A stretch of 32,000 nucleotides of DNA from Coleofasciculaceae cyanobacterium CTOTU46674. Lineage in GTDB: Bacteria > Cyanobacteriota > Cyanobacteriia > Cyanobacteriales > Coleofasciculaceae. Both the position numbers and the translations under genes were made by a program. Positions 1 to 32,000 of this stretch are shown in pieces. The stretch spans positions 12,137-44,136 of the forward strand of contig DALYLM010000033.1 of the NCBI GenBank assembly GCA_031976315.1, read 5' to 3'. Position 1 is the stretch's first letter. The number at the start of each line of letters is the position of its first letter. Under the pieces are notes generated by a model. The model did not search any database, was not told where the DNA came from, and saw only the letters and a list, made by a program, of their open reading frames with translations.

Positions 1-1
1 C

Positions 2-973
2 TTGCAAAAATCAGATCCAGTTAAAGCAACAGCAGAAACTAATTCTTTGTTGAAAATTGCTCAAACTTATGATGAAATCATCTTTCTCTATACAGCTACT
101 GCGGCTGGGGAACGTTGTGCTAAGGAAATAGAGCGGTATTTACAAAAACAAGGTTGGTTAAATATTCGGCTGCGCCAGCTACCTTTAGGCTCGAATGAAT
201 CTCATTTTGAGCGTCAGGGTTTGCGGGATTTAGTTAATATTTTGATTGATGAAATTACTAAAGCGCAACGAGAAAAACGAGAAGTGATAATTAATGCTAC
301 TGGTGGTTTTAAGGCAGAAATTGCTTATACGACGCTGGTAGGGATGATTTTTGAAGTTCCCATCAAGTATATCTATCAAGAATTCGATCAACCGATTACT
401 CTGCCTGTTTTGCCGATTAGCTGGAATATCGATTTATTATTAGAGTATGAGAGTTTCTTTGAGTGGTTGGATGGGGAACCTCGTCAAGAGGTTGATGTTA
501 ATCAGCGGCTGAAAGCAATGTTAGAATCAGATAGAAATCAAATTCTGCAAATCTTGTTACCGCCTGATGGAGAAGGATATATCTTTTTGTCGCCAGCGGG
601 TGAGATTCTCTGGAAACGGGTGGCACAGCAGCGAGAATTAGCAGAATTGGTGGAAAATCCACCTCCTTCTGATATTGCTGTTGCTGATAAAATTGCTGAT
701 TCTATAGCTGAAGATAAGCATCATTATCCAAAAGGAACATTAGCTTTTGCTCAAAAATTGGCTAAACTGGATGCTGTGGAGGAAATCATCGGGGGAAATT
801 TTGAACCGACTCTGCTGCGGCGGGTAAAAAGAGTGGATGATGATGGTACAATTCGGGTTTTGTGGGCGGATAATGAGAAAGCGAATAATATGACAATTCG
901 CACTACAGCAAGGGGAAAGGCACAAACCTTGAGATTTTGCGATCGCTATGTCCGTCCTCTGCTAAATTCTTAG
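2..973 (+). CDS. CARF-domain CRISPR ancillary protein. The 5' end is probably truncated by the window edge. It has a wHTH-like middle region and an uncharacterised C-terminal domain.
   Basis: The frame is open from the window edge, and the first codon is TTG, not a convincing start. 'VIINATGGFKAEIAYTTLVG' fits the CARF (D/N)xTGGxK pocket motif. The upstream 'AETNSL' is typical of APE2256/Csx-type CARF proteins. I saw no HEPN Rx4-6H motif. Confidence 0.7.
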   Translation: MQKSDPVKATAETNSLLKIAQTYDEIIFLYTATAAGERCAKEIERYLQKQGWLNIRLRQLPLGSNESHFERQGLRDLVNILIDEITKAQREKREVIINATGGFKAEIAYTTLVGMIFEVPIKYIYQEFDQPITLPVLPISWNIDLLLEYESFFEWLDGEPRQEVDVNQRLKAMLESDRNQILQILLPPDGEGYIFLSPAGEILWKRVAQQRELAELVENPPPSDIAVADKIADSIAEDKHHYPKGTLAFAQKLAKLDAVEEIIGGNFEPTLLRRVKRVDDDGTIRVLWADNEKANNMTIRTTARGKAQTLRFCDRYVRPLLNS

Positions 974-981
974 TCAGGCTT

Positions 982-1007
982 GTAGTGGGCGATTAATCGC
1001 CCACTAC
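982..1007. terminator. Perfect hairpin between convergent genes, a candidate bidirectional terminator. It belongs to the GTAGT(A/G)GGC stem-loop repeat family.
   Basis: gtagtgggcga-ttaa-tcgcccactac has an 11-bp stem. It lies between the stop of the + strand CARF ORF (973) and the stop of the - strand ORF (1017). Confidence 0.5.
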
Positions 1008-1016
1008 GAACTTGTT

Positions 1017-2141
1017 TTAACTGGCAGAATTATCCAATCTTACCAATAATTGATCGAGGGATAGTTGAGGTAATTGTGACACCAATAACCTCAATTCCTC
1101 TAGAGATAAAGCTAGGAATTTGGGCAGAATATTGGTTAAATGTTCCTCCAGTTGCTCGAAATACATTTTCAAAACACTTTCTGCTAGTAATTCTTTGGCT
1201 TTTTTGACTCCCGATTCATCGACTGAAACCATTGATAATTGGTATAATAGCATCGTAAATTCTACTGCTGGCAAGGTTGATAATGGGGTAATCAATACTG
1301 CCGATTTGAGCGATATTGCACCAAATTTTACTCGCAGGAATGTTTCTAGTATAGCGCGATTTTCTTCTTGTTTTCCCCGTTCAATACCTTGTTGTTCTCC
1401 GCGTTGTTCTCCACGTTGTTCTGCGGCTATTAAATGTTCTTGAAATAAAGGAGTAATCATTCTCATTAATATCTCATCCTCCTCGGTTTCTAATTTTGAC
1501 TTTGGTTCGCGATTGGCATCTAGATTTAATTTTAGCTCATAAAATAGCTCTAAGGCATTTCTTCGCCAAGGGTTATCTACAGGTAAGGCGGCTAGAGATA
1601 TCAATGCTTCTTCTTGAACTCTCCCTCTCCCTAAAATCCTCAACCACAGGGTTTCTGGCGTTTTCGGTAAGCGGTGGATAACCACAATCGCTGTTCGGAA
1701 ATACTCTCCGAGGAAGTAGATACCTTCACCCCAATTCCCCTCATCCTCAGTTGCCTTAAATCCATTTAATAGATTATCGGAAGCTGTGGGGGTTAAAATC
1801 CATAACCAAGGTGTTTCGTTAAAGCTGGGATTTTCCCGTTTGGCTTGTCTGGCTAAATCAGCTTTGACGTTGAATAATTTATTTAAACAACTGATAACTA
1901 GATCGGGTGTTACTGGATTCCTAAAGGGTTCAAATAAGGCGGGAGTGAGTGCCATTTTTCCTAAGAGTCCTAGTTTTTCTTTATATTCAGCAAAGCAGGG
2001 TTTTTCGGGGTTGGGGGTGAAGTAAATATCAATTGATCTGATTTCGGCTGGGACTTGTTTAGCGGGAGTTACGCCACCGAGGTAACTGAGTGTTTCTTCT
2101 AGTAAATCTTTGGCAAATTGATCGTGGGCAAATCTGGTCAT
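1017..2141 (-). CDS. Rpn/YhgA-like (PD-(D/E)XK) family protein with a DUF4351-like C-terminal repeat region
   Basis: The N-terminus 'MTRFAHDQFAKDLLEE' resembles the HDxxFK start of Rpn/YhgA-like putative nuclease/transposase proteins common in cyanobacteria. The C-terminal leucine-rich segment 'LSLEELRLLVSQLPQLSLDQLLVRL' resembles DUF4351. Confidence 0.45.
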   Translation of the reverse strand: MTRFAHDQFAKDLLEETLSYLGGVTPAKQVPAEIRSIDIYFTPNPEKPCFAEYKEKLGLLGKMALTPALFEPFRNPVTPDLVISCLNKLFNVKADLARQAKRENPSFNETPWLWILTPTASDNLLNGFKATEDEGNWGEGIYFLGEYFRTAIVVIHRLPKTPETLWLRILGRGRVQEEALISLAALPVDNPWRRNALELFYELKLNLDANREPKSKLETEEDEILMRMITPLFQEHLIAAEQRGEQRGEQQGIERGKQEENRAILETFLRVKFGAISLKSAVLITPLSTLPAVEFTMLLYQLSMVSVDESGVKKAKELLAESVLKMYFEQLEEHLTNILPKFLALSLEELRLLVSQLPQLSLDQLLVRLDNSAS

Positions 2142-2243
2142 TGAGATGGGCTTTTGGCAATATTTATGAGTTTATTTTATCATGTTTGTTCGTTAATTTA
2201 TTGTTTTTTTGTGTGAAATAAAAGCATAAATATTAAGTTATAA

Positions 2244-2276
2244 ATATCCCCGACTTCTTCAAGAAATCGGGGATAT
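2244..2276 (-). terminator. Hairpin at the leader-distal end of CRISPR array 1, a candidate array terminator
   Basis: atatccccga...tcggggatat forms a 10-bp stem, extended by cttctt/aagaaa. It lies 49 bp beyond the last (degenerate) repeat in the direction of array transcription. Confidence 0.4.
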
Positions 2277-2324
2277 GGACTTATCGCCACTGTCTTATTG
2301 GGGATTTACGAATTAAATAAAACT

Positions 2325-3778
2325 GTCCCCAACTAATCCGATTTAACCCAATCGGTAGGGTTAAAATTCCGTGTCTCGGACACGGGGAGTTTCGTTTCCA
2401 ACTAATCCGATTTAACCCAATCGGTAGGGGATGCTCCATTTTCGATAACCGATCAGGGACAGAACGTTTCCAACTAATCCGATTTAACCCAATCGGTAGG
2501 GGACTCGGCAATGTTTACCCCGAGTTGAGGAAAAATGTTAACGTTTCCAACTAATCCGATTTAACCCAATCGGTAGGGTTTTCGTTGACCGCAACGAAGG
2601 AGTTCCATTCGGCGTTTCCAACTAATCCGATTTAACCCAATCGGTAGGGAAACAGAGAAATGCTGAGCAAACAGCAGAAAATATAAAAAAGTTTCCAACT
2701 AATCCGATTTAACCCAATCGGTAGGGGACAAGACTGACTACACTATGGGGGAGGATCCCTATCTCCAAGTTTCCAACTAATCCGATTTAACCCAATCGGT
2801 AGGGTTAAAATTTCAGACCTTCCAACAGGGTGGGAATCAAGTTTCCAACTAATCCGATTTAACCCAATCGGTAGGGACCCCACTACAGGCTTCTGCGACA
2901 AGACTGACTACACTATGGGGGTTTCCAACTAATCCGATTTAACCCAATCGGTAGGGTTGCCTACTCGGCTAACGGAGACAAAGAAAACAACGTTTCCAAC
3001 TAATCCGATTTAACCCAATCGGTAGGGAAACATTCATAAAAAAATATCCCAAATGGAAGAGACTAGCGTTTCCAACTAATCCGATTTAACCCAATCGGTA
3101 GGGTTGGTGTAGCATACAAAACAGGGCCTTGGGTAGTGTTTGTTTCCAACTAATCCGATTTAACCCAATCGGTAGGGTCAGCCACGTCAGTGGCGGTAAC
3201 CAACGGCGTATTGCCTGTGTGTTTCCAACTAATCCGATTTAACCCAATCGGTAGGGTGAAATTTTGTTTGCAGTTCCTCAGGATCAGCCAGAGGTTTCCA
3301 ACTAATCCGATTTAACCCAATCGGTAGGGATTTCCAAAATCTGGTTTTTTAACCAAAATAAGGAAAAAGTTTCCAACTAATCCGATTTAACCCAATCGGT
3401 AGGGGAGCGGGAGGTAACTCCCCCCACAGACTGTTATTGTTTCCAACTAATCCGATTTAACCCAATCGGTAGGGTTAAATATAAAAGAGAGGGTTCTCAA
3501 CAAGGGTTTCCAACTAATCCGATTTAACCCAATCGGTAGGGGTTCCTATTCCCATAGATGCCCCTTCAGGGCCTATGATTGGGTTTCCAACTAATCCGAT
3601 TTAACCCAATCGGTAGGGTCGATGGGGGGGACGAGACTCTTATCTCGGCCGATCAGGCACGAGAGTTTCTAACTAATCCGATTTAACCCAATCGGTAGGG
3701 TTTAAATTCTGACGGAAGTGACAGGACTTCCGTTGAAGTGAGGTTTCCAACTAATCCGATTTAACCCAATCGGTAGGG
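2325..3778 (-). CRISPR. CRISPR array 1: 20 repeats of 36 nt and 19 spacers of 31-46 nt
   Basis: The plus-strand repeat is GTTTCCAACTAATCCGATTTAACCCAATCGGTAGGG. Repeat starts are 2325, 2394, 2466, 2543, 2614, 2691, 2769, 2841, 2921, 2992, 3068, 3142, 3221, 3294, 3369, 3439, 3506, 3583, 3665 and 3743. Orientation is minus for three reasons: the conserved leader is at the high-coordinate end, the degenerate terminal repeat is at 2325 (GTCCCC instead of GTTTCC), and the cas genes are on the minus strand. The transcribed repeat is CCCTACCGATTGGGTTAAATCGGATTAGTTGGAAAC. It has a 6-bp CCGATT/AATCGG stem and a GTTGGAAAC 3' end. The repeat at 3665 carries a C>T variant. Confidence 0.98.
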
Positions 3779-3988
3779 AGTTCGTCTGGGAGACCTTACC
3801 CAGTAAGGGTTTCAGCCGCCAAATCGACACCACTCCAAAAACTATAGCAGATCTGCTCCAAAATTGTCAAAAACACACCTCTCAAACCCTCTCCCTGTAA
3901 GGCATCGACACCACTCTACGAAAAATATAGGGTTTCAGCGATTTGGCGAGTGGTGTCGATGACGATGTTACAAATTGCTTGAAACCTA
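3779..3988 (-). promoter_or_regulatory. CRISPR leader 1 (~210 bp), homologous to leader 2
   Basis: It aligns along its whole length with 21860-22069, from agttcgtc..cccagtaagggtttcagccgccaaatcgaca to gatgacgatgttacaaattgc.tgaaaccta. It contains three copies of the motif ATCGACACCACT: direct at 3823-3834 and 3904-3915, inverted at 3949-3960. Confidence 0.85.
3841..3870 (-). promoter_or_regulatory. Predicted sigma70-type promoter of array 1
   Basis: The minus strand reads TTGACA (3870-3865), 18 nt, TATAGT (3846-3841). The same arrangement is conserved in leader 2. The -10 box is about 60 nt upstream of the first repeat. Confidence 0.5.
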
Positions 3989-4433
3989 GATGTAGTAATA
4001 GCCACAGCCGTTTTCCAGCCGAGAAGGGAGCAGAGGGGCTGGGGGGCAGAGGGGCTGGAGAGAAAACGGAAAACTCTCTTCTCCCATTCCCCCTTCCCTA
4101 TTCCCTTGAGGCTGAGAATAGAGGAAATCAAAAGATTATCCACCATTTTTGCGATCGCGCACTGCACCAAAGGCAATATTGGTCTATCTTTTAGCTAAAT
4201 CAGCTTGTAGATAATCGAACCCGTCTCTCGATTATTGTCTATAACCATCACCTCGCTATCCACCAAACACTGGACAAAACTGGACAACCAGCTCAAACAG
4301 TGTAGAGATAGCCAGCCTAAGTGACAAACTACGTTTTCAGGGTGATGACACCTACAGGTGCTTTCCAGCCTGTAGCCTCTGTCGTCAATTATTAAACATC
4401 TCTTTGTCTCTAAGATAGATTGATAACTTCTTC

Positions 4434-4466
4434 AGATCTCCGACTTCTTGGAGAAGTCGGAGATCT
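4434..4466 (-). terminator. Perfect 14-bp hairpin just downstream of the cmr6-cmr1 stop, a candidate terminator of the cmr operon
   Basis: agatctccgacttc-ttgga-gaagtcggagatct. The CDS ends at 4473. Confidence 0.55.
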
Positions 4467-4472
4467 CCCAGG

Positions 4473-6227
4473 TTAACTACCCCAAGTTAAGGTAAATCCA
4501 GAACTTTTGAGTTTTTTCACAAATTCCGGTAACTGATTCACTCCTTGCCGCTTCCACTCATTTAAACCAGGAGAATTACCGGAATTACCCCCATGAAATA
4601 GAGTGACAATTTCTAGATATTGATTACCACCAATCGGTAACATCCGATGCCAAACACAACTGACAGATGTTGGTCTGGAATCGCCTGGGTTTCGTCCGCC
4701 AATTGCTGGAGTTGTCTTAAATATTTCATTGTGAAATAACTCAATTGCTTGAGATTTAGCAACAACTTGGCTGTAAACACTTAAGCGTTGGGGACACCAA
4801 GATTCTTTCCAAGACAAGCATTGAATGGCTTTAGCATTAATTCCCAAATACTTGATTAACTCCTGACGTAACCCCTCTAAAAAGGTTTTCAAATCATTGC
4901 TATTTTTCATCGCGATCCGACCATCTTCAATCGCAGGAGCATCGTTTAAAGGACGATTGTTGAAATCGCTATCTAACCATTCCCAATGACAACCAATGGC
5001 ACGAGTTTTATAGTCAGAGAAAAAATCTTTATGCCAAACTCTTCGCCAGGATTTACCCAATCCTCCCATAATTAAAGTAAATTCCACAACCTTTTTCAGG
5101 AAATTAATATCTTGATTGGGGGCATCAAGATAGAATTGCCCTTTAGTTTCATAGACAGGTGTTTTTTCTATTCCCTGAGTGTCATATTTAGGAAATTCTT
5201 GGTTAGTCTGCCAATAAATTTGTAATTTGCCTGGATTGCCCGTATCTCCAAACAGGGTGCTAATCTTAGATTTGATCAGATTTTCATCGTTAGTGATACC
5301 TGCAAGTAAGCGATTGACATGACCTTTGAGAGTCGCTTTAAATACATTAGGTCGAAACTCTGGTTCATTACTGCGAAGCAAAGGACTAACACCGATTCCT
5401 TTGAGAGAAACCCACAGCGGATACTTATCTTGAGGGATAAAGCATAAACCATATCCTGTGCTGGTTTTACCCCCGATTCCCGCACGTAATGCCTGTTTTA
5501 ATAGTCCTTCAATCTTTTGCCATTCCTTGTCTGCTAAAGGTTTAGTACTGCTTAACTCAAAAACAAATGTTGGCTGATAGAAGCTAGCGATCGCAATTGC
5601 TTTGGGAGAACCCTTTCCTTGCACTTGTCGCTCCTGTTGCGGATGGACTACATCAATGAAACGATAGCAGATTTTTTCCTCATTATCCTTGACAACCGTT
5701 TTTGTCCCAGCCCAATCACCAATTGGATAAGCACCGTGAAATCTTAAAATTCCCTGTTGCTCCCCACTACCGCAATAGTACTCTTCATCCTGGCAATCGC
5801 AGACTCGGCGAAACAATCCTTTAATACCGCTTCCAGGAATAAAAGGAATACCATTTTTGCCAATAGTCGGACGCAAGATGCTATCCTGACCGCAATTGGT
5901 AAACACGCGGAAAGGAAAGTCAATTTTAATCCGGTACGCAGCACCATCTCGTCCTAGATGGGCTTCTGCATACTGATTAAATGGAGTGCTATCTTCAGAT
6001 TTAGGATAAACCCATTCTTCAGTCCATCGATCTAAATCTTGGTTATTTTTCGCATACTGTAAGCTACACCGTCCAGAGACTTGAGCGCGATACATCATTG
6101 GTACTTGTTCCGGATCGGGTTTTTCCCAGCAATCCTCCCTATCTTGGTCGGGAATATCGATATTACTCTTGCCACCTTTTTGTACCTGAGCTTTTTGCGC
6201 TCTTTGTAATGCTTTAGCAAAAACCAT
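4473..6227 (-). CDS. cmr6: Type III-B RAMP protein, an apparent Cmr6-Cmr1 fusion with two RAMP modules
   Basis: The N-terminal module has 'GIPFIPGSGIKGLFRRV' and the G-rich loop 'GIGGKTSTGYGL', typical of Cmr6. The C-terminal module has 'EFRPNVFKATLKGHVNRLL' and 'GGLGKSWRRVWH', which is Cmr1-like. It is the last gene of the cmr operon. Confidence 0.8.
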   Translation of the reverse strand: MVFAKALQRAQKAQVQKGGKSNIDIPDQDREDCWEKPDPEQVPMMYRAQVSGRCSLQYAKNNQDLDRWTEEWVYPKSEDSTPFNQYAEAHLGRDGAAYRIKIDFPFRVFTNCGQDSILRPTIGKNGIPFIPGSGIKGLFRRVCDCQDEEYYCGSGEQQGILRFHGAYPIGDWAGTKTVVKDNEEKICYRFIDVVHPQQERQVQGKGSPKAIAIASFYQPTFVFELSSTKPLADKEWQKIEGLLKQALRAGIGGKTSTGYGLCFIPQDKYPLWVSLKGIGVSPLLRSNEPEFRPNVFKATLKGHVNRLLAGITNDENLIKSKISTLFGDTGNPGKLQIYWQTNQEFPKYDTQGIEKTPVYETKGQFYLDAPNQDINFLKKVVEFTLIMGGLGKSWRRVWHKDFFSDYKTRAIGCHWEWLDSDFNNRPLNDAPAIEDGRIAMKNSNDLKTFLEGLRQELIKYLGINAKAIQCLSWKESWCPQRLSVYSQVVAKSQAIELFHNEIFKTTPAIGGRNPGDSRPTSVSCVWHRMLPIGGNQYLEIVTLFHGGNSGNSPGLNEWKRQGVNQLPEFVKKLKSSGFTLTWGS

Positions 6228-6286
6228 CGCTATCTATCCTTTGTTTGTTTCAACAGTTGACAGGTAAATTTGATCTAATTTAGCCC

Positions 6287-6787
6287 TTAACTATTGTTGT
6301 TCTCCTTTTTTTTATAACGTTGAGTCCACCAAACTAATGCCTCGCAGAACTGAGTCAGCACCATTAAGGCAATTCTTTGATCTGGCAACGGTATTTCCCA
6401 AATTTTCTTAGCCATACCTTGAATTTTTTTCGTTTCATCTGCCTCTTTTTTCTCTTTCTCTTCGCGAGTGCGATCGGGAAGGGTAGACTTCACATCATCA
6501 TTAGGCAACTTTACCCCAGCATCATCTAAGATTTTGACTAAATTATCCCAGACATCTTTCCAGTATGCCCCTTTTTCTTTACTGTCTTTATCGCGCTTCA
6601 GTCGTAAGTGTTCGCCCCAAAATCTTTCCAATCCATAAGCTACAGCCATTCTCATTTTATGAGACTCATTCAAAACATTTTTCTTGTCTCGATACTTTAG
6701 CACTAACAGTTGAGCTTCATAATCTAGATCGTAAGGTCGAAAAAAGTTTGTTTCTTTAGTAGCTTGATTTTCTTGTGTCTCAGTCAT
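6287..6787 (-). CDS. cmr5: Type III-B small subunit (Cmr5/Cas11-like)
   Basis: A 166-aa, predicted helical, K/E-rich protein in the canonical position between cmr4 and cmr6. The call rests mainly on position. Confidence 0.6.
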   Translation of the reverse strand: MTETQENQATKETNFFRPYDLDYEAQLLVLKYRDKKNVLNESHKMRMAVAYGLERFWGEHLRLKRDKDSKEKGAYWKDVWDNLVKILDDAGVKLPNDDVKSTLPDRTREEKEKKEADETKKIQGMAKKIWEIPLPDQRIALMVLTQFCEALVWWTQRYKKKENNNS

Positions 6788-6834
6788 AAACTTACCTCCT
6801 TGAATCAGTTGTATTTCCTGGAATTAAGGCTGCT

Positions 6835-7692
6835 TTAATTAGAATTATGAGATTTTAACCAAACTTCAGTTCGACCAAAACCAATCGATTCTAACCCACC
6901 AAAATAAAGTTCTTTCCCTTGGTCAATAAATTTGCCATCAGTTAAAAATTCTTCCCAATCCACAGTCTTGCTATCATAGGTTTTCCGCATAGCAATGGGA
7001 AATACCATTACCGTGCATTCTGGTAAAGCTTCCACATCAAAAAAAGCTCCTTTTTTCGCTTTCTTTTTGTCTGGTTCAAGTGAAACGCGACTCTGACGAT
7101 AAAGTGCCATATCGTGAATCATAGATATCTCCTTATCATTAACAACCACCAGCAGATGTTTGTTGGCATCGTCAACTTCTTTAGGAATGCAGTTGGCTAA
7201 GTCTTTATCCTCTTGCTTGAGTTTCAGAAATCCCAAGTTAAAAAAGAGAGTTTTACCAGAAGCTTTGCCAAAGTAGCTATAAGGTTTAAATTCCGTTACG
7301 GTTTGACCTGTTACCTTTTGATAGCGTTTCAGCAAAGCCGGACAAGAAACTCTAACAATTGGTTGATTGGGACAATAAACGGGAATCCAAACCAGGGAAG
7401 CATATTCAAATTTAATGATTCCTTCAGTGGTATTATTCTCAGTAGTATCCTTTGATTCATCAGATTTCGATTGACTGGGAGAAGCTTCTTTGCCATACCA
7501 GTAATCAACTTTTCCTTTTTCCTGACGCATATCCGCCCGAAACCGACCCCGAATCGAACTCCCAGGAATAATCCCCGTCTGAGTAAATTGATCCCGAAAA
7601 ATCAGGTTCAAATTACCCGTTTCTTCACCCGCAGTTGCACCCACATGGAGTGGTGCTTGGGTTTCAATAATGCCGTAAGCTTTTTTGTACAT
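6835..7692 (-). CDS. cmr4: Cmr4 (Cas7-family backbone RAMP, target-RNA cleaving subunit)
   Basis: 'APLHVGATAGEETGNLNLIFRDQFTQTGIIPGSSIRGRFR' matches the Cmr4 N-terminal signature, including the Asp in the 'FRD' context. The C-terminal G-rich loop is 'GGLESIGFGRTEV'. Confidence 0.85.
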   Translation of the reverse strand: MYKKAYGIIETQAPLHVGATAGEETGNLNLIFRDQFTQTGIIPGSSIRGRFRADMRQEKGKVDYWYGKEASPSQSKSDESKDTTENNTTEGIIKFEYASLVWIPVYCPNQPIVRVSCPALLKRYQKVTGQTVTEFKPYSYFGKASGKTLFFNLGFLKLKQEDKDLANCIPKEVDDANKHLLVVVNDKEISMIHDMALYRQSRVSLEPDKKKAKKGAFFDVEALPECTVMVFPIAMRKTYDSKTVDWEEFLTDGKFIDQGKELYFGGLESIGFGRTEVWLKSHNSN

Positions 7693-7720
7693 TGTTAACT
7701 CTCCAAATTATACGATGATT

Positions 7721-7783
7721 GTTCGTAGTAGGCACTTCAGTGCCTCAAAATCGTCTATTTGCACTAAAGTGCTTACTACGAAC
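7721..7783. repeat. Structured stem-loop repeat (GTTCGTAGTAGGCAC family) within the cmr3-cmr4 intergenic spacer
   Basis: The outer inverted repeat is gttcgtagtaggcac...gtgcttactacgaac. Two inner mini-hairpins are present (ggcac-ttca-gtgcc and gcac-taaa-gtgc). Related copies lie at 982-1007, 25718-25782 and 30577-30600. Confidence 0.75.
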
Positions 7784-7801
7784 TTAATTTACGAACTTGA
7801 T

Positions 7802-10826
<3,025 letters not shown>

Positions 10827-10863
10827 AAAGTCCTCCTATCTAACTCAAAAAGTATTTATGGGA

Positions 10864-11727
10864 TTAGAGATGAAAAATTGAATCGACATCAATCAGAATA
10901 GGTTTAATTTCTCCTTGGGATAAAGGTTCCCCTTGCCAATCTCGTTTTGAATCCATATACTGCATCTTCCGCTTGGGAGAAGAAATGCAAGCCATCGCTA
11001 GGGCAACGCTCATCATTTTCGTTCCTCCAGTAATATCGGCAACTATCACTTCATCTTTATAGCCGGAATTCTCAAAAATTTCCTGGACTATTTGGCAAAG
11101 TTTAAGATAGTTCCAGCTTTCAACTGTGTAATCTTGACCTCGATTAATTGTCAGTTGGCAATTATACTTAAACAGTGTATATCTGGCTAAGATTTCAGCC
11201 GCGATTTCGGAACCTCTCTCGCCTCGGCTATCTGGGGTAGCCAAAAACCAAAGTTCATGTAAGATCCCGGAGTCAGCATGGAACTTGATTGCTTCAATTT
11301 GCGGACGTAAGTTAGAATTGAAAATATCGATATTGGTAAAATCTTCTTCGGTTAATTGGGTGATTAATGTTTGGCGAATTTTTTTGACCAAAGGTTCCAA
11401 AACTTGAGGATCTCTGAGATGTGGTTGGCTGGGAGAATAGGTACTTAAAAGTAAAATTAATCCCTTGGCTGGTGCAGGCGGTTGTGGTTTAAGAAAAAGA
11501 AAGGATTGTTCCTTTAAATATTTAATTCTCTCTTGAGATTTTTGGAGATCCAACCACCACCAAATTATAAAAATAATTATAGTTCCCACTAATCCAACTG
11601 GATTGAATTCAGTGAGTTGAGTCATGATGATAGTTACTACCACAAAGCCCAAAAACTGCCAAGGGGAATTCGGCGCTAAAAGTTCTTGGATGGAAAATTC
11701 TGGTTTGGTTTTGGACTTCAATATCAT
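10864..11727 (-). CDS. Membrane-anchored CARF protein (two TM helices plus CARF, Cam1-like architecture)
   Basis: There are two hydrophobic helices at the N-terminus: 'WQFLGFVVVTIIMTQL' and 'VGLVGTIIIFIIWWWL'. The CARF-type strand 1 is 'GLILLLSTYSPSQ' and the pocket motif is 'VADITGGTKMMSVALAMA'. It is the first gene of the cmr operon, ending 37 bp upstream of cas10. Confidence 0.75.
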   Translation of the reverse strand: MILKSKTKPEFSIQELLAPNSPWQFLGFVVVTIIMTQLTEFNPVGLVGTIIIFIIWWWLDLQKSQERIKYLKEQSFLFLKPQPPAPAKGLILLLSTYSPSQPHLRDPQVLEPLVKKIRQTLITQLTEEDFTNIDIFNSNLRPQIEAIKFHADSGILHELWFLATPDSRGERGSEIAAEILARYTLFKYNCQLTINRGQDYTVESWNYLKLCQIVQEIFENSGYKDEVIVADITGGTKMMSVALAMACISSPKRKMQYMDSKRDWQGEPLSQGEIKPILIDVDSIFHL

Positions 11728-12187
11728 TGCTTACCTACCACTCATTGCTGATTTCTACAGTATACGGTTAATTGGAAAGGTCTTTTTCCTGAGTATTTAT
11801 GCTTAGTAGATGACTGGGGATGGGGAGTCCCCCACAAAACTTGAAAACCAGCACCAGCCACAGGATTATTAGCCCTCCTGTGTAAATCGTATCTTCATCA
11901 AAAAGCGATCGCATTTTGCGAGTTGGCAGAATTGCGATCGCACTTATGATACATTGCGATTGTAACCCCGATTAATCGCCAGTTTGTAACCATACTTAAA
12001 TCAAGATCTTTTGTCTATGTAGTATCTATGTAGGGGTGAATGACATGGGCGATAATTTATGTTGAAAACCCTGGATATACAGTCCATATCCTTCACCCTC
12101 TCCTGGAGATCTAAACACGCCCTAGGCGATAATTTATTTGTTGGAGATGTCTATTGGACAATTCCTTCCTCAATGGGATTGAAAATG

Positions 12188-12266
12188 GGAGCATCCCGTG
12201 AGGGAAGAAATGCAGGTTGTATTCTTGCTCCCCCCTTTCACAAGGGGGGCTGGGGAGGTAAAAACC
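12188..12266. repeat. Small palindrome-containing repeat (CCCCCC-N8-GGGGGG, 'GGWGG' element), left copy of an inverted pair
   Basis: Its reverse complement aligns with 13873-13962, sharing gtttttacc..ccccagcc..cttgtgaaa.gggggagcaagaatacaa..atttcttc..gggatgctccc. It overlaps the stop codon of the JAB-E1 CDS. Confidence 0.75.
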
Positions 12267-13648
12267 TAAGCTACCTCTGAATCCCGATATTCTGAATTAC
12301 AAAAATAACAATCAGGAGTTACCAAATAATCAGTATTAGTCTTGTGCCACTTGCACTCCGGAAATTCATAAATCCAATCCAAACCAGCATCCACATTCAA
12401 AAAGCCTCCCACCATACCCTGAATAATACCAACTCCCGTGCTAGCACAGATACTATTTAACCAAAATACCGCCGGATCGTTAATACCAGATAAATAACCC
12501 GCTTGTGCTGCCATATTTTCAATCTCAACCGCAGCAGATTCTAAAGCCGCCCTTTGTAGATTAATAATATTACCGCACATCAAACACCAACCACCTCCTA
12601 ATGGGGGAACAGTGACGCGACAATACATCCGAGGAGTACCATTCGGTTTTACCTCAATATGAGTACCCAAACAAATCAAAGGACGCATATATTTTAAAGA
12701 TAATTCTTGGGCAATTTGTCGGGAATAGTGATTATCTGTAGCCACAACAATTAAATCGGAAGCTGCAATTTCCGATTCCACTAATCCATTTTCAACAGAA
12801 GTAGGTATTGCTTTGACACAAGAACCCGTGCGATAAATTTGTTTAATTAATTGCTTGACATATTCAACCTTATGCCACCGCCAATCTACCATTTTCTCGG
12901 TTGCACCCACCATGCGATTTAGATTGCTTCTTTCCAACCTGTCTGGATCGACCAAAACCCATTTTTTTACCCCTAAACGCCCTAATTGTTCGGCAAAAAC
13001 TGACCCGATTCCTCCACAACCAATTAAGGTAACAGTCAATTGTCCTAATCTGGCTTGAAAAGTTTCGCCAAATACTTTTTGCCGATTAAACATTTCATCA
13101 TTTTTCCTCATAATTGAGGTAGATTCCGGTAATTCAAACCAAGAATCAGAAAAACGCACCCTTTCAAAACCCGTCCCTTTCTTATACCAAATTCGGAATT
13201 GAGATTTCTGCAATGACTCATCAAAAACACCAGAAATTAACCGAGGTTTTTGCTGAAAACGAGAAGAAAGAAATCGAGCATATTCAGATTCATAACGGTC
13301 ATCAACGCAAGAAAAACAAGGAGTACTTTCTCCAGCATGAGTGTGAATGTGAACCACATCCAAATCACCTGGCTGGAGATATTTTTCTAATAAATAGAGG
13401 TGAAATTCTTGTTTAATAACCAACCCGCTAGCTGATTGACGTTCGTAGCAATCTGAAGTGGGAACTATCCAAGATTGAGGTACATATCTGACTTTATCTT
13501 TTCCCAGTTGATGGCGCTTACAGAATAAAAACCCGATTACTTCGTCATTATTATTGGTACGATTCTGTAGCATGACATGGCGGAATTCTTGCCAGAGGGA
13601 AGGGGAAACATGGAGAGAGTTTTTGGGTAAATTGGCGGAGTTATTCAT
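12266..13648 (-). CDS. JAB/JAMM deubiquitinase-like domain fused to an E1-like (ThiF/MoeB-family) adenylating domain
   Basis: The N-terminal JAMM elements are 'DEVIGFLF' (Glu) and 'VHIHTHAGESTPCFSCVDD' (HxH...SxxD). The E1 Rossmann fold shows 'LIGCGGIGSVFAEQLGRLGV' and 'VLVDPDRLERSNLNRM'. Two CxxC pairs, 'CLMCG' and 'CYFCN', fit the E1/MoeB zinc site. Confidence 0.85.
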   Translation of the reverse strand: MNNSANLPKNSLHVSPSLWQEFRHVMLQNRTNNNDEVIGFLFCKRHQLGKDKVRYVPQSWIVPTSDCYERQSASGLVIKQEFHLYLLEKYLQPGDLDVVHIHTHAGESTPCFSCVDDRYESEYARFLSSRFQQKPRLISGVFDESLQKSQFRIWYKKGTGFERVRFSDSWFELPESTSIMRKNDEMFNRQKVFGETFQARLGQLTVTLIGCGGIGSVFAEQLGRLGVKKWVLVDPDRLERSNLNRMVGATEKMVDWRWHKVEYVKQLIKQIYRTGSCVKAIPTSVENGLVESEIAASDLIVVATDNHYSRQIAQELSLKYMRPLICLGTHIEVKPNGTPRMYCRVTVPPLGGGWCLMCGNIINLQRAALESAAVEIENMAAQAGYLSGINDPAVFWLNSICASTGVGIIQGMVGGFLNVDAGLDWIYEFPECKWHKTNTDYLVTPDCYFCNSEYRDSEVA

Positions 13649-13757
13649 AGTTTTAGTTGAGAAATGATTGAATGATTTGTTGAGGTTGATTATAGATAAT
13701 TCAGGATTTTTGACTGAATCTTTTTCTCGGGATCGGAATTGTCACTAATTTTGATAA

Positions 13758-13843
13758 CCGACAGAGAATAAATTCTCTGTCTAAAAGCTCAAGTCCATTA
13801 AAATGGAGTGAAATTCTGATGCTAGTCGGTTTTAACCGACTTT
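13758..13843. repeat. Divergent partial copy (hairpins 1-3) of the multi-hairpin element seen at 16885-17041 and 18211-18367
   Basis: gacagagaataaattctctgtc / agtccattaaaatggagt / agtcggttttaaccgact. Hairpins 1 and 3 carry compensatory changes relative to the other copies. Confidence 0.7.
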
Positions 13844-13872
13844 GGGAGGATCCCACTTTGGCCAAGATACTT

Positions 13873-13962
13873 GTTTTTACCAAAGTTTCCCCCCCCCAGC
13901 CCTGCTTGTGAAACGGGGGAGCAAGAATACAATATGTATTTCTTCTAAATTGGGATGCTCCC
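13873..13962. repeat. 'GGWGG' palindromic element, right copy and inverted partner of 12188-12266
   Basis: See 12188-12266. The ORF-track entries 13701..14003 and 13842..14069 are translations of this repeat. Confidence 0.75.
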
Positions 13963-14047
13963 CCGACTTTAGCTATAATACAGTGATTAAAACTACTGTC
14001 CAACTATCGTACTTCCGTACTTTTTTTTACTGGCGCACTATCCTACT

Positions 14048-14530
14048 TTATTCCTCATTAATTGCATGACGAGCTGTAATAAATAAAGTAGCCAAATTAT
14101 GTCCATTTCCCGGAGAATTACTAGGTCGCCAAGAATTGAGCCATCTCTCTCGATTAAAGCCACCACCTAGTCCAACACAATACCAATACCAGCCTTCCTC
14201 GCTTAAAAATGGTGCGCCATAATAGCTTTGTCGAGTAAAGTGATGATCTCCTTCTCCTACAGTATTCCAAGGATAATTGAGATAGCAGCCAATTGGTGGC
14301 AGTCGAGGATAATCTGGTGGTAACAAAAACAGGATATCCGAGTTGGTGACTGTGAATTTTTTCGATGATAAAGGCATTCTTTTTACCATTATGGCGGTGT
14401 ATTGAATACCGCTAATGGTTTTACCACCTACGATCGCATTTTTGGCGACTCTTTCCAGAATTTTCAGTTCAGCGGTTAGTCTGGCTGTCGGCTGAAATCC
14501 AGAAGTGCGGGAATTAATGGTAATCGTCAT
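14048..14530 (-). CDS. E2-like (UBC-fold, prokaryotic E2 family) protein
   Basis: 'LFLLPPDYPRLPPIGCY' resembles the UBC xPxxYPxxPP motif. Candidate catalytic cysteines are C82 and C118 ('WYWYCVG'). The start codon is 9 bp downstream of the Ubl stop. Gene context includes a Ubl and an E1. Confidence 0.6.
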   Translation of the reverse strand: MTITINSRTSGFQPTARLTAELKILERVAKNAIVGGKTISGIQYTAIMVKRMPLSSKKFTVTNSDILFLLPPDYPRLPPIGCYLNYPWNTVGEGDHHFTRQSYYGAPFLSEEGWYWYCVGLGGGFNRERWLNSWRPSNSPGNGHNLATLFITARHAINEE

Positions 14531-14539
14531 GATTCTCCT

Positions 14540-14737
14540 TTATCCTTTGACAATTTTGGGGACTGTCCAAACTTTTGAACCTTCTTTAAGGGCTTCGTTT
14601 TCCTTTAAAGGTTTGGTTCCGCTAAACCCTTCTTCCATTACGTCATCATTGCCAATTTCTGGTAATCTGGTTCTTAATTCTTCCACGGTTGTTCCATTGG
14701 GTAAATCGACTAATTTCCCGTTAATTACTGCTCTCAT
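14540..14737 (-). CDS. Ubiquitin-like beta-grasp protein (ThiS/MoaD/Ubl-like) ending in Gly
   Basis: A 65-aa protein, 'MRAVINGKLVDLPNGTTVEELRTRL...VWTVPKIVKG*'. The size, the alternating strand/helix pattern and the free C-terminal glycine fit a conjugatable Ubl. It lies directly upstream of the E2-like gene. Confidence 0.65.
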   Translation of the reverse strand: MRAVINGKLVDLPNGTTVEELRTRLPEIGNDDVMEEGFSGTKPLKENEALKEGSKVWTVPKIVKG

Positions 14738-14825
14738 TTGATTTTCCTCTATTTAGCTTTGCTTCTCAGTCATTGAGCTAGGATATATTTGAATTAGGTG
14801 TTGCCTATTTTCTCTTTTCATTTTC

Positions 14826-15203
14826 CTATTTAGGATCGAGGATGATTCCAGAAAGTTGTTGGGAATTTTCTTGACATGACTTAGCCAAGAAACTGATGTT
14901 TAACCCGAGAGAGAATAACCCCACAATTACGAAAAAAGATGCGATGATTGTGGTAGCAAGTAATTGATTGTACAGCCCTTCAATTTTTTCAAGAGAGCCT
15001 CTCACACTTTTGAGCTGATTTTGGTATTCTTTCCTCTCTTGTTGTTGGGTTGTGAGAAGTTGGCATTCTAAGCGTTTAATTTGTTGGCTGAGGTTAGTAA
15101 CTTGTGCGTTAACGCACTCCAACTCGTTTGATTCTTGAACAATTAATTTGCCATTAACCATTTCCATGGTGTTTTTGGTTCTAATTTGAGGTAGAGCAAG
15201 CAT
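14826..15203 (-). CDS. Coiled-coil protein with a C-terminal transmembrane helix (function unknown)
   Basis: The central segment is Q/E/L-rich with heptad character ('NLSQQIKRLECQLLTTQQQERKEYQNQLKSVRGSLEKIEGLYNQL'). It is followed by the hydrophobic 'IIASFFVIVGLFSLGLNISFL'. It lies 33 bp downstream of the NYN gene. Confidence 0.5.
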   Translation of the reverse strand: MLALPQIRTKNTMEMVNGKLIVQESNELECVNAQVTNLSQQIKRLECQLLTTQQQERKEYQNQLKSVRGSLEKIEGLYNQLLATTIIASFFVIVGLFSLGLNISFLAKSCQENSQQLSGIILDPK

Positions 15204-15235
15204 CGTCTAATTCCTTGTTGCTGACATAAAGTGAA

Positions 15236-15823
15236 TTAATCAAAGAGATTAGCGTTACCAATTCTGTGATAGTTTTGCTGGTTGTTTTGTTGTTGAAAAT
15301 TATCAAATACTCCGATTAAATCGATAACGCTGCTGGCAGAAACTTTTAAGTCATTACCCAAAGATTGTTCGACAGAAGCCACTTCTACTCGCATTCCCCG
15401 TCTTCTCAATTTTTCAGCTAAATAGGCGAAGTCAGAATCTCCGGTGACTAAAACAACAATATCGGGACGAACTTCTAAGGCTAATTCAATCGCATCCATT
15501 GCCATGACGATATCAATATTGGTTTCGTATTCCTCACCTTTGGCTTTTCCTTCTTTGACAACAACTAAAAAGCCATTACTTTTTGCCCAATAGATGAATT
15601 TTTCCTTGGTTTTTCGTTGTTCTTCAAATCTTTCTCGCGCTGGGGGTAGCCCAACGTAGATTACCATTTCAATTAATTCTCTCCCTTCTCTGGGGTCCGC
15701 GAGATACTCGCGAATTTTCTGCCAGTCGATTCTGCGGTTAAAGCTTTGTGCGGATAGGAAGGTATTGTCGCTATCGGCAAAAATTAGTACCCGACGAGTT
15801 TGACTCATGATGTTTTGTCGCAT
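15236..15823 (-). CDS. NYN-domain (LabA-like) putative ribonuclease
   Basis: 'RVLIFADSDN' and 'IVVLVTGDSDFAYLAEKLRRRGMRVEV' match the acidic NYN/LabA signature. The true start may be the internal Met at 'MSQTRRV'. Confidence 0.75.
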   Translation of the reverse strand: MRQNIMSQTRRVLIFADSDNTFLSAQSFNRRIDWQKIREYLADPREGRELIEMVIYVGLPPARERFEEQRKTKEKFIYWAKSNGFLVVVKEGKAKGEEYETNIDIVMAMDAIELALEVRPDIVVLVTGDSDFAYLAEKLRRRGMRVEVASVEQSLGNDLKVSASSVIDLIGVFDNFQQQNNQQNYHRIGNANLFD

Positions 15824-16095
15824 CCCTTTTCTATTTGCGTGTTGACAATCTAAAGGTACACTATGGTAGGAAAGGGGAATTTCCAGGAAATCTCAAGCCT
15901 TATGGTGTATGGGGTGTGGAGATTGGAGGATAAGTGCGATCGCAGTTTTGTCAATCTCGACTGATGCAGGAGTTACGCCTGCGGAGATGCTTCGTCTACA
16001 TCTCTGGTTAAAATTAAAAAACTGTACTACACCGAGTGATAAACTGCTGTATACCTCGGATGGTGCCTTATCCGAAAGGTAACGCAGCTTACTGG

Positions 16096-16437
16096 CTACT
16101 TTTGAGGACGAATTACTCTAATTAATTTGCCTCTTAAAGTATCCTCACTAACAATTGCTTCATCGATTCGTATTGCTTGTCTTTCTATGTTTAAGTCTTC
16201 TTTACAGATGATAATTCCGAAATGGTGAGGTTGTCGGCGATGTAGTTGTCGGAAATCATCCCAATTACGTGTCAAAACGGCACGTTCATCCTTGATGGCA
16301 AAGGCTAAAACTTCCTCATCGGGAATCCCTAATCCAGAGTTTCCTGCTTCTCTAGAAGTAAGAATATCATGACCTGCAATCCGCAGTATTTCTATAATGG
16401 GTAAAGGGAAGTTTTCATCAGCATAGAGACGCGCCAC
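16096..16437 (-). CDS. DUF5615-family PIN-like toxin
   Basis: 'MARLYADENFPLPIIEILRIAGHDILT...VLTRNWDDF' is typical of DUF5615 (Mut7-C-like). It is separated by 2 bp from the upstream DUF433 gene. Confidence 0.7.
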   Translation of the reverse strand: MARLYADENFPLPIIEILRIAGHDILTSREAGNSGLGIPDEEVLAFAIKDERAVLTRNWDDFRQLHRRQPHHFGIIICKEDLNIERQAIRIDEAIVSEDTLRGKLIRVIRPQK

Positions 16438-16439
16438 TT

Positions 16440-16766
16440 TTAGTCTTCCTCATTTCTATGGATTGCTGCTTCAATTTCCTCTGAGTGCGCATTTGCATAA
16501 GCCCAAGCATTGACTAAATCTCCTGCACTCAAATCAGGAAAATCCTGTAAGATTCTTGCATCATTAGCACCTAAGCGCTGATAATTAACTAAAGACCAAA
16601 CAGGGATGCGAGTTTTGGCGATTCTGGCATCACCGCCACAGATACCTGGAGTTTTTTCAATGCCTTGCCAAATATTACTTAAACTCTGTGCTAAAAGTTG
16701 TATGGCTTGTGCTTTTTCTGCCACAGTTAAGGCAAGGAGTTGAGGTTCTAATTCTTTTAGTGTCAT
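16440..16766 (-). CDS. DUF433-family antitoxin-like protein
   Basis: 'TPGICGGDARIAKTRIPVWSLV' is the DUF433 core. It is paired with DUF5615, as in known two-gene modules. Confidence 0.7.
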   Translation of the reverse strand: MTLKELEPQLLALTVAEKAQAIQLLAQSLSNIWQGIEKTPGICGGDARIAKTRIPVWSLVNYQRLGANDARILQDFPDLSAGDLVNAWAYANAHSEEIEAAIHRNEED

Positions 16767-16884
16767 TTTGTGATTTATGTTAAAGTCAATATTTTAACAC
16801 AAAATGGCAGTGACAACTACTGAACATAACTATGCCCTATAGCCAATTTAAAACCATTACTCAAACCTCAACATTGTCAGTAAG

Positions 16885-17041
16885 GAGCCAAACCAGCCGT
16901 AGAATTAATTCTACGGCTAATAGCTCAAGTCCATTAAAATGGACTAAAATTATCATACTAGTCAGTTTTAACTGACTTAAGCTATTAGGCAGTGGTTTAA
17001 ACCACTGCCGGGTTATTGCGAAAGATGAGCTATCCTCCTGA
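16885..17041. repeat. 157-bp multi-hairpin (four stem-loop) element, copy A
   Basis: ccgtagaattaattctacgg / agtccattaaaatggact / agtcagttttaactgact / ggcagtggtttaaaccactgcc. It is a near-identical direct repeat of 18211-18367. Its last 12 bp supply the final codons and stop of the Rpn-family CDS. Confidence 0.85.
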
Positions 17042-18163
17042 CAAATCAGACAGATAAATTTGCCGCAACTCCTCAATAGTTGTCACGTTTTTCACCCCAT
17101 TCTGAACTTCTTGCAACAATTCCACATTCTGAATTTGAGCAATTTCTGGTAACAGACTTAAGCCAACTGCACCAAATTTAACCTCTAAATCTAATTCAAT
17201 TCCGTCCAGCAATACCTGTTTGCGGAATTCCTCCAGAGTATTTGCTGTTCTCAACCGTCTTTGAATTTTTCTTAAGAGTTCCACATTCTGAATCTGAGAA
17301 AATTCAGGTAATAACCTTAAACCAACCGAAGTAAATTTCAGATCCAAACCTAGTTCAATACTGTCTAGAAGAATTTGCCTCATTTCTCCTTGGCTTTCCT
17401 CAATTCCCTTTCTAATACCAATTCTCTCTACACTAGTAATGTACGGCATCCTTTGCTCCTCCTGAAAGTTACGCAACTCTTGCCAAAATTCCTGTTCCAA
17501 CTCTTCTGGTAAACTCATTACCCAATCGATGAAACTGAAGAGATTGATAATATCTTCTCTTCCGTAACCTTTTTGATACAATCGTCTCGTTAGGATTAGT
17601 TTCCATTCCTTACGTTTATTCCGATCCGATTTGGTTTCTTGAGCTTTGAGATGAGCCATGACAACTGTGGCAAAAGGGTTGGGATTTAATTCCAAAGCTT
17701 GCCACTCCTGTTGATAGTCTAGCACTTTCACGACCGGAAAGTGAAATCCTACCCTACAACCAAATAACTGATAGCCAAATTGATTTGGTCTCCAGTTGTC
17801 TCTCTCATCTCCCAAAACCGCCAGAGAAGCGACGTTTCGCTTATAGCGATCGTAGATACGATAATTATAAACAAACATCCGTTGAGCGAAGTTTGATTCT
17901 TCTTGACTTTGGACTTCGATATGGATTAGTACCCAAGCTTCTTCGCCATTTTGACGATAAAGTTTGACTAGTTTATCGACTAAACGCTTCCCTAATTCCG
18001 CATCTCGCACAACTTGTTGTAATTCTTTGTCTAAAAACTCGAAGTTTTTTGTCCAATCGATTTCGGCGTTAGCTTGGGGAAAAAAGAAAGCCATGAATTC
18101 TGGAAAATAACGTTCGATTGCGTCTTTCCAGGGAGTATCGAATTCTGTCTGAGGGTTAGTCAT
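17030..18163 (-). CDS. Rpn-family (PD-(D/E)XK) recombination-promoting nuclease / putative transposase with two DUF4351-like C-terminal repeats
   Basis: The N-terminus 'TPWKDAIERYFPEFMAFFFP' is typical of the cyanobacterial family. There is an internal ~51-aa duplication: 'LLDSIELGLDLKFTSVGLRLLPEFSQIQNVELL' and 'LLDGIELDLEVKFGAVGLSLLPEIAQIQNVELL'. Confidence 0.6.
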   Translation of the reverse strand: MTNPQTEFDTPWKDAIERYFPEFMAFFFPQANAEIDWTKNFEFLDKELQQVVRDAELGKRLVDKLVKLYRQNGEEAWVLIHIEVQSQEESNFAQRMFVYNYRIYDRYKRNVASLAVLGDERDNWRPNQFGYQLFGCRVGFHFPVVKVLDYQQEWQALELNPNPFATVVMAHLKAQETKSDRNKRKEWKLILTRRLYQKGYGREDIINLFSFIDWVMSLPEELEQEFWQELRNFQEEQRMPYITSVERIGIRKGIEESQGEMRQILLDSIELGLDLKFTSVGLRLLPEFSQIQNVELLRKIQRRLRTANTLEEFRKQVLLDGIELDLEVKFGAVGLSLLPEIAQIQNVELLQEVQNGVKNVTTIEELRQIYLSDLSGG

Positions 18164-18210
18164 AGTCGCTCGTAAAATATTGGCATCATTTTTTAAATTT
18201 GTTCATCAAA

Positions 18211-18367
18211 GAGCAAAACACGCCGTAGAATTAATTCTACGGCTCACAGCTTAAGTCCATTGGGATGGACTGAAATTATCATACCAGTCAGTTTTAACTG
18301 ACTTAAGCTATTAGGCAGTGGTTTGAACCACTGCCGGGTTATTGCGAAAGAGGAGCTATCCTCCTGA
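18211..18367. repeat. 157-bp multi-hairpin element, copy B (direct repeat of copy A)
   Basis: It has the same four hairpins as copy A, with differences mostly in loops (attaaaat versus attgggat). Confidence 0.85.
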
Positions 18368-18576
18368 AGCGATCGCACTTTCTTCTAAACTTTTCTCAAA
18401 CCTCAACACTTTCAGATCCTCGACTACAAGCGAGAAGTCGGTGATCTTATATTTTGATTATTGCGTTTGTTTCGTTGCTCGTCTAGACTAGAACTATACA
18501 GAGGTATGAGAGGCTTTGCTTCAAAACCCAAACCCTGGACTAAGGCTGGCTTACCTGAATCGCGAAGAAAATTTCT

Positions 18577-19047
18577 ATGGCACTCTCTACTACTTACAAT
18601 AAACCTGCAATTCCTACAGAGGCAGATGCCAAGCTTTCTCAAGAAAGTAGCCGCATTTTGGCATCACATCTTCGCCTCAAACAGCCGACGAAGCAACTTA
18701 AAGTGGTTGAAGAGGATGGAAGGGAACAGACGGTCGAAATCCCCACAGCCGCATTTAATCTCCTAGTGGATATTCTCTCACTTATGGCTCAGGGGAATAC
18801 GGTTACCCTCATCCCTATCCATGGGGAACTCACGACTCAGGAAGCAGCAGATATCTTGAATGTATCCCGCCCATTCCTTGTCAAGCAGATTGAATCAGGT
18901 TTGCTACCCTGTCGCCGTGTGGGAAGGCATCGCCGCATTCTCTTTGAAGATTTAATGATGTATAAACAAATAGTTGATAGCAAGCGGATGGAAGCCCTGG
19001 ATCAACTTGCGGCTCAAGCGCAAGAGCTGAAGATGGGTTATGACTGA
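18577..19047 (+). CDS. Excisionase-family HTH DNA-binding protein (antitoxin-like)
   Basis: 'LTTQEAADILNVSRPFLVKQIESGLLPCRRVGRHRRILFEDL' is an excisionase/MerR-type HTH. It overlaps the downstream PIN gene by 8 nt. Confidence 0.7.
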   Translation: MALSTTYNKPAIPTEADAKLSQESSRILASHLRLKQPTKQLKVVEEDGREQTVEIPTAAFNLLVDILSLMAQGNTVTLIPIHGELTTQEAADILNVSRPFLVKQIESGLLPCRRVGRHRRILFEDLMMYKQIVDSKRMEALDQLAAQAQELKMGYD

Positions 19048-19624
19048 ATATATGGGATCAAACTTCACAGCCCTGTATGATGCCTGTGTCTTGTATCCAG
19101 CACCTCTACGAGATCTACTTATGCAGTTAGCACTAACTGATTTGTTTAGAGCGCGATGGACAGAGCAAATTCATGATGAGTGGATTCGGAATGTTCTTAA
19201 ACAAAGACCGGATCTGACACTTTTTCAACTTACTCGCACCAAAGAATTGATGAACAGCCATGTGCGGGATTGCCTGGTTACTGGCTATGAGTACCTGATT
19301 CCCTCACTTAAACTACCAGATCCAGACGATCGCCATGTTCTAGCCGCAGCGATTAAAACGGGTGCCGACTTCATTGTCACATTTAACCTTTCAGATTTTC
19401 CCCAAGCCACCCTGGAGATGTATGAGATTGAAGCTCTCCATCCCGATGATTTTATCTCCGATCTAATCGACTTGAAACCCGCCTTGGTAAGAACCGCAGC
19501 AGAGACTTGCCGACTGCGCCTGAGAAATCCGATAACGCCTATTAATGATTACTTTAATACTCTCTTAAAACAAGGACTCAGTGTTTCTGTGTCAATGCTC
19601 CGAGAGCTGTACGATTGGTCTTAG
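19040..19624 (+). CDS. PIN-domain protein (toxin-like partner of the HTH protein)
   Basis: 'ALYDACVLYPAPLRDLLMQLA' and 'DPDDRHVLAAAIKTGADFIVTFNLSDF' fit the PIN-domain family usually paired with excisionase-type HTH proteins. Confidence 0.65.
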   Translation: MTEYMGSNFTALYDACVLYPAPLRDLLMQLALTDLFRARWTEQIHDEWIRNVLKQRPDLTLFQLTRTKELMNSHVRDCLVTGYEYLIPSLKLPDPDDRHVLAAAIKTGADFIVTFNLSDFPQATLEMYEIEALHPDDFISDLIDLKPALVRTAAETCRLRLRNPITPINDYFNTLLKQGLSVSVSMLRELYDWS

Positions 19625-19665
19625 ATACAGTATTTTTCATTTCTATTTTACCCAATTAGCAGGAC

Positions 19666-19698
19666 GTGCTAAGACTCATAATTTATGAGTTTTAGCAC
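19666..19698. terminator. Hairpin between the PIN gene end and the distal end of CRISPR array 2, a candidate bidirectional terminator
   Basis: gtgctaagactcat-aattt-atgagttttagcac forms a 14-bp stem with one mismatch. Confidence 0.4.
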
Positions 19699-19707
19699 AC
19701 AATTACT

Positions 19708-21859
19708 GTTTCCAACTAATCCGATTTAACCCAATCGGTAGGGAAATTAGCACAACTGAATGTAGAAATTGTAATGGTTTCCAACTAATCCGATTTAACC
19801 CAATCGGTAGGGTGCAAAGGGGACCCCAAATTGGCTATGATTCAGCCGTTTCCAACTAATCCGATTTAACCCAATCGGTAGGGGGAGAAAAATGTATTTA
19901 ATACGTTTGGCTATTTGGGTTTCCAACTAATCCGATTTAACCCAATCGGTAGGGTGTTGGCTATTTGTATTTGGGCAATATTCGTCTTAATTGTTTCCAA
20001 CTAATCCGATTTAACCCAATCGGTAGGGTCACACGCAGTTGCCTGTGATGGCGAAGCTGCACAAACGTTTCCAACTAATCCGATTTAACCCAATCGGTAG
20101 GGACGTAAGTGGCGGAAATAAACGCAGGATCGCCTGCGGTTTCCAACTAATCCGATTTAACCCAATCGGTAGGGATTACTAGGTGTGGTTGGGAGACTTC
20201 TATCTTAGACATGTTTCCAACTAATCCGATTTAACCCAATCGGTAGGGGTCAAAATCAACAGCTCAGTTGCTTGCAACAGTTTGAGAATCGTTTCCAACT
20301 AATCCGATTTAACCCAATCGGTAGGGGTTAAAGACCGTTCCACTGGAGCCCAAATCGTCTGTTTCCAACTAATCCGATTTAACCCAATCGGTAGGGATAC
20401 GGCTCGAGGCCGGAGAATGGACCATTAGTTTTAAGTTTCCAACTAATCCGATTTAACCCAATCGGTAGGGAATTCTCCTACGATTATTGGGACGGTTTGG
20501 GTTTAAAAGTTTCCAACTAATCCGATTTAACCCAATCGGTAGGGGGTTAGGAGCTTCAAATAATGAAACGCTGTTTTAGTGTTTCCAACTAATCCGATTT
20601 AACCCAATCGGTAGGGAAATTATTTTTCCGCTTTGAGCGGCATGCATCAAATCCGGTTTCCAACTAATCCGATTTAACCCAATCGGTAGGGTCAGGTTGT
20701 AGTTGCCACGGTCATCATAGATGATAATTTTGGGTTTCCAACTAATCCGATTTAACCCAATCGGTAGGGAAAAGGAGCACAAGATGTTTGACCCCACGAA
20801 AGTAACGTTTCCAACTAATCCGATTTAACCCAATCGGTAGGGAACCTGCAAAGGTTCTGGGGAAGTCAAGAAATAGACTGTTTCCAACTAATCCGATTTA
20901 ACCCAATCGGTAGGGCCTGCCCAGCTGGTGGGAATCACGATACTTTTCCAGTGTTTCCAACTAATCCGATTTAACCCAATCGGTAGGGCTGAAGACCGGT
21001 CCCTGGACAGTGGTTTTCGTACCTGAGTTTCCAACTAATCCGATTTAACCCAATCGGTAGGGCTTGTCCAATTCAGGTGTCGGTGAAACCAAACTTCGTG
21101 TTTCCAACTAATCCGATTTAACCCAATCGGTAGGGACACAAAGATAGTCAGCATGCTAGCCTTGGCTGGATTGTTGTTTCCAACTAATCCGATTTAACCC
21201 AATCGGTAGGGTTAAGTGTTCTGAATGAAGATGCATGTGCCAGTGAGAAAAGTTTCCAACTAATCCGATTTAACCCAATCGGTAGGGAAAATCAGAATTT
21301 AGATGAGTTCAACTCGTTTGTTTCCAACTAATCCGATTTAACCCAATCGGTAGGGGCAGGTACGGCAGCCGGAGAAACAAAGCAAGATTCAATCTCGTTT
21401 CCAACTAATCCGATTTAACCCAATCGGTAGGGGTTCTTTCCTGGAGGAAACATGAAAAAATCTGGTTTCCAACTAATCCGATTTAACCCAATCGGTAGGG
21501 TTTAAAGGTACCCCCAAGGGTATCAAATATCCATCTCCTTGTTTCCAACTAATCCGATTTAACCCAATCGGTAGGGTTTTATTCGGGGTTGCCTCAACCC
21601 CAATTGTATATGTTTCCAACTAATCCGATTTAACCCAATCGGTAGGGGCAGGAAACATGTTGGACTCTGGAAAGGTATTTGTTTCCAACTAATCCGATTT
21701 AACCCAATCGGTAGGGATAATGAGAACAACATATTTCTCGTACGGAGATAAAGTTTCCAACTAATCCGATTTAACCCAATCGGTAGGGACATATTTCCAG
21801 TATGGAAAGGCTTCCTATATGGAGTTTCCAACTAATCCGATTTAACCCAATCGGTAGGG
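19708..21859 (-). CRISPR. CRISPR array 2: 30 repeats of 36 nt and 29 spacers of 32-42 nt, with the same repeat as array 1
   Basis: Repeat starts are 19708, 19777, 19848, 19919, 19993, 20067, 20139, 20213, 20291, 20361, 20435, 20509, 20581, 20656, 20734, 20807, 20880, 20953, 21027, 21100, 21176, 21252, 21320, 21397, 21465, 21541, 21612, 21681, 21753 and 21824. The leader and cas2 are at the high-coordinate end. Confidence 0.98.
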
Positions 21860-22066
21860 AGTTCGTCCAGGAGCCTTTACCCAGTAAGGGTTTCAGCCGC
21901 CAAATCGACACACCTCTCCGAAGTATAGCAGATCTTCCCAAAAATTGTCAAAAACACACCCCTCAAACCCTTACCCTGTAAGCCATCGACACACCTCAAC
22001 GAAAACAATAGGGTTTCGGGGATTTGCCGAGGTGTGTAGATGACGATGTTACAAATTGCCTGAAAC
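21860..22066 (-). promoter_or_regulatory. CRISPR leader 2, homologous to leader 1 and abutting the cas2 stop codon
   Basis: It aligns with 3779-3988. The triple motif here is ATCGACACACCTC: direct at 21904-21916 and 21985-21997, inverted with one mismatch at 22029-22041. Confidence 0.85.
21922..21951 (-). promoter_or_regulatory. Predicted sigma70-type promoter of array 2
   Basis: The minus strand reads TTGACA (21951-21946), 18 nt, TATACT (21927-21922). It is positionally equivalent to the leader 1 promoter. Confidence 0.5.
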
Positions 22067-22342
22067 CTATATAACATAATACTTTGGCGGTGGTTCAGGT
22101 CCAGAGGAACCAATAGTGAGAACCCGCGACACCGCCTCCTCAGATATCCAATAAAACCGCACATTATCCTCATCAGGCTTAACCAACCTCTGTACCTTCT
22201 GATAAAGTTCCCGCATCTCATCCAAACTCAAAAAACACTCAAACACCGAAAACTGTACTCGTCGCCCATACCCCTCCAGGAAGTTTGACAGCTTTGTGCG
22301 CCTTTTATCATCAGGAATATCGTAGACGACAACCACTAACAT
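22067..22342 (-). CDS. cas2: Cas2
   Basis: 'MLVVVVYDIPDDKRRTKLSNFLEGYGRRVQFSVFEC' is the classic Cas2 N-terminus. The protein is 91 aa and sits directly upstream of the leader. Confidence 0.95.
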   Translation of the reverse strand: MLVVVVYDIPDDKRRTKLSNFLEGYGRRVQFSVFECFLSLDEMRELYQKVQRLVKPDEDNVRFYWISEEAVSRVLTIGSSGPEPPPKYYVI

Positions 22343-22449
22343 TTAAGAGTTGAATATCAGCTTTCTGGGCGAATTTTTCAGCATATTGGAGGCTTAAAAA
22401 ACTTATACTGTAAAGCTAAGAGCGATCATTGTCACCCCACCAGAATTTT

Positions 22450-23076
22450 TCAAGAAGATGGCAAGCCTGCCCGAAAAATCCCTTCTACTGTCAAGTTCAA
22501 TTCTGGAAAAGCCAGCGACTTAATCCTCTCACTTTCCCTAAACTGTTTAACCTGATACTCACCATCTACCAGTTGACAAACTGAGAGAGTAGGTTGTTTG
22601 GGATTGCCGATAAACTTTCGACCACCTAAACCAAGATAGTCCAGAATCCAGTATTCGGGAATACCCATTTCCTCATAGTCGGAAGCTTTGAAAAAATAAT
22701 CATCCCGCCAGTTAGTACTGACAACCTCTACAACCAGTCGCACTGAAGATCCCATCGTGATGATTGATTCTTTTTGCCAACGGGGTTCGTTTGGTAGTTG
22801 CACTCTATCTAGGACAATCGCATCTGGCTTGTAACCCAATTCATTACGGGTGGGTTTAAGCAGACAGTCACCTGGAATTGAGTAAGGCAATTTCAGTCGC
22901 TTGATTTCAAAATTGATTTCACTGGAGATGAAACCTGTAACATCTGAATGATCGCCAGTTGCTAAAGGCATTTCCACAATAATTCCGTTGTGTAGTTCAT
23001 AGCTGCGGACAGAATTCTCTGGATACCAGGCAACGAACTCATCAAACGTGACTGGTTTAGGTATGGTTTGGAGCAT
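22450..23076 (-). CDS. Uma2-family (DUF820, PD-(D/E)XK) endonuclease
   Basis: 'VTFDEFVAWYPENSVRSYELHNGIIVEMP', 'KPDAIVLD' and 'RLVVEVVS' are typical Uma2 restriction-endonuclease-like motifs. It lies between RT-cas1 and cas2 on the same strand. Confidence 0.8.
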   Translation of the reverse strand: MLQTIPKPVTFDEFVAWYPENSVRSYELHNGIIVEMPLATGDHSDVTGFISSEINFEIKRLKLPYSIPGDCLLKPTRNELGYKPDAIVLDRVQLPNEPRWQKESIITMGSSVRLVVEVVSTNWRDDYFFKASDYEEMGIPEYWILDYLGLGGRKFIGNPKQPTLSVCQLVDGEYQVKQFRESERIKSLAFPELNLTVEGIFRAGLPSS

Positions 23077-23193
23077 AGTTCTGATTCATGGGCTTATCTC
23101 GCTTTGTTGTTATCGACCTACACCACATTATATCTGATAGACAAACAGTTGGAAAAGACAGGACTTACGCAAAGCATCATACCCACTCCGCAT

Positions 23194-25581
23194 TTACATA
23201 GCCCTCAAAAAGGCTTCATAAGGAACACCAGATAATAAACTTCGTTTATATCGTCTTACCTGTAACTGAATTGCATGACGATAAGTGACTGGAGACTGCA
23301 AATCCGAATGAGAAACTTCTTCATTCATCCTCATTTCAAACTGTTTGAGAAAAACTCGCCTCGCGGATTGATTCAAATAAACTCCCCCGGTACTAGGAAC
23401 TAAGTCAAAATCTTGGGTTTTGAAGATATTATTGTTAACAATTTTCAAAACCAAGCTATCAACCACAGGAGAACGAAACTCCTCCATCAAATCAAAAGCC
23501 AGATAAGGCTTTTGCTTCTCCCCATAGTGAAAATTCCCCAAATAAGGACAAAGCCCCTCAGCAATCAGAAAACTCAACACATTATTAAACAAAAGAGTAT
23601 AACCAAAACTCAACAAAGAATTCACCGGATCAGTTGGAGGTTGCCGATTCCGGAGACAAAACTCAAACTTATTATTAGTAATCAACTTCCCAAAAGCGGG
23701 AAAATACCTCGCCGCCCCAATTCCCTCATAACCCCGTAAAGCATCCAAATTATCCACCATTTCCAACGCCTCAATATCCCGATCAATCCCCACAATCGCC
23801 TTCTCCACTTCACTCAATTTCCGCTTCCGATTAAAACGCAACAAAAGCTGCTTAGAATTAATCAACTTCCCATAAACAATTGCCCTCGACATATTAAACT
23901 GAAAATAAATATCCTTCAGTTTCTCCACCTGTACCAACTCATTCTCCAGATGTCTTGACTCAGCACTCCACAAATGACCGTGATATTGACCGCTTTGACT
24001 CAAAAACAACACAGCAATTTCTGACTCCAAACAAGCTTGAATCACCGGAGTTGACAACTGAATATTACCAAACACCATAATTTGCTGCACTTCCCGAATC
24101 GGGACTTCCAATTTCGGCTTATCCGACACATGAATAATAAACCGCTGGTAATCTTTATAAATACTCGTTCCTTGTTCCACTAGATAGATAGCTGCCATTT
24201 CTTTATGCCAAATATTTCGTTGAAAAACACTATTTTTTTCTTCATTTTGGGGAGGAGATTCTCTTTCTACTTCGGCGAGGAATGGTTGATGTAAAGTTGC
24301 GATATCTCTGGTATCCTGATTTTCACCTGATTCTATAGGATGTGCTTTAAAATCAGGAGATCCCCCCCAACCCCCCTTAAAAAGGGGGGAGAATTGTGTC
24401 AAAGTCCCCCTTAGTAAGGGGGATTTAGGGGGATCTTCCTCCCTCAAAGTCCCCCTTAGTAAGGGGGATTTAGGGGGATCTTCCTCCCTCAAAGTCCCCC
24501 TTGATAAGGGGGATTGAGGGGGATCTAAATCTTTTTTTTTACCCTTCTTCCCCCCTCGTATCAACCCCTCAACCTTATCCAAAGCCGACTTCAAACTCAC
24601 CTCATCAGCATCAACCGGAAAAATTGCATCATCAAAAAAACCATGACCTAAAAACCGAAACCCACAATCAAAACTAGTAATCTTCGTCTTCTCAGGATGA
24701 ATCGCCAATCCCATCGACTCCAACAAATCAATCACTTCTAAATTAGCTTGGTAAATTCGTTCCTCACTCTGAGCTAAAACCAAAAAATCATCAGCATAGC
24801 GCACCAACTTTAAATCAGTAGCAGTTAACCACTCATCAAACTCATGCAAATAAATATTCGCCAACAAAGGAGAAATTACCGCACCTTGAGGAATACCCTT
24901 TTGCGATAATACCAATCCTTCCGGAGTTACCACCCCAGTCGATATCCAAGACTTAATCAAACATAAAATTCTGGGATTATCTATATGTAACCTAAATTCC
25001 TTCAATAACCTGTGATGGTCAATATTATCGAAAAACTTGACAATATCCGCATCCAACACCCAACGATATCCCAAATCCCGCCAATCAGCCACCTTTTCCA
25101 CCGCATTAATATAAGATAAGTTCCGACGATAAGCAAAACTAGCCGCCGAAAACTTCTCCTCCATTAACGGATAAAGTACATTTAATAAAGCTTGCTGTAC
25201 AATCCGATCCCTAACAGTTGGTATTTTTAACTCCCTTTGCTTCCCATCGCGCTTAGGAATAACTACTTGTTGATAAGGAGCAGGTTGATAAGTTGTATTA
25301 GCCACAGCCTCCCGTAATTTATAGATATTCATGGTTTGATTCCGGGCAAACTTATCAATACTTTCCCCATCTACTCCCGCACAACCCTTATTTTCCGCCA
25401 CTTTTGTCCAGGCTTGACAAAAGTTTTCTAAACTAAGGAATCGATCCAGAATAGTTGATAAAGAGACTTCCTTATTGAGGTGAAAATTCTCAGAAATTAT
25501 GCCAGTCATAGCGATCATTTTATATTGAATTAATTCCACCATAGCATATAGCAAGAAAAGGGGCTTTCCAACAAGCCACAA
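23194..25581 (-). CDS. cas1: Reverse transcriptase-Cas1 fusion (group II intron-like RT plus Cas1 integrase)
   Basis: The RT motifs are 'CAGVDGESI', 'IPQGAVISPLLANIYL' and 'YADDFLVL'. The Cas1 part runs from 'AAIYLVEQGTSIYKDYQRFIIH' to 'LMEEFRSPVVDSLV' and the C-terminus. There is no Cas6-like N-terminal domain. The ORF-track start at 25581 is TTG. More plausible ATG starts are at 25542, 25518 or 25509. Confidence 0.9.
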   Translation of the reverse strand: MWLVGKPLFLLYAMVELIQYKMIAMTGIISENFHLNKEVSLSTILDRFLSLENFCQAWTKVAENKGCAGVDGESIDKFARNQTMNIYKLREAVANTTYQPAPYQQVVIPKRDGKQRELKIPTVRDRIVQQALLNVLYPLMEEKFSAASFAYRRNLSYINAVEKVADWRDLGYRWVLDADIVKFFDNIDHHRLLKEFRLHIDNPRILCLIKSWISTGVVTPEGLVLSQKGIPQGAVISPLLANIYLHEFDEWLTATDLKLVRYADDFLVLAQSEERIYQANLEVIDLLESMGLAIHPEKTKITSFDCGFRFLGHGFFDDAIFPVDADEVSLKSALDKVEGLIRGGKKGKKKDLDPPQSPLSRGTLREEDPPKSPLLRGTLREEDPPKSPLLRGTLTQFSPLFKGGWGGSPDFKAHPIESGENQDTRDIATLHQPFLAEVERESPPQNEEKNSVFQRNIWHKEMAAIYLVEQGTSIYKDYQRFIIHVSDKPKLEVPIREVQQIMVFGNIQLSTPVIQACLESEIAVLFLSQSGQYHGHLWSAESRHLENELVQVEKLKDIYFQFNMSRAIVYGKLINSKQLLLRFNRKRKLSEVEKAIVGIDRDIEALEMVDNLDALRGYEGIGAARYFPAFGKLITNNKFEFCLRNRQPPTDPVNSLLSFGYTLLFNNVLSFLIAEGLCPYLGNFHYGEKQKPYLAFDLMEEFRSPVVDSLVLKIVNNNIFKTQDFDLVPSTGGVYLNQSARRVFLKQFEMRMNEEVSHSDLQSPVTYRHAIQLQVRRYKRSLLSGVPYEAFLRAM
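24400..24525. repeat. In-frame 45-bp tandem repeat (about 2.8 copies) inside the RT-Cas1 linker, followed at lower coordinates (24358-24392) by a 'GGWGG' palindromic element
   Basis: The unit is caaagtcccccttagtaagggggatttagggggatcttcctccct, at 24400-24444, 24445-24489 and a partial copy at 24490-24525. It translates as EEDPPKSPLLRGTLR on the minus strand. Each unit contains a CCCCCTTAGTAAGGGGG palindrome. Confidence 0.9.
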
Positions 25582-25717
25582 GGGAGGCTATTTCAGGCGG
25601 TAAATTTGATATATAGCAACCGCCACATCGGGAGCGATATCAATAACGCCATGAAGAGAAGGAAGAAGCCTTCCCGAGCAAAGGATTTGATATCAAGTCT
25701 GGTGATAATCCTTCTTG

Positions 25718-25782
25718 TTTGTAGTAGGCACTTTAGTGCCTCAAAAGCTGATGATTTAAGGCACTAAATTGCTTACTACCAG
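25718..25782. repeat. GTAGTAGGCAC-family structured repeat upstream of RT-cas1
   Basis: tttgtagtaggcactttagtgcc...ggcactaaattgcttactaccag, related to 7721-7783. Confidence 0.7.
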
Positions 25783-25866
25783 CCTGTTTATATATGCTGA
25801 ATTTTAATTTCTGGATATGTTATCAATAAACCTGGTTTCTAGTTTCAATAGCTATACGTCATCCGA

Positions 25867-27342
25867 CTACAAAAAATCTTTGGGATTCCACAAAGATTGG
25901 GAACGATAGCCAATAATAACATTATCTACCAAATCTGAATTTCTCCCAGCTAAACCGTAATTTCTCCCAACTTCAGATACGTGGTAATCAATATAACCTC
26001 GTTGATACCATTTTGATGAAATAGGTGGTAAGTCTGTCCGAGGATTACCTCGTACTGATTTGGGAAAAATCCGATCCACCCATTTTTTGGCAATATTGCG
26101 ATAAATTTTACTATCTCTTTTTTTGGGATAAATGATAGCAGCATAAGGTGATTCAGGCTCTTTTTCTCGCGTGAATAAAAGAAATACATCAATTTCTGAT
26201 AAGTGGGAGATTAATTCAACATATCCCAATTCTGCTCCCCGTGGATGGAGATAGTGATAGAAGTATGCTAAATGCCAGGATGCTAACCGAATGATTTCAG
26301 AATCTTCATGGTTACCCATTTCAATTAATAAGGGTTCAAGAGCTGGAATTTTCCGGGATTCATCGGTAGCAGCGGCAATGGCAATATATACTCTTCCCAT
26401 GTCGATTAAGCGACGAATTGCATCAGGATCGTGACTAAAACGTTCATGAGCATCAAATGCTAAATTGCAAGGAAAATAAGGGATGTATGGCTCTGGATTG
26501 GCTGAATTTGCTAAAATATCGAGCAGCCATTCTTTGGCATCTAAGCTTTTCTTTGGGGTACTATTCCAGAATGCACCTGCTACTCCTGGACGTTCGATTT
26601 CTTTACTGCGGATTAGCTGAATTATCTCATCAATTGGTGGCATTCCCATCACTGATTCCTTGTCACGTTGGTATTTTTTCTCGTCATCCCATTCTTCAAG
26701 TTTATCCTTTTCGTAGAACTTTTTACTGCAAAATTGACCGATTTGATAGGCAGCACAAGCTCGAATATTGAGATCTAAACTATCCAGCATTTCTAGCAGA
26801 AAATTGCCAAATTTTTCCCAACTATCATTATAAACACCAAAGAATATTTGGGCAGCTAAGATTGCCTCTTGAGTGGGATATTGAAGATCTTCGATTTCAG
26901 CTAATTGGTTTAACCATGCCAAAACTAAATGACTGTATGGAGATTCTTTGGCTAGAAATTGAAATCGAGAACAGAAATTCTCAAAAATGTCTGGTTTCCT
27001 TAGAGTTTGGGCGGCAATCCCTTCAAAGATACTCCTCACTCTTTCATCAGTGGGTTTTGGCTGGTAATCTTCAGAATTAGATACTTGCGACTCCTCCATT
27101 TCTAGTGCCTGAATCAGTTTTGCGATCGCACAATGATTAATCCAGGGATCTTTATGCTCTAGTAAACTGATGAATGTCTGAAAGATCCTATCCCATTCTT
27201 CTGCGCTATAGGGAAAATTTAGGGGTATATCCAGAAGCTTGTCAGGACTATTTTCCCACTGAATGGAAAATGTTTCTGGTGTGGATATTTTTTGGGTAAC
27301 TGTTTCTTGTTTTTCGTGAGATTCAGCTTCTTCAATCATCAC
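25867..27342 (-). CDS. Hypothetical protein with HEAT/ARM-like repeats
   Basis: A 491-aa ORF with good coding appearance. Segments such as 'LDLNIRACAAYQIGQF' and 'HEDSEIIRLASWHLAYF' look HEAT-like. I recognised no catalytic motifs. Confidence 0.4.
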   Translation of the reverse strand: MMIEEAESHEKQETVTQKISTPETFSIQWENSPDKLLDIPLNFPYSAEEWDRIFQTFISLLEHKDPWINHCAIAKLIQALEMEESQVSNSEDYQPKPTDERVRSIFEGIAAQTLRKPDIFENFCSRFQFLAKESPYSHLVLAWLNQLAEIEDLQYPTQEAILAAQIFFGVYNDSWEKFGNFLLEMLDSLDLNIRACAAYQIGQFCSKKFYEKDKLEEWDDEKKYQRDKESVMGMPPIDEIIQLIRSKEIERPGVAGAFWNSTPKKSLDAKEWLLDILANSANPEPYIPYFPCNLAFDAHERFSHDPDAIRRLIDMGRVYIAIAAATDESRKIPALEPLLIEMGNHEDSEIIRLASWHLAYFYHYLHPRGAELGYVELISHLSEIDVFLLFTREKEPESPYAAIIYPKKRDSKIYRNIAKKWVDRIFPKSVRGNPRTDLPPISSKWYQRGYIDYHVSEVGRNYGLAGRNSDLVDNVIIGYRSQSLWNPKDFL

Positions 27343-27522
27343 AACTCCTAAAATAATTGATCGTGGCTAATTTAATAATTGTTACTACCCATATTCTTTT
27401 ATATCCTAGTTTCCTGTATTCTCTTAGAGATTAGTCTTGATAATTTCCATATATCAAGATTTATTGGCAAGCCGAAAATCTTACGATCGCAGATTTTCGG
27501 CTGCCTTGTTACACCATCAGAT

Positions 27523-28485
27523 TTAAGTCCCCACACCAACAGGATCGACTTTTACCTTATCGCAAGAAGTTCCACCACTAGGAATCAACAACTCTCCTAA
27601 TTTTTGTCCAGCCAGAGGGCGCTTAATTTTGACCCGAAGTTCAGTTGCTAGCCCATTGCTACATTTCAAATTCATACTCTTGGCTGTGCCGGGACCAAAG
27701 GTTTTCTCATAAGCTTTTTGCACCTCTGCTAATGAGAGTGTTTTACCGATGTTTTGTGCAAATAAGGATCTGACATTAGAAGCATTAATTTCTTTGACTA
27801 AATCGATCGCAATATCAAAATAACCATCGGCATTTCTACCATCACAAGTCCCATGTTTATACCATTCGTGACGATCCAGATAAGACTTTACTCCCGGCAT
27901 CACTTTACTCAATTCACTAGCTGTTTCGGCATCAGTAGATATGGGAGGAAGATCTTTCCAATTTCCGGTTTCATCTTTCTTGATATCAGAAGCAGAAACG
28001 CCACAGTAGGACAATTTATCAGGCCACAAGCCGTGTAAAGTAAAGTTAGTGGCATCATAGCTAGTTTCAGTTTCATCAAGACACTCAACTTTGTTTGCGT
28101 GAGTCTCGCAGAAAGCGGGTTGCCAAGAGATTGCCAGTAAATAATTTTCAGAGGGAGTGGGTTTTGTCCCTGTATTATTGTTGTTAGGAGTTGGCTTGCT
28201 ATTGTCGCTATTTGTCCCTGTTAAAGTCAATTGCCCGCAGTTTTTATTGACCCATTTGTTAGCGCCATCAACTTTAATTGAAACGAAATCTCCGCCTTCT
28301 TTGTTTAAACCAACAGCTTGATAAACTTGACTTGGTTTAAGAGAAACTGGTTGGCTTTTAGATCTAATGCTGGTGTAAGCTTGACAGTCATTTATGCTAA
28401 AACGCCCTTGAATGGGAAAGTCAGCATAGCTGAATTGTTGTCCCAGTAGTAAAAAAGATAGAAAAAATGCGATGATAAACCTCAT
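27523..28485 (-). CDS. Secreted RNase T2-family ribonuclease with an N-terminal extra domain
   Basis: The catalytic motifs are 'FTLHGLWPD' (CAS I) and 'HEWYKHGTC' (CAS II). The likely start is Met38 of the ORF-track entry (ATG at 28485), which gives the signal peptide 'MRFIIAFFLSFLLLGQQFSYA'. Confidence 0.85.
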   Translation of the reverse strand: MRFIIAFFLSFLLLGQQFSYADFPIQGRFSINDCQAYTSIRSKSQPVSLKPSQVYQAVGLNKEGGDFVSIKVDGANKWVNKNCGQLTLTGTNSDNSKPTPNNNNTGTKPTPSENYLLAISWQPAFCETHANKVECLDETETSYDATNFTLHGLWPDKLSYCGVSASDIKKDETGNWKDLPPISTDAETASELSKVMPGVKSYLDRHEWYKHGTCDGRNADGYFDIAIDLVKEINASNVRSLFAQNIGKTLSLAEVQKAYEKTFGPGTAKSMNLKCSNGLATELRVKIKRPLAGQKLGELLIPSGGTSCDKVKVDPVGVGT

Positions 28486-28738
28486 GAAAACTATCCCTAA
28501 ATAAGAAAGGACGCGGTCAATATAGCACAGTTGCTTAACTAAGCATTTCTCCGTGTAATAATTATTCACAGCGGTTCCCGCTGTAATGCGGCACACTTAA
28601 TTGCACCTTAAACAATCCCATCAATGAAAAATTAAAGATTATAGCGCTAGATTGAGAATGAGGCGAGATCTGAGTCATAACTTTTCTCCACATTTGAGAC
28701 GGGCAGTGCAATGTGAGTAAGTCCAATATCAATTCTGT

Positions 28739-29428
28739 TCACTGTCTTATCCAATTATACAAAAATTTTCCGAGCCATGTCTTCACAATCGGGCTATATC
28801 GGCAATGTAAATCTATCTGAAAATCACCAGATTCCCTCCCATTACCCTCCAACTTATCTGCGGATTTACGATGCCATTTTTTAATGGTATTTTCCGTTAT
28901 CTCCGGGTGAAACTGTAACCCATATACATTATTACCATACCGAAAAGCTTGGTTTTCAAACACTTCTCCTCTTGCTAAAAGTACAGCATCCTTTGGCAAT
29001 TCAAATCCTTCTTCATGCCACTGATAAAAAAACATCGATTCCTCAAAAATATCCTCTCCTGCTAAAGTTGGCTGAAGCTGACAATAACCGATTTCGACTA
29101 AATCCTGTGGATGGCGAATAATTCTTGCACCTAATACTCGTGCCAGTAGTTGAGATCCCAGACAAATACCCAAAAAAGGTTTCCCAGAATTCAGGGCAAG
29201 AGGAATCCAATCCAATTCTGTTCTAATAAAAGAATGAACTGGATCTTCATTAGCACTAACTGAGCCACCAAATAGGATAAAACCATCAAAATTATCAGTA
29301 TGATAGGGCAGAATATCTCCAGCCGCAGGACAGCGAATATCTAACTTAAAGCCTTCCTCTTCAAGTAACTTACCAACGATACCCACATCATCAGTTATGC
29401 GGTGAATAATAAGCAAAATCTGGCTCAT
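28739..29428 (-). CDS. Class I glutamine amidotransferase-like protein
   Basis: 'PFLGICLGSQLLA' is the nucleophile elbow with Cys, and 'YGLQFHPE' provides the His/Glu of the triad. Confidence 0.8.
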   Translation of the reverse strand: MSQILLIIHRITDDVGIVGKLLEEEGFKLDIRCPAAGDILPYHTDNFDGFILFGGSVSANEDPVHSFIRTELDWIPLALNSGKPFLGICLGSQLLARVLGARIIRHPQDLVEIGYCQLQPTLAGEDIFEESMFFYQWHEEGFELPKDAVLLARGEVFENQAFRYGNNVYGLQFHPEITENTIKKWHRKSADKLEGNGRESGDFQIDLHCRYSPIVKTWLGKFLYNWIRQ

Positions 29429-29461
29429 GAGTACCTCAGCAAAATTACCGAAAAATCTCGA

Positions 29462-30436
29462 TTAATCCAACAACAATCCCTTCTCTGCCAACCATTCCCG
29501 ATTAAATAATCGCGACTGATACCGCGCCCCACCATCACAAAGTACAGTCACAATAGTATGTCCCGGTCCCATAAGTTTCGCCAAAGCTACCGCAGCCGCT
29601 ACATTAATTCCCACGGAACCACCCATAAATAGCCCATCTTTCTGCAATAATTGATAAACTACCCGAATACATTCCTTATCGTCAATTTGGATCGCATCAT
29701 CGATAGGCACTCCTTCCATATTAGCCGTAATCCGACTGTTTCCAATTCCTTCAGTAATCGAACTTCCCTCAATTTTAACTTCCCCTGTTTTGATATAACT
29801 GTACAATCCACTCCCCATCGGATCCGCAACAACAGATTTAACATTAGGATTTTTTTCTTTCAGAAACATGGAAACACCTGCAAAAGTTCCACCTGTACCT
29901 GTAGCCGCCACCCAACCATCAATTTTGCCATCAGTTTGTGCCCAAATTTCCGGGCCAGTAGTTTCGTAATGCGCTAACCGATTAGCTAAATTATCAAACT
30001 GATTTGCCCAAATTGCATTATCCATTTCCGCAGCAATTCTGCCAGAAAGTTTGACATAATTATTAGGATCTCGATAAGGTACAGCAGGTACTGGACGAAC
30101 TTCTGCACCCAAAGTCCGCAAAGCATCCATCTTCTCTTGAGATTGGGTATTCGGAATAATAATTAGGCTTTTATAGCCCCTCGCATTACAAATATGAGCC
30201 AAACCAATACCAGTATTACCTGCTGTTCCTTCAACCACCGTACCGCCCGGTTTAAGCAAGCCCTTTTCTTCCGCATCTTTAATAATATATAGCGCGGCTC
30301 TATCTTTTACCGAACCTCCCGGATTGAGAAATTCCGCCTTACCCAGGATTTCGCAACCTGTTTCATCACTGAAGCTGTTTAAGCGAATGAGTGGGGTATT
30401 GCCAACTGTACCGACAAAGCCGTTTTTGATATCCAT
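29462..30436 (-). CDS. PLP-dependent cysteine synthase family enzyme (CysK/CysM/CBS-like)
   Basis: 'GNTPLIRL', '[15 protein letters not shown]' (PLP lysine) and '[11 protein letters not shown]' are present. The length is 324 aa. Confidence 0.85.
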
Positions 30437-30763
30437 ACTTTACTTTAAGAGTCCTGCTGTAGTTTTCTAGGATACGTCCTAATGGGTCAATAATTCAATA
30501 GGTGAGTGTGAGGTGTGAGGCGTGGGGTGTGGAGTGTGGGGGAGTTAGGCAAGTATCAGGAAAACGTAAATAGGAGTTCGTAGTAGGCGATTTATCGCTT
30601 ATTCTAAAATCAAAGTGATATTGTAATAATTATGCCATAATTGAGGAACAAAAAAGTAATCCTACTGACGCTCAAGCCTGGGGCGTGTCTTAAAACTATT
30701 CATTATTTTTCCAAAAATCTCAAACCATTACTATGTCTAGATGAAAACCTAATTTATGGAGAT

Positions 30764-31150
30764 TTATAATAGTTTGGATAATATATCTGGTGCGTTAGCT
30801 AATCCATTTTGATAATCAAGGCTAGTTACAATATCTTCTGCGTCAATACCTGCAGCAATTAGTCCAGAGCTTAACCCTTCCTCGAAGTTATCTTCTTCAA
30901 GAATAACTTGGCGATCGACCAAGCGAGCATGAAATAAAATAATATCCATCCAGCGCTCCTTATCCCAGCCTGTAGCCAGAATTAGAAAATGACCTGAATC
31001 AGTACAGTATCGCAGACAGGATAAAGTTGAATTGCCTGTAAGCGAGGTTGGGCTTGTTGCTGAGGAGATGGAAGTGGGTTTACAGTTTGATATTCGGGCA
31101 AGAAAAGATTTATTAATCTATATAGACGATAAACAATTCTCCTGAATAAT
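30764..31150 (-). pseudogene. XisI-like gene remnant (no in-frame start for the N-terminal half, and a probable frameshift)
   Basis: The frame of the 61-aa ORF stays open upstream to 31117 and reads '...HFLILATGWDKERWMDIILFHARLVDRQVILEEDNFEEGLSSGLIAAGIDAEDIV'. From memory, this resembles the XisI core. An N-terminal-like 'YRLYRLINLFLPEY' lies in another frame at about 31090-31135. There is no ATG before 30949. Confidence 0.35.
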
Positions 31151-31340
31151 TACGTTAATAATTAGGCTTGTGACTCAATTTATCATTATCTTCACGATCG
31201 AATTGAGATCTTTTCCCAGCTTATTAAGCTATACTAATCTTATCAAGTTTTGAGGCGATCGCAATATTTTACCTAGATTGGTTTGAGATTTAACCCCAGT
31301 GCAGCCTTAAACCGTAAAGATCGACACTACGGAGACAAAA

Positions 31341-32000
31341 ATGGTTTTTACCCTACAATTACGCCAAATTGATGTTTCACCCGGTCAATGTTTGACATTG
31401 CGCCAGATTAACTGGTCAGATTTTGAGGCAATTTTAACTGAATTAGGAGATCGTCGTGCCTCAAGAATTGCTTACTTTCAAGGAGTTTTGGAGATTAGGA
31501 TGCCATTACCAGAACATGAAAAAGCCAAGATTATGATTGGTGAGTTTGTCAAAATATTACTAGATGAGTTAGAAATCGACTGGGAGCCTTATGGTTCAAC
31601 AACATTTAAGTGTCCAGAAATGGCAGCCGGAATAGAACCAGATGATTGTTTTTATATTGCCAATTCGTCGCGGATGATTGGGAAAATTCGACTTAATCTA
31701 TCAATAGATCCACCACCAGATTTAGCTATTGAAGTAGATGTTACTTCCAAGACTAAAATTAATGCTTATATCGCCTTGGGTGTACCAGAAGTCTGGCGTT
31801 ATGAAGAAGACAAATTACAAATTTTTGTTTTACAGGAAGGAGAATATGTACAGGTAGAAACTAGCCCAACATTTCCCAATTTACCAGTAGTTGAGTGGAT
31901 TTCCCAGTTTTTGAAACTGAGTGAAACAGTAGGTGCAAGTGCAGCAAGGCGGAGATTTCGGGAATGGGTGCGTGAAGCACTAAACCTCTCTAACAAATAA
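31341..32000 (+). CDS. Uma2-family (DUF820) endonuclease
   Basis: 'WSDFEAILTELGDRRASRIAYFQGVLEIRMP', 'IEPDDCFYI' and 'PDLAIEVDVTSKT' are Uma2 hallmarks. The ORF is complete and its stop is at the window end. Confidence 0.8.
   Translation: MVFTLQLRQIDVSPGQCLTLRQINWSDFEAILTELGDRRASRIAYFQGVLEIRMPLPEHEKAKIMIGEFVKILLDELEIDWEPYGSTTFKCPEMAAGIEPDDCFYIANSSRMIGKIRLNLSIDPPPDLAIEVDVTSKTKINAYIALGVPEVWRYEEDKLQIFVLQEGEYVQVETSPTFPNLPVVEWISQFLKLSETVGASAARRRFREWVREALNLSNK

What the first reader, a model, noticed from the sequence alone, without database searches (positions are those of the whole stretch)
10864..11727. Two-TM CARF protein as the first gene of the cmr operon: a membrane cOA effector with no enzymatic domain
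The ORF has two N-terminal hydrophobic helices followed by a CARF-like Rossmann core ('GLILLLSTYS' and 'DITGGTKMMS'), and nothing else. It ends 37 bp upstream of a cas10 that retains GGDD.

From established knowledge, TM-CARF proteins of the Cam1 type depolarise membranes on cA4 binding. This protein has two helices and is 287 aa, so it may be a distinct family. It is the only operon-encoded candidate effector.
Basis: partly seen in the sequence, partly recalled or inferred. Interest (0 to 1): 0.7.

Follow-up and report, generated by a model that had tools for sequence, protein, structure and literature searches.

The report
Two-helix membrane CARF sensor of Cmr operon
The first gene of this cyanobacterial type III-B CRISPR operon encodes a small membrane protein with a signal-binding CARF domain, most likely an alarm-triggered membrane effector of a class predicted in 2018 and related to the studied protein Cam1, so it is a real but fairly ordinary find.

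Summary
A 287-aa gene on the minus strand (10864-11727) ends 37 nt before an HD-less, GGDD-bearing cas10/cmr2. It encodes two N-terminal hydrophobic helices (aa 23-39 and 44-60) and a canonical CARF domain, and nothing else.

The AlphaFold2 model is confident (pLDDT 89). Every significant PDB fold match is a CARF protein, and the Cam1 CARF domain ranks first.

The protein belongs to a large, mostly cyanobacterial family. In 38 of 40 loci, CRISPR-Cas genes or arrays lie within 10 kb. Profile comparisons link the family firmly to the '2 TM + CARF' class (PADLOC CARF_2M / CARF8-CARF_TM, described by Shmakov et al. 2018). Through that class it links to Cam1.

It is not Cam1 in the strict sense. 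It has two helices rather than one, carries a roughly 40-residue helical insertion, and shows no direct significant sequence match.

The most likely function is a membrane effector gated by cyclic oligoadenylate, probably cA4, that causes depolarisation and growth arrest. This is inferred, not shown. A membrane-tethered ring nuclease or cOA sink is not excluded.

The claim that it is the only effector needs qualifying. A second CARF protein, whose CARF domain resembles Cami1, lies beyond the CRISPR array.

Verdict: new member of a known kind, with modest interest.

The parts
10864..11727 (-). Gene for the 287-aa 2TM-CARF protein (the stop codon is 10864-10866)
   Evidence: ORF listing and sequence. 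Identical protein P0001 from Cyanobacteria bacterium UBA11149, plus 124 homologous clusters.
11662..11727 (-). aa 1-22: K-rich cytoplasmic tail and conserved pre-TM motif (I/L-E-x-I/L-F-S/A-P19-R-S-P)
   Evidence: P19 is invariant in 37 sequences. An F..P..S motif is also aligned in the distant ~240-aa 2TM-CARF family (hhalign).
11611..11661 (-). aa 23-39: hydrophobic helix 1 (WQFLGFVVVTIIMTQLT)
   Evidence: KD peak of 2.05. AF2 helix 22-39. Conserved E/Q24, F25, G27 and F28. A polar stripe runs through positions 32, 36 and 39.
11548..11598 (-). aa 44-60: hydrophobic helix 2 (VGLVGTIIIFIIWWWLD)
   Evidence: KD peak of 2.25. AF2 helix 43-74. Conserved G45, G48, W56, W57 and D60 (D/E in 32 of 37).
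11464..11547 (-). aa 61-88: K/R-rich juxtamembrane helix and Pro-rich linker
   Evidence: AF2 helix continues to aa 74, then a lower-confidence linker (10-residue-block pLDDT 68 for aa 71-80). R61, R63 and K65 are conserved.
10867..11463 (-). aa 89-287: CARF (Rossmann-like) domain
   Evidence: AF2 pLDDT is mostly above 90. Foldseek gave 34 PDB hits at E<=1e-3, all CARF proteins, with Cam1 8t66 on top. Sub-threshold Pfam CARF_Card1 and Csa3_N hits.
11317..11436 (-). aa 98-137: family-specific helical insertion between strand beta-1 and helix alpha-1 of the CARF domain
   Evidence: Appears as a 41-column gap against shorter 2TM-CARF families in hhalign. AF2 helices at 102-105, 107-119 and 127-131.
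11008..11037 (-). aa 231-240: DITGGTKMMS, the post-beta-4 CARF ligand-binding motif
   Evidence: D231, T233, G234 and G235 are invariant, and K237 is present in 36 of 37. The motif aligns to Cam1 'DLTGGKLPMS', which contains K160.
11728..12265 (-). 538-nt upstream intergenic region that travels with the operon (putative promoter region)
   Evidence: In a second assembly (L002) 99.7% identity runs from 3599 to exactly 12265, then breaks. Only consensus-level promoter and terminator matches were found here.
8892..10826 (-). cas10/cmr2 (644 aa): GGDD cyclase palm, starts directly with the Cmr2_N domain, no HD domain detected
   Evidence: Pfam Cmr2_N at aa 6-59 and palm2 at aa 343-477. PADLOC Cas10b at E 1.4e-168.
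4473..8908 (-). cmr3 (7802-8908), cmr4 (6835-7692), cmr5 (6287-6787) and cmr6 (4473-6227)
   Evidence: Pfam and PADLOC hits.
2325..3778 (-). CRISPR array 1: 20 copies of GTTTCCAACTAATCCGATTTAACCCAATCGGTAGGG. Its leader-like 258-nt segment at 3743-4000 is repeated at 21824-22081.
   Evidence: the repeat finder families D1 and D3.
2..973 (+). Second CARF protein of the locus (5'-truncated by the window edge; 358 aa in L001): CARF7/Cas_APE2256 with a DUF2103-type C-terminus
   Evidence: PADLOC CARF7--CARF_DUF2103 at E 4e-116. Pfam Cas_APE2256 at E 3.5e-29. PDB Cami1 8phj at E 9.5e-20 and ring nuclease Sis0811 at E 4e-15.

Best explanation
The gene encodes a membrane-inserted sensor-effector of the type III-B (Cmr) system that responds to cyclic oligoadenylate (cOA). 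It belongs to the '2 TM + CARF' class.

**Proposed sequence of events.**
1. The Cmr complex binds a complementary invader transcript.
2. The Cas10 palm domain (GGDD intact, no HD nuclease domain detected) makes cOA, most likely cA4.
3. cOA binds the cytoplasmic CARF domains of a pre-assembled oligomer. By analogy with Cam1 this would be a dimer of CARF dimers, giving eight TM helices.
4. The change is passed through the continuous TM2-juxtamembrane helix (aa 43-74) to the N-terminal helical hairpins.
5. The hairpins open or perturb a conduit in the membrane.
6. The membrane depolarises, growth arrests, and the phage cannot complete its cycle.

**Shown here.**
- The gene is real and conserved.
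- Both hydrophobic helices are present, and the charge distribution puts both termini in the cytoplasm.
- The CARF fold is confidently predicted.
- Homology runs to Cam1 through the 2TM-CARF class.
- The family is strictly associated with type III CRISPR loci.
- The gene is placed in the operon directly ahead of a cyclase-competent cas10.

**Inferred.**
- The identity of the ligand.
- The oligomeric state.
- Pore formation.
- The growth-arrest phenotype.
For: **Anatomy.** Two hydrophobic segments lie at aa 23-39 and 44-60, flanked by K/R-rich regions. The AF2 model has pLDDT 89.3 and pTM 0.77, with a helical hairpin followed by an alpha/beta domain.

**Fold.** All 34 Foldseek PDB hits at E<=1e-3 are CARF proteins. 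The Cam1 CARF domain is first (8t66_A, E 1.3e-5, target TM-score 0.57-0.62).

**Homology chain.**
- The family profile A1 against a ~240-aa 2TM-CARF profile A3 gives hhalign probability 100%, E 9e-47. The alignment includes the TM region.
- All 16 A3 members match PADLOC CARF_2M, with a best E of 4.8e-43.
- A3 against the PDB puts Cam1 on top at E 3.3e-7. The next hit is at E 0.0056.
- A3 against Cam1-like sequences gives hhalign 97.9%, E 3.8e-13.

**Ligand pocket.** The Cam1 residues that contact cA4 are S75/N76, T97, K160, Y180 and T183 (PMC10808066). Through the chained alignments they fall on conserved S95, T164, K237, invariant Y257 and S260.

**TM region.** Some positions are conserved beyond what hydrophobicity alone requires: P19 (invariant), E24, G27, G45, W56/W57 and D60.

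**Genomic context.**
- In 38 of 40 family loci, cas10, RAMP, cas1 or cas6 genes or a CRISPR array lie within 10 kb.
- In Chlorogloeopsis the gene sits beside a csm operon, with no other CARF-family Pfam hit within +/-10 kb.
- No copies were found on viral contigs.

**Precedent.**
- Cam1 depolarises membranes on cA4 binding (PMC10808066).
- Cap1, which has two TM helices, opens a tetrameric pore on cA4 binding (bioRxiv 10.1101/2025.11.13.688252).
- Cam1 often co-occurs with Cami1, as a Cami1-like CARF protein does here (PMC11229360).
Against:
- The direct profile comparison of this family with Cam1-like sequences is weak (hhalign 17.8%, E 1.4e-3). The family profile does not hit Cam1 in the PDB even at E<=10.
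- The TM hairpin is clearly less conserved than the CARF domain (mean pairwise identity 32% versus 55%). That is also what a simple anchor would show.
- Each hydrophobic segment is only 16-17 residues long, so a re-entrant or monotopic hairpin is not excluded.
- The window protein has Q rather than E at position 24.
- A second CARF protein in the locus could be the real effector.
- CARF-only soluble parts are typical of ring nucleases.
Confidence: 0.6

Rival explanations
1. It is a membrane-tethered ring nuclease or cOA sink. The CARF domain degrades or sequesters cA4 to set the threshold or switch off signalling. The toxic effector would then be the neighbouring Cami1-like CARF7 protein, and the helices would serve only as an anchor.
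For: - The soluble part is a CARF domain with no fused effector domain, as in Crn1, Csx16 and Csx20 (PMC12409355).
- Ring nucleases Sso2081, Sis0455 and Sis0811 appear among the fold hits at E of about 1e-3. They also appear in the sequence hits.
- Invariant polar residues (S138, N139, H150, K237) lie in or near the expected pocket.
- The TM hairpin is less conserved than the CARF domain.
- A second CARF protein is present in the locus.
Against: - The nearest characterised relative, Cam1, does not cleave cA4 (PMC10808066 supplementary discussion).
- Specific TM and pre-TM positions (P19, E24, G27, G45, WW, D60) are conserved, and the motif persists into families with about 29% identity.
- In some loci no other CARF-family protein was seen within +/-10 kb. 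Shmakov et al. 2018 made the same observation for the class.
Confidence: 0.15
2. It is a membrane-localised cOA sensor that acts through a partner rather than forming a conduit itself. It might recruit or regulate another protein at the membrane, or localise the response. Candidate partners include the CARF7 protein and the neighbouring 6E-type Ubl/E2/JAB-E1/NYN module.
For: - The hydrophobic segments are short and the TM conservation is modest.
- The NYN-Ubl-E2-E1 cluster recurs next to family members in four cyanobacterial genera.
- The gene's position within type III loci varies, lying next to cas10, RT-cas1 or cas6 in different genomes.
Against: - No partner is consistently present. The Ubl module is found in only about 5 of 40 loci. 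It is absent from a 99.7%-identical copy of the operon.
- Cam1, Cap1 and Chp1 act autonomously.
Confidence: 0.1
3. It works with inverse ('guard') logic, like the type II Panoptes CARF-TM. Ligand binding would keep it off, and loss of ligand (for example to phage ring nucleases or sponges) would trigger membrane damage.
For: A cyanobacterial CARF-TM effector (from Cylindrospermum) is held inactive by cA3 made by mCpol (PMC13577387).
Against: - That effector has the opposite domain order, with CARF at the N-terminus and the TM region at the C-terminus. It is paired with a constitutive mCpol.
- Here the gene is co-operonic with a full Cmr complex, whose cyclase depends on target RNA, and family members sit in type III loci.
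Confidence: 0.05

Closest known systems
'CARF + 2 TM helices' class of type III accessory proteins (Shmakov et al. 2018, bioRxiv 10.1101/270033; PADLOC PDLC01168 CARF_2M, PDLC01053 'TM+CARF', and the CARF8--CARF_TM models)
   Same: - Same architecture: two N-terminal TM helices followed by a cytosolic CARF domain.
- Same setting in type III-A/B/D loci.
- Significant HMM matches (E 1.3e-21, 6e-20 and 4e-15).
- Profile-profile probability of 100% to a ~240-aa branch, including the TM region.
   Different: - This mainly cyanobacterial branch is about 40 residues longer. The extra length is a helical insertion between beta-1 and alpha-1.
- No PADLOC model matches it end to end at family-level scores.
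Cam1 (cOA-activated membrane protein 1, Nitrosococcus halophilus; PMC10808066)
   Same: - An N-terminal membrane segment, a C-terminal canonical CARF domain and no enzymatic domain.
- Encoded in type III loci, often alongside a second CARF effector such as Cami1.
- It is the top PDB fold neighbour.
- Homology is supported transitively.
- Equivalents of its cA4-contacting residues are conserved here.
   Different: - Cam1 is 206 aa with a single 24-residue TM helix and a conserved pore-lining D17.
- The protein here is 287 aa with a two-helix hairpin, an extra helical insertion and about 12% identity over structure-aligned residues.
- The direct profile match is not significant.
Cap1 (CRISPR-associated pore 1; bioRxiv 10.1101/2025.11.13.688252)
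   Same: Each subunit has two TM helices, and cA4 opens a pore in the tetramer. This shows that a 2-TM hairpin can form a cOA-gated conduit.
   Different: Cap1 has a non-canonical CARF-like domain that binds one cA4 per tetramer, plus a DUF4579 domain. The protein here has a canonical CARF domain with the DxTGGxK motif and no C-terminal domain.
Chp1 (TM + CARF + HAD; bioRxiv 10.64898/2026.08.05.743128) and Csx23 (PMC11014256)
   Same: Both are membrane effectors of type III systems that respond to cA4 and form tetramers.
   Different: Chp1 carries a HAD domain. Csx23 uses a sensor domain that is not a CARF domain. Neither architecture matches the protein here.
Stand-alone CARF ring nucleases (Crn1/Sso2081, Sis0455, Sis0811)
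   Same: They have a CARF domain with no fused effector domain, and they appear among the fold and sequence neighbours.
   Different: They are soluble proteins with no TM helices. Catalytic activity could not be tested here.

Membership tests
CARF superfamily | Rossmann-like alpha/beta fold with structural similarity to solved CARF domains | tested here: met
   The AF2 model has pLDDT 89.3. All 34 Foldseek PDB hits at E<=1e-3 are CARF proteins: Cam1, Csm6, Card1, Can2, Cdn1 and Crn1-type ring nucleases.
CARF superfamily | Conserved ligand-site motifs: Ser/Thr after beta-1 and D-x-T-G-G-x-K after beta-4 | tested here: met
   GLILLLS95 is present in at least 90% of members. D231, T233, G234 and G235 are invariant, and K237 is present in 36 of 37. 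Pfam CARF models match only below their thresholds (Card1 CARF at E 3.7e-4).
2TM-CARF class (Shmakov 2018; PADLOC CARF_2M / CARF8--CARF_TM) | Two N-terminal TM helices followed by a cytosolic CARF domain | tested here: met
   Supported by hydropathy and the AF2 helices. Two hydrophobic segments pass my threshold in 31 of 37 family members. The charge distribution is consistent with both termini in the cytoplasm. No dedicated topology predictor was available.
2TM-CARF class (Shmakov 2018; PADLOC CARF_2M / CARF8--CARF_TM) | Significant match to the class HMMs or profiles | tested here: met
   PDLC01168 at E 1.3e-21, PDLC01053 at E 6e-20 and PDLC01941 at E 4e-15. hhalign to the ~240-aa members gives probability 100%, E 9e-47.
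2TM-CARF class (Shmakov 2018; PADLOC CARF_2M / CARF8--CARF_TM) | Encoded in type III CRISPR-cas loci | tested here: met
   In the window it is the first gene of the cmr2-6 operon. In 38 of 40 family loci, cas genes or CRISPR arrays lie within 10 kb.
Cam1 | Architecture: a single N-terminal TM helix, a linker and a CARF domain, about 200 aa in total | tested here: not met
   This protein has two hydrophobic helices and 287 aa, including a ~40-aa insertion. NhCam1 is 206 aa with one 24-aa TM helix (PMC10808066).
Cam1 | Direct sequence-family relationship to the NhCam1 CARF domain | tested here: inconclusive
   Directly, the family profile does not hit Cam1 in the PDB at E<=10, and hhalign to Cam1-like sequences gives 17.8%, E 1.4e-3. 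Transitively, through the ~240-aa 2TM-CARF family, the link is strong. The Cam1-like alignment was shallow and made of fragments, because full-length NhCam1 was not retrievable.
Cam1 | Conserved acidic pore-lining residue in the TM helix (D17) | tested here: inconclusive
   The family has conserved acidic residues at the cytoplasmic ends of both helices: E/D24 in 25 of 37 and D/E60 in 32 of 37. The window protein has Q24 and D60. Equivalence to D17 cannot be established without a Cam1 TM sequence or a multimer model.
Cam1 | cA4 binding by a CARF dimer, tetramer formation and membrane depolarisation | not testable with these tools
   The only available evidence is conservation of the equivalents of the Cam1 contact residues S95, T164, K237, Y257 and S260.
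Cap1 | Non-canonical CARF-like domain plus a C-terminal DUF4579 domain | tested here: not met
   The CARF domain is canonical. There is no DUF4579 or any other Pfam domain after it, and the protein ends at aa 287.
CARF ring nucleases (Crn1-type) | Soluble stand-alone CARF protein with cA4 phosphodiesterase activity | not testable with these tools
   The 'soluble' part of the definition is not met, because of the TM hairpin. Activity cannot be judged from sequence. NCBIfam Crn1 matches only at E 0.097.

The most novel reading that the evidence does not exclude
The cyanobacterial branch may be a mechanistically distinct cOA-gated two-helix channel. Two features absent from Cam1, Cap1 and Chp1 could together form its gating device. 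One is the ~40-residue helical insertion placed at the ligand-binding face of the CARF domain, ending in the invariant SN(L)xPQ motif (H150, eight residues further on in helix alpha-1, is also invariant but is shared with the shorter 2TM-CARF families and the one Cam1-like sequence covering that region). The other is the conserved FxPxSPxEF pre-TM motif.

This could come with a different ligand preference or a different target membrane, such as the thylakoid. In some genomes it could also be functionally coupled to the adjacent 6E-type ubiquitin-like module.
Probability: 0.15. Interest if true: 0.55.

Novelty: new member of a known kind. Interest (0 to 1): 0.3.

Why it matters
Membrane effectors that bind cyclic oligoadenylate are an active topic. 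Cam1 was described in 2024, Csx23 in 2024, and Cap1 and Chp1 in 2025-26.

In the papers I read, no effector with two TM helices, a canonical CARF domain and nothing else has been studied experimentally. This family would therefore be a reasonable and compact model of about 280 aa. It has clear conserved positions to mutate, and it could show how a CARF dimer couples to a two-helix hairpin.

The family is also a marker of type III loci in cyanobacteria. Because the Cas10 here lacks a detectable HD domain, signalling effectors may carry most of the immunity in this system.

None of this overturns current understanding. The architecture, its genomic association and the likely mechanism were all anticipated.

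Tried and rejected
**Libraries and papers that were unavailable.**
- The Makarova 2020 CARF classification paper is not held. The 'CARF8' assignment therefore rests only on PADLOC model names.

**Cam1 sequence.**
- Full-length NhCam1 could not be retrieved.
- A 101-aa fragment read from a PDB alignment recovered only five partial relatives.
- Because of this, the Cam1 TM helix could not be compared. The direct profile comparison was shallow and weak.

**Pfam and NCBIfam.** These gave only sub-threshold CARF hits for the protein. The TIGR02710/'Cas_Cas02710' label used by some sources reflects the shared DxTGGxK motif region, not membership (score 25.8 bits against a cutoff of 83.9).

**Context search.** Searching with the window's own Cas proteins by single-sequence phmmer suggested that many homologues lacked nearby cas genes. 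This was an artefact of sensitivity. Pfam-annotated contexts and iterated profiles showed cas genes or arrays in 38 of 40 loci.

**Other negative or unhelpful results.**
- No relatives were found on viral contigs.
- Promoter and terminator scans of the upstream region gave only consensus-level matches near background.
- I considered whether the upstream Ubl/E1/E2 cluster belongs to the same unit. I rejected this because a 99.7%-identical copy of the operon lacks the cluster, and the similarity breaks exactly at position 12265.
Full report
**1. The observation**

The ORF lies on the minus strand at 10864..11727, starts with ATG and encodes 287 aa.

Both quoted peptides are present: GLILLLSTYS at aa 89-98 and DITGGTKMMS at aa 231-240.

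Kyte-Doolittle analysis shows two hydrophobic segments, aa 23-39 and aa 44-60. Their 15-residue means reach 2.05 and 2.25. A TEFNP turn separates them. A K-rich tail precedes them and a K/R-rich stretch follows. This charge pattern places both termini, and therefore the CARF domain, in the cytoplasm.

The gene is real:
- An identical protein is annotated in Cyanobacteria bacterium UBA11149, and 124 homologous clusters were found.
- An exhaustive HMMER search with the family profile finds 50 clusters (50% identity) at E<=1e-30, 363 at E<=1e-10 and 1289 at E<=1e-3.

**2. What the protein is**

Curated libraries see it only weakly:
- Pfam CARF_Card1 at E 3.7e-4 and Csa3_N at E 1.6e-3, both below threshold.
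- NCBIfam TIGR02710 at 25.8 bits against a cutoff of 83.9.

PADLOC recognises it clearly:
- 'CARF_2M: CARF, 2 TMs' at E 1.3e-21.
- 'Csx1 TM+CARF' at E 6e-20.
- 'CARF8--CARF_TM' at E 4e-15.

A 37-sequence family alignment (A1) shows the following conserved features:
- Invariant P19, S138, N139, A146, H150, S173, D231, T233, G234, G235, C247, Q256 and Y257.
- Near-invariant GLILLLS.
- Hydrophobic segments at the N-terminus. Two pass my threshold in 31 of 37 members, and the remaining members have at least one.

AlphaFold2 run with this alignment gives a confident model (mean pLDDT 89.3, pTM 0.77). It has helices at 22-39 and 43-74, a lower-confidence linker, and then an alpha/beta domain spanning aa 89-279.

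Foldseek against the PDB returns 34 hits at E<=1e-3, and every one is a CARF protein. The Cam1 CARF domain comes first (8t66_A, E 1.3e-5, target TM-score 0.57-0.62, 12% identity). It is followed closely by TtCsm6, Card1, Can2, Cdn1, Sso1393 and the Crn1-type ring nucleases.

No other domain is detected. The description 'two TM helices + CARF and nothing else' is correct.

**3. Relationship to known TM-CARF proteins**

The family profile does not hit Cam1 in the PDB by sequence, even at E<=10. Only Card1 appears, at E 5e-4. More distant relatives bridge the gap.

- **Chloroflexota proteins.** 2TM-CARF proteins of about 245-260 aa (alignment A2) align to the family at hhalign probability 99.8%, E 1.3e-28. 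They show that the family carries a 41-residue insertion between strand beta-1 and helix alpha-1.
- **The ~240-aa family.** Sixteen 2TM-CARF proteins of about 240 aa taken from the exhaustive search (alignment A3) all match PADLOC CARF_2M, with a best E of 4.8e-43.
- **A1 to A3.** These align at probability 100%, E 9e-47. The alignment includes the pre-TM and TM region.
- **A3 to Cam1.** The A3 profile puts Cam1 at the top of the PDB at E 3.3e-7, with the next hit at E 0.0056. It also aligns to Cam1-like sequences at 97.9%, E 3.8e-13.
- **A1 to Cam1 directly.** This comparison is weak (17.8%, E 1.4e-3). The Cam1-like alignment was shallow because full-length NhCam1 could not be retrieved.

The window protein is therefore a divergent branch of the same TM-CARF clade that contains Cam1. 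It is not Cam1 in the strict sense. NhCam1 is 206 aa, with a single 24-residue TM helix and a conserved pore-lining D17 (PMC10808066).

The 2TM + CARF architecture itself is not new. Shmakov et al. [quoted passage not shown] They proposed that these proteins sense Cas10-made oligoadenylates through an unknown effector mechanism (bioRxiv 10.1101/270033). A membrane-associated CARF had already been noted in 2014 (PMC4012209).

**4. The ligand site**

In NhCam1, cA4 is held by S75/N76, T97, K160, Y180 and T183, among other residues. Mutating them lowers affinity or abolishes function (PMC10808066).

Reading the Cam1 segment from the HMMER alignment and chaining it through A3 to A1 gives this mapping:

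| Cam1 residue | Window residue | Conservation in the family |
|---|---|---|
| S75 (post-beta-1 Ser) | S95 | 35 of 37 |
| T97 | T164 | S/T in the family |
| K160 (TGGK loop) | K237 | 36 of 37 |
| Y180 | Y257 | invariant |
| T183 | S260 | mostly S/A |

The mapping is an inference from chained alignments. It is consistent with Cam1-like binding of cA4.

The family-specific insertion (aa 98-137) ends in the invariant S138-N139 motif at the N-cap of alpha-1, which is the ligand face. It could act as a lid or alter specificity.

**5. The membrane part**

Several positions are conserved beyond simple hydrophobicity:
- The pre-TM motif (I/L)-E-x-(I/L)-F-(S/A)-P19-R-S-P.
- E24 (E21, Q6, D4 among 37), F25, G27 and F28.
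- A small-polar stripe at positions 32, 36 and 39, which lie on one helical face.
- G45 and G48.
- W56 and W57.
- D60 (D23, E9, N4), followed by R61, R63 and K65.

An F..P..S pre-TM motif is also aligned in the ~240-aa family, at only 29% overall identity.

Against reading too much into this, the hairpin is clearly less conserved than the CARF domain (mean pairwise identity 32% versus 55%). Each segment is only 16-17 residues long. The window protein has Q at position 24. The evidence for a functional conduit rather than a passive anchor is therefore suggestive, not strong.

**6. Genomic setting**

The operon on the minus strand runs in this order:
- 2TM-CARF (10864-11727)
- cas10/cmr2 (8892-10826; PADLOC Cas10b at E 1.4e-168)
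- cmr3 (7802-8908)
- cmr4 (6835-7692)
- cmr5 (6287-6787)
- cmr6 (4473-6227)

A leader-like segment and a 20-repeat CRISPR array at about 2325-3778 follow the operon.

A second array with the same 36-nt repeat (about 30 copies, roughly 19708-21859) has a duplicated 258-nt leader-like segment. It lies next to an RT-Cas1 fusion at 23194-25581.

Cas10 starts directly with the Cmr2_N domain, and no HD domain is detected. Signalling may therefore be its main output beyond RNA cleavage by Cmr4. This is an inference.

A 99.7%-identical copy of the operon in another assembly keeps the 538-nt upstream region. Similarity breaks exactly at 12265, which defines the module boundary.

Across the family, 38 of 40 loci with a full-length member have cas10, RAMP, cas1 or cas6 genes or an array within 10 kb. 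The two exceptions are contigs shorter than 5 kb. The gene's position varies:
- First gene of a cmr operon only in the closest relatives.
- Divergent from csm1 in Chlorogloeopsis.
- Beside cas1 and RT-cas1 in Microcoleus.

The family is mostly cyanobacterial. A few members occur in Trueperaceae, Actinomycetota and Anaerolineae. None was found on viral contigs.

**7. 'The only effector'?**

Within the operon this is true. Within the locus it is not.

The partial ORF at 2..973(+) is 358 aa in L001. It lies beyond the array and converges on the operon. It is a CARF7/Cas_APE2256 protein:
- PADLOC CARF7--CARF_DUF2103 at E 4e-116.
- Pfam Cas_APE2256 at E 3.5e-29.
- Best PDB match Cami1 at E 9.5e-20, followed by the ring nuclease Sis0811 at E 4e-15.

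Published surveys report that Cam1 co-occurs with other effectors in about half of loci (PMC11229360). They also report that it is accompanied by ring nucleases in 81% of loci (PMC12409355). The pairing seen here fits the known pattern.

**8. Mechanism and rivals**

The best-supported reading (confidence about 0.6) is a cOA-gated membrane effector, probably responding to cA4. Target RNA binding activates the Cas10 cyclase. cOA then binds the cytoplasmic CARF domains of a pre-formed oligomer. The continuous TM2-juxtamembrane helix passes the change to the hairpins. The membrane depolarises and growth stops. This follows what has been shown for Cam1 (PMC10808066) and for the two-TM Cap1 pore (bioRxiv 10.1101/2025.11.13.688252).

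The rivals are:
- **Ring nuclease or cOA sink (0.15).** A membrane-tethered enzyme or sponge that regulates the CARF7 protein.
- **Sensor acting through a partner (0.1).**
- **Inverse 'guard' logic (0.05).** This is how the Panoptes type II CARF-TM works, where cA3 keeps the effector off (PMC13577387). That protein has the opposite domain order and is paired with a constitutive mCpol.

**9. Verdict**

The function remains inferred.

This is an uncharacterised, insertion-bearing cyanobacterial branch of an already described class. I rate it a new member of a known kind, with interest of about 0.3. Its main value is as a compact experimental model for how a canonical CARF dimer gates a two-helix membrane hairpin.

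Noticed in passing
window 12266-15823 (- strand); also L004, L013, L014/L066: **Composition.** A ubiquitin-like conjugation module lies directly upstream of the 2TM-CARF gene. It consists of:
- an NYN nuclease (15236-15823);
- a 125-aa coiled-coil protein with a C-terminal hydrophobic segment (14826-15203);
- a 65-aa ThiS-like Ubl (14540-14737);
- a 160-aa E2-like protein (14048-14530);
- a 460-aa ThiF/E1 (12266-13648).

The extra N-terminal domain of the E1 carries an HxH...S..D motif that looks JAB-like by eye. This resembles the '6E' operon type of Iyer et al. 2006.

**Recurrence.** The same cluster appears inside or beside type III CRISPR loci that carry 2TM-CARF homologues in Symploca, Crocosphaera and Laspinema.

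**Absence.** It is missing from a 99.7%-identical copy of the cmr operon, where similarity breaks exactly at 12265.

This may be a Ubl module linked to type III CRISPR loci.
   Followed up: partly
window 2-973 (+), truncated at the window edge: A second CARF protein of the locus, 358 aa in L001. It matches CARF7/Cas_APE2256 with a DUF2103-type C-terminus. Its best PDB match is Cami1 (E 9.5e-20), followed by the ring nuclease Sis0811 (E 4e-15). It could be either a second effector or a ring nuclease.
   Followed up: partly
window ~2325-3778 and ~19708-21859; 3743-4000 and 21824-22081: Two CRISPR arrays (about 20 and about 30 repeats) share the 36-nt repeat GTTTCCAACTAATCCGATTTAACCCAATCGGTAGGG. 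Each is preceded by a copy of a 258-nt leader-like segment (86% identical). Together they bracket the cmr operon, the Ubl module and several toxin-antitoxin genes.
   Followed up: partly
window 8892-10826 (-): Cas10/Cmr2 is short (644 aa) and begins directly with the Cmr2_N domain. No HD nuclease domain was detected, while GGDD is intact. This suggests the system relies on signalling.
   Followed up: partly
window 23194-25581 (-); 24399-24533: An RT-Cas1 fusion (795 aa). It contains three tandem copies of a 45-nt unit (TCAAAGTCCCCCTTAGTAAGGGGGATTTAGGGGGATC...) that fall in frame in the linker between the RT and Cas1 domains.
   Followed up: no
window 13765-13842, 16877-17041, 18203-18367; genes 1017-2141 (-) and 17030-18163 (-): Dispersed repeats of about 78-165 nt (78-90% identical) lie near two unannotated genes of similar size (374 and 377 aa) that have no Pfam or NCBIfam match. 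They may be small mobile-element remnants within the CRISPR locus.
   Followed up: no
window 16096-16766 (-), 18577-19624 (+): Two toxin-antitoxin-like pairs, DUF433/DUF5615 and HTH_17/PIN (VapC-like), lie between the Ubl module and CRISPR array 2.
   Followed up: no
L063/L064 1874-3073 (Chlorogloeopsis fritschii PCC 6912): In this relative's locus, a Ser/Thr protein kinase with TPR repeats is embedded in the csm operon. It sits between a RAMP gene and cas6, next to the divergently oriented 2TM-CARF gene.
   Followed up: no

Follow-up and report, generated by a model that had tools for sequence, protein, structure and literature searches.

Type I Bub (formerly '6E.1'/DUF6527) comprises BubAB, BubCD and BubE, and both Bub and Bil operons work autonomously (10.1101/2024.11.21.623953). 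Fusion of a JAB peptidase to an E1 is the defining feature of class 6e in Iyer et al. (2006) and of BubCD. The Bil system (BilA Ubl, BilB E2, BilC JAB and BilD E1) acts in antiviral defense. In CBASS, the E2-E1 fusion Cap2 and the separate JAB peptidase Cap3 are a precedent for conjugation-based regulation of nucleotide signaling, and the cyclase itself is conjugated without a Ubl gene. In Bacteroides fragilis, a type III-B CorA/NrN/NYN set is associated with SAM-AMP signaling, and the CRISPR NYN protein is a Mn-dependent ssRNase with a proposed role in crRNA trimming.

The exact five-gene set studied here was listed as UAS-33 by Altae-Tran et al. (2023; PMC10910872, supplement and Fig. 6D legend), with a CRISPR-association score of 34/50 in that screen. 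The entry offers a label and this score, without Bub homology, catalytic analysis or mechanism (PMC10910872). The cassette in the window (the whole 32,000-nucleotide stretch of Coleofasciculaceae DNA that was analyzed) appears to be a UAS-33 member: the gene families and the CRISPR linkage are the same, the E2 gene of the UAS-33 representative measures 486 nt, a length shared by this family, and no difference was identifiable. The JAB-E1 fusion, which the initial annotation had regarded as unusual, is therefore not new, and the upstream NYN and coiled-coil membrane genes, also thought unusual, already belong to CRISPR-linked PADLOC families.

Gene order and conservation of the cassette

All five minus-strand ORFs were found, co-oriented, at the positions given in the initial annotation (Table 1), and its domain calls were all borne out by Pfam, PADLOC, AF2 models and matches to solved structures. 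The gap between the NYN and small membrane protein genes was 32 nt, not the 33 previously counted (68 nt if translation of the small protein begins at the conserved Met13), while the gaps of 88 nt (small membrane protein to Ubl) and 9 nt (Ubl to E2) were as reported. The CARF-TM/Cas10 operon lies 538 nt downstream of the cassette, in agreement with the earlier estimate of approximately 540 bp. The E2/JAB-E1 gap, mostly 40-300 bp in orthologous loci, contains a 77-nt inverted-repeat arm (13886-13962) that pairs with 12187-12263, just beyond the JAB-E1 stop; a search of this gap for a terminator gave nothing convincing.

Table 1. Features of the cassette and of its CRISPR surroundings in the window.
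Feature	Position	Strand	Evidence
NYN-domain ribonuclease, 195 aa, cassette gene 1	15236..15823	-	Pfam NYN, PADLOC 'LabA-like NYN'
Small tail-anchored membrane protein ('CorA-like'), 125 aa	14826..15203	-	PADLOC PDLC01177
Ubl, ThiS-like beta-grasp, 65 aa, Gly65 end	14540..14737	-	Pfam ThiS-like, AF2
E2/UBC-fold protein, Prok-E2_E, 160 aa	14048..14530	-	Pfam Prok-E2_E, AF2, hhalign
Enlarged E2/JAB-E1 intergenic gap, 399 bp, dispersed small repeats	13649..14047	.	sequence
JAB(JAMM) peptidase-ThiF-type E1 fusion, 460 aa, BubCD homologue	12266..13648	-	ThiF, PDB match, hhalign
CARF + 2 TM membrane sensor/effector	10864..11727	-	PADLOC 'CARF, 2 TMs' 1.3e-21
Type III-B effector operon: Cas10/Cmr2, Cmr3, Cmr4, Cmr5, Cmr6	4473..10826	-	PADLOC, Pfam
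CRISPR array, ~30 repeats of 36 nt, same orientation as cassette	19707..21860	-	
Second CRISPR array	2328-3778		
RT-Cas1 fusion, adaptation module	23194..25581	-	Pfam RVT_1 2e-37, Cas1 1e-84

The same five-gene order was seen again in approximately 70 cyanobacterial genomes. Sufficient upstream sequence was available for 69 independent genome loci; of these, 66 had NYN, 66 the Ubl and 69 the E2, far above chance expectation. The five genes constitute a genuine conserved cassette, and examination of gene neighborhoods confirmed the linkage of the NYN and membrane protein genes to JAB-E1 homologues.

The NYN gene matched Pfam NYN (E = 2e-26) and PADLOC 'LabA-like NYN' (2.8e-8). Its orthologues in the 66 loci gave phmmer E-values of approximately 1e-95 to 1e-113, and the acidic motifs FADSDN and TGDSDF were conserved. 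Outside cyanobacteria, NYN adjoins distant Ubl-E2 fusions or Ubl-E2/JAB-E1 sets as well. The small membrane protein consists of an N-terminal MxTxNGKL motif, a coiled coil and one C-terminal TM helix, and translation probably begins at the conserved Met13 (ATG at 15167). It matched the PADLOC CRISPR-linked 'CorA-like' model PDLC01177 with E = 4.7e-13, and no CorA match was obtained in the Pfam search. In nearly all loci, the space between the NYN and Ubl genes holds an ORF of this architecture, and in 29 of 69 its TM end carries a G-[MILF]-N-type motif ([GSA][MILVF]N). The B. fragilis set likewise has an NYN RNase and a 'CorA'-labelled protein beside the Cmr operon. In contrast, the membrane protein of the cassette has approximately 110 aa and a single TM helix and lacks the CorA cytoplasmic domain, NrN and the SAM-AMP lyase are absent, and a full Ubl cascade is present.

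Homology of the conjugation genes to Type I Bub

The initial annotation had suggested a Bil-like variant. When compared by hhalign with an authentic Pseudanabaena Bub operon, JAB-E1 aligned to BubCD at 99.8% probability (E = 2.7e-28) and Ubl-E2 aligned at 98% probability (E = 2e-13), and on this profile evidence the closest characterized system is Type I Bub, not Bil. Shared with Bil are the C-terminal Gly of the Ubl, an E2 of the Cys type and the presence of both a JAB peptidase and an E1, but the cassette has a single adenylation domain fused to JAB, and its crossover loop carries Tyr, not Cys.

JAB-E1 matched Pfam ThiF with E = 1.6e-26. The PADLOC E1-E2 models covered just residues ~198-325 of the E1. 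The top solved-structure match of the JAB-E1 profile was Citrobacter BubCD (E = 5e-22), collinear over residues 35-404 and both domains. JAB-E1 is homologous to BubCD over its full length, with the JAMM and adenylation sites and the Tyr of the crossover loop all included. The JAMM motif noted earlier was refined by the BubCD alignment, which places the zinc ligands at H102, H104 and D116, together with E36 and S113. These five residues were invariant among the orthologues, as was Y385, the catalytic crossover-loop tyrosine, which aligns to BubCD Y370. The E1 motifs noted in the initial annotation, the GCGGIG loop, NLNR (242-245) and both CxxC pairs (355/358 and 447/450), were invariant in 23 orthologues.

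The 160-aa protein, previously called E2-like, matched Pfam Prok-E2_E in 40/40 orthologues, and a broad E2 profile matched UBC enzymes at 4e-6. All fold matches of its AF2 model (pLDDT 87.8) were UBC/UEV, the highest TM being that of BubB (9eae_C). Cys118 was invariant in 30 sequences reaching down to 23% identity and was aligned by hhalign to the serine of the BubB S-x-H motif; BubB has a catalytic Ser-x-His (plus Asp). The beta-grasp call for the 65-aa protein was upheld by Pfam ThiS-like matches (1.8e-4 for the window copy; 26/26 orthologues) and by a beta-grasp AF2 model (pLDDT 74-88) resembling ThiS, MoaD, SAMP1 and TtuB (TM 0.70 against ThiS 1zud). Its C-terminal PKIVKG was invariant and was followed by a stop (45/77) or by a variable tail of 2-8 aa. 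The window copy ends in KIVKG and would already be mature. Natural Ubl-E2 fusions, as in BubAB, also occur within the family (junction KIVKG|M), and together with the precursor tails they imply proteolytic maturation for conjugation. Mean column identity was 90% for the Ubl and 82% for the E2, compared to 37-77% identity for the adjacent Cas10.

The cassette differs from Bub in several further respects. The BubE/DUF6527 protease is missing; the Ubl is single, compared to one to three beta-grasp domains plus N-terminal domains in Bub; the Ubl and E2 of the window are separate genes; the NYN RNase and the small membrane protein are integral partners; and the whole module sits within type III-B/RT-Cas1 CRISPR loci. 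The initial annotation had missed the Cys-for-Ser difference, the lack of BubE, the conservation of the E1 tyrosine and the natural fusions, as well as the RT-Cas1 and the two flanking CRISPR arrays.

CRISPR linkage and candidate function

Cas10 of the neighboring operon matched PADLOC Cas10b (1.4e-168) and contains a GGDD motif in its translation, and Cmr3 and the RAMPs were matched by Pfam. Read on the minus strand, the CRISPR repeat ends in ...GTTGGAAAC. The CARF-TM slot is filled in other loci by TM-SAVED, TIGR03985 or Csx1, and such CARF, SAVED or Csx1 sensors beside Cas10 imply cOA signaling, unlike the SAM-AMP set of B. fragilis. Cmr genes, RT-Cas1 or an array were present in 47/47 loci flanked on each side by 4 kb or more and in 35/35 flanked by 8 kb or more, confirming the tight association with type III-B CRISPR that had been suspected; the link is one of genomic association. 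The most frequent neighbor was RT-Cas1, which lay no more than 10 kb away in 28 of the 35 fully flanked loci.

Our preferred explanation, which we regard as probable, is that the five genes make up an accessory module embedded in CRISPR loci and built around a functional ubiquitin-like conjugation pathway from the Bub (6E.1) lineage. Three observations count against it and at the same time favor a stand-alone Bub- or Bil-like antiphage system that merely shares the CRISPR-Cas defense island, has no functional type III coupling, tags phage proteins (a tail protein in Bil) or host proteins on its own trigger, and uses the NYN as its own effector. Domain searches found no CARF, SAVED or other nucleotide-sensor domain in the five proteins, leaving no visible wire from Cas10 signaling to the module; a distant relative, L082, carries NYN, Ubl-E2 and JAB-E1, and cas genes are absent within approximately 8 kb; and the cassette is absent from 7 of 16 related Cmr loci. 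The autonomy of Bil and Bub operons points the same way. Nevertheless, a stand-alone system is unlikely given the CRISPR linkage in every adequately flanked locus, the fixed site and strand between array and Cmr operon across many genera, and a non-cyanobacterial relative in which the module still adjoins RT-Cas1-Cas2. Moreover, conservation of the Ubl and E2 is too high for what would be expected of a phage-facing recognition surface, and the classical Bub regulators CapH/CapP or CapW were not found by domain searches of the window.

High E2 conservation, suggesting a conserved non-phage target, is also compatible with a Cap2/Cap3-like regulator, in which the Ubl machinery would prime or restrain nucleotide signaling by modifying Cas10, a different Cmr subunit or the CARF/SAVED membrane effector, and the JAB domain would undo the modification. 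In its favor, the sensor gene and Cas10 directly follow the cassette on the same strand, and CBASS provides the precedent. This regulation of Cas10, raised in the initial annotation, received no direct support and is quite improbable: CBASS conjugates the C-terminus of its own cyclase, whereas a dedicated Ubl is present here; the cassette is constant while its Cas10 and sensor neighbors are diverse; and, within 10 kb, 11 of the 35 fully flanked loci contain RT-Cas1 and lack Cmr genes. The related Cmr loci without a cassette further indicate that it is dispensable for Cmr function.

That dispensability also argues against a CRISPR RNA-processing helper, in which the NYN would trim crRNA intermediates or RNA substrates of RT-Cas1 spacer acquisition and the Ubl system would control its stability or localization. 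The B. fragilis crRNA-trimming proposal favors such a role and counts against the preferred explanation, since the NYN would then be a CRISPR part, not a Ubl-system part. Several loci have an array ending less than 300 bp upstream of a co-oriented NYN, RT-Cas1 is the commonest neighbor, and no Cas6 gene was found among the window ORFs scanned. A helper of this kind nonetheless has a low probability; it does not account for the need for a complete conjugation cascade or for a membrane protein, and NYN, Ubl-E2 and JAB-E1 occur without CRISPR in L082. A ThiS/ThiF-type sulfur-carrier pathway, with the Ubl thiocarboxylated for thiolation and no protein conjugation, would fit the top Ubl matches (ThiS, MoaD and TtuB) and the ThiF/MoeB-like CxxC zinc site kept in the E1, but it is highly improbable in view of the conserved E2 with its invariant Cys, the JAB peptidase, the implied proteolytic maturation, the homology to protein-conjugating Bub, and the absence of a rhodanese domain or sulfurtransferase partner in domain searches.

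In the CRISPR-embedded conjugation module that we prefer, the JAB domain would trim residues beyond Ubl Gly65, either a short tail or the fused E2 of other species. The ThiF-type E1 domain would adenylate Gly65, and the Ubl would be handed via crossover-loop Tyr385, as in BubCD, to E2 Cys118, forming a thioester in place of the serine oxyester of Bub, from which the E2 would move it onto target lysines. The NYN RNase and the small 'CorA-like' tail-anchored protein would hold the place of the BubE protease of classical Bub, and we infer that they serve as the output or partner arm, such as an RNase tethered to the membrane or controlled by the Ubl. Such a module would act inside the type III-B/RT-Cas1 immune response, and because its Ubl and E2 are so much more conserved than Cas10, its target is probably a conserved one on the host or Cas side, not a fast-evolving phage protein.

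Conservation of the five-gene cassette

The five minus-strand open reading frames of the initial annotation were all found exactly where it had placed them, and they encode an NYN RNase, a small 'CorA-like' membrane protein, a ubiquitin-like protein (Ubl), an E2 and a JAB-E1 fusion (see table). None of the five proteins reached the threshold of a curated NCBIfam family. The JAB-E1 protein had 311 database relatives, essentially all cyanobacterial, with 60-73% identity. When 80 genome loci, one per species, were fetched and their ORFs were searched with the window proteins, the E2 was found in all of the 69 loci that had at least 2.3 kb upstream of JAB-E1, and the Ubl and NYN proteins were found in 66 each. 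The small protein was detected by phmmer in only 44 of these 69 loci, yet nearly all of them have an ORF of the same architecture filling the space between NYN and Ubl. On a single strand, the genes always followed the order NYN, small protein, Ubl, E2, JAB-E1, and the mean column identity was 90%, 82% and 63% for Ubl, E2 and JAB-E1, respectively. These findings clearly show that the cassette is a real, strongly conserved gene set, and the proposed linkage of NYN and the small membrane protein to JAB-E1 homologues extends to other genomes.

Features of the locus in the window and of related loci (L numbers denote fetched genome or contig loci)
Feature	Locus	Position	Strand	Evidence or remark
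Second CRISPR array, approximately 20 repeats	window	2328-3778		Downstream of Cmr6
CARF+2TM	window	10864-11727	-	JAB-E1/Cas10 slot
Inverted-repeat arm	window	12187-12263		Just past JAB-E1 stop
JAB-E1	window	13648-12266	-	Pfam ThiF 1.6e-26
Inverted-repeat arm	window	13886-13962		In E2/JAB-E1 gap
E2	window	14530-14048	-	Pfam Prok-E2_E, partial match, 3.7e-4
Ubl	window	14737-14540	-	Pfam ThiS-like 1.8e-4, just under Pfam's threshold
Ubl N-terminal strand	window	14737-14700	-	MRAV[IV]NGKLVDLP
Small 'CorA-like' protein	window	15203-14826	-	PADLOC CRISPR-linked model 'CorA-like' 4.7e-13, whole length; no Pfam family
Start mimicking Ubl strand	window	15167-15130	-	MEMVNGKLIV from Met13
TM-end motif of small protein	window	14880-14900	-	G-L-N
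NYN domain	window	15823-15236	-	Pfam NYN 2e-26
Toxin-antitoxin-like pair	window	16096-16766	-	DUF433/DUF5615
Element related to inverted repeat	window	near 16900		Translates ...HFNGLELL...
YhgA-like transposase-family gene	window	17030-18163		Between array and cassette
Toxin-antitoxin-like pair	window	18577-19624	+	HTH_17/PIN_3
CRISPR array, 36-nt repeats	window	19707-21860		Upstream of cassette
RT-Cas1 ORF	window	23194-25581
Tandem repeat	window	24399-24526		Inside RT-Cas1 ORF
JAB-E1/Cas10 slot	L006	3611-4747		TM-SAVED, Pfam SAVED 2e-22
JAB-E1/Cas10 slot	L125	13477-14895
Slot after JAB-E1	L081	6757-8748		Sigma-54-type AAA+, N-terminus CARF-like by eye alone
Second NYN-like gene	L005	6512-7480	-	Weak phmmer
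Second NYN-like gene	L007	6449-7417	-	Weak phmmer
Second NYN-like gene	L013	6747-7715	-	Weak phmmer
Second NYN-like gene	L014, L018, L019, L021, L028, L029, L031, L034, L075		-	Weak phmmer

NYN was also present directly 5' of distant Ubl-E2 fusions on a JGI contig, in L081 (GCA_015231535.1) and in L082 (Logan metagenome contig SRR27730036), and it is part of the module core. Together with L076, from a Planctomycetota MAG, the latter two loci are non-cyanobacterial relatives that keep NYN, Ubl(-E2) and JAB-E1. In L081, a 279-aa Gly/Ala-rich membrane protein precedes NYN and the locus directly follows RT-Cas1-Cas2; in L082, a sigma-70 gene precedes NYN and an extra 147-aa gene lies between Ubl-E2 and ThiF. 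A second, divergent NYN-like gene of approximately 320 aa was seen just upstream of the cassette NYN in at least 12 loci (phmmer 1e-4 to 1e-6) and was absent from the window; its size agrees with the 310-position PADLOC 'LabA-like NYN' model.

Cassettes with 62-67% identical JAB-E1 were carried on large plasmids (NZ_CP026682.1, NZ_CP025929.1 and CP150887.1) of Nostoc, Microcystis and Aphanizomenonaceae, indicating that the CRISPR locus and the cassette are at least sometimes plasmid-borne. No JAB-E1 relative was found in phage records, and an Rfam search of the window found no RNA family. A 77-nt inverted repeat, 81% complementary, brackets JAB-E1 in the window, its second arm lying inside the enlarged 399-bp gap that follows E2, and a short related element was also found. 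These elements probably represent MITEs or small dispersed repeats of cyanobacteria.

The small protein is 113-125 aa long with a single hydrophobic segment, and is built of an N-terminal M-x-T-x-N-G-K-L motif, a coiled coil, a C-terminal hydrophobic helix and a polar tail. Its 'CorA-like' label comes from PADLOC and from the catalogue entry UAS-33, and Pfam CorA gave no match at E<0.1. True CorA membership was rejected, since members of that family have a cytoplasmic alpha/beta domain, a long stalk helix and two TM helices with a GMN motif after TM1, whereas the small protein has one TM helix and no cytoplasmic domain. The TM helix ends in F-G-[MI]-N-N-Q-P in many orthologues (L005, L012, L013, L016, L021, L029 and others), and a G-[MILF]-N-type motif ([GSA][MILVF]N) was present there in only 29 of 69; this ending, reminiscent of GMN, weakly supports the label despite the missing Pfam match. 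At least 53 of 69 loci (in the range L005-L079) share the N-terminus M-x-T-[ILV]-N-G-K-L-[IV], which closely mimics the first strand of the Ubl. Because the codons differ, this likeness is at the protein level and not at the DNA level, and the shared strand may serve for docking to E1, E2 or JAB, or may have been left by duplication of the Ubl.

Ubl, E2 and JAB-E1 compared with Bub

Pfam ThiS-like matched 26 of 26 Ubl orthologues, and Prok-E2_E matched 40 of 40 E2 orthologues. When a natural Ubl-E2 fusion was modelled with AF2, the Ubl segment was a confident beta-grasp (pLDDT 74-88, topology bb-a-bb-b) whose Foldseek neighbours included ThiS (1zud_2, TM 0.70), MoaD, SAMP1 and TtuB. K64-G65 was invariant in the orthologue alignment, and the 65-aa protein is a beta-grasp protein with a C-terminal Gly available for adenylation. 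With a shallow MSA the fusion gave a good Ubl and a poor E2 half, and the E2 was remodelled with a diverse alignment from an exhaustive HMMER search. The new model (pLDDT 87.8, pTM 0.85) had UBC topology (H16-28, E32-39, E42-53, E63-70, E81-84, H127-133, H146-158), and its top Foldseek neighbours were all UBC/UEV proteins, the best by TM being Citrobacter BubB (probability 0.97, TM 0.63). Moreover, the broad E2 profile matched canonical UBC enzymes by sequence (4e-6). A PDB sequence search with a cyanobacteria-only E2 profile found nothing meaningful, and BubB was retrieved from the PDB neither by a profile restricted to the C-terminal half of the E2 nor by the single sequence of the distant relative P0311. 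Both fold calls of the initial annotation, beta-grasp for the 65-aa protein and UBC for the 160-aa protein, were upheld by the family matches, AF2 and Foldseek.

PKIVKG was invariant in every Ubl and was followed by a stop in 45 of 77, and otherwise by a non-conserved tail of 2-8 residues (as in the C-terminus …KIVKGSRIWDLKF). In natural Ubl-E2 fusions within the cassette's family, the junction was exactly KIVKG followed by M; in the window, the Ubl terminates at Gly65 and the separate E2 gene lies 9 nt away. The invariant PKIVKG with variable tails reads as the classic precursor pattern for JAB processing.

In class '6e' of Iyer et al. 2006, a JAB-E1 fusion is accompanied by a polyUbl, an E2/RWD-like protein described as 'inactive', and a metal-binding protein. 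A 2024 preprint (10.1101/2024.11.21.623953) renamed this class Bub and describes Type I Bub as BubAB (Ubl-E2 fusion), BubCD (JAB-E1 fusion) and BubE (DUF6527 serine protease), with oxyesters at BubCD Tyr370 and at BubB Ser333, the latter with His335 and Asp299. Among solved structures, the JAB-E1 profile matched Citrobacter BubCD best (5e-22), and the match was collinear in both domains over residues 35-404, with JAMM residues E36, H102, H104, S113 and D116 aligned to BubCD E28, H91, H93, S101 and D104. G384-Y385 was invariant in 23 orthologues and aligned, in the PDB and hhalign comparisons, with the BubCD 'GY' holding Tyr370; no conserved Cys was found between C358 and C401 in the orthologue alignment. 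A Type I Bub operon (L124) was available from a plasmid of Pseudanabaena PCC 7367, a species named in the Bub preprint, where a multiubiquitin protein, ThiF and DUF6527 are annotated after HTH and ImmA/IrrE genes. In hhalign, JAB-E1 matched its BubCD at 99.8% probability (E=2.7e-28, 367 columns), with the Tyr aligned again, and Ubl-E2 matched its BubAB at 98% probability (E=2e-13). As in BubCD, a JAMM peptidase is fused N-terminally to a single ThiF-type E1 with a crossover-loop Tyr and without a crossover-loop Cys, and some cassette relatives are Ubl-E2 fusions like BubAB, whereas the window copy has separate genes. Judged by these alignments, the cassette belongs to the Bub (6E) lineage and not to Bil.

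The E2 catalytic position was mapped by hhalign against the Pseudanabaena BubAB, and W-S-R-H of BubB lay opposite W-Y-C118-V-G, with no His at +2. C118 was conserved without exception in 30 relatives, the most distant at 23% identity and some of them full-length Prok-E2_E members that pass Pfam's threshold, and in the E2 model it lies between beta4 and alpha2, the position of the UBC active-site nucleophile; His97 was nearly invariant among diverse relatives. The alignment with Ser and the invariance of C118 indicate that the cassette clade has a Cys at the catalytic position, without the Ser-His-Asp set, in contrast to the Ser of BubB. The JAMM site, the adenylation site and the E1 Tyr are intact, and the E2 Cys is present. 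The partners differ as well, the conserved ones being NYN and the small membrane protein in the cassette and DUF6527 in the Pseudanabaena operon. No Pfam match to DUF6527 was found in window ORFs of at least 90 aa, all scanned but three short overlapping ones, and the regulators CapH/CapP or CapW are not in the window. With the E1 Tyr shared and an E2 Cys versus Ser, the cassette offers a natural comparison for Bub chemistry.

The Bil-like identity put forward initially was rejected because the E1 architecture differs: Bil has an inactive and an active adenylation domain in tandem, a Cys domain and a separate JAB, whereas the cassette has one ThiF domain (191-361) after a fused JAB, and its nearest structure is BubCD. 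The JAB-E1 fusion, regarded as unusual in the same reading, is a known hallmark of the Bub lineage. Cap2/Cap3 membership was rejected on domain arrangement and on the presence of a separate Ubl. In CBASS, Cap2 is an E2-E1 fusion, Cap3 is a separate JAB, the CD-NTase is conjugated and there is no Ubl gene, whereas the cassette has its own Ubl and E2 genes and a JAB fused to the E1. PADLOC E1-E2 models aligned only to the adenylation core of JAB-E1.

Linkage to type III-B CRISPR loci

CRISPR components were counted as Cmr genes, RT-Cas1 and arrays. At least one was found in all 35 loci with at least 8 kb on both flanks and in all 47 with at least 4 kb, and the nine loci without a component were short contigs. 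Among the 35 fully flanked loci, Cmr genes were present in 22, RT-Cas1 in 28 and an array in 31. The usual order was RT-Cas1(-Cas2), array, cassette, a variable sensor/effector gene and Cas10-Cmr3-4-5-6, on the same strand throughout. In the window, the cassette is followed on its own strand by a CARF+2TM protein, Cas10/Cmr2, Cmr3, Cmr4, Cmr5 and Cmr6, and is preceded by two toxin-antitoxin-like pairs, a CRISPR array and an RT-Cas1 fusion. Read along the strand of the cassette, the window repeat has GTTGGAAAC at its end; going by typical repeat ends, this points to transcription of the array in the direction of the cassette. The non-cyanobacterial L081 carries RT-Cas1, Cas2, a membrane protein, NYN, Ubl-E2, JAB-E1 and an AAA+ protein, and the distant relative L082 had no cas genes within approximately 8 kb. 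These findings show that the cassette is essentially always CRISPR-linked, L082 being an exception among distant relatives. What stands of the initial reading is thus a Ubl-conjugation cassette tied to type III-B CRISPR, stripped of its Bil identity and of the novelty of its fusion.

For the converse test, the window Cas10 was used as bait against metagenome contigs. Of the 16 loci whose upstream sequence reached at least 6 kb, nine had the cassette within 10 kb and seven lacked it, indicating that it is an optional accessory of related Cmr systems.

Arrays lie on both sides of the cassette and Cmr block in the window, the second having been absent from the initial annotation. The slot right after JAB-E1 holds differing nucleotide-sensor/effector genes between genomes while the cassette is constant; in Microcystis the JAB-E1/Cas10 slot holds a TIGR03985 CRISPR-associated protein, and elsewhere Csx1. 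Many other loci have fewer than 300 bp between the array end and NYN, and the toxin-antitoxin-like pairs and the YhgA-like gene of the window resemble insertions at this locus. The linker between the RT and Cas1 domains contains a 45-nt tandem repeat (2.8 copies, 96% matches), which would encode a repeated 15-aa segment.

Previous listing and possible function

PADLOC models 'CorA-like', 'LabA-like NYN' and 'CARF, 2 TMs' match window proteins, showing that these three families were already flagged as CRISPR-linked. Shmakov et al. 2018 reported CorA, DHH and NYN with type III-B, with no mention of ThiF, JAB or ubiquitin. The five-gene set was catalogued as UAS-33 in the Fig. 6D legend of Altae-Tran et al. 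2023 (PMC10910872), and no discussion of it was found in the text of that paper. The window holds all five families, and CRISPR components accompany them in every adequately flanked locus; since the set was already catalogued, the window locus is one more example of a gene set that is listed yet uncharacterised. CRISPR is not mentioned in the Bub preprint (10.1101/2024.11.21.623953), and the UAS-33 line of the catalogue was all that a literature search for BubCD or Ubl systems linked to CRISPR turned up. On a Microcystis plasmid, three of the five proteins (the small protein, Ubl and E2) carry the RefSeq annotation 'hypothetical protein'. To the one-line UAS-33 entry, the present analysis adds Bub homology, catalytic residues, precursor tails and fusions, and quantified linkage.

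In the mechanism suggested by these residues, the JAB would mature the Ubl, the E1 would adenylate Gly65 and relay the Ubl via Tyr385 to Cys118, and the E2 would modify a target. Conservation of the Ubl and E2 greatly exceeds that of the neighbouring Cas10 (37-77% identity). A variable phage protein is therefore a less favoured target than a conserved one, which could be a host or Cas protein or a member of the cassette itself. It is possible, if rather doubtful, that Ubl conjugation is a built-in branch of the type III-B/RT-Cas1 system, in which the E1-Tyr-to-E2-Cys relay tags a conserved partner and the RNase/membrane arm is switched on or localised. Such a branch could be triggered by target-RNA detection or be constitutive, with the NYN RNase, the small protein bearing the Ubl-like N-terminus, or a Cas component as candidate partners.

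Among rival explanations, an independent Bub- or Bil-like defence system would have on its side the autonomous action of Bil and Bub operons, the cas-free surroundings of L082 and the seven related Cmr loci that lack the cassette, and the CRISPR components in every adequately flanked locus against it. A Cap2/3-like regulator of Cas10 would suit the shared locus; against it stand the dedicated Ubl and the diversity of the neighbouring Cmr operons and sensor genes. In scans of the five proteins (Pfam, PADLOC, NCBIfam), no sensor domain linking the cassette to cOA was found. A role as RNA-processing helper has a parallel in the B. fragilis CRISPR NYN, a Mn-dependent ssRNase that probably trims crRNA (Chi and White 2024), and would have to accommodate the conserved Ubl, E2 and JAB-E1 beside NYN. 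A sulfur-carrier role was rejected because E2, JAB, precursor tails and Bub homology are all present.

The cassette links bacterial Ubl conjugation with type III CRISPR signalling, two areas of active research. To our knowledge, no experiment connects Ubl conjugation (CBASS Cap2/3, Bil, Bub) with type III CRISPR signalling. Since the cassette is CRISPR-linked, highly conserved and compact, it makes this connection directly testable, with specific catalytic predictions at Tyr385, Cys118, Gly65 and the JAMM site. It raises the questions of what a bacterial Ubl targets within a CRISPR locus, and whether Ubl attachment governs the RNase/membrane effector or the Cas machinery itself. If Ubl conjugation is indeed a built-in branch of the type III-B system, the cassette would provide the first example of CRISPR immunity under the control of a Ubl modification, with a mechanism intermediate between ubiquitination by thioester and by oxyester chemistry.
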